Source: an uncultured Candidatus Altimarinota bacterium
Lineage (GTDB): Bacteria; Patescibacteriota; Gracilibacteria; CAIRYL01
Assembly (NCBI GenBank): GCA_947311645.1
Contig: CAMZKZ010000041.1
Location: forward strand, 1 to 38,616
Direction of reading: 5' to 3'
Length of the DNA stretch: 38,616 nt
Part shown: positions 1 to 38,616 of the stretch, one piece after another
How positions within the stretch are numbered: position 1 is the first letter of the stretch
Layout of the letters: every line of letters begins with the position of its first letter
Notes under the pieces: generated by a model
The model's database searches: none
Seen by the model: only the letters and a program-made list of their open reading frames with translations
What the model was told of the DNA's origin: nothing
Made by a program: the position numbers and the translations under genes

Positions 1-10
1 TAAACACTTT

Positions 11-87
11 GGGTGATTAGCTCAGTTGGCTAGAGCATCTGGTTTACACCCAGGAGGTCGGGAGTTCGAATCTCTCATCACCCACCA
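11..87 (+). tRNA. tRNA-Val, anticodon TAC, with encoded 3' CCA
   Basis: Cloverleaf folded by hand. Acceptor GGGTGAT/ATCACCC, D arm GCTC..GAGC, anticodon stem TCTGG/CCAGG with loop TTTACAC (anticodon TAC), T arm GGGAG-TTCGAAT-CTCTC, discriminator A, then CCA. Confidence 0.9.
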
Positions 88-140
88 TTGATACTTTTAA
101 GCAGATTATTGGGTAATCTAAATAACCAATAATTTATAAA

Positions 141-169
141 ACGCCTTATACTATAAGGCGTTTTTTTTA
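141..169. terminator. Rho-independent terminator after tRNA-Val
   Basis: Perfect 9-bp stem ACGCCTTAT/ATAAGGCGT (141-149 and 153-161), 3-nt loop, followed by a T8 run. An A-run upstream makes it potentially bidirectional. Confidence 0.7.
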
Positions 170-197
170 TACTATTTATTTTCTTTATATATTCTAT

Positions 198-1526
198 ATG
201 GTGTATTACGGAATTTTAATAGCATTACTTTCCACTCTCTTTGGGCAATTTTTTCGATTTGAAATTTCTGGTGGTGCTTTTTTATTTTTAGATCTTTTTC
301 TTCCTGCTTTATTTTTAGTATGGTGTCTAAAAATATTGCTTCAAAAAAAAAATATTTGGAAAGCGTTAAAACAATATCCATTGTTTTTTGAAGGTCTCAT
401 CGTTCTTGTTCTCTTTTTTATATCGCTTTTACTTTCTGGGGTATATCTTTCTCTTTCAGATTTTTTAATAAGTGGCTTTTATTTATTTCGATATACTTTT
501 CTCTTTTTATTTTCAGTTATTGTCTATAGTGAATATTCTGCATATAAAACAGATAAAGATAAAATTTCTTTACTTACAGTAATAGTATCTATTGCTGTTA
601 CACTCAGTATTCTTGGATTTATACAACTCTATATATATCCAGATTTTGGAGCAATGGCAGAAAAAGGATGGGACCCACACATAGGAAGGTTGCTTTCAAC
701 ATGGTTTGATCCAAATTTTTTAGGAAGCTTTTTCTCATTTATTCTTGCAATTCTTGCTGGTATTTTTGGTGTATATACAAAACAGTACCCTATTTTTTCA
801 TGGAATATTACAGATAATAAAAAGAATTTTTTAACCCATTATAATAAAAATATCACACTTATTTTTATACTTATTACAATTGTATTATTACTTGCACTGC
901 TTCTTACGTATTCACGGTCTGCACTTCTTGCATTTGTTCTTCCTGCCTTTTTTTTAGGTATTATTTATTTTAGAGGACTTCTGTTAACCCTCTCTTTAGC
1001 AATTATACTCTTACTCCCCTTTTCTCCACGAGCGACAGAACGAATTACTGATGGAATTAATTCAGCTATTTCTCTTACCGAAAAAGATTCCATGTTTGTT
1101 CCAGACCCAACGGCACGCTTGCGTGTAGAAAACATGCAACAAGGAGTATCATTATCTGCAGAAAACTTTTGGACAGGAATTGGATTTAATACTATTCGAC
1201 TCTACAAAACAAAAAATATTCATTCATCTGGTGGATTTGACAGTTCGCTTTTAACAACCTTGGTAACATCTGGAATTTTTGGACTGATTGCATTTTTATT
1301 TTTCTATTTTCGATTAGGAATAAAACTTTTATGGAAAGCTCGCGAATATAAAAATAGTACCAATGAAACAAAGCATAGTACTATTTTATATGGTGCAACT
1401 GTTGGATTTTTAGCAAGCTTTCTTGGAATATTTGCACAAAGTTTTTTTATAAACTCTTTATATTATTCATTTTTTATTCTTTTTATATTTGGAATAAGTG
1501 GTCTTCTTTTATCGAAAAATAAATAA
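198..1526 (+). CDS. O-antigen ligase-like (Wzy_C/RfaL family) polytopic membrane protein
   Basis: 442-aa ORF, ATG start, about 10-12 hydrophobic helices. It has the family-typical LTYSRSALLAFVL segment followed by a larger loop. Assignment is by pattern recognition only. Confidence 0.55.
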   Translation: MVYYGILIALLSTLFGQFFRFEISGGAFLFLDLFLPALFLVWCLKILLQKKNIWKALKQYPLFFEGLIVLVLFFISLLLSGVYLSLSDFLISGFYLFRYTFLFLFSVIVYSEYSAYKTDKDKISLLTVIVSIAVTLSILGFIQLYIYPDFGAMAEKGWDPHIGRLLSTWFDPNFLGSFFSFILAILAGIFGVYTKQYPIFSWNITDNKKNFLTHYNKNITLIFILITIVLLLALLLTYSRSALLAFVLPAFFLGIIYFRGLLLTLSLAIILLLPFSPRATERITDGINSAISLTEKDSMFVPDPTARLRVENMQQGVSLSAENFWTGIGFNTIRLYKTKNIHSSGGFDSSLLTTLVTSGIFGLIAFLFFYFRLGIKLLWKAREYKNSTNETKHSTILYGATVGFLASFLGIFAQSFFINSLYYSFFILFIFGISGLLLSKNK

Positions 1527-1528
1527 TC

Positions 1529-2524
1529 CTATATTACCTCTACTCTATGAAATCGAGAGAGTCGTGGAGCTATATTATAATTTTCATGAATTTCCTGTGC
1601 ATCTATCCGCTTATAAACATATTCAACTTCAAGTGTTCCAAACTCTTCCATATTTTCTTTTTTTTGCAGTAAAAAGGTAAGATAGAGTATTCCTCCTACC
1701 AACATTACTGGTAATAAAATAACATGAAGCTGTATTACAGAATTTCCAATAGTAAACGATGGATTTTGATGCATAGCAAAATCATATAACCCATGTAATA
1801 CCGTTGCAATTACCAATCCTGTTATAATCATTCGTTCTCGAAAAACAGATGCACGCTTAAAATGTAAAACGCGATGGATAAGATTTGCGAACCAAAATGT
1901 TTTTTTATATTGTGTATACTGGTATTGCATATATGGTTTCGCAAATAATGCAAGACCATAAAAATATCCATAAATTGCAGAACAAATAATATGTACAAAT
2001 ACTACAAAAATAGAACGCTGAATCGCTAATGTCCAAAAATTTGAACTTAATCCGCCACTTAAAAACTCTCTATAAAAATAGGCAATATTTTCCAAAAATG
2101 CAAATCCTAATGCAGCAACAATAGATAATTCAATTGCTTCATCTATACTGGAAATAATATTTTTATCCGCTTTTACAACAGCATAATGTTTTAAAACTTC
2201 TTCTAAAAACCCCACTGCCATATATGAAAAAAACGAAATAAGTACTGCCCCTGTTACCAGTGATGCAATATTTGCTTTAAAGTTATATGCCTCTACTCCA
2301 AAAAATATAAAATTTAATGGCGAATCTCCCCAAAACGATTGGTATAATAAAATAAATCCTGCAGACATCATTCCAAAAATAAATGTGAGTATGATATACC
2401 ACAGATCTTTTTCTGCTTTTTTCAAAAAAATCATCATCCATATTCCAATAGGAATAAGTGCAATAATTATGCAAATAAAAAATTCTATAGGATAGTGTTT
2501 TGCTTGTAAAAAAATATCTAACAT
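1529..2524 (-). CDS. PrsW-family intramembrane protease
   Basis: 331-aa multi-TM ORF with the two PrsW signature motifs: EExxK (FLEEVLKHY) and HxxxD (LHGLYDF). Confidence 0.7.
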   Translation of the reverse strand: MLDIFLQAKHYPIEFFICIIIALIPIGIWMMIFLKKAEKDLWYIILTFIFGMMSAGFILLYQSFWGDSPLNFIFFGVEAYNFKANIASLVTGAVLISFFSYMAVGFLEEVLKHYAVVKADKNIISSIDEAIELSIVAALGFAFLENIAYFYREFLSGGLSSNFWTLAIQRSIFVVFVHIICSAIYGYFYGLALFAKPYMQYQYTQYKKTFWFANLIHRVLHFKRASVFRERMIITGLVIATVLHGLYDFAMHQNPSFTIGNSVIQLHVILLPVMLVGGILYLTFLLQKKENMEEFGTLEVEYVYKRIDAQEIHENYNIAPRLSRFHRVEVI

Positions 2525-2613
2525 TGTGTAATAATATATGTATTGGTATAAGAAAAAATTCTAATAAAAATCCTTTCTATATATTTTATAACATTATAAA
2601 TATAAAAGCAAGC

Positions 2614-4071
2614 TTATATTGTTTTTTCTAATCCTGAAATTGTTGTGATTTGTGTAATCACTATATTTGGATTTTCCCCAGAAAGCTGTATATTTTTTTC
2701 TGATAATTCATGAAGAAGAGCCGTATACCCTGTTTCCGTAAGCTTTGGAAGTATTGCCTTTGTAAATCCTAATTTATAGGCTTCTTGCAGTCTTTTTGCA
2801 ATATTATTAACGGATCGAATTTCTCCAGAAAGACCAATTTCTCCAAAAAATACTGTTGTATCGGGTAATGGTTTTTTTCGTTTTGAAGATAGTAATGCTG
2901 CAACAATTGCCAAATCTGCCGATCGTTCTTTAATTTTTAAGCCTCCAACAATATTTATAAATATATCGTTATTTTCAAGTTTTACAGATGTGTATCGAGC
3001 AATAACGGCAAGTAAAATTTCTAATCGATTTGAATCGAACCCACTATTTGATCGCTTTGGATAACCGAATGCTGTTGGATTATTTAATGCCTGAATTTCT
3101 ATTAAAAAAGGACGAGAACCTTCTACCCCTACATAAATAGCACTTCCAATAGCATCTCGCAATCGTCCTGATAAAAAACTTGCCGAAGGATTTTTTACTT
3201 CTTTCATTCCAGATGCATGCATAGAAAACACGCCAATCTCTGATACATCTCCAAAACGATTTTTTCGTGATTTTAAAATTCTAAAATCACTTCCGCTCTC
3301 TCCTTCTAAATGCAGCATTGTATCAACCAAATGTGCCATTGTTTGCGGTCCTGCCATTTCTCCTGTTTTTGTAACATGGCCAATTAAAACCGTTGGAATA
3401 TTGTGTTTTTTAGAAAGCAGCATAATTCTTTCTGTAACTGCAACATTTTGACTCACCGATCCAGACATCGATTCTACCTCAAGAGAAGCAAGTGTTTGAA
3501 CGGAATCAAATAAAATAAATCCTGTATTTTCAATATCAAGACTTTCAATAGCAGTTTCTAAAATACTTTCCGAAAGTAAAAATAAATTTTTTGGTGGATT
3601 TTGTGTAATTCTATACAGCCTATCTGTTATTTGACTTTCTGATTCTTCTCCAGAAATAATTACAACTTTTTGTGTTGGTATTTTTTCTGCTATTGCTAAA
3701 CACGCCTGCAAGGAAAGAGTAGATTTTCCAATTCCTGGGTCTCCTGTTAAAAGAGTAATACTTCCTTTAAAAAATCCATTTCCAAGCACTCTATCAAGCT
3801 CTGAAATACCAGTAGTAATGCGTATATTTTTTTCTAATGAACTCTTTTGATTCCGAATAATATCAAGAGGAGAAAGTAATGTTTTTTTTATTTCTCCATT
3901 ACATCGTTCAGAAATTTTATGCCCGAGTTTTTCTTGAGTTTTTTTAGAAATTTTTACTTCTTTAAACTCTTTTAAGGTATTCCATTCTTTACATGCAGAA
4001 CACTGCCCTGCCCATTTTGCTTGTACATCTCCACATTCTTGACAAAGATATTGTATTGTATTTTTTGCCAT
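2614..4071 (-). CDS. radA: DNA repair protein RadA/Sms
   Basis: N-terminal zinc finger CQECG..CSACKEW, Walker A GDPGIGKST, the RadA-specific KNRFG motif, and a C-terminal Lon-protease-like domain. Confidence 0.95.
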   Translation of the reverse strand: MAKNTIQYLCQECGDVQAKWAGQCSACKEWNTLKEFKEVKISKKTQEKLGHKISERCNGEIKKTLLSPLDIIRNQKSSLEKNIRITTGISELDRVLGNGFFKGSITLLTGDPGIGKSTLSLQACLAIAEKIPTQKVVIISGEESESQITDRLYRITQNPPKNLFLLSESILETAIESLDIENTGFILFDSVQTLASLEVESMSGSVSQNVAVTERIMLLSKKHNIPTVLIGHVTKTGEMAGPQTMAHLVDTMLHLEGESGSDFRILKSRKNRFGDVSEIGVFSMHASGMKEVKNPSASFLSGRLRDAIGSAIYVGVEGSRPFLIEIQALNNPTAFGYPKRSNSGFDSNRLEILLAVIARYTSVKLENNDIFINIVGGLKIKERSADLAIVAALLSSKRKKPLPDTTVFFGEIGLSGEIRSVNNIAKRLQEAYKLGFTKAILPKLTETGYTALLHELSEKNIQLSGENPNIVITQITTISGLEKTI

Positions 4072-4140
4072 GATTTGTAAAGAAAAAAGGTATTAAGGTA
4101 TTATCGTTACTCATTTTATAATGATTTTTTTCTGGAAATA

Positions 4141-4359
4141 TTATAAAATTTCAATTATTTTATACTGATGAGTTGTTCCTTTCAATATTTTAATGTTTTT
4201 ATTGAGAGTTTTTTTAAAAAATTTTATAAGCTCTTTATTCGCTTTTCCTTTTTCTGGAAGAGCAGAAACTGCAATTTTTTGTATACCATCTGGCAATATT
4301 TCTCGTAATTCTGTTTTTTGTGCATTTGGAATTATTTTAACGGTAATAATTTTTGACAT
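4141..4359 (-). CDS. DUF167 (YggU/UPF0235) family protein
   Basis: Small ORF with the DUF167-like pattern VKIIPNAQKTEL...IAVSALPEKGKANKELIKFFKK. The ORF-track start at 4374 is TTG. The first ATG (MSKIITVK) is at 4359, so I use that. Confidence 0.7.
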   Translation of the reverse strand: MSKIITVKIIPNAQKTELREILPDGIQKIAVSALPEKGKANKELIKFFKKTLNKNIKILKGTTHQYKIIEIL

Positions 4360-4384
4360 AAAAAAAATAAACAAAACACAGTAA

Positions 4385-5323
4385 TTATTTATCAGCTAAA
4401 AACTTTTCTACTCGAGAAGCTCCAGCACTTGCTTCTAAATTTTCGTTTAAGTAAATAACTTTTGTATTATTTTTTCCAACTTTTTCCAGTGTTTCAATTC
4501 GTGCAGAATCCAACAAAAATTTTAAAATATCTTTTCCTGTAAGGGATTCATCTGATGCTTTAATTTCTTCTATAGAATCTTTAAACCCTTTGGAAATAGC
4601 CATTCGTTGTTCAGCCATTCCTTCTCCCAATAATTTTTTCGATTCTTTATCTGCCTCTGCCTCTTTTACCATTGTAATTCGTTTTGCTTCTGCTTCATTT
4701 AATGCAGCTTCTTTCATTTTTTCCGTTTCTATTATCCTATTTAATGCCTTCAAAACAAGTTGATCTAATTCAATATCTTGTACTTGAATTGAATCAAGAG
4801 TGTATCCAAATTGATTTAATTTAATTCGCAAGGCTTCTTCAATAGCATCTCCCATTTCATGTCGCTTTGTATAAATTTCTTTATGAGTAAATGTTGAAAT
4901 CATTGCACGAAGTTGTTCATCTATTGTTGCACGAATTAATATTTCTGGATTATCAATTTCATATACCGATTGATAAATACTTTCATCATCATTTTTTACA
5001 AAATATACAACATTTAATCCAATCGCAACCGAAACATTGTCTCCAGTAAGACCATCTACCGCAACATGAAAATTTGTTTTATATAAATCTTGGTCTTTTG
5101 TCCATTCTAAAAACGGAATAATAACATTAAACCCTGGTCGTAAAATTCGATTATACTTCCCAAGAAATTCTACAATTTTTACTCTATTTTGACGCACAAT
5201 TCGTACCCCTAAAAAAAGTAATAAAATATCAAAAAATATCCCAAGAACTACACCATCTATACCAAAAACCAGATAAAACAAAACAGGAAAGGTTACAAAT
5301 AAGCCAAGCAATACTATTTTCAT
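4385..5323 (-). CDS. SPFH/band-7 (stomatin/prohibitin-like) membrane protein
   Basis: N-terminal TM anchor, then an SPFH core (VEFLGKYNRILRPGFNVIIPF...) and a C-terminal charged coiled-coil (EAEAKRITMVKEAEADKESK). Confidence 0.8.
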   Translation of the reverse strand: MKIVLLGLFVTFPVLFYLVFGIDGVVLGIFFDILLLFLGVRIVRQNRVKIVEFLGKYNRILRPGFNVIIPFLEWTKDQDLYKTNFHVAVDGLTGDNVSVAIGLNVVYFVKNDDESIYQSVYEIDNPEILIRATIDEQLRAMISTFTHKEIYTKRHEMGDAIEEALRIKLNQFGYTLDSIQVQDIELDQLVLKALNRIIETEKMKEAALNEAEAKRITMVKEAEADKESKKLLGEGMAEQRMAISKGFKDSIEEIKASDESLTGKDILKFLLDSARIETLEKVGKNNTKVIYLNENLEASAGASRVEKFLADK

Positions 5324-5396
5324 ATAAAATAATGTAAAAGAAATAACAGGAATAACAAAGAGAGTATACAGTATTTTTCGCTAAAAAAATATAAAA

Positions 5397-6776
5397 TTAA
5401 TCTTCTGTACGCAATGGATCGGTTTCTGTAATAGCCTTTAAATCTCTCATTGGATTATGTTTTGAAAAAACCTTATTTATAAAATAAAAAAGAAAAGTTG
5501 ATACTCCAACGGCTGTAATTAAATCAAATAGAATAGTAAGAATAATAGTAAGAATAATTAAAAACATTTCTCGATGGGTTACAAAAATATTTTCTTCTTT
5601 ATGAGATGAAAATATTTTATCTGTAAAATTTAATTTCCCCGAAATCAGTTCACCAATATAGAGTGAAAATGGCTTTATATCTAAAACATCATATCCTACT
5701 TTAAATAAAATTCCAGAAAATACGGCCTGCGGAATAAACCCTAAAATATCCTGAAAGAGTACTAATTCTATCAATACAAAAACTCCAACCATAACTCCTG
5801 CAAGACGCATTGTTGCATTTTCTTTTATAAGTAACACAGAACGAATTGTTGCTTGTGCACCTGGAAGCCCTCCAAAACTTGCAACTGCTGCTGTTGCAAC
5901 TCCTTGAGCCATTAATTCTTTTGACCGAGCAGTTGGCTCTCCCAACATTTTATCTAAAATTAAACTGGTTAATAATGTATCTAAATAAATTAAAATAGAT
6001 AATTGAAAAGCAAAAGGAAGAGCAAGTAATAATATTTGAATTGAAAAATCTGAAAGTGTTGGTAATTGTGCCGAAAATAATGATGTAATATCAGAAAAAG
6101 AATTTAAGCTTTGCCCTAATACAATTTTTTCTATATCAAAATGTAATACTGATGCAAGAACTGTCATTATTATAAGAGTAAATAATGTTCCTGAAATATA
6201 ATTTTTATACTGTGGAAGATATTTATTTGCAAGAAAAGGAATAGCAAATGATAACACAAGGGTTCCTCCTATAATACAAAAGTTTTGTACAAACTCTCCT
6301 TCAAATGGTGTTTTTCCTCCAAGTCCAAAAAGTTTTTTTGTTTGATCTATCCAGATAAGCAATGCAATACCATTCATAAATCCCGAAACTACAACATTTG
6401 GAATATATGTAATATATTTCCCAAATCTAAACAAAGCCATAATCAATAATATTCCTGCTGTTAAAAACAGAACAATATTTACAAAATGGTCAGGATTCGC
6501 GGTTGGAATAGATTGTAAAAGTTCATCATGTGCAAATCCAACAACAATAGCAGTAATAACTGTTAAAGGAGCTGTTGGCCCAGAACATTTCACTCGTGTT
6601 CCTCCTATACTTGCTGTAATGATTACCGCTATTGCAGCTGAAAGCATTCCAACAAATGCACCCCTTTCCGACAAAATTCCTAGCGCTGCACCAAGACTTA
6701 ATGCAACAAAACTCACTGTTAATCCAGCAAGAATATTTGTAATGCTCTCAGAAAAGGATACTGTATTTTTTTTCAT
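5397..6776 (-). CDS. SulP-family inorganic anion permease, apparently without a STAS domain
   Basis: 459-aa polytopic ORF. The N-terminal LAGLTVSFVALSLGAALGILS...GPTAPLTVI matches the SulP core pattern. It is too short to carry the usual C-terminal STAS domain. Confidence 0.65.
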   Translation of the reverse strand: MKKNTVSFSESITNILAGLTVSFVALSLGAALGILSERGAFVGMLSAAIAVIITASIGGTRVKCSGPTAPLTVITAIVVGFAHDELLQSIPTANPDHFVNIVLFLTAGILLIMALFRFGKYITYIPNVVVSGFMNGIALLIWIDQTKKLFGLGGKTPFEGEFVQNFCIIGGTLVLSFAIPFLANKYLPQYKNYISGTLFTLIIMTVLASVLHFDIEKIVLGQSLNSFSDITSLFSAQLPTLSDFSIQILLLALPFAFQLSILIYLDTLLTSLILDKMLGEPTARSKELMAQGVATAAVASFGGLPGAQATIRSVLLIKENATMRLAGVMVGVFVLIELVLFQDILGFIPQAVFSGILFKVGYDVLDIKPFSLYIGELISGKLNFTDKIFSSHKEENIFVTHREMFLIILTIILTILFDLITAVGVSTFLFYFINKVFSKHNPMRDLKAITETDPLRTED

Positions 6777-6857
6777 GTTATGTTATAATAATAAAATGCT
6801 ATTGTTTCAAAATGCACTATACTATAATTTTCATATTTTAAACAAATATAATATTTC

Positions 6858-7961
6858 TTATAAGACTCCTTTAGTAGAAATAATATCATTTCCTGAAACT
6901 TTTACTGCATCTCGCAAACATCGTGCAAAGGCTTTAAACGAAATTTCTACTATATGATGCGTATTTTCTCCTTCAAGTTTCATATTCATATTTATCCCCG
7001 ACGCAATACAAAAGCTTTGATAAAAATGCTTGAGTAATTCTGTTGGAAAATCTCCTACATATTCCCGCAGTGGTGGTGCAGAAAATATAAGTTCTGGTCG
7101 TGCTGAAATATCAATCGCAACGGTTGCTAATGCCTCATCCATTGGTAATATTTTTTGCAAAGATACACTATCTGCATATCTCCCAATTCCCCTTTTATCA
7201 CCAAGTGCTTTTTTAAAACATGTTCCCAGTGCAATTGCTACATCTTCTATTGTATGATGCTCATCTATTTCTAAATCTCCTGCACAGACAATATGTAAAT
7301 CGAAATTTCCATGTTTTCCAATCTGCTCTAGCATATGGTCAAAAAAATGAAGCCCAGTATTTATAGTATACTTTCCAGCCCCATCTAAATTGAGATCAAT
7401 AGAAATTTCTGTTTCCTTTGTTTTTCGTGAATATTGTGCTGTTCGTGGTTTATGTAAAATTTCATCTGCAATATATTTCCATGAAAATTCGTCTCCTGGC
7501 TTTGCATCAAAATCTATTTTATACCCTTTCACTCCAATATTTTTTGCAAACCCTAAATCGCGTTCACTATCACCAATCATATAAGAGTTTTCAAAATCTA
7601 TCTTTCCTCTATTCTCTAAAAGATATGAATCAACCATTCCAGTATGCGGTTTTCTGCATGTGCATCCATCATCTTCAAAATGCGGACATTCAAAGATTTC
7701 TGAAAATTCTATTTGCTCTGTTTGTAAAATATGAAACAGTTTCGTATTTATATTTTCATAATTTTTTCGTGGATTTGAATCAGTATCCAATCCATCTTGA
7801 TTTGTAACCAAAACGAGTTCGTACCCTGCTTCTACAAAGCGTTTTAATGATGAGATAAGATTTGGTAATACAAACATTTCTTCAAGTGTATTAACTTGAA
7901 ATGTAATTGGTGGTTCAAAAATTAATGTTCCATCTCTGTCTAAAAATAAAATTTTTTTCAT
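6858..7961 (-). CDS. hisB: Bifunctional histidinol-phosphatase / imidazoleglycerol-phosphate dehydratase
   Basis: N-terminal HAD motifs (FLDRDGTLI, the Zn cluster CPHFEDDGCTCRKP, GDSERD). C-terminal IGPD motifs (IDEHHTIEDVAIALG, NTHHIVEISFKAFAR). Confidence 0.9.
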   Translation of the reverse strand: MKKILFLDRDGTLIFEPPITFQVNTLEEMFVLPNLISSLKRFVEAGYELVLVTNQDGLDTDSNPRKNYENINTKLFHILQTEQIEFSEIFECPHFEDDGCTCRKPHTGMVDSYLLENRGKIDFENSYMIGDSERDLGFAKNIGVKGYKIDFDAKPGDEFSWKYIADEILHKPRTAQYSRKTKETEISIDLNLDGAGKYTINTGLHFFDHMLEQIGKHGNFDLHIVCAGDLEIDEHHTIEDVAIALGTCFKKALGDKRGIGRYADSVSLQKILPMDEALATVAIDISARPELIFSAPPLREYVGDFPTELLKHFYQSFCIASGINMNMKLEGENTHHIVEISFKAFARCLRDAVKVSGNDIISTKGVL

Positions 7962-7987
7962 GTTTTTTAAAAGTATAAATTGTATAA

Positions 7988-9310
7988 CTATTTTCTTCTT
8001 ACAACAACTGCATGTTTATGTGCATCAAGACCTTCTTCTTCTGCCATAATTTCTATAGTATCTCCTAAATTTTCAATTCCTTGTGCTGAAATATGCTGAA
8101 AGGTTATCCATTTCCCAAAACTTTCCACCGATACTCCCGAAAAACTTCGAGCAAATCCACTGGTTGGTAAGGTATGATTTGTTCCACTCGCATAATCTCC
8201 TGCTGATTCTGGAGTAAATTCTCCACAAAATACCGATCCTGCATTTATAATTTCTGGAAGTAATTTTTTCCATTCAGCAACATGTAAAATTAAATGCTCT
8301 GGTGCGTATTCATTTGAAATTTGAATAGCTTCTTCTCGTGTTTCACATACCACAATAAAACTTGATTGTAATGCTTGTATTGCGACTTCATTTCGTCCCA
8401 ATTGTGCAAGTTGTTTTTCTATTTCTTGCAATGTTTCTTGTGCAACAATTTCTGAAGTAGTAACTAACACCGCTTGCGAATCTGTTCCGTGCTCTGCCTG
8501 TGAAAGTAAGTCTGATGCAATGAATTCTGGATTTCCTGTTTCATCTGATAATACTAAAACTTCACTTGGTCCTGCTGGCATATCAATTGCTGTATGCCCT
8601 GAAATTTTCATTTTTGCAGCAGTAACAAAAGAGTTTCCTGGTCCAAAAATTTTATCAACTTTTGGAATTGTTTCTGTTCCGTGTGCCATTGCGAAAATTG
8701 CTTGCGACCCACCAACTTTATAAATTTCTGAAACACCTGCAATATGTGCTGTTGCTAAAATTGCAGGATGCACTGTTCCATCTTTTTGCGGAGGTGTGCA
8801 TAAAACAATTTTTTTACACCCAGCTATTTGAGCAGGAATTGCCAGCATCAATAGTGTTGAAAAAAGTGGTGCTGTCCCTCCAGGAATATATAATCCCACT
8901 TTTTCGATTGCACGAAATTCTTGCCAACATTCTACTCCTGCAGTTGTTTGCACTGTTTCACTTTTTGTTCGCTTTTGTGCGGTATGAAACAGTGTAATAT
9001 TTTCATGTGCTTTTTGTATTGCTTCTATAAGTTCTGGTTTTTCCATTTCTATAGACGCAACCGCTGTAGAAATTTCTTCTGGAGATACCGAAAAATTATT
9101 GAGCCGTACTCCATCAAATTTTTCTGTTAATGCTTTTAATTCTCCATCTCCATTTTTCAAAATATTGTTTTCTATTTCTGAAACAATTTCAAAAACTTTA
9201 CCGTAATCAATTCCAGATCGTTTGCACAAATCTTGTAATGTGAATGTATTTGTAAACTTTTGAAAAGTTGGATTTGCAAAGTTTTCCGATATATTTTGTA
9301 TATATTTCAT
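7988..9310 (-). CDS. hisD: Histidinol dehydrogenase
   Basis: 440 aa with the signature PAGPSEVLVL...SQAEHGTDSQAVLVT and YAPEHLIL. Confidence 0.9.
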   Translation of the reverse strand: MKYIQNISENFANPTFQKFTNTFTLQDLCKRSGIDYGKVFEIVSEIENNILKNGDGELKALTEKFDGVRLNNFSVSPEEISTAVASIEMEKPELIEAIQKAHENITLFHTAQKRTKSETVQTTAGVECWQEFRAIEKVGLYIPGGTAPLFSTLLMLAIPAQIAGCKKIVLCTPPQKDGTVHPAILATAHIAGVSEIYKVGGSQAIFAMAHGTETIPKVDKIFGPGNSFVTAAKMKISGHTAIDMPAGPSEVLVLSDETGNPEFIASDLLSQAEHGTDSQAVLVTTSEIVAQETLQEIEKQLAQLGRNEVAIQALQSSFIVVCETREEAIQISNEYAPEHLILHVAEWKKLLPEIINAGSVFCGEFTPESAGDYASGTNHTLPTSGFARSFSGVSVESFGKWITFQHISAQGIENLGDTIEIMAEEEGLDAHKHAVVVRRK

Positions 9311-9350
9311 ATTTTCTGGTTAAATAATAATTTTTGAGCGTTTGAATTTT

Positions 9351-10478
9351 CTAAAGCGTTTTTAAAAGAGTGATAAGTGCAAAGTTTTCTTCTGGTGTTC
9401 CCACAGAAATTCGCAAACAGTTTTCTAAAAATTGTTTCTTTCCAAAATTTCGTACAACAATTCCTTTATTTTTCAATTTTTCATATATAATATCCGCATC
9501 AAATTCTGGAGAAATTCGTACTAAAATTGAATTTGCATACGAAGGGTATACATTTGCAAACAATGGATTTTCTCCAGTTGTATAGTTTTTACATTCTTCT
9601 TGCAAATAGTGCAGTTGTGCAACTAAAACATTTCTTTGTTGATACACTTTTTCTTTATTGTTTAATGCATTATTTACTGCATTTGCTGTTAATATATTCA
9701 CATTATACGGTGCTTTTACTGCCTGAACCATCGCAATTACATCTTTATGTGCAAACATTTTTCCGCATCGTACTCCAGCCAATCCCCACATTTTAGAAAA
9801 TGTTTGCAATACAATCAGTTTTGGATATTTTTCCAAAAATTTAAGCGCTGAATGCTTTGAAACAAAATCTATATATGCTTCATCTACCACAACCATTCCA
9901 GAAAAATTATCTAATATTTTTATTAATTGCTTCTCTGCAATAATATTTCCCGTTGGATTATTTGGGTGACACAAAAAGAGAAGTTTGATATTATTTTTAT
10001 TTTCTTCTGTCGCTTCGGTATTATCCGCAAGTAAAATTTTTGAAACAACTTCATCTGTCATTTCAAAGCTCGTAGCATCAAGTGAAATATCAAGCACATT
10101 TACATTATTTACGCCAGCACTCACTGCATACATTCCAAATGTTGGAGACGAAATACAAATAGAATCTTTGCTTGGTTCGCAAAAAATTCGTACCAATAAA
10201 TCGATAAGCTCATCGCTTCCATTTCCTAAAATTAAATTTTCTTTTGTAAGACTACATGAAAACTGACTAATTGTTGCTTCCACAATTTTTTCTCGTAATT
10301 CATCGTGCATCACTTCTGGATACCTATTTTTCCCGTTATTTTCAAATGGATTTTCGTTTGCATCTAAAAATGTATATGTTTGTCCATTATTCACAAATTC
10401 GTCTCGTGCAGAAGAATATGGAGAAAACTTTTCTAAATGTTTTCGAAACGGAAACCGTGTTGTTATTTCTGTAGACAT
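9351..10478 (-). CDS. hisC: Histidinol-phosphate aminotransferase (class II PLP aminotransferase)
   Basis: 375 aa with LDANENP, NPNNPTGN and the PLP-lysine motif TFSKMWGLAGVRCG. It sits in a cluster with hisD and hisB. Confidence 0.85.
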   Translation of the reverse strand: MSTEITTRFPFRKHLEKFSPYSSARDEFVNNGQTYTFLDANENPFENNGKNRYPEVMHDELREKIVEATISQFSCSLTKENLILGNGSDELIDLLVRIFCEPSKDSICISSPTFGMYAVSAGVNNVNVLDISLDATSFEMTDEVVSKILLADNTEATEENKNNIKLLFLCHPNNPTGNIIAEKQLIKILDNFSGMVVVDEAYIDFVSKHSALKFLEKYPKLIVLQTFSKMWGLAGVRCGKMFAHKDVIAMVQAVKAPYNVNILTANAVNNALNNKEKVYQQRNVLVAQLHYLQEECKNYTTGENPLFANVYPSYANSILVRISPEFDADIIYEKLKNKGIVVRNFGKKQFLENCLRISVGTPEENFALITLLKTL

Positions 10479-10756
10479 AATTTATTAAGTAAAATATTGT
10501 ATCCTCCTTCTCCCATTTGATTTTTCCATTGATTTACTCGTGAAACAGTAGTTGCAGAAAGCCCTGTTTTTTCTGCAGTTTTCCGCACAGAATCTCCTCC
10601 ATTTAAAAGCTTTGCAGCTTTCCATCGTTTTGACATTTCTGTAAGTTCGGAAATTGTACACAAATCTCTAAAAAATAAAGAAAATTCTTCTGGTGTTTCC
10701 AAATGGCTTATATCAGAAAAAAGCTCTGATAATTCTGTTGTTTTCCATTTATGCAT
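10463..10756 (-). CDS. TrpR-like YerC/YecD family DNA-binding protein
   Basis: 97 aa. The FFRDLCTISELTEMSKRWKAAKLL...RKTAEKTGLSATTVSRVNQW pattern matches Trp-repressor-like HTH proteins. Its 3' end overlaps the hisC start by 16 nt. Confidence 0.7.
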   Translation of the reverse strand: MHKWKTTELSELFSDISHLETPEEFSLFFRDLCTISELTEMSKRWKAAKLLNGGDSVRKTAEKTGLSATTVSRVNQWKNQMGEGGYNILLNKLCLQK

Positions 10757-10900
10757 ATAAATATAAAAAAAATAAGCGTGTTAATACATTAATACACTTC
10801 TATTTTTTTTACAAGAAAAAATAAAGAGATGAACATTCAAGGTTATATTAGACAACTTTGTAAAAATCTATAAATTTTTATCATTAAAAACAAATTTTAA

Positions 10901-10929
10901 TTGACAAAAGTCAAATAATGTTTTAATAT
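10901..10929 (+). promoter_or_regulatory. Sigma-70-like promoter candidate
   Basis: TTGACA (10901-10906), a 17-nt spacer, then TAATAT (10924-10929), about 43 nt upstream of the ATG at 10972. The -35 element lies inside the palindrome TTGAC-AAAA-GTCAA. Confidence 0.4.
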
Positions 10930-10971
10930 TTTCGTACAAAAACAATATATTTACAAATATCACACATACAT

Positions 10972-11259
10972 ATGGCTACTTTTCCCAACAACTCAGAAGA
11001 AAAAGAAATACTTATTGGTTTTATAGAAGAATCAGAGGTACAAGATTTTTCAACAAACATAAAATATAAAGAAAAAGTTGTTATTGCCTCAGTGGTGGTA
11101 AGTGCTCTTGTAATAGCAGGAGTGTTTGTATATGCAGTGCCAACTTTTATTTCAAGCGAACATAAAGAACAAATGACATATCGTGCAAGTATCAGCGAAC
11201 ATGCAGAAGAAGAAAAAGAAAAGACAGAAATTCTTCATGCCACATACGGAGAAGAATAA
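10972..11259 (+). CDS. Hypothetical single-pass membrane protein with acidic termini
   Basis: 95-aa ORF with ATG start, one hydrophobic helix (VVIASVVVSALVIAGVFVYAV) and a consensus-like promoter upstream. I recognise no family. Confidence 0.4.
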   Translation: MATFPNNSEEKEILIGFIEESEVQDFSTNIKYKEKVVIASVVVSALVIAGVFVYAVPTFISSEHKEQMTYRASISEHAEEEKEKTEILHATYGEE

Positions 11260-11267
11260 TAGAGTGT

Positions 11268-11510
11268 TTATGTATCACCTTTTGTATATTTTGAAGCACC
11301 ACTAAAAGCAGTATCCAACTGACCAAACATAAGCATAAACGAAAACCCAATAACGATAAATGCAATAATAACTATTGCAGTAATAGTTCCACCAGTTCCA
11401 AAAAATCGTTCTGCAAACGACCACTTCCCCATCGTTTTATATAAATAAAAACGATACTTAATAAGAGAAAAACCCAGTGCTAAACCAAGTAATCCATATA
11501 ATATATCCAT
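11268..11510 (-). CDS. Hypothetical small 2-TM membrane protein
   Basis: 80-aa ORF with ATG start and two clear hydrophobic helices. I recognise no family. Confidence 0.4.
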   Translation of the reverse strand: MDILYGLLGLALGFSLIKYRFYLYKTMGKWSFAERFFGTGGTITAIVIIAFIVIGFSFMLMFGQLDTAFSGASKYTKGDT

Positions 11511-11540
11511 ATTATTTTTCTATAAAAAAATCTAACTCTA

Positions 11541-12029
11541 TTACTCTTCTGTAATTATTGAGTTTTTATCAATATCTGCAGGGCGAACGCTAAAATTTTC
11601 TATATTTCCCAAACGAATTGTAGAATCCTTTAATCGAGAAGAAATTTGTAAATCACCACCGTCTTCAACAATTATTTTTGATTCTTTTACATATGAAGCT
11701 TTTAAAACAGCTCCTTTTTTTACAGTAATAGTAGAGTTTTTTATATACTCATTAATCTCTGTAATTCCAGACTCTATAACTAATGTTGAGCTTTTTACCG
11801 ATTTAAATTGTTGATTTGTTCGAATTTTGGCATTTTTATTTTTTACTTTTTGTGTAGATGCACCTTTAATAACAACAACAGATCCGTCTTCTTTCACAAA
11901 AATTTCTTCTGTTAAATCTGGACGATCTACATGTGCTGTATTTACTGGCAATGCTTGTGGGGAATCAGATTCCATACACCCAGAAAATCCAAAAACACAA
12001 AACGATAGTAGGGCTATTTTTTTAATCAT
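11541..12029 (-). CDS. Hypothetical lipoprotein
   Basis: Signal peptide with a lipobox (LLSFCVFGFSGC). The mature part is rich in repetitive beta-strand-like segments (KNSTITVKKGAVLKASYVKESKIIVEDGGDLQI). Confidence 0.55.
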   Translation of the reverse strand: MIKKIALLSFCVFGFSGCMESDSPQALPVNTAHVDRPDLTEEIFVKEDGSVVVIKGASTQKVKNKNAKIRTNQQFKSVKSSTLVIESGITEINEYIKNSTITVKKGAVLKASYVKESKIIVEDGGDLQISSRLKDSTIRLGNIENFSVRPADIDKNSIITEE

Positions 12030-12049
12030 ATTTTTAATAAAAGTAATAT

Positions 12050-14593
12050 TTATAATAATGTTGCTTGTGAATCAGGCTTATCTTCTTCAGTATCATTTTC
12101 ATCTTCTGCATTTTCTATACGAATAAGCGAAACAGAAGAAATTGCATCTCCTGCAGGGAGTCGCATCAAAATTACACCTTGAGTAGATCGTCCTTGAGAA
12201 GGAACTGATGATGATGATAAACGAATTGCTTGCCCAGATTTTGCAGAAAGAATTAAATCACATTCTATGTTTTCTTCTAATATTTTTGCAGAAACAACTA
12301 ATCCTGTTTTTTTTGTAACATTTGCTGTTTTAACTCCTGCACCACCTCTTCCTTGCTTACGATATTCAGATACTTTTGTCATTTTTCCAAGACCATTTTG
12401 CATGACAACCAACATAGTAGATGCAATATCTCCAGCTTTCACAATATCCATTCCAACAACTTTGTCTGATATTTTAAGTTTAATTCCTCGTACTCCTGCA
12501 GCAGTTCTTCCCATGCTTCTAATTTCATCTGCTTCAAATCGAATTCCTTTTCCTTCGCTTGTAACAATCATTATTTCATCTCCATTATTACACGGTTGTA
12601 CCCATCGCAATTGATCTCCATCTTTTAATCCAACTGCTTTTAATCCATTTTGCCGAATATTTGCAAATAACTCTGTTTCTGACCGTTTTACAACTCCACC
12701 CTCGGTACAAAAGAATAAATATTTTCCTGTGTTTTTTGTAGTATCCAAAATAGAGGTAATTGTTTCCCCGTCTTGCATATTTAAAAAGTTTACAACAGCT
12801 TTTCCTTTTGCAGTTCTTGTTGCTTCAGGAATTTCATATGCAGGAAGTGAAAATACTCGACCATATGATGTAAAATACAATAGATTATTATGATTTGATG
12901 TAAAAAGAGAAATCATAAGTTCGTCATCACTTTTTGCTGCAGACCCTTGTTTTCCTTTTCCACCTCGTGCTTGTGATTTATATGAATCAGGAGAAAGTCT
13001 TTTAATATATCCACTTTGTGAAAGTGTAACAATCATTGGTTCATTTGGAAGAATATCCTTTGCAGAAATTTCACCAAGCGCATGATCAATAATTCTTGTT
13101 TTTCGTTCATCTCCATATTCATCTTTAATTTCAAGAAATTCTGTTACCATTATTTCTTTGATTCGCTCTGGTCTTGCTAAAATATCTAAACAATCTGCAA
13201 TAAATGCTAATTTTTCTTTTAGCTCATCTTCTAGTCGTTTTCTTTCTAAACCTGCTAATGCTTGTAGTCTCATTGCTAAAATTGCATTTGCTTGAATTTC
13301 AGAAAAATGAAATAACTCTATCAATCGTTCTCGTGCAATATCTCTGTTTTCAGAAGAACGAATCAAGGCAATAATTTCATCTATATGATCAAGTGCTTTT
13401 GTTAATCCTTCTAATATATGTGCTCTTGCCTGTGCGATACGAAGCTCATATTGTGTTCGTCGCGTAATAACAACTTTTCGATGATCAAGAAATTCTTCTA
13501 AAATTGAAATTAAATCAAGTAATTTGGGCTGTCGTCCATTGTCTACAAGTGCAATAAAATTACACCCAAATGAAGACTGAAGTTGAGTATTTTTATAGAT
13601 CAAGTTAAGTATTTTTTTCGGAAATGCATCTTTTTTCAACTCTATTACAATTCGAATTCCTTCTTTATTTGATTCATCTCGAAGTGCAGATACTCCTTCA
13701 ATTATTTTTTCTCGTACAAGATGTGCAATTTTTTCTACCAGTGTTGCTTTATTTACTTGATACGGCAACTCACTAATAATAATTTGTGCTTTTCCTGTTC
13801 GTGTTTCTGAAATTTCTGCTTTTCCACGCATTACAATTGAACCTCTTCCTGTTGCATATGCAGTCTTAATTGCCTCTTTGTCATAAATTTCTCCAGATGT
13901 TGGGAAATCAGGACCTTTAATAAACTGCATAATATCTTCTAGTGTTGCATCAGGATTTTCTGCTAAATGCAATAATCCATCTATAACCTCTGTTAAATTA
14001 TGCGGTGGAATATTTGTTGCCATACCTACAGCAATCCCCATTACCCCATTTAATAAAAGGTTAGGAACACGCGAAGGAAGAACTGTTGGCTCTTGTTGAG
14101 AACCATCATAATTTTCTTGATATGTTACAGTATCTTTTTCAATATCTGCAAGAATCGTTTCTGTAATAGGTTGCATTTTTGCTTCTGTATACCGCATTGC
14201 GGCTGCATTATCTCCATCAATTGAACCAAAGTTCCCTTGTCCATTTACCAGCATATACCGCAAAGAGAAATATTGCGCCATACGAACCATTGCCTCATAA
14301 ATAGAACTGTCTCCATGTGGATGATATTTCCCCATTACATCTCCAACTACAGTTGCAGATTTTCTAAATTTTGCTCGCGAAGTAAGCCCATTTTTATGCA
14401 TAACATATAAAATACGCCGATGAACTGGTTTTAATCCATCTCTAACATCTGGGAGAGCTCGAGAAATAATCACACTCATCGCATATGAGATATATGATTC
14501 TTTCATTTCTGTACATACATCTCGTGAAATGAGACGCGGATCATGTACTTCTGGAAGGTCTAAACTTTGGCTTTCTTGGTTATTATTCGTCAT
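12050..14593 (-). CDS. gyrA: DNA gyrase subunit A
   Basis: 847 aa with [27 protein letters not shown], the [17 protein letters not shown], active-site AAMRYTE, a C-terminal beta-pinwheel and an acidic tail. Confidence 0.97.
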
Positions 14594-14648
14594 TTAATTT
14601 ATATAAATTAATACATCTGAAATCATAGTAGCATATAAAATATTTTTT

Positions 14649-14677
14649 TTGTAATTATAAAATCTTCATGATAGAAT
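14649..14677 (+). promoter_or_regulatory. Sigma-70-like promoter candidate for the MazG-like/GT2 genes
   Basis: TTGTAA (14649-14654), a 17-nt spacer, then TAGAAT (14672-14677), about 34 nt upstream of the ATG at 14711. Confidence 0.4.
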
Positions 14678-14710
14678 TTTTACAATATACTTCTTCAATA
14701 TATAAAATAT

Positions 14711-15142
14711 ATGACTGATACAAAACAACTTTCTTTTCAAGAAATTATTTCTTCTGTTGAAGAATTTCATGACGCATTTGGTATTGAAAATAAATATACT
14801 CCAACTCTTACAGATAAAGACACTGCAATGTTGCGGTACAAACTTATGAGAGAGGAAAATGAAGAATATTTAGAAGCATGCGAAAATAACGATATTGTTG
14901 AAATTGCAGATGCACTTGGAGACCAGCTTTATATACTCTGTGGAACAATTTTAAAACATGGATTACAGGATAAAATAGAAGAAGTATTTACAGAAATACA
15001 ACGAAGCAACATGTCTAAATTGGACAAAAACGGAAAACCTATTATAAACGATGGAATTATTGATTCAACTCGACCAGTAGGAAAAGTTTTAAAAAGTGAT
15101 CAATACTCGAAACCAAATATTACAGATATTTTACACAAATAA
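14711..15142 (+). CDS. MazG-like nucleotide pyrophosphohydrolase family protein
   Basis: 143-aa all-helical ORF with the EExxE...ExxD metal-binding pattern (REENEEYLEACENNDIVEIADALGDQLY). Confidence 0.65.
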   Translation: MTDTKQLSFQEIISSVEEFHDAFGIENKYTPTLTDKDTAMLRYKLMREENEEYLEACENNDIVEIADALGDQLYILCGTILKHGLQDKIEEVFTEIQRSNMSKLDKNGKPIINDGIIDSTRPVGKVLKSDQYSKPNITDILHK

Positions 15143-15150
15143 AGACTCAC

Positions 15151-16350
15151 ATGAATAGAAACAAATCTCTTCGATGGATTCAATTTTTCCGATATATCGT
15201 TACTGGAACACTTACGACACTTATAGATCTTCTTGTTTTTCACACCTTATATATACGGTTTGATTATTCAAAAAATACTGCTGTTATTTTTGCTTTTATT
15301 TTAGCACTTTTATTTAGTTTTATAGTAAATAAAAAATGGACATTTAAGGGAAATCAAGAAAATACCCATACCAATTGGCATGTTTCGCAATTTATAAAAT
15401 TTATTTTTGTTGCAGGGTTTGGACTCTTAATAACACTTCTCTGTGTGCATATATTTATAAATATATTGGAACTTCCCCCTATTCTTTCAAAACTTGCTGC
15501 TTCTGCTGTTGTATTTGTTTGGAACTTTCTTGCAAATTCTTTCTGGACATTTAGAACCACTACAGAAGAAACTTCTATAAAACCATTACTTCCCGAGAAA
15601 AAATCTTTTCCATTTGAACTTTCTATTGTTATTCCTGCATATAATGAATCAGAAAGAATTATACCAACCTTACAATCAGCCCTACAATATTTTATATCTC
15701 AAAATATAAACTTTGAAATTATTGTAGTAGATGATGGAAGTTCGGATAATACCGCAGACATTTGTACCGAAATTTTTACATCAACACAACATCCATCTCA
15801 TTATAAAGTTATTCAGCTTTCTCAAAATAAAGGAAAAGGATTTGCAATTAAAACAGGAGTACTTGAAAGCAAAGGACGCCATATTCTGTTTTGTGATGCA
15901 GATGGTGCAACACCATTTCACCAATACAAAATATTACGAGATGCAATGCTCTTTTCTGAAATAGCTATTGGGTCACGATATAAAGACCGAAGTACTGTAG
16001 AAAAAAAACAACCACTTTATAGAATTATAATTTCTCGAACGGTAAATATTATTGCACAAATATTTATTATTGAAGGAATTGCAGATACACAATGTGGATT
16101 TAAATTATTCCGAAATGATGCTGGAAAACGAATTTTTAAAAAACAAAAAATCGAACGATTTGCCTTTGATATAGAATTTCTTATGCTCGCAAAAACATAC
16201 GGATATAGAATCTCTGAAATTCCTGTAATATGGATAGATAAAGATGGGTCAAAAGTAAATGGATTACGCGACGGAATGCGTATTTTACGAGATTTTGTTT
16301 TAATTAAGTTTTATATGATGTTTGGATTTTATAAAAAAAACTCTGAGTAA
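15151..16350 (+). CDS. GtrA-like membrane domain fused to a GT2 polyprenyl-phosphate glycosyltransferase
   Basis: The N-terminal ~135 aa has 4 TM helices with GtrA motifs (NKKWTFK, NFLANSFWTFR). The C-terminal GT2 domain has SIVIPAYNESERI, VVDDGSSDNT and CDADGATP. Confidence 0.8.
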   Translation: MNRNKSLRWIQFFRYIVTGTLTTLIDLLVFHTLYIRFDYSKNTAVIFAFILALLFSFIVNKKWTFKGNQENTHTNWHVSQFIKFIFVAGFGLLITLLCVHIFINILELPPILSKLAASAVVFVWNFLANSFWTFRTTTEETSIKPLLPEKKSFPFELSIVIPAYNESERIIPTLQSALQYFISQNINFEIIVVDDGSSDNTADICTEIFTSTQHPSHYKVIQLSQNKGKGFAIKTGVLESKGRHILFCDADGATPFHQYKILRDAMLFSEIAIGSRYKDRSTVEKKQPLYRIIISRTVNIIAQIFIIEGIADTQCGFKLFRNDAGKRIFKKQKIERFAFDIEFLMLAKTYGYRISEIPVIWIDKDGSKVNGLRDGMRILRDFVLIKFYMMFGFYKKNSE

Positions 16351-16366
16351 TATCAGAGTTTTTTTA
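16333..16366. terminator. Bidirectional hairpin terminator between convergent genes
   Basis: A-run+CTCTGA (to 16346), loop GTAATA, then TCAGAG+T-run (from 16353). The hairpin overlaps both stop codons. Confidence 0.55.
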
Positions 16367-16988
16367 TATTTTCTGGGGCTGCGCCACTTTTTAAACTTTT
16401 TGCTAATTTTACTGCCTTTAGCGGTGTCATATATGAAAACTGCGTTGTTTTCTTTTTTGCAGGTTCTTCAACTCGTATATTTGAAGCTTTTTTACATCTC
16501 CCTTGGCATACATGGCTTTTTTTATATGTAATTCCATTGTTTTCAAATTCTTCAACAGAGGGGGGTATATCATTTTCGTTACACATACGCTCCCAAATAT
16601 ATGGACCATAATGTTCTCCGCATGATTTTTTACTTGCACAGACTGATAATATGAGTTTTCGTGGAGATTTTTTCTTTTTTGGTTTTGTTTTTTTTGTAAC
16701 AGGTTTTACAATCGTATTTTTACTATTCCCTGTTTTATTCTCAGTTGTATTCTTTTTTTTCTGAGGTTTATATTTATTATTACCCTGTTCTCTCTCTCTC
16801 CCGCTCTCTCCCGCTCTCTCTCTTTTTTCCTTTTTTTCTTCTTTTATACTTCCTGTTGTCTTTGCTGTTATCTTTCTTACAGTCTTTCCTTTCGGGATTT
16901 TTTTTGTAATTTTTCTTTCAAAGGCTTCAAGTTTTTGTAATGCATCAACCTTTTTATTATCATCTACTTTGGTATTATGCTGTGTCAT
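16353..16988 (-). CDS. Lysine-rich protein with a C-terminal thioredoxin-like [2Fe-2S] ferredoxin-type domain
   Basis: The C-terminal ~100 aa shows a Cys pattern CASKKSC ... CQGRC and surrounding residues (ILSVC, NIRVEE, SYMTPLKAVKLAKSLKSG) like thioredoxin-like ferredoxins. The N-terminal ~130 aa is K/E/T-rich and low complexity. The track start at 17054 is TTG, so I use the first ATG at 16988. This is the only gene here ending in TGA. Confidence 0.45.
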   Translation of the reverse strand: MTQHNTKVDDNKKVDALQKLEAFERKITKKIPKGKTVRKITAKTTGSIKEEKKEKRERAGESGREREQGNNKYKPQKKKNTTENKTGNSKNTIVKPVTKKTKPKKKKSPRKLILSVCASKKSCGEHYGPYIWERMCNENDIPPSVEEFENNGITYKKSHVCQGRCKKASNIRVEEPAKKKTTQFSYMTPLKAVKLAKSLKSGAAPENIKKL

Positions 16989-17040
16989 ATGGGTAAATAT
17001 GTAAATATATAATTTTATACTAAAGAGTATATTTTTAATC

Positions 17041-18504
17041 TTATTTTTTCTCAAGAGATTTTACTAACTGTTTAAAATAATTTCCACGCTCTTCAAAATT
17101 TTTATATTGATCAAAGCTTGATGCACTTGGCGAAAATAAACAAATCGATTTATGAGAAGAAAGAGATGCTACATGCATGAGAAGATCTTTTAGGTCTTTT
17201 TTATATATTATTGTTTTTGCTTTTTTTTCTTCTGATTGCAGGCTCTGTAATTTTTTTTCTAAAATTTTTCCTGTCTCTCCTGTTAATAAAATATTTTTCA
17301 CCGATGATTCGACTATAAAATCAATTAACTCGTCTAAACACACTCCTCTATCGAATCCTCCCAATAGTATTGTTTCAAAAGAAGCATTATATATTTTTTC
17401 TAATTTTTCCATAGCACGCATTCCAGAAATAGTAGAAGATGGAATGGTTGAAATAGAATCATTTACATACAGTATTGTTTTGTTTTTACGAGGAGAAACA
17501 GGGGTAAGAACTTCTAATCTATGAGGTAGTGAGGGAAAAGAATTTACACATTGCACAAACTCATTTTCATTTTTCCATAATTCATATATATCACAAATTA
17601 TTTTTACAACACGAATAGTATCTTTATGCAAAGAAATATTTTGCATACTTTCATAATATGATTTTGAATCTTCTCCAAAGTAATATTTATTTTTTCGTTT
17701 ATTTGAACACTCTAATGCTGTATTTTCAAGAAATTTTTTATTTTCAATCGAAATATAATTATCAAATATTCCCTTTGTATTATCGCCTATTGTAAAAATT
17801 CTTTTTTTTGCATTAAAATAGTGCTCTGCATTTTTATAATAATCTAAATGTTCTGGGAAAAGATTTAATAATACCGCAATATATGGACCAACTGTTATTT
17901 TTTCAAGCTGATGCGATGAAAATTCATGAATAACTATTGCATCTTCTGTTATATTTTCTAGTGTATCAAAGACTGGAACTCCAATATTTCCCACCAGAAA
18001 TGTATTTTTTCCAGCCGATAAAAAGAGATGATGAAGTAAGCTTGCTGTTGTACTCTTTCCCTTTGTTCCTGTAATTCCTATTGTTTGCGATCCGAAAAAC
18101 TGCAGAAATAAATCTGAAAGCGAAGTAATATTAAAACGATGAATATCATCATCAGTAATATTTTCATGAAAACATGAGACACCTGGTGATTTCACTGTAA
18201 TATCTGATTCTCCTAAATTTTTCAAATATCCTTCTCCTGAATATACAATAATTTCTATATTCTCTCTCTTTTGTGCATTAGTATTTTTCTGACATTGCAA
18301 GAGGTACTCATCTAAAATATCTTGAGAAAGATATTTATCAAAAATAAAAATTTTATTTATATGTATCTCTTCACGCAATTGCATTCGCAATAAAAAGGAT
18401 AAAAAAGATTTTCCTTCTTTACCAAACCCTAAAATTCCAAATGTTTTATATTGAGAAAGCGAAGTAATAAGATTTTTCAATGATGAATGGGAAACATGCG
18501 ACAT
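17041..18504 (-). CDS. murD: MurD-like Mur ligase (UDP-MurNAc-L-Ala--glutamate ligase), divergent
   Basis: N-terminal Rossmann GILGFGKEGKS, ATP P-loop GITGTKGKSTT and LPHRLEV. The usual MurD NDSKATN block reads NDSISTIP. The track start at 18525 is TTG, and the first ATG is at 18504. Confidence 0.7.
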   Translation of the reverse strand: MSHVSHSSLKNLITSLSQYKTFGILGFGKEGKSFLSFLLRMQLREEIHINKIFIFDKYLSQDILDEYLLQCQKNTNAQKRENIEIIVYSGEGYLKNLGESDITVKSPGVSCFHENITDDDIHRFNITSLSDLFLQFFGSQTIGITGTKGKSTTASLLHHLFLSAGKNTFLVGNIGVPVFDTLENITEDAIVIHEFSSHQLEKITVGPYIAVLLNLFPEHLDYYKNAEHYFNAKKRIFTIGDNTKGIFDNYISIENKKFLENTALECSNKRKNKYYFGEDSKSYYESMQNISLHKDTIRVVKIICDIYELWKNENEFVQCVNSFPSLPHRLEVLTPVSPRKNKTILYVNDSISTIPSSTISGMRAMEKLEKIYNASFETILLGGFDRGVCLDELIDFIVESSVKNILLTGETGKILEKKLQSLQSEEKKAKTIIYKKDLKDLLMHVASLSSHKSICLFSPSASSFDQYKNFEERGNYFKQLVKSLEKK

Positions 18505-18517
18505 ACGAATAGATAAA

Positions 18518-19963
18518 TTATACAAACTCTCTTTGTATTACATCAAAAAATTCACTTGGAATTTTATCAAAATTATTATTTTCAGTATCAATTTTTGTAA
18601 GCTCTTGCGCATTACATAATACTTCATACTCTTCAAACCCATCACTTGAATATGTTGTAATGTATTCTTGTAATAAAAATGGAAAATCTTCAATAGAGTC
18701 TACTTCATACTCGTATAAACTCATTCGCAATGCTAAATTTATTTCAGAATATGTTCCCACGCATTCAAAAGGCTTCACTCGCGATTCATCAACTAAGTCA
18801 TGAAACATTTCTTTCATTTCTGTATTTTCGAAGAGATCTTGTCCAAAAATTTTCTTCATATTCTCTTTTCCAACAAATGGAAATAAAATAATATATGCAA
18901 ATAAACATTTTGGACACGCATTACACCATATATCTTTTTTACTTCCCGCATTACAGCTCTTAAAAATTGGGTAATTTTCTGGAAACTCTGCAAATATTTT
19001 TGCAATTTGAATTTCTGATAATGGTCGTAAAAAACTCATATATTCCATGTACGGATGAATATATTTATTGATAAATGTTCTAAAATCATCTTCAAATTGC
19101 AAACTTTTTGAAAATTGATGATTTACTTTAAGACCTTCAAATACAACATTTTCTTCATTTGCACTTGATTCATTTGAAAGAAAAATATATTTCTTTTTAT
19201 AAAGCAATGATGTAAGTACTGTAATAAATCCAAGCAATGCAGAAAACGGAACATGTCCATTTAAAAATCCATTTGCATTACATTCTATAATTTTTTTATC
19301 TAAAATTCGCTGAACCGCAATATTTCCAATTTTTTCATCAGATTCTTCTGCTTTTACAAATAATCGCTTTGTTGCTTCAATTGGATTTACCGCAAACAGA
19401 GTAATATTTTCCGAGAAATCTTTCTTGAGTAATTCATAACTTACAATCGAATCTTTTCCTCCTCCAATCGGAAGGAGTATTTCTTCAGAAAGCAAAATAT
19501 TTGAAAGCGGTGCAAATTTTGATTCTTTTTTTTCTAATTTTTCATCTTTCCCATAGCTAAATTGAAAAAAATCATCTTGTGAAACAGCTATTTTATTCAC
19601 ATACATAAACTCACCCAATCCATTATAAAACAAATTTTTAAACCAATTTTCTTGATATTTATCTAAAAACCCAGTATGTATTTCAATAATTTTAGCACAA
19701 GAAATTTTCCAATAATTTACCATTTCTGCAACTCCTAAATAAAAAATTGCAGCAGAAAAATCCTCTGCAGGAAGTGTTTCTGTAGTAATTTTGGGAAGAG
19801 AGATAGTATGTGTAAATTCTAAATTTTCACAGTCTTCATTACTCGTATCTGCATGAATTGTATAACAATAAGAAATACAAAGAAGGGTATCGGATTCTAT
19901 AACTTTAATTTCATCAAATGAAAATTTAGTATATTTTTTTCGTAAATCTTTAAATTTTTCCAT
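18518..19963 (-). CDS. PP-loop (adenine nucleotide alpha-hydrolase-like) protein; candidate MurL-type glycopeptidyl-glutamate epimerase
   Basis: 481 aa with the PP-loop-like LLPIGGGKDSIV and a Cys cluster CNAGSKKDIWCNACPKC. It lies 13 nt upstream of the murD-like ATG. The functional call is inferred from gene context. Confidence 0.4.
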   Translation of the reverse strand: MEKFKDLRKKYTKFSFDEIKVIESDTLLCISYCYTIHADTSNEDCENLEFTHTISLPKITTETLPAEDFSAAIFYLGVAEMVNYWKISCAKIIEIHTGFLDKYQENWFKNLFYNGLGEFMYVNKIAVSQDDFFQFSYGKDEKLEKKESKFAPLSNILLSEEILLPIGGGKDSIVSYELLKKDFSENITLFAVNPIEATKRLFVKAEESDEKIGNIAVQRILDKKIIECNANGFLNGHVPFSALLGFITVLTSLLYKKKYIFLSNESSANEENVVFEGLKVNHQFSKSLQFEDDFRTFINKYIHPYMEYMSFLRPLSEIQIAKIFAEFPENYPIFKSCNAGSKKDIWCNACPKCLFAYIILFPFVGKENMKKIFGQDLFENTEMKEMFHDLVDESRVKPFECVGTYSEINLALRMSLYEYEVDSIEDFPFLLQEYITTYSSDGFEEYEVLCNAQELTKIDTENNNFDKIPSEFFDVIQREFV

Positions 19964-19984
19964 AATAGTATTTTAGAGTTTGTT

Positions 19985-21034
19985 TTATCGAAACACTTGA
20001 TTCATTCTGTCTGGAGACTCTAATAAAAAGTCTGCTAAGGTCATAGCAACCATACTTTCTAATACTGGAACCAATCGCGGAGGAATTGTTGGATCATGTC
20101 GTCCACCAATAACAAAATCAGAAATTTCTCCATTTGGAGTGTTTGCTTTTTGCTTTTGTGAAATAGAAGGAGTAGGTTTTACAGATACTGTAATAATAAT
20201 ATCATCTCCCGTTGTTAATCCTCCAGAAATCCCCTCTTTTCGTTTATTTTGCATAGATCCAACCTGATGCTTTGCCTTGCTTCCAATACCATATTCAAAA
20301 CTTCTCACAGCACCACACGACATAATTCCTCTCGCTAATTCTCCTTCGATTTTTCCAAAAACAGGAGTTCCTAAATATTTTGCACAATTTTTAATACAAA
20401 TAGTAATTTCTCCTCCAACACTTTCACTTTTTCTTTTTGCGTCTATTACAGCCTCTATCATTTTTTCCGCAGCTTTTTTATCTCCACAACGCACTGGGTT
20501 TTTTTCTATTTCAGCAGTATCAAAATCGGCATGAGAAATATCACAACTGTCTACTCCTGCTAAACTTGAAACATGGGCAATAATTTGTGTTGCATTATTC
20601 TCTGCAAGAATTTTCTTTGCAAATGTACCACCAATAACTCGTGCCAATGTTTCTCGTCCAGAACTTCTTCCTCCTCCTCGATGATCCCTATGTTCATATT
20701 TATAAAACCACCCCTCATCTGCATGACCTGGTCGAAATACTTCTTTTAAAAAATCGTAATCTTTTGATGCTTGATTTTGATTTCTCACAATACATGCAAT
20801 TGGTGTTCCTATTGTTTTTCCTTCAAATATTCCTGATAAAATTTCTACTTGGTCTTTTTCTATTCTTGGTGTTGCCATTGCACTTTGCCCTGGTTTTCTT
20901 CTGTTTAATTCTGCTTGAATTTCTTCAGTCGATATTTCAAGACCTGCAGGACACCCATCAATAACAGCTCCAAGTGCTACACCATGACTTTCTCCAAAAG
21001 TAGTAACTCTAAAATTTCTTCCAAATGTATTCAT
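19985..21034 (-). CDS. aroC: Chorismate synthase
   Basis: MNTFGRNFRVTTFGESHG at the N-terminus, plus RPGHAD and GGRSSGRET motifs. 349 aa. Confidence 0.95.
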   Translation of the reverse strand: MNTFGRNFRVTTFGESHGVALGAVIDGCPAGLEISTEEIQAELNRRKPGQSAMATPRIEKDQVEILSGIFEGKTIGTPIACIVRNQNQASKDYDFLKEVFRPGHADEGWFYKYEHRDHRGGGRSSGRETLARVIGGTFAKKILAENNATQIIAHVSSLAGVDSCDISHADFDTAEIEKNPVRCGDKKAAEKMIEAVIDAKRKSESVGGEITICIKNCAKYLGTPVFGKIEGELARGIMSCGAVRSFEYGIGSKAKHQVGSMQNKRKEGISGGLTTGDDIIITVSVKPTPSISQKQKANTPNGEISDFVIGGRHDPTIPPRLVPVLESMVAMTLADFLLESPDRMNQVFR

Positions 21035-21059
21035 AGTATTATATTGTTATAGTATTGTA

Positions 21060-21479
21060 TTAACGAGACTGTTTGGTAGCAATAAAATTTTGATAACTCA
21101 TTTCATAATTTGTTTCTCCTGGTAAATAATGCACAGAAGATAAACATAATAAAATAGCATTTGTGCTAAAATTTTTAAATTCATGCCATACATTTTTTCC
21201 AACATAAATAGCCTTTTGAGGAGAGTCAAGAAGAATTTCTTTTTTTCCTAATCCATCGGTATCTATAACAGCAGTACATGTCCCCGCAATACAAAGAAAA
21301 ATTTCTTCTTCGATGAAATGAGAATGCGAACCACGAATCATATTTTCTGGTGTCGAATAAAGAAAATATGTTCGCTTTGGAATAAATGGAAGATTTTTAT
21401 TGAATTCTATAGGAACCAATACACCTCTTTCATCTTTGTATTCTGGAAATACAAATTCATAAAACACAGAATTTTTCAT
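21060..21479 (-). CDS. FdtA/WxcM-like cupin (TDP-4-keto-6-deoxy-sugar 3,4-ketoisomerase family)
   Basis: 139 aa with DERGVLVPIEF...LPFIPKRTYFLY...RGSHSH...NVWHEF, the typical FdtA-type cupin pattern. Confidence 0.65.
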   Translation of the reverse strand: MKNSVFYEFVFPEYKDERGVLVPIEFNKNLPFIPKRTYFLYSTPENMIRGSHSHFIEEEIFLCIAGTCTAVIDTDGLGKKEILLDSPQKAIYVGKNVWHEFKNFSTNAILLCLSSVHYLPGETNYEMSYQNFIATKQSR

Positions 21480-21626
21480 TATTGTAACAAATATATGATA
21501 TATCTATACTCTATCATAATTTATAAAATTCAAGCGAATAAAAATAAATCATGATAAAATAAAATTGCTACTATGTTCATGAATAAAATGAACACACTCT
21601 AATTTACTACATATTTATTTTTCAGA

Positions 21627-22784
21627 ATGATAAACCCAAATCAAACAATAGGATTTATAACAGGAGGGCAACTTGGTCAGATGATGATTCAATCTTTTTT
21701 ACCATTTCGACAAAATGAAAAAATTTTTGTTTTAGATGGAAATGAAAATTGCTCATGTGCACCATATGCAAATGAAGTTTTTACAGGGTCTAGTAAAGAC
21801 TTTTCCACTGTTTTAGAATTTGGAAAAAAATGCGATACTCTTATTTTAGAATTTGAACATGTAAATATTGAAGCACTGGAAGCATTAGAGAAATTAGGGA
21901 AAAAAGTATTTTGCCAATCCAAATATATTAAAATCATACAAAATAAAGGCTTACAAAAACAGTTTTATACAGAAAATAATATTCCAACGGCATCCTATAC
22001 TACTATAAAAAATAAAGAAGATTTTATACAAAAAGCACAGAACAATACAATAAAATTTCCTGTCATGCAAAAAACATTTCTTGATGGATATGACGGAGGC
22101 GGTGTTACAAAAATCAATACTATTGCAGATATTGAAACAAAAGCATTTAACACAGCAAGTATTCTAGAAGAATGCGTACATATCACACGAGAATTTTCTT
22201 TAATCTGCGGACGTGACCAACATGGAAATGAATTTCAATATCCACTTATTGAGCAATTTTTTCATGAAAAAACAAATATCGTAGACTGTATAACTTCACA
22301 CTGTGAAATAGATTCTAACACACAATCTCAAGTTAAAACTATTACTCATGCAATACTCTCATCATTTACCGGTGCAGGACTTTGGGCAATAGAATTATTT
22401 CTTGATACCAATAGAATGGTGCTGGTAAACGAAATTGCTCCACGCGTTCATAATTCTGGACACCAAACTATAGAAGGAAACTACTGCTCGCAATTTGAAC
22501 AATACATGCGAATTGCATTGGGGTATACAGTAGGAAATACAGAAGAAATAAAACCAAGTATCACTGTTAATCTCCTTGGTGCAGAAAAGCATTTTGGAAA
22601 AGTGCGATATGAAGGAATTGAAGAAGTAATGAAGTTAAAAAATGTCTCAGTTCATTTATACGGAAAATCTGAAACAAAACCACATAGAAAAATGGGACAT
22701 ATAACGGTGCAACACAACACACTAAAAGAGTGCTGGAATACTATAAAAACTATAAAACAAAGAGTAAAAGTTTATGCTTTATAA
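21627..22784 (+). CDS. purK: N5-carboxyaminoimidazole ribonucleotide synthase (ATP-grasp)
   Basis: IGFITGGQLGQMM at the N-terminus, an ATP-grasp core and NEIAPRVHNSGHQTIE, the characteristic PurK block. Confidence 0.85.
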   Translation: MINPNQTIGFITGGQLGQMMIQSFLPFRQNEKIFVLDGNENCSCAPYANEVFTGSSKDFSTVLEFGKKCDTLILEFEHVNIEALEALEKLGKKVFCQSKYIKIIQNKGLQKQFYTENNIPTASYTTIKNKEDFIQKAQNNTIKFPVMQKTFLDGYDGGGVTKINTIADIETKAFNTASILEECVHITREFSLICGRDQHGNEFQYPLIEQFFHEKTNIVDCITSHCEIDSNTQSQVKTITHAILSSFTGAGLWAIELFLDTNRMVLVNEIAPRVHNSGHQTIEGNYCSQFEQYMRIALGYTVGNTEEIKPSITVNLLGAEKHFGKVRYEGIEEVMKLKNVSVHLYGKSETKPHRKMGHITVQHNTLKECWNTIKTIKQRVKVYAL

Positions 22785-22792
22785 TATAAATT

Positions 22793-23329
22793 ATGCAAGA
22801 AGAGAATCAAAAAAAATCGATAATAACACATGTAGAAAAAAAAATTTATAAAAACTTGGTTCTTACGCATAAAATGCATAAAAACCAAGCAGAAGTGTAT
22901 GAAAAAGAAGTATCACTCATTAAGCTCTTATTAATCATAACTACTATTTCTGTATTTATAGTTTTAATAGCTCCTATTGATTACAATATTTCATGGGGAA
23001 TAAAATTTTCACTTGCACTTATTGATTTATTTTTAATTTTATATGAATCTGGATTTCGACCAGAAGAAAAACTACAAATTCATAAAAATGCCGTAAGCCA
23101 ACTGCTCAATTTACGAAACACATTTGCTATTGCAATGTCAGACTATATATTGGGACGAATTAACCAAAAAGAATTTTTACATATTCGAAATAAAACATCA
23201 CAACGTGCCGATAGTATTTATTCAAGCACTCCAACTGTTACGAAAAAATGTGTACAAAAAGCAAAAGAAGAAACACGAAAATATCTTAATAAAAATGCAG
23301 ATTATTTGCTTACAGATATTAAACAATAG
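22793..23329 (+). CDS. SLATT/DUF4231-like 2-TM protein (putative membrane effector or sensor)
   Basis: 178 aa. An N-terminal helix is followed by two closely spaced TM helices (LLLIITTISVFIVLIAP; FSLALIDLFLILY) and a C-terminal helical segment (EEKLQIHKNAVSQLLNLRN...). This is the SLATT architecture, recognised by pattern only. Confidence 0.35.
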   Translation: MQEENQKKSIITHVEKKIYKNLVLTHKMHKNQAEVYEKEVSLIKLLLIITTISVFIVLIAPIDYNISWGIKFSLALIDLFLILYESGFRPEEKLQIHKNAVSQLLNLRNTFAIAMSDYILGRINQKEFLHIRNKTSQRADSIYSSTPTVTKKCVQKAKEETRKYLNKNADYLLTDIKQ

Positions 23330-23330
23330 A

Positions 23331-26300
23331 TTATTTTTTAATTTGTTTTTTTTCACACTTTGTATTTATCATTTCAGCAAGAATTGAAGCACCAATTATT
23401 AAACTCGTTCCCCACATAAGGTGTGAAGTTATTTTAATCTCTCCTAAGATAAATGATTCAACAAAAATAGTAATTAAAATTGCAATGTTGAACATGAGAA
23501 ATGCTATAAACCCATCCATTCGTTTATATGCCTCAAATGTTAATAATGTCCCAAGTCCCCATAATGCCCCCAATCCTACAGCCCAAAAAATAGAAATAAA
23601 TGGTAATTCTATAAAATACGAATACGAATAAAGAACCAATGGTAATGAACACAGAAAGGAAATAAAGTATAAATAAAAGTTTAAGAAATAGGCCTCATTA
23701 CCTCTAAACTTTTTTGTATATTGAATTTGTGCAGTTACAAAAATAACATCGGCAAACATATAACAAATAGCATAAATATTTCCCATTAATGAATTAGCTG
23801 ATCCAGAAACAAGATCTTTATAAAAAATTAAAGATGCTCCAACTCCCCCCAAAAGAAATATAATAAACATTTTTATAATATTCCCCCTTTCGTTAAAATA
23901 TGAAGTTGTCGATTTCCAAAATATAAAACCGATGAGAAGTGCAAGAATAGGAGCAAAACCATTTAATAAAATAAAGCTTGTTCCAGAAGTAGATTGTGAG
24001 CTTAAAATTAAAAATAAAATCAAAGAAAGCATAGAGAGCATCATTGCTATAAAATACCAATCTATTTTTAATTTATAATTTTTTTGTATTGCCTTTTTTC
24101 CTAAAAATAATACAGAAAGAAAGGTGAAAATACTCGCACCAAGTAATAATAAAGGAGCTTGTAAGTCGAATCGAATATCAGAAAGGGGGCTATATCGAAT
24201 AATTAAAGGCTCTATCCCCCAAATAATGACTGCACCAATACGCAGAAAATACCCTATTATTTTTTCTTTTTGTTTTTTTTGATACTCAGAGAGCGTAATA
24301 GAGGGGGTCTTGTTATTTGCTATCTTTTTTTGTGATACAAATATTGCTGGTAATCCCATAGAAAAAACAAGTAAAATAAGAGGAAAGTAAAAATTTAGAT
24401 TATAAATATCATAATTATGCTGAAAGAATATATAAATATACCCCAACGATACAATAAAATTTATTGCAATAATAGAAAGTAATACAGATATTTTATTGCG
24501 AATAGCAGCAAAATAATTATTTAAAAATATATATGTTGAAACATTTGCCGCAAGAATAAACCCCGCACCAAAATAAAATAAAAAATGATTTTCTGATAGG
24601 CCAGAGATAAGCAATGTAAAAATCAATACGGAAATTCCTATTGGAAAAGCCAGAAAAAAAGCTATTTTCAGTAAAAATGAAATGGAAGTCGCATATGAAC
24701 ACATGAGTGAAGGTTTAATATTTTGTACAAATGTAATAATATTTTTTTTAGAACTTTCAACAAGCATGCTTCCTTTTATTTCCTTCCTTTCTTTTTTCAT
24801 TGTAAGATTTTTAATATCCACAGATGTCTTTTCTGCAACTGCTAATACAACAGATTCTACATCTGAAAATAATGAAAACGATGAAGAAAAATGTAATTTT
24901 TGTTTTTTTACACTCTGTTTTTTTTTGGTATGCGATTTATTTTTTATATATTCTTCGTATAAATATAAGCATTCATATTCCCCTATTCTGCCTTCATAAA
25001 TTCGCACATACAACTCTTCAATAGAAGAACAATTCACATCTGTAGACCGTAAAAAATCAATAGTATCACAGAGTGTATCTGTCGAACCCATTCTTTTTTC
25101 ATCAAAAACAGCTTGAAGAATATTATGCCCTTTTTCTAACTTTTCATCATACGAAACACAAGAGAGCATTTCTGAAATTTTCTCCTTATACAGAAGAGAG
25201 GAATTCAACCAAGGTCGTTTCAATTGAGTCGTATTTGAAAATGAAAACTCAATAATATCATTATTTTTTACAATAGTATCCAATGGTTTTTCATGAGTAT
25301 TTATACGCACTGTACTAATATTTTGAAAACGATCTGGATACAATAATATACCTGCATCGAGTGCTGTAGCCCCTCTTGCAATATAATTCTTTCCATATTC
25401 TGGATTATGAATCGTTAACTGAGGAGTTAAAAGATTATTTGTAATAGAATCAAGTGTTTGCTCAGATTCTTTATGTAAAAGAGACAAGGATCTATTTGAT
25501 AATTCTTCAAGCTTATACTCTTTATTATAAACATCTATAAATGCTCCAATCGTATTTCGTTCATACATTTTTTTCGATACAATATGAACTTCAATAATTT
25601 CTGAGTTATTCAAAATATACTGTGCATGCAATGCTTGATATTTATTTATCTTTGGACGAGAAATATAATCGAGAAAAGTATATTTTTTTAAATAAAGTTG
25701 TGTATTTAAACGAGAAAATGCCATGAAACAGTCTTTTTCATCTTCTAATTCTAGAATTAAATATTTATCTCTTTTTTTTCGATTCATAAAACTATTGTAT
25801 TCGAAAAAAATATGAGCATCTGGAAAAAATGATGAAAGAGTTGTAATACAAGACATCTGAGAATCCTCATTTATATCACTATTATCTATAGGAATATGTA
25901 ATGCTCTTGCACATGCATTTTCTAAAAGATTTTTCAGACTCCATATACCAAGGCGTTTTGCCGATGCGACATATATAAATATTGCCTCTTGTACTTTTTT
26001 CTTTCTTTTTTGTGCATTTTTTTTCCCTGCGATTGTTATAATATTATGCAGTCTATCAAATATTTTAATAAGCAAAATACGACAATCTTGTTTTGCATAA
26101 TGAAATATTTTTTCAATAGTTTTTTTTGTACGTTCTTCTTTTGTGTGCTTTTTTAAAATTTCATCACCAGGAGCACAATCTATATCCGAGACTTTACTTA
26201 CTCCTTCTATCAAGGTATATACGGTTTCTCCAAATATTTTTTTCACCTTTTCTGAAATTTTTTTGCGTGCCAATACTGGTAAAACACCTTCTTCTTCATA

Positions 26301-26660
26301 ATCCTCTATTGTATCGTGTAAAAGAGTTGCAGATAAAAAATCTACACATGGTTTATAAGGAAGAGAAAGCAATGCAACAATTAACGGGTGTGTTATAAAC
26401 GCCGCACCAGACTCTCTTCTTTGTTTTTTGTGTACCTCTTTTGCAAATAAAAAAGCATTCTCGAGTTGTTTTTTAGCACTTATACTCGAATTGTAGTGAG
26501 AAAATAAAAAGATTAAATTTTGAAAAAGAAACTCTTCCCCTTTTGATTCTAGTACCTCAATAGCATCAAAATTTTCATGTGTAGAAAAAAAATCAACACT
26601 ATAGTATTGATTTTTCATATTTTCTGTTATTACATCTGTAGTATTTTCTAAATTTTTCAT
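23331..26660 (-). CDS. Long RelA/SpoT homologue (intact HD hydrolase, degenerate synthetase, TGS) fused to a C-terminal polytopic membrane region with an EamA/DMT-like module
   Basis: - HD domain, about nt 26031-26453: ITHPLIVA, TLLHDTIED, FDRLHNI.
- Synthetase-like region, about nt 25521-25823: YQALHA and EVHIVSKKMYE, in place of the usual YQSLHT and EVQIRT..MH..AE.
- TGS, about nt 25245-25427: GATALDAG...NNDIIEF.
- About 14-15 hydrophobic helices across nt 23361-24698. The last ~10 are EamA-like (RIGAVIIWGIEPLIIRY). Confidence 0.8.
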   Translation of the reverse strand: MKNLENTTDVITENMKNQYYSVDFFSTHENFDAIEVLESKGEEFLFQNLIFLFSHYNSSISAKKQLENAFLFAKEVHKKQRRESGAAFITHPLIVALLSLPYKPCVDFLSATLLHDTIEDYEEEGVLPVLARKKISEKVKKIFGETVYTLIEGVSKVSDIDCAPGDEILKKHTKEERTKKTIEKIFHYAKQDCRILLIKIFDRLHNIITIAGKKNAQKRKKKVQEAIFIYVASAKRLGIWSLKNLLENACARALHIPIDNSDINEDSQMSCITTLSSFFPDAHIFFEYNSFMNRKKRDKYLILELEDEKDCFMAFSRLNTQLYLKKYTFLDYISRPKINKYQALHAQYILNNSEIIEVHIVSKKMYERNTIGAFIDVYNKEYKLEELSNRSLSLLHKESEQTLDSITNNLLTPQLTIHNPEYGKNYIARGATALDAGILLYPDRFQNISTVRINTHEKPLDTIVKNNDIIEFSFSNTTQLKRPWLNSSLLYKEKISEMLSCVSYDEKLEKGHNILQAVFDEKRMGSTDTLCDTIDFLRSTDVNCSSIEELYVRIYEGRIGEYECLYLYEEYIKNKSHTKKKQSVKKQKLHFSSSFSLFSDVESVVLAVAEKTSVDIKNLTMKKERKEIKGSMLVESSKKNIITFVQNIKPSLMCSYATSISFLLKIAFFLAFPIGISVLIFTLLISGLSENHFLFYFGAGFILAANVSTYIFLNNYFAAIRNKISVLLSIIAINFIVSLGYIYIFFQHNYDIYNLNFYFPLILLVFSMGLPAIFVSQKKIANNKTPSITLSEYQKKQKEKIIGYFLRIGAVIIWGIEPLIIRYSPLSDIRFDLQAPLLLLGASIFTFLSVLFLGKKAIQKNYKLKIDWYFIAMMLSMLSLILFLILSSQSTSGTSFILLNGFAPILALLIGFIFWKSTTSYFNERGNIIKMFIIFLLGGVGASLIFYKDLVSGSANSLMGNIYAICYMFADVIFVTAQIQYTKKFRGNEAYFLNFYLYFISFLCSLPLVLYSYSYFIELPFISIFWAVGLGALWGLGTLLTFEAYKRMDGFIAFLMFNIAILITIFVESFILGEIKITSHLMWGTSLIIGASILAEMINTKCEKKQIKK

Positions 26661-26826
26661 GGTCTTATAGATAAGTACTTCTCTAAAAATTATTCAATTT
26701 ATTATCTGTAATATAACAGAGTATAGCATAACATGAGTTTTTATAACAATATGGTTTCTGTAAATTATATTTCGTAATCAATAACATATTGATACACTCG
26801 TAATAGAATATTTTTATTTATAGAGA

Positions 26827-27807
26827 ATGAATACTATACGAATTGGAATGTTTGGCTTTGGAACAGTTGGATCTAATATTGCGAAAATTCTTTTTCATCA
26901 TAGAAAAGAAATAGAGAAAAAATTTCCTCATACCAATATTACTGTTAAATATATCGCAGTACGAAATAAAGTATCGAGCATAGAAAAAGCAAAACATGCA
27001 GGTATAGAAATAAGTGAAGATATTTTTACAGAAAATCATAATGATATTTGGAATGACCCAGAAATCAATTGTATTATAGAGGTTATTGGAGGCACAGGAC
27101 TTGCTAAAGATATTATTTATAAAGCAATAGAAACAAAACGAAATATAATAACCGCAAATAAAGCTGTTTTAGCTGAATCAGGAAATGAAATCTTTTCACT
27201 CGCAAAAGAAAATAATGTAAAAATTGGATACGAAGCATCTGTTGCAGGAGGAATTCCAATCATTAAAACACTTAAAAATCATTTTGCAATTGGGAGTGTT
27301 ACACGAATCGAAGGGATTTTAAACGGAACATGCAATTACATGCTTTCAAATTTAGAAAATAATCCCCTTCTTTCCTATGCAGATGTTTTACACGATGCAC
27401 AAGAAAAAGGTTTTGCAGAAAGTAACCCATCGGCAGATGTTGATGGATGGGATACCGCAGCCAAAATCTCAATTCTCTCAAGTATTTGCTTCTCACAAAA
27501 GATTCCAAAAACAACGGATTTTCCAGTGGAAGGAATTGCAAATATTACTGCTAAAAAAATTGCAGATGCACAAAAAGATAAGAAGAAGATACGACTTATA
27601 GCGAGTGCAACACAGCAGAACACTAGTATCGATATTCGAGTAGAGCCAGAAGAAATATCTCAAAATTCTCCATTTTATTCGGTGAATGGTGCAGATAATA
27701 TGATAATTATTCATCACGAATATTTAGGACAAATTGTCTTAAAAGGTGCAGGTGCAGGTGGTGAAGCCACCGCAATGTCAATTATTTCAGATATTCTAGA
27801 ATTATAA
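26827..27807 (+). CDS. hom: Homoserine dehydrogenase (no C-terminal ACT domain)
   Basis: IGMFGFGTVGSNI, ANKAVLA, YEASVAGGIPII and GILNGTCNYMLS. 326 aa. Confidence 0.9.
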   Translation: MNTIRIGMFGFGTVGSNIAKILFHHRKEIEKKFPHTNITVKYIAVRNKVSSIEKAKHAGIEISEDIFTENHNDIWNDPEINCIIEVIGGTGLAKDIIYKAIETKRNIITANKAVLAESGNEIFSLAKENNVKIGYEASVAGGIPIIKTLKNHFAIGSVTRIEGILNGTCNYMLSNLENNPLLSYADVLHDAQEKGFAESNPSADVDGWDTAAKISILSSICFSQKIPKTTDFPVEGIANITAKKIADAQKDKKKIRLIASATQQNTSIDIRVEPEEISQNSPFYSVNGADNMIIIHHEYLGQIVLKGAGAGGEATAMSIISDILEL

Positions 27808-27824
27808 TTTTTTATATACATACT

Positions 27825-29198
27825 ATGTTTTCATTAAAATTTGGAGGAACTTCTATGGGGTCAGCAGAGGCAATTGCACAAACAGCACAAATTATTATTT
27901 CTCATCCAGAACAGCATAAATCAGTAGTTGTTTCAGCAATGAGCGGAGTAACAAATTTGCTTATTTCTGCGGCAGAATGTGCAACAAAAACCGATAAAAT
28001 TTGTTATAAAAATTATTTAGAAGAAATAAAAGAAAAACATATTACGGCACTTGATACATTAGTTACAAATAAAGATTTGCATACAGAAGGGAAAGAATTT
28101 ATAGAAAAAAAACTATTAGGACTTTCTGGTTTTTTACATGCACTCACTGTTATCGGAGAAGTTTCATCGCGTTCAAATGACGAAATTATCTCTCTTGGAG
28201 AAATTTTATCTGCAAAACTTTTATCACTGCATTTAAAAGATATAAATGAAAAAGTAGAATTTATTTCTTTAGAAAATATTGTTTCTGATATGTTTGAACA
28301 CGAACATATAAAACCTGATAAACATTTTTTTGAATGTTTTTCTCATAAACTTGGAAAATTACTTACCCCTCTTCTTGAAGAAAATATAACCCCTATCTGT
28401 ACTGGATTTTTTGGAAAAATTCCTGATGGTATTGTGAATGCGGTAGGACGAGGATACTCTGATTTTACGGCTGCATTAGTTGGAAAAGCATGCAATGCAA
28501 CAGAAATTCAAATTTGGACAGATGTAAGTGGAATCTTATCAACAGATCCTCGAATCGTAAAAGAAGCACATGTAATAGATGAATTATCGTTTAATGAAGC
28601 AACAGAACTTGCAAATTTAGGAGCAAAAGTTATTCATCCTCAAACAATTTGGCCTGCGGTAAAAAATAATATTGTAGTACGAATTAAAAATACAATGGCT
28701 CCAAACGATATGGGAACTGCTATTACAAAACTTGGAAAAAATTCTAACCATTCGTTTAAGTCTATAACTGTTCAAAAAGATATAACAGTGCTTACTGTAA
28801 AATCATCAAATATGAGTGAGTCAGGAATTTTAATAGACCTATTTCAAGCGTTTGCATCATATGATATTTCTATAGATTTAGTTTCAACTTCAGAATCAAG
28901 TATTTCTGTAACAATTCAAAATGGGCATAAAAATTTATCGAAATTGGTAACAGAACTGGAAAAAAAATATAATGTAGAAATTGTACATAATAAATCTATT
29001 ATTGCAATTGTAGGAAATGAAATGTTATACAATATGGGAGTTGCTGGTCGATTTTTTTCTGCACTTTCCAACGCAAAAATCAATATAAATATGATTTCAC
29101 AAGGTGCAAATGAATCAAATATTTCTGCTGTAATTGCTGGGAAAGATGCAAATAATGCTGTGAAAGTTGTACATAAGGAGTTTTTTAATACAATATAA
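27825..29198 (+). CDS. lysC: Aspartate kinase
   Basis: KFGGTSMGS at the N-terminus, VGRGYSDFTAA, and C-terminal tandem ACT-like region (IIAIVGNEM...GVAGRFFSAL). Confidence 0.9.
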   Translation: MFSLKFGGTSMGSAEAIAQTAQIIISHPEQHKSVVVSAMSGVTNLLISAAECATKTDKICYKNYLEEIKEKHITALDTLVTNKDLHTEGKEFIEKKLLGLSGFLHALTVIGEVSSRSNDEIISLGEILSAKLLSLHLKDINEKVEFISLENIVSDMFEHEHIKPDKHFFECFSHKLGKLLTPLLEENITPICTGFFGKIPDGIVNAVGRGYSDFTAALVGKACNATEIQIWTDVSGILSTDPRIVKEAHVIDELSFNEATELANLGAKVIHPQTIWPAVKNNIVVRIKNTMAPNDMGTAITKLGKNSNHSFKSITVQKDITVLTVKSSNMSESGILIDLFQAFASYDISIDLVSTSESSISVTIQNGHKNLSKLVTELEKKYNVEIVHNKSIIAIVGNEMLYNMGVAGRFFSALSNAKININMISQGANESNISAVIAGKDANNAVKVVHKEFFNTI

Positions 29199-29199
29199 A

Positions 29200-31089
29200 A
29201 TGTTTCAACAATTTTTCAAAAAAATAATTGAAAATAAAGCAATAGTAGGAACTCTTATTTTTTTCGTATTAGGAATTTTTACACGATTTTCATATTTAGA
29301 ACACCCAAAGGAAGTAGTTTTTGATGAATTTCATTTCTTTCATTTTATTGCAGAATACGAAGAGGGTCAGTATTTTTTTGATATTCATCCCCCTCTTGGG
29401 AAACTTATTTTATGGGCAAATGCACAAATGAATGGATTGCCAGAATTTATTGAAGAAAATAAAGAAAATAGTCGCACACAAGAAAATCTTGAAACAGAGC
29501 AAAAACAATTAAAAAAAGAGATTGTTGCATTGCAAAAAAATACGACAAATATGAATGCTGAAATACAGCAAAAAATTGGAGAACTCAAAAAAGTATACAA
29601 CGCAAATAAAGAAAAAATAGAATATTTATCACATAATAGCGGAGGTCTTTCGAGTATTAGTATAGGAAAAGAATATAGCGATACATTAGATATTGCCGGA
29701 ATTCGTAGTCTTCCGGCATTTTTTGGTGCTGCTCTTGTAGCTCTCATGTTTTACTTTGCATATTTTTTAACATCATCATATGCAATTTCTACACTGATAG
29801 GAATGCTCACATTGTTTTCACCTGCATTTCTTGTGGAATCACAATATGTGCTCATGGACTCAATGCTTATGTTTTTTGTTGTTTTGGGAGCATTGTTTTC
29901 TTTTCAATATTATGCGAACCCAAGCTGGAAAAATTGGATAGGAGTTATTATCACTTCTGCTATTGTTATTTCCATAAAATGGACGGGTGCAACAGCGATT
30001 GCCATTGCTGGTATTATATGGATAATACTCCTCTTTCAATCAAAGATTTCGCTTAAAAAATCTATAGCACAATTTTTCGCATTTTGGATTACTGTTCCTG
30101 CTTTTTATATGGGGACATTCGCAATTCATTTTGCATTATTACCAAATTCTGGAGAGGGAGACGCATTTCATACTCCAGAATTTAGAGCGACTTTAGAAAA
30201 CACATCAGAAAATGTAAATACTACAATTATCCCAAAAACATTTTTCCTTAATACAAAAAATTTTTCATCACCAGCTACAATAGAGCCTTTGGATTTTTTT
30301 CTCAAAACAAAACTCAACCCACATTTTAATCCACTTCTATCAGAACCACTTGATTATCAAAAAGATGAATATATTCTTGATTGGGAAAATTGGAGATTTT
30401 ATGGGAAATTTATAGAATTAAATCGACAAATGGGAGAACGAAGTGCATCTATCCGAGATACTCATCCATTTGCAAGCCGACCATCTGATTGGATTCATGG
30501 GAAAAAAGCAATTTATTTATGGAATAAAAATAAAAAAGAAAATCAAGAAGATATACTGCCAGAAACATTTATAGAAAAATTTTGGAATACTACTATTGGG
30601 TCGCATTTTACAAAACCAAAAGTTTTTAATGATACCTATGTACAACAACTTCATTTATTTCCAAATGCAACGCTGTGGTCCATACTTCCCTATTCCACTA
30701 TTCTATTGGCAATCAGCCTGCTTCTTTTTCTCTTCTTTTCTGTCTATAAAAAGAAATATGAAATAAATAATAAGATAATAAGTCATACATTTTTTATCCT
30801 TATTCTTATTCTTATAAACATTCTTCCCTTTCTTTTAGTAGAACGACCACAATTTTTATACCATGCATTTGAAGGTGTTTTATTCGCAATTTTAGGACTT
30901 GGACTCACTCTTTATTTTCTCTTTCTTGCTCCATCGTATAGAAATACAAAATATGTTTCCTATATTCTATGGGGAATTACAATTGTTACCACCATTGCAC
31001 TGGTGCTTTTATTTACAATAACACTCCCGCTTATTTACGGTTTTTCTTTTCATGATTCTATGGCACATACAATGTTTCAATTCTTTTAA
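29200..31089 (+). CDS. PMT-family (GT39-like, GT-C) dolichyl/polyprenyl-phosphate-mannose protein mannosyltransferase
   Basis: Signature VVFDEFHFFHFIAEY...FFDIHPPLGKLILW and many TM helices. The track start at 29167 is TTG. ATG at 29200 (MFQQFF) lies 1 nt after the lysC stop. Confidence 0.8.
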   Translation: MFQQFFKKIIENKAIVGTLIFFVLGIFTRFSYLEHPKEVVFDEFHFFHFIAEYEEGQYFFDIHPPLGKLILWANAQMNGLPEFIEENKENSRTQENLETEQKQLKKEIVALQKNTTNMNAEIQQKIGELKKVYNANKEKIEYLSHNSGGLSSISIGKEYSDTLDIAGIRSLPAFFGAALVALMFYFAYFLTSSYAISTLIGMLTLFSPAFLVESQYVLMDSMLMFFVVLGALFSFQYYANPSWKNWIGVIITSAIVISIKWTGATAIAIAGIIWIILLFQSKISLKKSIAQFFAFWITVPAFYMGTFAIHFALLPNSGEGDAFHTPEFRATLENTSENVNTTIIPKTFFLNTKNFSSPATIEPLDFFLKTKLNPHFNPLLSEPLDYQKDEYILDWENWRFYGKFIELNRQMGERSASIRDTHPFASRPSDWIHGKKAIYLWNKNKKENQEDILPETFIEKFWNTTIGSHFTKPKVFNDTYVQQLHLFPNATLWSILPYSTILLAISLLLFLFFSVYKKKYEINNKIISHTFFILILILINILPFLLVERPQFLYHAFEGVLFAILGLGLTLYFLFLAPSYRNTKYVSYILWGITIVTTIALVLLFTITLPLIYGFSFHDSMAHTMFQFF

Positions 31090-31124
31090 TATAAGTAATA
31101 GTTCTATTTTATTTTTTTATTATA

Positions 31125-31133
31125 TGGTATAAT
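31125..31133 (+). promoter_or_regulatory. Extended -10 promoter candidate for rpe-thyA
   Basis: TGgTATAAT (TG at 31125-31126, TATAAT at 31128-31133), 46 nt upstream of the rpe ATG. Confidence 0.35.
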
Positions 31134-31178
31134 TCTAATAATAAAATACTGCATATATTTTCTTTTATAGATATTTAC

Positions 31179-31826
31179 ATGACTTCTACTCCTCTTGATA
31201 TAAAAATACAACCTTCGCTACTTGCCTGTAATATGGGAAAAATACAGCAAGAAATTGATACTATTGATCCATTTGTCGATGGAATTCATTTTGATGTAAT
31301 GGATGGACAATTTGTTCCAAACTTAAGCTTTGGTGCACCTGTGTTGCATCACCTTTCTACGACCACAGAACTTGGATTTGATGTTCATTTAATGTGCGAA
31401 AACCCTGATATTCTTCTTGAAAGCTTTGCAAAGGCAGGAGCAAAAGCAATATGTGTGCATGTCGAAGCTTGCCCAAATATTCATAGAACCTTACAAGTAA
31501 TTAAAAGTTTTGGAATACAAGCAGGAGTTGTTTTAAACCCAGGCACATCATACGCTTCTGCATACGAAGCAATTAAATCTGCAGACTATGTATTAGTTAT
31601 GAGTGTAAATCCAGGATTTGGAGGACAAAAATTTTTACCTGAAGTATTAGAAAAAATTACACAAATTCGAAAAGCATTTCCAGAAAAAAATATTCAAATA
31701 GATGGAGGAATAAACAATGAAACCGCAAAATTGGCAATAGAGGCAGGAGCAAATTGGATTGTTGCAGGAAGCTATATTTTTGGATCAAAAAATAGAGAAG
31801 AAGCATGTAAAAGCCTAAAACTATAA
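31179..31826 (+). CDS. rpe: Ribulose-phosphate 3-epimerase
   Basis: PSLLACN, HFDVMDGQFVPN, MSVNPGFGGQKF and IQIDGGIN motifs. Confidence 0.95.
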   Translation: MTSTPLDIKIQPSLLACNMGKIQQEIDTIDPFVDGIHFDVMDGQFVPNLSFGAPVLHHLSTTTELGFDVHLMCENPDILLESFAKAGAKAICVHVEACPNIHRTLQVIKSFGIQAGVVLNPGTSYASAYEAIKSADYVLVMSVNPGFGGQKFLPEVLEKITQIRKAFPEKNIQIDGGINNETAKLAIEAGANWIVAGSYIFGSKNREEACKSLKL

Positions 31827-31835
31827 TATAACACT

Positions 31836-32687
31836 ATGAAACAATATTTAGAACTTTTAGAAGATGTAAAACAAAACGGTGCAAGCAAAGATGACAGAAC
31901 AGGGGTTGGAACACGGTCTGTTTTTGGGAGACAATTTCGATGTGATTTATCAAAGGGGTTTCCACTTTTAACAACGAAAAAAGTTTTTCTTAAAGGTGTT
32001 ATTCACGAACTGCTATGGTTTTTACAAGGAGAAACGAATATTAAATATTTAGTAGATAATGGAGTTCATATTTGGGACGAATGGGCAAACAAAGACGGAG
32101 AACTTGGTCCTATATATGGTTCACAATGGAGAAATTTTTGTGATCCAAACAATGAAGAAAGTAAAAAAAATGGAATAGACCAAATTTCTGAATTAATTGC
32201 AAATCTTAAAAAAAATCCATACTCACGAAGACATATTGTTTCTGCATGGAATCCGATGGCTATACCAGATGAAAATAAAAGCTTTGCAGAAAATATTGCA
32301 AATAACAAATCAGCATTACCAACATGCCATAGTTTTTTCCAATTTTATGTTTCGCCAGATAATAAACTTTCGTGCCAATTATACCAACGAAGTGCTGATA
32401 TTTTTCTTGGTGTTCCTTTCAATATTGCAAGTTATGCACTTTTAACACATATGATTGCACAAGTTTGCGGTTTTGAAGTTGGAGACTTTGTTCATACTTT
32501 TGGAGATTTACATATTTATAATAATCATATAGAACAGGTAAACGAACAGCTTTCACGAAGTCCAAAAGCATTACCAACAATAAAACTCAACAAAGAAATT
32601 AGCAATATTTTTGACTTTACTTACGACGATTTTGAAATCATTGATTATAATCCAGAACCAACAATAAAAGCACCAATAGCGGTGTAG
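31836..32687 (+). CDS. thyA: Thymidylate synthase (ThyA type)
   Basis: [11 protein letters not shown]...[21 protein letters not shown], catalytic [12 protein letters not shown] and [21 protein letters not shown]. Confidence 0.95.
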
Positions 32688-32734
32688 CCTTTCAATAGAA
32701 TAAATATATACATATAACATTTGCATAAAACTTT

Positions 32735-33175
32735 ATGTTTTCTAAACTCTCACTTCCTCTCAAAATATTTACAATAACTCTTCTTATTGTGGTTTTGGGC
32801 TATATTGCGTATATCAATACAGATAGCTTACTCGCAAGTACAGATGGAATACGCAGTCTTCTACAAAATTCTGGACTGAGTGCAGGAGATCAAAATGTAT
32901 CACTCCCTAAAATTGATTCTATAAATGGAGCAGATGATAAAACGAATCATTTATTATATAAATTTATAGAAATTTTAATAACACTTGCGGGGATTATTGC
33001 CGTTGTGTTTATTGCAATAGGAGGAATGGAGTATACAATATCTGCAGGTGATTCTGATAGAAAAAATGGAGCAAAAGCAAAAATTATGTATGCGATTCTT
33101 GGTCTTCTTGCTGTAATATTTTCATATGCAATTTTCACAAATGGAATAAATTTCTTTGAAGTTTCAGAACAATAA
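32735..33175 (+). CDS. Small membrane protein resembling TrbC/VirB2-type (T4SS) pilins
   Basis: An N-terminal signal/TM segment, then the hairpin LITLAGIIAVVFIAIGGMEYTISAGDSDRKNGAKAKIMYAILGLLAVIFSYAIF. This is the two-helix, G-rich loop and AK motif pattern of these pilins. Confidence 0.4.
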   Translation: MFSKLSLPLKIFTITLLIVVLGYIAYINTDSLLASTDGIRSLLQNSGLSAGDQNVSLPKIDSINGADDKTNHLLYKFIEILITLAGIIAVVFIAIGGMEYTISAGDSDRKNGAKAKIMYAILGLLAVIFSYAIFTNGINFFEVSEQ

Positions 33176-33227
33176 TGATATACTGAAGAAGTACAAAGAT
33201 GTACACTTATAATTTAAACATAAATAT

Positions 33228-33545
33228 ATGGCATTAAAAGTAGATGATTCAAATTTTGAAGCAGAAGTTCTAAACTCTGAACTTCCAGTTCTTGTAGATT
33301 TTTGGGCTCCGTGGTGTGGACCTTGTCAAATGATGGGACCAATTGTAGAAAAAGTTGCAAAAGAATACGAAGGAAAAGCAAAAGTTGTAAAATATGATGT
33401 ACAAGATAATCAAGAATTTTCAGCAAAATATGGAATTCAAGGTATTCCAGCTTTTAAAGTTTTTAAAGGCGGAAAAGTTGTAGATGAAGCAGTTGGTGCA
33501 ATGCCAGAAGATAATATTAAAAAAATTATTGATAACAATTTGTAG
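33228..33545 (+). CDS. trxA: Thioredoxin
   Basis: 105 aa with VLVDFWAPWCGPCQ and GIQGIPAFKVFKGGK. Confidence 0.95.
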   Translation: MALKVDDSNFEAEVLNSELPVLVDFWAPWCGPCQMMGPIVEKVAKEYEGKAKVVKYDVQDNQEFSAKYGIQGIPAFKVFKGGKVVDEAVGAMPEDNIKKIIDNNL

Positions 33546-33574
33546 TCATAAAAGTCATCAAAAGAAACTTCTTA

Positions 33575-33608
33575 ATACTGATAGAAACATTCTATCAGTA
33601 TTTTTTTT
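33575..33608. terminator. Bidirectional rho-independent terminator between trxA and murJ
   Basis: An 11-12 bp perfect stem TACTGATAGAA/TTCTATCAGTA (33576-33586 and 33590-33600), 3-nt loop, then a T8 run. Confidence 0.7.
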
Positions 33609-33617
33609 ATATTTTGC

Positions 33618-35171
33618 TTATAACATTTTTTTCAAATTGTAGAAGATATTTTTTTTCCAAACACTTCCTAATACTGAAAAAAAGAAGAGTGCGCCTATAC
33701 ATGAAATAAATATTATATTGAAATATGAATCTATTATATAAGCATTCAAAACAGAGAAAAAAATTCCCATTACAATAGATCCGAAAATACTAAGAATCAA
33801 TCCAGTCTTTTGTATTACCTCCACTCGTGAAGAAGCTGAAATAATATTTTTAGAATGTAAAAGAAAATACCCAACTGCAATAGAAATTACAAAACTTGCA
33901 ACATAGCTTATTCCAATTTGTATAGCAGGAGATAAAATATTTGATACATCACCCCATACATATTTAAACACGAGTATTGTTGCAATCAATGTTCCAATTT
34001 GACTAAATGTAATAAACATTGGTGTTTTTGTGTCTCCTGTTGCATTAAATGTCCGTACAAATAAGCTCAAAATTGACTCCAAAGGAATAGCAAGTGATAG
34101 TATAAGAAGTATAGAATTCAGAGTATTATATGTAGCTGAATCAATATGAATATCATATATCAATCCTAAAAAAGTACTTCCTATAAAATAAATTCCTACA
34201 GCCATAGGAAGTGTCCAAAATAATATTTTATATAGTGATACATAAAATGTTCTACTGAATTCTTCTTTTTTATTCTCTGCAAAAAGTAATGATAAAACTT
34301 GAAAAGCAGATGTTGCAATTGCAAAGCCAAAAATCATAACGGGTGCTGATTCTAAATTTCGTGCATATAAAAAGAGAGAATATAATCCTTCTTTATTCTC
34401 AAAACTCTGGGTAAAATTTTGAATACTTATGAGTGTAATTTGCAATGTTCCAACTGTTATCCACCGAAATGCCATAGATTTTGCTAATTCTTTTAGTTGT
34501 GGAGATGAAAAGTTAAACGATGGTAAAAATCGTATATCTGCAGAAATTTTAGAACAATATTCCCATAATCGAATTGCTAAATGCCCTATACTTCCAGCGA
34601 TTGCACCATATGCTGCTGCATAAATTCCATGTGTATCTGCAAAAAATAAAATTCCTATTAAAATTCCTATATTATAAAGAAGTGGAGAAAGTGCAGTTGA
34701 AAGAAAATGTTTATGTGCCATTAAAAAATTTCCTATAAAATTTGAAAGCGCAAAGAAAAAATTTGTTATAAAAAAAAGACGAGCAAGATTTGTAAATAAT
34801 TCTGGATCTTTTAAAAATTGTACAGAAAAAAAGAATGATGCAATTTCTGAAGTAAAAAATATTCCAAGCACACTTACCGCTGTAAATACTGTTAAAAGAG
34901 TTGCAAAAAAAACACCAAAAAGTGTGTATCCTGCTTTTTTATTTTTCTCTCTTTCTTGTAAAAAAAGTGGAGTAACAAGTCCTAAAAGTGCAGATGAAAC
35001 AAATACAATCATTATTATATCTGAAATAAGAAATGCAGAAAAATAACTATCGGTAATAGCAGTTGCCCCATAATATCGTGCAAAAAATAAATCTCTTACA
35101 ATTCCCAAAATGTAAGAAAGAAGAGTTCCAATAGAAAGAATGAATGCTGGAGAAAATATTTTAGAACTCAT
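33618..35171 (-). CDS. murJ: Lipid II flippase MurJ (MviN family)
   Basis: 517 aa, about 14 TM helices, N-terminal IVRDLFFARYYGATAITDSYFSAFLISD, the typical MurJ pattern. Confidence 0.85.
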   Translation of the reverse strand: MSSKIFSPAFILSIGTLLSYILGIVRDLFFARYYGATAITDSYFSAFLISDIIMIVFVSSALLGLVTPLFLQEREKNKKAGYTLFGVFFATLLTVFTAVSVLGIFFTSEIASFFFSVQFLKDPELFTNLARLFFITNFFFALSNFIGNFLMAHKHFLSTALSPLLYNIGILIGILFFADTHGIYAAAYGAIAGSIGHLAIRLWEYCSKISADIRFLPSFNFSSPQLKELAKSMAFRWITVGTLQITLISIQNFTQSFENKEGLYSLFLYARNLESAPVMIFGFAIATSAFQVLSLLFAENKKEEFSRTFYVSLYKILFWTLPMAVGIYFIGSTFLGLIYDIHIDSATYNTLNSILLILSLAIPLESILSLFVRTFNATGDTKTPMFITFSQIGTLIATILVFKYVWGDVSNILSPAIQIGISYVASFVISIAVGYFLLHSKNIISASSRVEVIQKTGLILSIFGSIVMGIFFSVLNAYIIDSYFNIIFISCIGALFFFSVLGSVWKKNIFYNLKKML

Positions 35172-35236
35172 ACAATAAAACGAATAACAATATATATCTT
35201 TGTTTTTATAGTATCATATATTTTTATGAGTTTTCA

Positions 35237-35265
35237 TTGAATTTTCTTCGTGAAATTTATATACT
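35237..35265 (+). promoter_or_regulatory. Sigma-70-like promoter candidate for leuS
   Basis: TTGAAT (35237-35242), a 17-nt spacer, then TATACT (35260-35265). The implied transcription start falls after the ATG at 35266, which favours the ATG at 35302 as the leuS start. Confidence 0.45.
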
Positions 35266-35301
35266 ATGCATAAAATTTTTATAAAAAATAACTTAACATT
35301 T

Positions 35302-35832
35302 ATGACCGAACCTACTCCATATAACCACTTACAGGTTGAAAAAAAATGGCAAACATTTTGGGAAACAAACAAAATATTTTCTACAGAAAATACTGCATCA
35401 TATTCAAAAAACACAAAAACTTTTTATGCACTCGATATGTTCCCCTTTCCATCGGGAGCAGGGTTACATGTTGGACACCCAGAAGGGTATACAGCAACCG
35501 ATATTATTTGCCGAAAAAAACGAATGCAAGGATACAAAGTTTTACATCCTATGGGATGGGATGCCTTTGGATTACCTGCCGAAAATTTTGCTATTAAAAC
35601 AGGTGTTCATCCGAAAATTTCTACAGCAAAAAATATTGAAAACTTTACACGGCAAATTAAAAGTCTTGGATTCTCATATGACTGGGAAAGAGAATTTTCT
35701 ACAACAGATGAAGAGTATTACAAACATACACAAAATTTATTTTTACAATTATATAAAAAAAATTTATTATACGAAGATGATAAACCATTAAACTGGTGTG
35801 CTTCGTGTAAAGTAGTGTGTGCAAATGAATAA
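35302..35832 (+). CDS. leuS: Leucyl-tRNA synthetase, N-terminal part, ending at an in-frame TAA
   Basis: [25 protein letters not shown] motif [27 protein letters not shown] and [12 protein letters not shown]. The frame is the same as the downstream ORF. An alternative ATG lies at 35266. Confidence 0.85.
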
Positions 35833-35895
35833 GTAGAACAAGGGTTACATGAACGATGTGGAAATACTGTAACAAAAAAAGCACTTAAACAATGG

Positions 35896-38448
35896 ATGTT
35901 TAAAATTACAGATTATGCAGAACGATTATTGCAAGATTTAGAAACACCAAATGTTATTATTTTACATGGATTAGGAGGAAATGGAGAAAGCGGATGGGGT
36001 GCGGATATGCAAAAATATTTTACAGAAAACTCTATACAATCTATTGCACCAACTTTTCCGAATTCATCAAACCCAGAATATTCTGAATGGAAACAGTTTT
36101 TTGAAGAAAATATTCTTGAACGCATAACGCCTCAAACCATTATTTTTGCTCATAGTTTAGGAGGTGGATTTTTACAAAAATATTTATCTGAAGAAAATGT
36201 AAAAGTTAAATTTTCGGAACTTGTTTTCGTTGCACCAACTATTGGAGATTGTGGAATTGCAGAAATATCAAATTTCTTTACAAAAGAATTTAATTACCAA
36301 AAAATCGCTGCATCTGTAGAAAATATTTTTATATATGCAGGTGGAAACGATCCATATATTACAACAGAAGAATTTACATTTTTAGCAGAAAAACTTTCTG
36401 CTCAGCTTATTCTAAATGAAAATCAAGAACATTTTTGGGGAGATTGGAAACTAGAACAATTACCAGAACTGAAAGAAAAATGCACTAAAACTATTGCATC
36501 TGTTTTAGATTGGCCAGAAAAAATTAAAGCCATGCAACGAAACTGGATTGGAAAAAGCACTGGTGCAGAAATAGATTTTCAAGTAGAAAATAGTGATGAA
36601 AAAATTCGAGTATATACAACTCGTCCAGATACACTTTTTGGAGCGACATATTTTGTACTTTCTCCAGAACACCCACTCGTAGAAAAAATTACAACACCAG
36701 AACAAAACAATGAAATTGCACAATATAAAGTTACGTGTGCACAAAAATCAGAACTTGAGCGAACAGAACTTAATAAAAATAAAACAGGAGTATTTACAGG
36801 AAGCTATGTTATAAACCCCGTAAATAACAAAAAAATTCCTATTTGGATTGCAGATTATGTAATGATGGGATACGGAACTGGTGCTATTATGTCTGTTCCT
36901 GCACATGATGAAAGAGATAAAGAATTTGCAGAAAAATATAATTTAGAAATTCTTGAAGTTATAGATGGACTCGAAAATCCATTTCAAAAAACAGGTGGAA
37001 TAGTAAAAAATTCTGATTTCTTAAACGGACTTTCTGTTGAAGAAGCAATTGAAAAAATGATTACATTTCTTGAAGAGAAAAAACTTGGAGAAAAAACAAT
37101 TAATTATAAACTTCGAGATTGGATTTTTACTCGACAACGATATTGGGGAGAACCTATCCCCCTTGTTTTTGATGAAAATGGAAAATCTTTTGCATTAGAT
37201 AATTCTCAATTACCTCTTATTCTTCCTGAAAGTGCGAATTATGAACCTTCTGAAACAGGAGAAAGTCCACTCTCAAAAATTACAGAATGGGTACATGTTT
37301 CTGGATATATTACAGATGAAAATACAGTAATTATCTGTAAAGAATCTGAAGTTCCAGAAAATAAACATTTCCAAAACTTTACACGAGAAACTTCTACAAT
37401 GCCAAACTGGGCTGGTTCAAGCTGGTATTGGTTGCGTTATATGGATTCTAAAAATTCTGATGAAGCATGGAGCCATAACGCAGAAAAACAATGGGGACCG
37501 GTAGATTTATATGTTGGTGGAGCTGAACATGCCGTTTTACATCTCTTATATGCACGATTTTGGCATAAAGCATTTTACGATTTAGGACTTGTTTCAACAA
37601 AAGAACCATTTAAAAAATTGGTAAATCAAGGACTTATTTTAAGTTATGCGTATCAACGAAAATCTGGAGGACTTGTTCCAAGTGATGAAATAGAAGAAAA
37701 AGATGGAAAATTCGTTGAAATTTCTACACAAGAACCAGTAGAAAAAATTGTAGCAAAAATGAGTAAATCACTTAAAAATGTTGTGAATCCAGACGATATA
37801 GTAGAAGCATATGGTGCCGATACATTACGAATGTATGAAATGTTTATGGGACCATTTGAGCAAAGTAAAGCGTGGGATACTACAGCACTTGAAGGAATGA
37901 ATAGATTTTTAATGAAAATTTGGAGATTATTTTCTGAAAAAGAAATTTCTGAACACTGTCCAAGCAAAGAGCTTATAAAGCTTACGCATCAAACAGTAAA
38001 AAAAGTTTCTGAAGATATTGATAATTTTAAATTTAATACAGCCATTTCTCAAATGATGATTTGGGTAAATGCATTTCAAAAATTAGACACTATTCCAAAA
38101 ATATCAGGAGGAAAATTTGTACGATTGCTTTCCCCTTTTGCTCCACATTTAGCAGAAGAACTTTGGCAAAAATTTGCTCCAGAAGATGAAACGATTAGTT
38201 TTCGATCGTGGCCAAGCTATAAAGAAGAATTATTAGTGGAAGATGAAGCGACATATGCAGTGCAAGTAAATGGAAAATTACGAGGAGATTTTACAATTGC
38301 AAAAGATGCATCGAAAGAAGAGTGTATTGCACAGGCAAAACAATTAGAGAGAGTAGCAAAATTTATTGCTGAAGCTGAAAATTCTGGAGGACAAATTCGT
38401 AAAGAAATTTTTGTTCCAGGAAAAATTGTTGGGTTTGTGGTGAAGTAA
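35896..38448 (+). CDS. leuS: Leucyl-tRNA synthetase, remainder (hydrolase-like insertion, CP1 editing domain, KMSKS, anticodon-binding and C-terminal domains)
   Basis: KITDYAERLL, MQRNWIGKS, the CP1 blocks TTRPDTLFGATYFVLSPEHP and GTGAIMSVPAHDERD, RQRYWGEPIP, and KMSKSLKN. It is in frame with 35302-35832. The 63 nt between them also encode LeuRS-like sequence. Confidence 0.9.
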   Translation: MFKITDYAERLLQDLETPNVIILHGLGGNGESGWGADMQKYFTENSIQSIAPTFPNSSNPEYSEWKQFFEENILERITPQTIIFAHSLGGGFLQKYLSEENVKVKFSELVFVAPTIGDCGIAEISNFFTKEFNYQKIAASVENIFIYAGGNDPYITTEEFTFLAEKLSAQLILNENQEHFWGDWKLEQLPELKEKCTKTIASVLDWPEKIKAMQRNWIGKSTGAEIDFQVENSDEKIRVYTTRPDTLFGATYFVLSPEHPLVEKITTPEQNNEIAQYKVTCAQKSELERTELNKNKTGVFTGSYVINPVNNKKIPIWIADYVMMGYGTGAIMSVPAHDERDKEFAEKYNLEILEVIDGLENPFQKTGGIVKNSDFLNGLSVEEAIEKMITFLEEKKLGEKTINYKLRDWIFTRQRYWGEPIPLVFDENGKSFALDNSQLPLILPESANYEPSETGESPLSKITEWVHVSGYITDENTVIICKESEVPENKHFQNFTRETSTMPNWAGSSWYWLRYMDSKNSDEAWSHNAEKQWGPVDLYVGGAEHAVLHLLYARFWHKAFYDLGLVSTKEPFKKLVNQGLILSYAYQRKSGGLVPSDEIEEKDGKFVEISTQEPVEKIVAKMSKSLKNVVNPDDIVEAYGADTLRMYEMFMGPFEQSKAWDTTALEGMNRFLMKIWRLFSEKEISEHCPSKELIKLTHQTVKKVSEDIDNFKFNTAISQMMIWVNAFQKLDTIPKISGGKFVRLLSPFAPHLAEELWQKFAPEDETISFRSWPSYKEELLVEDEATYAVQVNGKLRGDFTIAKDASKEECIAQAKQLERVAKFIAEAENSGGQIRKEIFVPGKIVGFVVK
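35947..36504 (+). other. Inserted alpha/beta serine-hydrolase-like domain (YdeN/RBBP9-like) within leuS
   Basis: VIILHGLGGNGESGW, nucleophile elbow AHSLGG (Ser at 36154-36156), GGNDPY (Asp at 36349-36351) and QEHF (His at 36430-36432). Canonical LeuRS has no counterpart at this position. Confidence 0.6.
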
Positions 38449-38470
38449 TCTATGAGGTAATAAACATGAA

Positions 38471-38507
38471 GAGAGAGAAAAATTTAAATTTTTCTCTCTC
38501 TTTTTTT
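38471..38507 (+). terminator. Rho-independent terminator after leuS
   Basis: A perfect 15-bp palindrome GAGAGAGAAAAATTT/AAATTTTTCTCTCTC (38471-38500) followed by a T7 run. Confidence 0.7.
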
Positions 38508-38616
38508 ATAATTATTTTTTATCTCTCGAAAACAGTATTACTTTTTTATTTCACAAAATCTTTCCACCATTCTGGTTCAGCTTTTCGTAAATTATCAAAA
38601 TCTTTATCATTTTCAA

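Follow-up and report, generated by a model that had tools for sequence, protein, structure and literature searches.

A long RSH that keeps its hydrolase site, joined in one gene to four transmembrane helices and a DMT-type transporter in Gracilibacteria

Introduction

To our knowledge, all characterised long RSHs are cytosolic and are controlled either by starved ribosomes or by regulators that are separate soluble proteins, the partners of SpoT and Rel including ACP, Rsd, EIIA-Ntr and DarB. The bifunctional Rel proteins (B. subtilis 6YXA, S. equisimilis 1VJ7, T. thermophilus 6S2T) arrange their domains in the order HD, SYNTH, TGS and AH, and possess the synthetase elements GRxK, D264, R269 and EVQIRT, the TGS residue His420, a ZFD and activation by the ribosome. 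SpoT[Hs] of A. baumannii (7QPR) is likewise a long, soluble RSH that keeps its ZFD; its Mn-dependent HD site is intact, its pseudo-synthetase is non-catalytic, and it does not depend on the ribosome. In this hydrolase-only Acinetobacter SpoT the C-terminal domains wrap the Core and allosterically switch HD on (Tamman et al. 2023, PMC9974481).

EamA-type transporters of the DMT superfamily, YddG (5I20) among them, are built from two EamA repeats with 10 TM helices. Fusions of transporters to sensors occur in CbrA-type SLC5-histidine kinases and Amt-kinase fusions, and yeast has its transceptors; the transporter fusions known to us involve kinases or cyclases and no alarmone hydrolases.

Here we describe a gene in which these two families meet. 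It lies in a stretch of 38,616 nucleotides from an uncultured Candidatus Altimarinota bacterium (Gracilibacteria), referred to below as the window, and encodes an RSH followed by four transmembrane helices and a DMT-type transporter. We found no membrane-integral long RSH in the searchable literature and no paper describing the RSH-4TM-DMT architecture, which is apparently undescribed. We tentatively propose, with a confidence that falls somewhat short of even, that the protein hydrolyses (p)ppGpp independently of the ribosome, as an integral part of the membrane, and that its regulatory C-terminus is coupled to the state of its transporter.

The gene and its relatives

The features of the gene, with the evidence for each, are as follows.

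23331..26660, minus strand: whole ORF, the RSH[Hs]-4TM-DMT fusion protein (uninterrupted ORF and full-length homologues)
26720..26749, minus strand: promoter-like site TTGTTA-18-TATACT with TG (consensus match only)
25896..26483, minus strand: HD (p)ppGpp-hydrolase domain, residues ~60-255 (Pfam HD_4)
25506..25868, minus strand: pseudo-synthetase domain, residues ~265-385 (RelA_SpoT fold retained)
25227..25427, minus strand: TGS domain, residues ~412-478 (aligns with B. subtilis Rel TGS)
24936..25211, minus strand: alpha-helical (AH/HEL) domain, residues ~484-575 (hhalign to the canonical RSH C-terminal region)
24693..24908, minus strand: ACT/RRM domain, residues ~585-656 (model fold, hhalign, Foldseek)
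24327..24692, minus strand: four-TM module, residues ~657-778 (hydropathy and model)
24261..24326, minus strand: basic cytoplasmic linker (KKIANNK...EYQKKQKEK), residues ~779-800 (K/R count, pLDDT)
23334..24260, minus strand: DMT/EamA transporter module, 10 TM, residues ~801-1109 (EamA, Foldseek)

An earlier sequence-only reading had described a single continuous frame, and this is what we find, once the strand is amended to minus: the ORF runs from ATG to TAA over 1109 codons for amino acids, with no in-frame TGA, TAA or TAG. A promoter-like site stands ~60 nt upstream of the ATG, within a divergent intergenic region; such sites are fewer here than in shuffles, and the evidence for it is weak.

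A false fusion could in principle arise from an assembly chimera, from a missed frameshift or stop, or from a genetic code problem. Code 25, in which UGA is read as Gly, occurs in Gracilibacteria, TGA terminates just one of the 26 long ORFs of the window, and a short contig carries a free-standing DMT that is 78% identical to the DMT module of the fusion. However, the ORF lacks TGA and ends in TAA, and so reads identically in codes 11 and 25; its GC content is even along its length (0.27-0.29); and the full-length architecture recurs in dozens of independent assemblies (NCBI, JGI, ENA and Logan), with alignments that cross both junctions. The suspicion that the junction was an assembly join is thereby dispelled, an artefact is effectively refuted, its probability being negligible, and the fusion is confirmed as one genuine gene.

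The fusion is conserved in relatives. Thirteen full-length homologues are 25-60% identical by BLASTP and 23-61% identical over their full length by alignment, and among 1.84 billion representatives there are ~45 clusters (at 50% identity) with the full architecture (class A). A further ~69 clusters, from Peribacteria, join the RSH directly to the DMT without the 4TM module (class C), and ~26 clusters hold RSH and 4TM only (class B), roughly half of which keep live synthetase motifs. The RSH+4TM genes are complete without a DMT, which implies that the RSH part is able to work without the transporter. Relatives come from MAGs of Gracilibacteria and Peribacteria in which synteny is conserved, and distant family members share no gene neighbourhood.

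The enzymatic region

The hydrolase motifs, reported as intact in the sequence-only reading, are so at every catalytic position. Pfam HD_4 is matched at residues 69-240 (E 1.7e-21) and by all 14 aligned family members, and Rel R44, H53, H77, D78, E81, D82, K141, D144, N148 and T151 correspond to R82, H91, H115, D116, E119, D120, K199, D202, N206 and T209 of the fusion protein, identical in a direct alignment with Rel that covers residues 66-554 (E 5e-25). The metal ligands H91, H115, D116 and D202 and the catalytic E119 and D120 are invariant in a 14-sequence alignment, and the hydrolase residues are retained by no fewer than 95% of the 45 family members. Among 140 membrane-associated RSHs, too, at least 95% have all the HD catalytic residues. 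By mean column identity HD ranks first among the domains (0.56), with the DMT next (0.47), which indicates that both halves are under selection.

The synthetase fold is still present after HD, the model superimposing on the N-terminal region of Rel with TMt 0.72-0.80. Pfam RelA_SpoT reaches 25.8 bits at residues 305-373 in the fusion protein alone, just under the GA of 27, and is matched by all 14 aligned family members (best E 1.2e-11). Its ATP and Mg residues have been lost. As had been noticed from the motifs, EVQIRT has become EVHIVS, and neither GRxK nor D264/R269 is kept. By pairwise phmmer alignment R241, K243, K251 and D264 are replaced by P, A, S and L, and R269, Q326, R328 and H333 by a gap, H, V and Y; in the MAFFT family alignment some of these positions hold other residues, none of them the catalytic one, so that proper alignment does not restore the synthetase site. 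E324, the Glu of EVQIRT, is retained in the fusion protein and lost in most family members (R in 16, Q in 6 and E in 5 of 45). The pocket for the G nucleotide, consisting of D298, N306, Y308, H312 and G339, is kept here and in nearly all dead-synthetase members. The domain is thus best described, from its residues, as a pseudo-enzyme retaining only a predicted guanine-nucleotide pocket, and the protein as a predicted monofunctional (p)ppGpp 3'-pyrophosphohydrolase of the [H+ s-] type with its Mn-dependent HD site intact, from a CPR bacterium of Gracilibacteria/Peregrinibacteria type.

The best structural match to the N-terminal half of the model is full-length SpoT 7qpr (E 4e-19, 737 columns); Rel 6yxa is matched as well. 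With HD apparently competent, SYNTH apparently incompetent, and both the pseudo-SYNTH and a regulatory C-terminal region kept, the protein falls by sequence into the SpoT[Hs]-type functional class and, like A. baumannii SpoT, is predicted to be ribosome-independent. The two are only ~16% identical in sequence, however, and orthology with proteobacterial SpoT is unlikely because the relatives are Patescibacteria Rel-like proteins. Loss of the synthetase was probably independent of that in A. baumannii SpoT, since related Patescibacteria RSH+4TM proteins keep live synthetase motifs.

The regulatory region

The TGS domain and helical linker noted earlier can be recognised by several routes. The TGS region aligns with Rel, the model gives it a beta-grasp secondary structure, and the family TGS profile matches 40 of 40 canonical RSHs; Pfam TGS itself gives E 0.002, and in only one of 14 family members. 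The C-terminal region as a whole pairs with that of canonical RSHs with an hhalign probability of 97.8%, and includes the helical domain. The cysteine-rich zinc finger is absent, as supposed: a gap of ~65 hhalign columns spans exactly the CxxC...H..C block of the ZFD/RIS, and Pfam AH_RIS matches in relatives span just the AH half of that model. The ACT/RRM domain had been regarded as a remnant, a description that does not hold, as the model has a complete beta-alpha-beta-beta-alpha-beta fold, hhalign pairs it with the ACT of canonical RSHs, and its Foldseek matches include 3ibw, the ACT of GTP pyrophosphokinase (TMt 0.70). Its last strand stops 3 residues before TM1, and the soluble half thus comprises residues 1-656.

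TGS His420, which we take to be the residue that reads the tRNA CCA end in Rel/RelA, is Tyr in the fusion protein and Y, F or L across the synthetase-dead classes, and is kept in 40 of 40 canonical RSHs and 15 of 26 RSH+4TM proteins. By these alignments both links of Rel/RelA to starved ribosomes, the ZFD/RIS and the TGS histidine, are gone, and the ribosome-sensing features have been lost together with the synthetase. Rel keeps all of these and is cytosolic, whereas the fusion protein is membrane-integral; where A. baumannii SpoT has its ZFD, the fusion protein has the ZFD deleted and its ACT followed by 4 TM helices and the 10-TM DMT.

The membrane region

Four helices (residues 662-684, 693-713, 724-746 and 755-775) form the first membrane module, and 10 more lie at residues 801-1100, a total of 14. 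The earlier description of a ~10-helix EamA-like unit therefore stands, whereas its count of about 5 preceding helices, and the possible total of 15, do not. The four-TM module has no match in Pfam or NCBIfam and no homology to the DMT part (hhalign probability 0.1%); its N734 does not vary across the family, and R721 is conserved at 98%. In some class B proteins this same module occurs with no DMT attached. The loop at 776-800, which contains the basic linker, has 7 K/R in 25 residues, with low pLDDT at linker residues 779-784. K+R counts of 27 inside and 4 outside, with an N-in, C-in DMT topology, argue that the RSH part is cytoplasmic, and we predict that it and the basic loops lie on that side.

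The transporter identity of the C-terminal third, proposed earlier from the sequence, is supported by both profile and structure. Pfam EamA scores 17 bits at 964-1094 in the fusion protein alone, below the cut-off of 28.2, and is matched by 14 of 14 aligned family members (best E 4.7e-20), whilst Foldseek with the last ~310 residues finds YddG 5i20, with which the two EamA repeats and 10 TM helices are shared (TM-score 0.76), as well as TPT, LicB, CST and SLC35B1. DMT/EamA similarity and conservation of the fusion are therefore both present, the difference from other DMTs being that the transporter is here one third of an 1109-residue enzyme. There is no curated NCBIfam model for this DMT subfamily. 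Free-standing DMT genes, which begin inside the basic linker segment, are 41-78% identical to the module, so that it is a bona fide autonomous transporter family. Within the module a membrane Glu, E1068, never varies, and conservation reaches 93% or more at N1058, E1096 and N1099.

These features bear on the suggestion that the protein is a salvage device, in which the DMT imports environmental or host nucleotides or alarmones and HD degrades them on entry. Nucleotide-sugar and ATP/ADP carriers (CST, Vrg4, SLC35B1) are also among the matches to the DMT fold, and CPR bacteria often rely on external building blocks (PMC4736985). However, such fold similarity is generic to DMTs and the top match, YddG, is an amino-acid exporter. 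Family conservation reveals no conserved Lys/Arg in the TM core, which has the invariant Glu and conserved Asn instead, and the neighbours of the free-standing relatives are variously methyltransferases, a nicotianamine-synthase-like gene with a GNAT, and a thioesterase or kinase, with no nucleotide genes beside them. The window also encodes chorismate synthase, PurK, aspartate kinase, homoserine dehydrogenase and ribulose-phosphate epimerase, which sits poorly with the metabolically reduced cell that had been imagined, and PurK suggests that purine synthesis is at least partly present. Nucleotide import and degradation is thus disfavoured, and we regard it as very improbable.

Another possibility is that the membrane part serves as a tether, localising a constitutive hydrolase or fixing its stoichiometry with the transporter, with no allostery. 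The complete RSH+4TM genes, some with a live synthetase, suggest that membrane anchoring predates or is independent of the DMT, and the varied neighbourhoods of distant members would also be compatible with this. Nevertheless, since four TM helices are enough for anchoring, a 10-TM transporter would be an expensive way to do it. Only HD is better conserved than the DMT, and the full TGS, AH and ACT stack has been kept, abutting TM1 through its short connector. The DMT has, moreover, been attached in two ways, through the 4TM module in class A and directly in class C, a pattern that suggests selection for the RSH-DMT pairing. A tether alone therefore appears improbable to us.

Coupling between the two halves

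The idea of the sequence-only reading, that transport or sensing may be linked to the turnover of alarmones, is plausible from the anatomy of the protein. The full-length AlphaFold model has pLDDT 78 and pTM 0.51, and ACT, 4TM and DMT come out as a single, confidently modelled unit (pLDDT 81, pTM 0.74). In the mechanism we favour, the regulatory stack of TGS, helical domain and ACT would be bolted to the transporter through the four-TM module, and the occupancy or conformational state of the transporter would be relayed to the HD site by way of ACT, the helical domain and TGS. The rate of alarmone breakdown would then be set by the uptake or efflux of a small metabolite, probably not a nucleotide, with a hard-wired 'transceptor' input taking the place of ribosome-based starvation sensing. 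The proposal draws on analogy with A. baumannii SpoT, whose C-terminal region allosterically activates HD. It would also share its logic with transporter-sensor fusions and partner-regulated RSHs, in which nutrient input comes from a transporter or metabolic partner and not the ribosome, a likeness in possible working mode and not in family membership.

The wiring might also run in reverse, with the RSH half as sensor and the DMT as output, such that (p)ppGpp binding and turnover at HD, or GDP/GTP in the pseudo-synthetase pocket, gates transport and the alarmone level controls metabolite import or export. That nearly all members with a dead synthetase conserve the pocket for the acceptor nucleotide would be consistent with this, as would the autonomous nature of the DMT family and the tight unit predicted for ACT, 4TM and DMT. 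Against it, the HD residues that have been kept are catalytic and not just binding residues, which argues that turnover matters; no feature tells the direction of signalling, and the two schemes are compatible. We consider reverse wiring unlikely.

Returning to control of the hydrolase by the transporter, a more specific form would be that in the Gracilibacteria/Peribacteria branch of the CPR the stringent-response hydrolase has been rewired from ribosome to membrane, with the DMT as a transceptor whose transport cycle directly gates (p)ppGpp degradation, and with the uptake of a metabolite from host or environment, not tRNA charging, signalling the fed state. In this full form we think it doubtful.

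Well over a hundred related sequence clusters make this a lineage-wide change of the long RSH, in which synthetase chemistry and the ribosome-reading parts were lost, the hydrolase and regulatory stack were kept and a working-type DMT was gained. Communication between the halves, if it occurs, would open a new input route into (p)ppGpp signalling and provide a rare example of an enzyme-coupled DMT; if the transceptor reading is true, it would be the first alarmone enzyme under the control of an integral transporter. The system offers a concrete handle on nutrient sensing in the poorly understood CPR bacteria: assays of the SpoT kind can be run on the soluble half, the free-standing DMT relatives suit ligand screening, and the RSH+4TM proteins, whether their synthetase is live or dead, are natural controls.

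Some observations weigh against the proposed coupling. The conserved cytoplasmic motifs of the DMT (K800/Y804, RMDG and the AE..N..E tail) are not specific to the fusion, because the free-standing DMTs share them, and the complete RSH+4TM genes indicate an RSH part that can do without the transporter. At the position of Asn901 in DMT TM4, where Asn is 93% conserved elsewhere, the fusion protein has Gly, and its transport may therefore be altered.

Reading frame and genetic code

The fusion is encoded by one uninterrupted gene:

23331-26660, minus strand: RSH-4TM-DMT fusion, 1109 codons, ATG start, TAA stop

There is no in-frame TAA, TAG or TGA, and the GC content is even along the gene (0.27-0.29). 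UGA encodes glycine in some Gracilibacteria and, because the closest relatives of the fusion come from MAGs of 'Candidatus Gracilibacteria', Peribacteria and Peregrinibacteria, ORFs were re-called with TGA as a sense codon. The fusion ORF then grows only upstream, by 23 codons, and reaches 26729 by reading across a single TGA (26694-26696, minus strand), the first in-frame stop 5' of the ATG being a TGA. This extension is not common to the homologues and thus the ATG at 26660 stands, the coding sequence is identical under either code and a genetic-code artefact was rejected for this ORF. That the fusion is an artefact of any kind is hardly credible.

Across the window's 26 long ORFs TGA is nearly unused as a stop (TAA 20, TAG 5, TGA 1), and none of them requires TGA read-through. 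With Gracilibacteria as relatives, the code in use may be 11, 25 or one in which TGA is nearly unassigned. The lone TGA-terminated long ORF has a TTG start and no Pfam match:

16353-17054, minus strand: TGA-terminated ORF

Soluble half, a hydrolase without synthetase

The sequence-only reading had described the N-terminal half as a long RSH with intact hydrolase motifs, a lost synthetase signature, and TGS and helical regions still present, and alignment bears this out. Pfam finds HD_4 (E 1.7e-21) in the fusion sequence, with RelA_SpoT near threshold, and the NCBIfam spoT_relA subfamily model scores 205 bits, far under its full-length cut-off. Against the PDB, phmmer aligns residues 66-554 with B. 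subtilis Rel (6yxa, E 5e-25), spanning the HD hydrolase, the synthetase (SYNTH), TGS and the helical domain (AH). In RelSeq numbering, which is common to B. subtilis Rel, the ten catalytic residues of HD are all kept, specifically R44, H53, H77, D78, E81, D82, K141, D144, N148 and T151 (in the same order R82, H91, H115, D116, E119, D120, K199, D202, N206 and T209 in the fusion). In SYNTH the pairwise phmmer alignment replaces R241, K243, K251, D264 and R269 with P, A, S, L and a gap, EVQIRT has become EVHIVS, and the MH..AE motif after it is absent. A MAFFT alignment of the family (45 full-length members, 26 RSH+4TM proteins, 69 RSH+DMT proteins and 40 canonical RSHs) puts other residues, likewise non-catalytic, at some of these positions. 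It also shows that conservation of the HD residues is 95% or more in each class, that the ATP/Mg residues of SYNTH are lost in both DMT-bearing classes, and that the acceptor-guanine pocket (D298, N306, Y308, H312 and G339) is still conserved. Judged by its residues, the fusion has an intact hydrolase site and a dead synthetase.

A TGS profile built from the fusion family matches the TGS of all 40 canonical RSHs. His420 of this domain, with which Rel/RelA recognise the 3' end of the tRNA, is kept in all 40 of them, but is Tyr in the fusion and Y, F or L in the synthetase-dead classes. When residues 481-658 were compared with canonical C-terminal regions using hhalign (probability 97.8%), the helical domain and ACT aligned, and a gap of about 65 columns took out exactly the Cys-rich ZFD/RIS. 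The zinc finger is thus absent, as first read, but the ACT domain is not the remnant it was taken for, since the AlphaFold model gives residues 585-656 a full beta-alpha-beta-beta-alpha-beta fold, and Foldseek pairs it with ACT domains, one of them from a GTP pyrophosphokinase. Overall, the parts that read the ribosome and tRNA have been lost, and the regulatory stack is kept and joined to the membrane modules by a connector of three residues.

Membrane half, a four-helix module and a DMT transporter

Hydropathy and the model divide residues 657-1109 into four helices (662-775), a basic linker (seven K/R in 25 residues) and ten helices (801-1100). The two-part arrangement with a basic linker and a ~10-helix unit was thus seen correctly from the sequence, although the leading helices number four and not about five. 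In the DNA the junction of ACT and TM1 lies at about 24690, and the linker corresponds to an A-rich stretch at about 24260-24330. Predicted cytoplasmic segments hold 27 Lys+Arg vs 4 outside, which fits an RSH part in the cytoplasm and a DMT of N-in/C-in topology. Over the final ~310 residues the structural matches are to DMTs (YddG 5i20, TMt 0.76; TPT, LicB, CST, SLC35B1 and Vrg4) and all 14 family members tested match EamA, so that the EamA-like unit of the earlier description is a genuine member of this transporter family. No subfamily name could be given to it, as NCBIfam has no match and the Foldseek matches reflect the DMT fold in general. The 4TM module has no match in Pfam, NCBIfam or the PDB, and the idea that it is a third DMT-like repeat was ruled out (hhalign probability 0.1%).

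Modelled alone, ACT+4TM+DMT reaches pLDDT 81 and pTM 0.74, vs pTM 0.51 for the full-length model, which suggests that ACT, 4TM and DMT may pack as a single unit, with the RSH head mobile or uncertainly placed. N734 and E1068 are invariant across the 45 members, R721, Y804, G815, G941, Y981, N1058, E1096 and N1099 reach 93% conservation or more, and within the TM core there is no conserved Lys or Arg. Residue 901 in TM4 of the DMT (23958-23960, minus strand) is Gly in the query and Asn in 93% of the family (LLNNFAP to LLNGFAP), and the closest free-standing DMT has Gly-Gly at the matching position. This may reflect a specificity change, or transport erosion, in the query's sublineage.

Proposed mechanism and likeness to known systems

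We propose, tentatively, as the best reading of this architecture that the state of the transporter gates the hydrolase. The state of the DMT would be passed via ACT, AH and TGS to HD, and metabolite flux would thereby set the rate of alarmone breakdown. The best structural match to the fusion is the hydrolase-only SpoT of A. baumannii, a ribosome-independent enzyme whose C-terminal domains wrap the Core element and allosterically activate HD (PMC9974481). The fusion resembles SpoT[Hs] in function, but orthology is very unlikely. The wiring could instead run in reverse, with an alarmone or guanine nucleotide gating transport, which we regard as unlikely, and tethering alone is a doubtful account of the joined halves. 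Confidence left over from the readings named in this text belongs to ones we did not consider, a different HD substrate being an example.

The fusion belongs to the long RSH family, but lacks synthetase catalysis and the ZFD, both usual there, and the C-terminal third of the protein falls within the DMT/EamA superfamily. A literature search, which took in two census papers on RSH and the paper on the Peribacteria genome, found no RSH that carries TM helices or is fused to an EamA/DMT, and databases call the relatives no more than 'HD domain-containing protein', 'RelA/SpoT family protein', 'hypothetical protein' and 'DMT-like permease'. We therefore rate the component domains as familiar, and the architecture and its implied regulatory logic as new.

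Distribution and classes of the family

The RSH+EamA architecture does occur in other genomes. A word-indexed search returned 13 full-length homologues of 1100-1149 aa, with 25-60% identity by BLASTP (23-61% in alignment), and profiles searched exhaustively against 1.84 billion representatives yielded three classes: 1) class A, ~45 clusters with the complete RSH+4TM+DMT architecture; 2) class B, ~26 clusters of 755-850 aa with an RSH and 3-5 predicted TM helices, without DMT; and, 3) class C, ~69 clusters of 905-965 aa in which an RSH with a dead synthetase leads directly into the DMT, one of them named Candidatus Peribacteria.

P0160-P0273 (proteins), L008, L019 and L020 (loci): membrane-associated RSH of Patescibacteria, classes B and C, from the profile search

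The 4-TM profile of class A matches only 7 of the 26 in class B, and two class B examples that were checked are complete genes with unrelated genes downstream. About half of class B retains GRxK, D264, EVQIRT and His420. Three proteins with a live synthetase, P0173 and P0181 of class B and the 1104-aa P0201 from outside it, were checked with Pfam and all lack the RIS part. These data support a branch of Patescibacteria with a membrane-anchored, ZFD-less Rel, to which a DMT has been attached in two architectures, and support the joint loss of the synthetase and the tRNA-reading His in the DMT-bearing forms. Mean conservation per domain is 0.56 for HD, 0.47 for DMT, 0.42 for TGS, 0.40 for AH, 0.38 for the pseudo-SYNTH, 0.34 for 4TM and 0.29 for ACT, and the values for HD and DMT indicate that both ends of the protein are under purifying selection.

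P0201 itself has four TM helices, no HD..ED motif and a long unexplained C-terminal region.

Free-standing DMT proteins

Searching with residues 655-1109 returned only free-standing DMTs, of 315-348 aa. One is 78% and another 57% identical to the query module, and the modules of the closest fused homologues reach just 55-56%. In a neighbour-joining tree, a quick distance tree that is midpoint-rooted and indicative only, free DMTs are nested amid fused modules in at least four places, and the class C modules form a sister group. The existence of free-standing DMTs and their nesting therefore mark the DMT as a transporter type in its own right, which has become joined to RSH more than once, and probably separated from it more than once. 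A clade at 41-44% identity comes from contigs in Gammaproteobacteria and Bacteroidales bins, where its neighbours are ordinary.

The 78% protein (315 aa; L011 1-1028, ENA ERZ27262679 k141_36901) has an in-frame TAA 15 nt 5' of its ATG. Another ORF stops 11 nt before it, and this short contig holds only the last 22 residues of that ORF (KLLILLCLGSDYVVFRSFQHLK), which are hydrophobic. L011 may represent the fusion in split form, but in a 'Rosetta stone' search for split genes these 22 residues were too few to identify the upstream ORF, and no DMT was found downstream of two RSH+4TM genes.

Downstream of the 57% protein, P0280 (L016 41-2453), come a nicotianamine-synthase-like gene (PF03059) and one for a GNAT acetyltransferase, an arrangement that recalls opine-metallophore operons with a DMT exporter. 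P0280 is found on three contigs, every one starting 15-40 nt 5' of the gene. Elsewhere, free DMTs neighbour two methyltransferases, a thioesterase with a kinase-like gene, or an enoyl-CoA hydratase. The sequence-only reading had raised nucleotide import and degradation as a role for the fusion, but the neighbours of the free DMTs examined include no nucleotide-related gene and give no pointer to nucleotides, and we consider this role very unlikely.

Gene neighbourhood and remainder of the window

On its divergent flank the fusion has homoserine dehydrogenase (hom), aspartate kinase (lysC) and a PMT-family glycosyltransferase, and on its convergent flank a SLATT_4 protein, PurK and chorismate synthase (aroC). 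The order hom, lysC, PMT / fusion / SLATT_4, purK, aroC is preserved in the three closest genomes, but the synteny is gone in fusion members at 30-34% identity and around the class C protein P0016. The neighbourhood is thus inherited, carries no functional operon signal, and was rejected as a clue to function. The biosynthetic genes of the window also argue against extreme reduction, and so against the 'metabolically reduced cell' suggested earlier.

Two of the flanking genes deserve description:

22793-23329, plus strand: SLATT_4 protein, 178 aa (Pfam E 5e-18), convergent, ending 1 nt from the fusion stop
29167-31089, plus strand: PMT-family membrane glycosyltransferase, 640 aa, dolichyl-phosphate-mannose protein mannosyltransferase-like

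SLATT_4 is an effector domain with two TM helices, usually associated with conflict systems that signal through nucleotides. The window's protein is 83-87% identical to those of L002 and L003, loci of relatives, and the gene is absent beside distant fusion homologues. Between L002 and the window PurK is 78% and Hom 66% identical, but the fusion only 56%. The PMT gene begins at a TTG, overlapping the 3' end of the aspartate kinase gene, and its synteny extends to L002 and L003.

Four stretches of 0.5-1 kb (10478-11541, 14593-15151, 21034-21627 and 32687-33618) hold no ORF of at least 150 aa and no Rfam or tRNA match. Rfam and tRNA scans place the sole RNA gene of the window at its start:

11-87: tRNA-Val(TAC)

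What the first reader, a model, noticed from the sequence alone, without database searches (positions are those of the whole stretch)
35947..36504. Complete-looking alpha/beta serine hydrolase domain inserted inside leucyl-tRNA synthetase
**Insertion point.** In characterised bacterial LeuRS, the segment KIT.YA..LL.DL is followed after only a few residues by WP..VK.MQRNWIG.S, which leads into the CP1 editing domain. Here about 186 aa sit between KITDYAERLLQDLE and LDWPEKIKAMQRNWIGKS.

**What the insert looks like.** It reads as a small YdeN/RBBP9-type alpha/beta hydrolase with all expected catalytic elements in the right order and spacing:
- beta1 plus oxyanion HG: VIILHGLGG
- nucleophile elbow: AHSLGG
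- acid: GGNDPY
- His: QEHF

**Why it matters.** The normal CP1 editing motifs (TTRPDT, GTGAIMSVPAHDERD) are retained. The enzyme would therefore carry a second, unrelated hydrolytic site next to the hinge through which the tRNA CCA end shuttles. I do not know of a described LeuRS with this architecture. Possible roles are an extra aminoacyl-ester editing or proofreading activity, or an unrelated moonlighting esterase.
Basis: partly seen in the sequence, partly recalled or inferred. Interest (0 to 1): 0.8.

Follow-up and report, generated by a model that had tools for sequence, protein, structure and literature searches.

The report
Serine hydrolase domain inside LeuRS
The leucyl-tRNA synthetase gene of an uncultivated Gracilibacteria/Peribacteria-type bacterium has a complete, apparently active small serine hydrolase domain inserted in its middle; dozens of relatives share this architecture, I found no paper describing it, and its role is unknown.

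Summary
**Observation: confirmed.** Window 35947-36504 encodes 186 aa inserted in-frame between ...KITDYAERLLQDLE and LDWPEKIKAMQRNWIGKS of a bacterial-type leuS (35266-38448). This maps between G209 and L210 of T. thermophilus LeuRS.

**Identity of the insert.**
- It is a YdeN/RBBP9-family serine hydrolase: Pfam PF06821 E=1e-12, profile vs YdeN 1UXO E=3e-31, AF2 pLDDT 95.8, Foldseek TM 0.83.
- Ser70/Asp135/His162 align with the RBBP9 triad and are invariant in 24 LeuRS-borne copies.
- dN/dS is 0.26, against 0.14 for the LeuRS flanks.

**Not an assembly artefact.** The same insertion occurs in about 30 LeuRS proteins and 9 GTDB MAGs of Candidatus Gracilibacteria/Peribacteria.

**Wider pattern.**
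- The same family is also inserted at two other LeuRS sites and in ValRS.
- NUDIX and Ham1 domains occur in related LeuRS.
- The hydrolase is fused to NUDIX or Ham1 outside synthetases.
- CP1, HIGH and KMSKS motifs are retained.

**Best reading.** This is a tethered, independently acting aminoacyl/ester hydrolase ("house-cleaning" or auxiliary quality control). It is not a positioned partner of CP1. The function is inferred, not shown.

The window's leuS has one in-frame TAA (35830-35832) at an invariant Glu codon.

**Literature.** No description was found.

The parts
35266..35829 (+). leuS, N-terminal part: Rossmann fold first half with HIGH (HVGH, 35467-35478) and the start of ZN-1 ([11 protein letters not shown])
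   Evidence: Pfam tRNA-synt_1 E=1.7e-25. About 86% aa identity to L001/P0001.
35830..35832 (+). In-frame TAA stop inside leuS, at a codon that is Glu (GAA/GAG) in all relatives (CANE-E-VEQG)
   Evidence: The codon alignment with L001 shows GAA TAA GTA against GAA GAA GTG. Conserved LeuRS sequence continues in frame after it.
35833..35946 (+). leuS continued in the same frame: rest of ZN-1 and the helix KQWMFKITDYAERLLQDLET. The table-11 ORF call restarts at ATG 35896.
35947..36504 (+). Inserted YdeN/RBBP9-family (PF06821) serine hydrolase domain, 186 aa. Oxyanion HG at 35965-35970, Ser70 at 36154-36156, Asp135 at 36349-36351, His162 at 36430-36432.
   Evidence: dN/dS 0.26 against L001.
36505..37071 (+). 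Beta-linker (LDWPEKIKAMQRNWIGKS) and CP1 editing domain with TTRPDT (36616-36633) and GTGAIMSVPAHDERD (36874-36918)
   Evidence: Pfam PF13603 E=1e-66 at residues 215-392 of the 850-aa ORF. Motifs. Alignment to 1h3n.
37072..38448 (+). Rest of leuS: second half of the catalytic domain with KMSKS (37756-37770), anticodon-binding and C-terminal domains, stop codon
   Evidence: NCBIfam TIGR00396 leuS_bact 728.5 bits against a cutoff of 548.4. Pfam Anticodon_1.
38468..38503 (.). Terminator-like long hairpin just after leuS
   Evidence: 16-pair stem followed by a T run; it matches on both strands.

Best explanation
**What it is.** A full-length, catalytically competent YdeN/RBBP9-family serine hydrolase domain has been inserted in-frame into a surface connection of a bacterial-type LeuRS. 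The site lies between the helix that follows ZN-1 and the first beta-strand of the CP1 linker. The fusion is inherited in a lineage of Candidatus Gracilibacteria/Peribacteria (CPR).

**What is shown.**
- The insertion is real.
- It has the alpha/beta-hydrolase fold.
- Its Ser70-Asp135-His162 triad and HG oxyanion motif are invariant.
- It is under purifying selection.
- The LeuRS synthetic and CP1 editing motifs stay intact.

**What is inferred.**
- The domain works as an autonomous Ser-His-Asp hydrolase tethered to the synthetase. The most likely substrates are alpha-aminoacyl or other small esters/amides, as for RBBP9, which needs a free alpha-amine.
- The most likely role is 'house-cleaning' or auxiliary quality control, acting on diffusible aminoacyl by-products or released mischarged species.
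- It is not a geometrically positioned second station for the tRNA CCA end, and it does not replace CP1.
For: **Identity and fold.**
- PF06821 E=1.2e-12.
- Profile against PDB: YdeN 1uxo E=3.3e-31, RBBP9 about 5e-21.
- AF2 model pLDDT 95.8, pTM 0.92.
- Foldseek: 1uxo TM 0.83, RBBP9 TM 0.79.

**Catalytic competence.**
- H7, G8, H69, S70, L71, G72, D135 and H162 are invariant in 24 LeuRS-borne copies that fall to 28% identity.
- They occupy the same columns as RBBP9 S75/D138/H165.
- dN/dS is 0.26 for the insert against 0.14 for both flanks, with similar dS of 0.55-0.63.

**Real and inherited.**
- The same junctions occur in about 28 LeuRS proteins.
- They also occur in 9 of 11 GTDB loci, all from Gracilibacteria/Peribacteria MAGs of different studies.
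- GC content is uniform across the junctions.

**Host enzyme intact.** HIGH, KMSKS, TTRPDT and GTG..HDxRD are retained in most insert-bearing LeuRS. A divergent CP1 occurs both with and without the insert.

**Loose rather than positional coupling.** The same family is inserted:
- at the entry of the anticodon-binding domain (P0050, P0057, P0110, L010);
- inside or next to CP1 (P0222, L019);
- in ValRS (P0154, P0251, P0137).

In a rough NJ tree these copies fall in separate clades of the hydrolase domain.

**House-cleaning theme.**
- Related LeuRS also carry NUDIX or Ham1 inserts.
- Outside synthetases the same hydrolase is fused to Ham1, NUDIX, peptidase S51 or a second S33/S9-like hydrolase.

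**Chemistry of the family.**
- RBBP9 is an aminopeptidase that requires a free alpha-amine, and its S75A mutant is inactive (PMC8866121).
- RBBP9 is also reported as a valacyclovir (L-valyl ester) activating enzyme (Shenoy et al. 2020, as cited in PMC7730578).
Against: - No biochemical data exist for this domain or for any bacterial member of the family.
- Presence of the insert is patchy on the LeuRS tree. Close relatives at 76-81% identity lack it cleanly (P0005, P0009). It is therefore dispensable for LeuRS function and could be a tolerated passenger.
- RBBP9's alpha-amine anchor Glu108 has only an alignment-ambiguous counterpart (Glu106).
- The window's own gene carries an in-frame TAA, so its expression as one polypeptide is not guaranteed.
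- The trees are neighbour-joining on short alignments.
- The link between the domain and synthetase chemistry rests on recurrence of fusions, not on an assay.
Confidence: 0.55

Rival explanations
1. **Extra editing site.** The hydrolase deacylates mischarged aa-tRNALeu, or hydrolyses non-cognate aa-AMP, as a second proofreading site. It would exploit its position at the ZN-1/CP1 hinge next to the path of the CCA end.
For: - Site 1 sits directly before the CP1 beta-linker.
- The hosts are the editing class Ia enzymes LeuRS and ValRS.
- RBBP9 acts on alpha-aminoacyl groups with a free amine and reportedly on an L-valyl ester of a nucleoside analogue. That is chemically close to an aminoacyl-ribose ester.
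Against: - CP1 editing motifs are fully retained in most insert-bearing LeuRS, and a degenerate CP1 does not correlate with the insert.
- The same domain is also inserted about 70 residues after KMSKS, at the entry of the anticodon-binding domain, and at a different place in ValRS. No common geometry to the CCA end is conserved.
- Close relatives do without the insert.
- No known aa-tRNA deacylase uses this fold (own knowledge).
Confidence: 0.15
2. **Tolerated passenger or selfish insertion.** LeuRS of this clade is a permissive landing pad for in-frame insertions. The hydrolase would be kept for a function unrelated to the synthetase (a Rosetta-stone-type fusion giving co-expression only), or would simply be carried along and spread by recombination between leuS alleles.
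For: - Presence and absence are patchy on the LeuRS tree.
- Related LeuRS carry a recurring, Pfam-less element of about 145 aa at four or more different sites, including nested inside the hydrolase. They also carry other inserts.
- Free-standing copies exist in the same phyla in unrelated contexts, for example L007 between enolase and a murB-like gene.
- P0010's insert is more similar to the window clade than its host body is.
Against: - The triad is invariant and dN/dS is 0.26, so the domain itself is functional.
- Among the best 150 hits to the domain, the long host proteins that carry it as an internal insertion are all LeuRS or ValRS. The other multidomain hits are end-to-end fusions to Ham1, NUDIX, peptidases or a methyltransferase.
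- There appear to be at least four separate captures. Such recurrence is hard to get without selection for the association.
Confidence: 0.15
3. **Amino-acid supply.** The domain is an aminopeptidase or amino-acid-ester hydrolase that releases Leu (or Val in ValRS) from peptides or esters right next to the synthetic site.
For: - RBBP9 is an aminopeptidase for hydrophobic N-terminal residues.
- Free relatives are fused to peptidase S51 or S33/S9-like hydrolases.
- The hosts are the branched-chain synthetases LeuRS and ValRS.
Against: - This window encodes several amino-acid biosynthesis enzymes, matching the His pathway, chorismate synthase, homoserine dehydrogenase and aspartokinase. Scavenging pressure is therefore not obvious.
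- Fusions with NUDIX and Ham1 do not fit the idea.
- There is no channel or geometry evidence.
Confidence: 0.1
4. **Decaying gene.** The leuS copy in this window is a pseudogene inactivated by the TAA at 35830-35832, so the insert has no current function in this organism.
For: One in-frame TAA replaces an invariant Glu codon. No tRNA with a matching anticodon is present in the window.
Against: - It is a single lesion in 1,060 codons. All other motifs are intact, and dN/dS against L001 is 0.14-0.26.
- leuS is essential and normally single-copy (own knowledge).
- The other 29 or so large ORFs of the window are intact.
- A consensus error or minor variant (G to T) is a simpler explanation.
Confidence: 0.1
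5. **Assembly chimera.** A free-standing hydrolase gene was joined into leuS by misassembly.
For: Nothing beyond the a priori possibility for a metagenomic contig.
Against: - The insert is in frame at both junctions, with no compositional step.
- Identical junctions occur in independent MAGs and metagenomes from NCBI, JGI, ENA and Logan.
- dS of the insert equals that of the flanks against L001.
Confidence: 0.01

Closest known systems
B. subtilis YdeN (PDB 1UXO) and human RBBP9 (PDB 2QS9, 7OEX, 9FCR); Pfam PF06821 Ser_hydrolase
   Same: - Same lid-less alpha/beta-hydrolase fold of about 185 aa (Foldseek TM 0.83 and 0.79).
- Same HG, G-H-S-x-G, Asp and His positions.
- RBBP9 hydrolyses alpha-aminoacyl amides that carry a free amine.
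   Different: - Those proteins are free-standing. Here the domain is an internal insertion in a synthetase.
- This subfamily has its own invariant residues: P38, P43, Y45, W48 and K49 in the motif PNxxNPxYxEWK.
- RBBP9's Glu108 and Tyr99 are not clearly conserved.
- No bacterial member has a known substrate.
CP1 editing domain of class Ia synthetases (LeuRS/IleRS/ValRS; Pfam PF13603 for LeuRS)
   Same: It is also a hydrolytic domain inserted into the Rossmann fold of the synthetase. In this protein it lies directly downstream of the new insert.
   Different: CP1 has an unrelated fold, has no serine nucleophile, and is universal and ancient. The new domain is lineage-restricted, patchy and additional to an intact CP1.
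IleRS with an inserted N-acetyltransferase domain (NCBIfam NF040702 'ileS_w_GNAT')
   Same: A precedent for a class Ia synthetase carrying an extra, unrelated small-enzyme domain. It is known to me here only from the model's name and description.
   Different: Different host, different inserted enzyme, and it is curated. No NCBIfam model covers a LeuRS or ValRS with a hydrolase.
Free-standing aa-tRNA trans-editing factors (AlaX, YbaK/ProXp, DTD) and aminoacyl-adenylate hydrolases (HINT); own knowledge
   Same: Possible functional analogy: hydrolysis of aminoacyl esters or anhydrides produced by synthetases.
   Different: Unrelated folds and no sequence match. The analogy is untested.
Split LeuRS of Aquifex aeolicus (alpha/beta subunits); own knowledge
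   Same: As called, the window's leuS would give two polypeptides (188 aa and 850 aa).
   Different: The Aquifex split lies elsewhere, in the leucine-specific domain region, and is a genuine two-gene arrangement. Here a single TAA replaces a conserved Glu codon, and there is no obvious restart signal.

Membership tests
Ser_hydrolase / YdeN-RBBP9 family (Pfam PF06821) | HMM score above the curated gathering cutoff over most of the profile | tested here: met
   48.6 bits against a cutoff of 22, E=1.2e-12, profile positions 1-166 of 172. Profile against YdeN: E=3.3e-31.
Ser_hydrolase / YdeN-RBBP9 family (Pfam PF06821) | Compact lid-less alpha/beta-hydrolase fold of about 180-190 aa | tested here: met
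   AF2 pLDDT 95.8, pTM 0.92, alternating beta/alpha elements. The best Foldseek hits are 1uxo (TM 0.83) and RBBP9 (TM 0.79).
Ser_hydrolase / YdeN-RBBP9 family (Pfam PF06821) | Nucleophile elbow (small-x-Ser-x-small) with Ser in the column of RBBP9 Ser75 | tested here: met
   A-H-S70-L-G. The Ser is invariant in 24 of 24 LeuRS inserts and present in 120 of 122 free homologues.
Ser_hydrolase / YdeN-RBBP9 family (Pfam PF06821) | Asp and His of the triad in the columns of RBBP9 Asp138 and His165; HG oxyanion motif after beta1 | tested here: met
   D135, H162 and H7-G8 are invariant. The column match is shown.
Ser_hydrolase / YdeN-RBBP9 family (Pfam PF06821) | Measured serine-hydrolase activity | not testable with these tools
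   Needs an enzyme assay or activity-based probe.
Bacterial-type leucyl-tRNA synthetase (NCBIfam TIGR00396 leuS_bact) | HMM score above the curated cutoff | tested here: met
   728.5 bits against a cutoff of 548.4 for the 850-aa ORF alone. The N-terminal ORF hits tRNA-synt_1 at E=1.7e-25.
Bacterial-type leucyl-tRNA synthetase (NCBIfam TIGR00396 leuS_bact) | HIGH and KMSKS signature motifs | tested here: met
   HVGH at 35467-35478 and KMSKS at 37756-37770.
Bacterial-type leucyl-tRNA synthetase (NCBIfam TIGR00396 leuS_bact) | CP1 editing domain after ZN-1, with the Thr-rich motif and GTG..HDxRD | tested here: met
   PF13603 E=1e-66. TTRPDT and GTGAIMSVPAHDERD are present.
Bacterial-type leucyl-tRNA synthetase (NCBIfam TIGR00396 leuS_bact) | One uninterrupted reading frame | tested here: not met
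   TAA at 35830-35832 replaces an invariant Glu codon. Whether this is an error, a variant or a real lesion cannot be told without reads.
Inteins / Hint-domain elements | Hint-domain HMM match; Cys/Ser at the first residue; His-Asn at the end, followed by Cys/Ser/Thr | tested here: not met
   No Hint or intein family is among the Pfam hits. The insert starts P-N-V and ends A-S-V, followed by Leu.
Known aa-tRNA editing/deacylase families (CP1, AlaX/tRNA_SAD, YbaK, DTD) | Sequence or fold membership of the inserted domain | tested here: not met
   Only alpha/beta-hydrolase families are hit.

The most novel reading that the evidence does not exclude
In a CPR lineage, class Ia synthetases (LeuRS, ValRS) have repeatedly captured small 'sanitising' enzymes: YdeN/RBBP9-type aminoacyl hydrolase, NUDIX and Ham1. 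Together these would form a synthetase-embedded quality-control layer that is independent of CP1. In this reading the serine hydrolase removes aminoacyl groups from aberrant products of the synthetase. Candidate substrates are released mischarged aa-tRNA, aminoacyl esters or amides formed by leaked aa-AMP, and aminoacyl-adenylate-mimic inhibitors.
Probability: 0.2. Interest if true: 0.85.

Novelty: new variant of a known kind. Interest (0 to 1): 0.62.

Why it matters
**For synthetase biology.** Synthetase domain accretion is well studied, and CP1 is the textbook case of an inserted hydrolytic domain. I found no description of a second, unrelated and apparently active hydrolase inserted next to the CP1 hinge, retained under purifying selection, and apparently captured independently at several sites of LeuRS and in ValRS. 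If the domain acts on aminoacyl species, it would be a new proofreading or damage-control layer in translation.

**For the hydrolase family.** It would also give the first functional handle on the bacterial YdeN family, whose substrates are unknown.

**If the association is non-functional.** The clade would still be a natural experiment in how much in-frame domain insertion an essential enzyme tolerates. It includes an uncharacterised element of about 145 aa that looks mobile. That is relevant to protein engineering and to annotation of CPR genomes.

Tried and rejected
1. **Alternative genetic code as the explanation for the in-frame TAA: rejected.**
   - Thirty-one long ORFs tile the window under table 11, with stop usage TAA 24, TAG 6, TGA 1.
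   - The TAA aligns to an invariant Glu, not Gln.
   - No suppressor tRNA is present in the window.
2. **Intein or Hint element: rejected**.
3. **Assembly chimera: rejected** by independent MAGs and equal dS.
4. **Hydrolase as a replacement for a decayed CP1: rejected**.
5. **Word-indexed protein searches gave nothing.** Neither the insert alone nor the 145-aa element alignment returned any hit, not even the known carriers. I treat this as a limitation of that tool for domain-sized queries. The exhaustive phmmer search and the full-length query gave the data.
6. **Free-standing hydrolase next to an insert-less leuS.** I looked at P0009 in L012 and found none within 17 kb. This is uninformative.
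7. **Checking the TAA in other samples.** An exact-pattern scan and a protein-guided scan of metagenome contigs found no near-identical copy.
8. **Full-length structure prediction was not run.** The tool returns no coordinates, so the triad-to-active-site geometry could not be measured. The second prediction job went to the 145-aa element instead.
9. **Literature.** Six searches found no description. The one hit on domain insertions (PMC13114784) concerns only CP1 itself.


Full report
**1. What is in the sequence**

- The + strand of 35266-38448 is a bacterial-type leuS. Translated straight through, it gives 1,060 codons with a single in-frame TAA at 35830-35832.
- The flanks are LeuRS. Against solved structures the alignment stops at T. 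thermophilus ...KDLEG209 and resumes at L210NWPEKVKAMQR. In E. coli it resumes at H231.
- Close relatives that lack the insert read ...QDLEDPT|LKWPKKIK, so the event is a clean insertion of about 184 aa with no loss of host residues.
- GC content is about 0.30 on both sides and inside the insert.

**2. What the insert is**

- Pfam assigns it to PF06821 Ser_hydrolase: E=1.2e-12, 48.6 bits against a cutoff of 22, nearly full profile.
- A profile of 24 LeuRS-borne copies hits B. subtilis YdeN (1uxo) at E=3.3e-31 and human RBBP9 at about 5e-21.
- An AlphaFold2 model built on that alignment is very confident (pLDDT 95.8, pTM 0.92). Its best structural matches are YdeN (TM 0.83) and RBBP9 (TM 0.79).
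- The following are invariant in all 24 copies, which diverge to 28% identity: H7-G8 (oxyanion), H69-S70-L71-G72 (nucleophile elbow), D135 and H162.
- S70, D135 and H162 sit in the same alignment columns as RBBP9 S75, D138 and H165. RBBP9 S75A is catalytically dead (PMC8866121).
- Against the closest genomic relative, L001 (Candidatus Gracilibacteria bacterium SZUA-1403), the insert has dN/dS 0.26 and the LeuRS flanks 0.14. dS is similar across the three segments (0.55-0.63). The insert therefore co-evolved with its host and is under purifying selection.
- I conclude that it is a real, folded and very probably active serine hydrolase domain.

**3. The host enzyme**

- HIGH, KMSKS, the CP1 Thr-rich motif TTRPDT and GTGAIMSVPAHDERD are all present.
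- Across 79 related LeuRS the CP1 motifs are retained in most insert-bearing proteins. A clade with a divergent CP1 (STHFEAF in place of TTRPDT) contains members both with and without the insert. The hydrolase is therefore an addition to CP1, not a substitute for it.
- The TAA is the one defect.
  - It replaces a Glu that is invariant in all aligned relatives (CANE-E-VEQG). L001 has GAA GAA GTG where the window has GAA TAA GTA.
  - The window otherwise uses the standard code with intact long ORFs, and it contains no suppressor tRNA.
  - A consensus error or minor variant is the simplest explanation. A recent nonsense mutation cannot be excluded without reads.
  - I found no near-identical sequence elsewhere to compare.

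**4. Distribution**

- A search with the full-length protein found many LeuRS that carry PF06821. These include P0001 and P0002 (84% and 82% identical, uninterrupted, 1,035 and 1,043 aa) and entries from NCBI, JGI, ENA and Logan. JGI names one 'leucyl-tRNA synthetase/predicted alpha/beta hydrolase family esterase'.
- About 28 of the best 120 hits have the domain at exactly this site.
- A scan of one genome per GTDB species found 11 loci. All are in Candidatus Gracilibacteria or Candidatus Peribacteria MAGs, or in the dolphin-mouth bacterium DOLZORAL124_38_8.
  - Nine have the domain at this site of leuS.
  - One has it at another leuS site.
  - One is a free-standing gene between enolase and a murB-like gene.
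- This rules out an assembly chimera.
- On a rough NJ tree of the LeuRS body, presence is patchy. P0005 (81% identical) and P0009 (76%) are sister to the window's clade and lack the insert, and there are several similar cases. Either precise loss is frequent or the cassette moves between leuS alleles by recombination through the very conserved flanks. I could not decide between these.

**5. The wider pattern**

- An exhaustive phmmer search with the insert found 1,412 cluster representatives at E<=0.001. Most are free-standing proteins of about 180 aa, and the closest named ones are from Peregrinibacteria/Gracilibacteria.
- Every long protein (about 445 aa or more) among the best 150 hits is a class Ia synthetase.
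- The hydrolase also occurs at other places:
  - at a second LeuRS site about 70 residues after KMSKS, at the entry of the anticodon-binding domain (P0050, P0057, P0110, L010);
  - inside or next to CP1 (P0222, L019);
  - in ValRS at one site near profile position 460 (P0154, P0251, P0137). JGI names one of these 'valyl-tRNA synthetase/predicted alpha/beta hydrolase family esterase'.
- In a rough domain tree these groups are separate, which suggests at least four captures.
- Related LeuRS also carry NUDIX domains inside CP1 (P0131, P0213) and a Ham1-like domain at the window's site (P0222).
- Outside synthetases the same hydrolase family is fused to Ham1 (P0170), NUDIX (P0223), peptidase S51 (P0167) or a second S33/S9-like hydrolase (P0186, P0208).

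**6. How it most likely works**

- Shown: an intact Ser-His-Asp alpha/beta-hydrolase module, selected for, tethered to an otherwise canonical LeuRS.
- Inferred:
  - The same module is tolerated at sites that are far apart on LeuRS, and in ValRS. CP1 is intact. A fixed geometric relation to the CCA-end path is therefore unlikely to be what is selected.
  - The best-characterised relative, RBBP9, hydrolyses alpha-aminoacyl amides and requires a free alpha-amine. It is also reported to activate the L-valyl ester valacyclovir.
  - The recurrent company of NUDIX and Ham1, both classic 'house-cleaning' nucleotide hydrolases (own knowledge), points to a sanitising role.
- I therefore favour a tethered, autonomously acting aminoacyl/ester hydrolase that deals with diffusible aminoacyl by-products or released mischarged species.
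- I hold this at moderate confidence (0.55 for the whole statement, about 0.95 for identity and reality of the domain, about 0.8 for catalytic competence).
- Rivals are cis or trans editing of mischarged tRNALeu (0.15), a functionally unrelated or selfish passenger (0.15), local amino-acid supply by aminopeptidase action (0.1), and decay of this particular gene copy (0.1, not exclusive).

**7. Comparison with what is known, and novelty**

- The domain is a member of PF06821. All sequence and fold criteria were tested and met. Activity is untestable here.
- The host is a member of bacterial LeuRS, except that this copy's frame is interrupted.
- The insert is not an intein and not a member of any known editing-domain family.
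- Six literature searches found no description of a LeuRS or ValRS with an alpha/beta-hydrolase insertion. NCBIfam has a curated model for an IleRS with a GNAT insertion but none for this architecture.
- The architecture is thus visible in databases but, as far as I could find, not studied. I rate it a new variant of a known kind (domain accretion in class I synthetases).

**8. Limits**

- The trees are neighbour-joining on modest alignments.
- No reads were available.
- The literature library is incomplete.
- All functional statements are inference.

Noticed in passing
window 35830-35832: A single in-frame TAA lies inside leuS, at a codon that is Glu in every aligned relative (GAA in L001). 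It splits the gene call into 188-aa and 850-aa ORFs. It could be a sequencing error, a minor variant or a recent nonsense mutation; this is unresolved.
   Followed up: partly
relatives only: L009 858-5255 (three copies), L011, L002, L013; proteins P0004, P0008, P0011, P0012, P0016, P0017, P0020, P0023, P0024, P0043, P0072: - A recurring in-frame element of about 140-170 aa, with no Pfam match, sits at four or more different LeuRS sites, one of them nested inside the hydrolase insert.
- Invariant residues are I39, H80, K84, R92 and Y141.
- The AF2 core has pLDDT above 90.
- Foldseek gives only weak, non-significant hits, led by BrnT/RelE/HigB-type RNase toxins.
- There are no intein signatures.
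- It looks like a mobile protein-coding insertion. It is absent from the window.
   Followed up: partly
relatives only: P0131, P0213 (NUDIX inside CP1); P0222 (Ham1-like at the window's insertion site plus a hydrolase inside CP1): LeuRS of the same clade carry other small hydrolase domains as internal insertions. The same hydrolase family is fused to Ham1 (P0170) and NUDIX (P0223) outside synthetases.
   Followed up: partly
relatives only: P0154, P0251, P0137/P0271: Valyl-tRNA synthetases carry the same PF06821 domain, inserted near ValRS profile position 460. JGI names one of them as a ValRS/esterase fusion.
   Followed up: partly
relatives only: P0010, P0022, P0008, P0043, P0035: A LeuRS clade has a divergent start of CP1 (F-S-T/A-H-F-E-A-F in place of TTRPDT, and GTGAVFADAHDERD or GTGIVKCSCHDERD). 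This may mean altered or lost editing. It occurs both with and without the hydrolase insert.
   Followed up: no
relative P0010 against the window clade: P0010's hydrolase insert is 68% identical to the window's, but its LeuRS body groups with a different clade in the NJ tree. It could be a recombinant or chimeric leuS.
   Followed up: no
window 23331-26660 (-): A 1,109-aa ORF has only an N-terminal HD_4 domain recognised (residues 69-240). About 870 residues have no Pfam match.
   Followed up: no
window 18518-19963 (-): A 481-aa ORF with no Pfam match lies between a Mur-ligase-like gene and chorismate synthase.
   Followed up: no
window 6858-10756, 19985-21034, 26827-29198: There are Pfam matches to amino-acid biosynthesis enzymes: imidazoleglycerol-phosphate dehydratase fused to a phosphatase, histidinol dehydrogenase, a class I/II aminotransferase, chorismate synthase, homoserine dehydrogenase and an aspartokinase-like kinase. 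A Trp-repressor-like gene is also present. This is more biosynthetic capacity than is usually expected of CPR-type genomes.
   Followed up: no
window 38468-38503: A perfect 16-pair A/G-rich hairpin (GAAGAGAGAGAAAAATTTAAATTTTTCTCTCTCTTT) flanked by T runs lies right after leuS. It scores as a terminator on both strands.
   Followed up: no
window 11-87: tRNA-Val (anticodon TAC) at the very start of the window.
   Followed up: no
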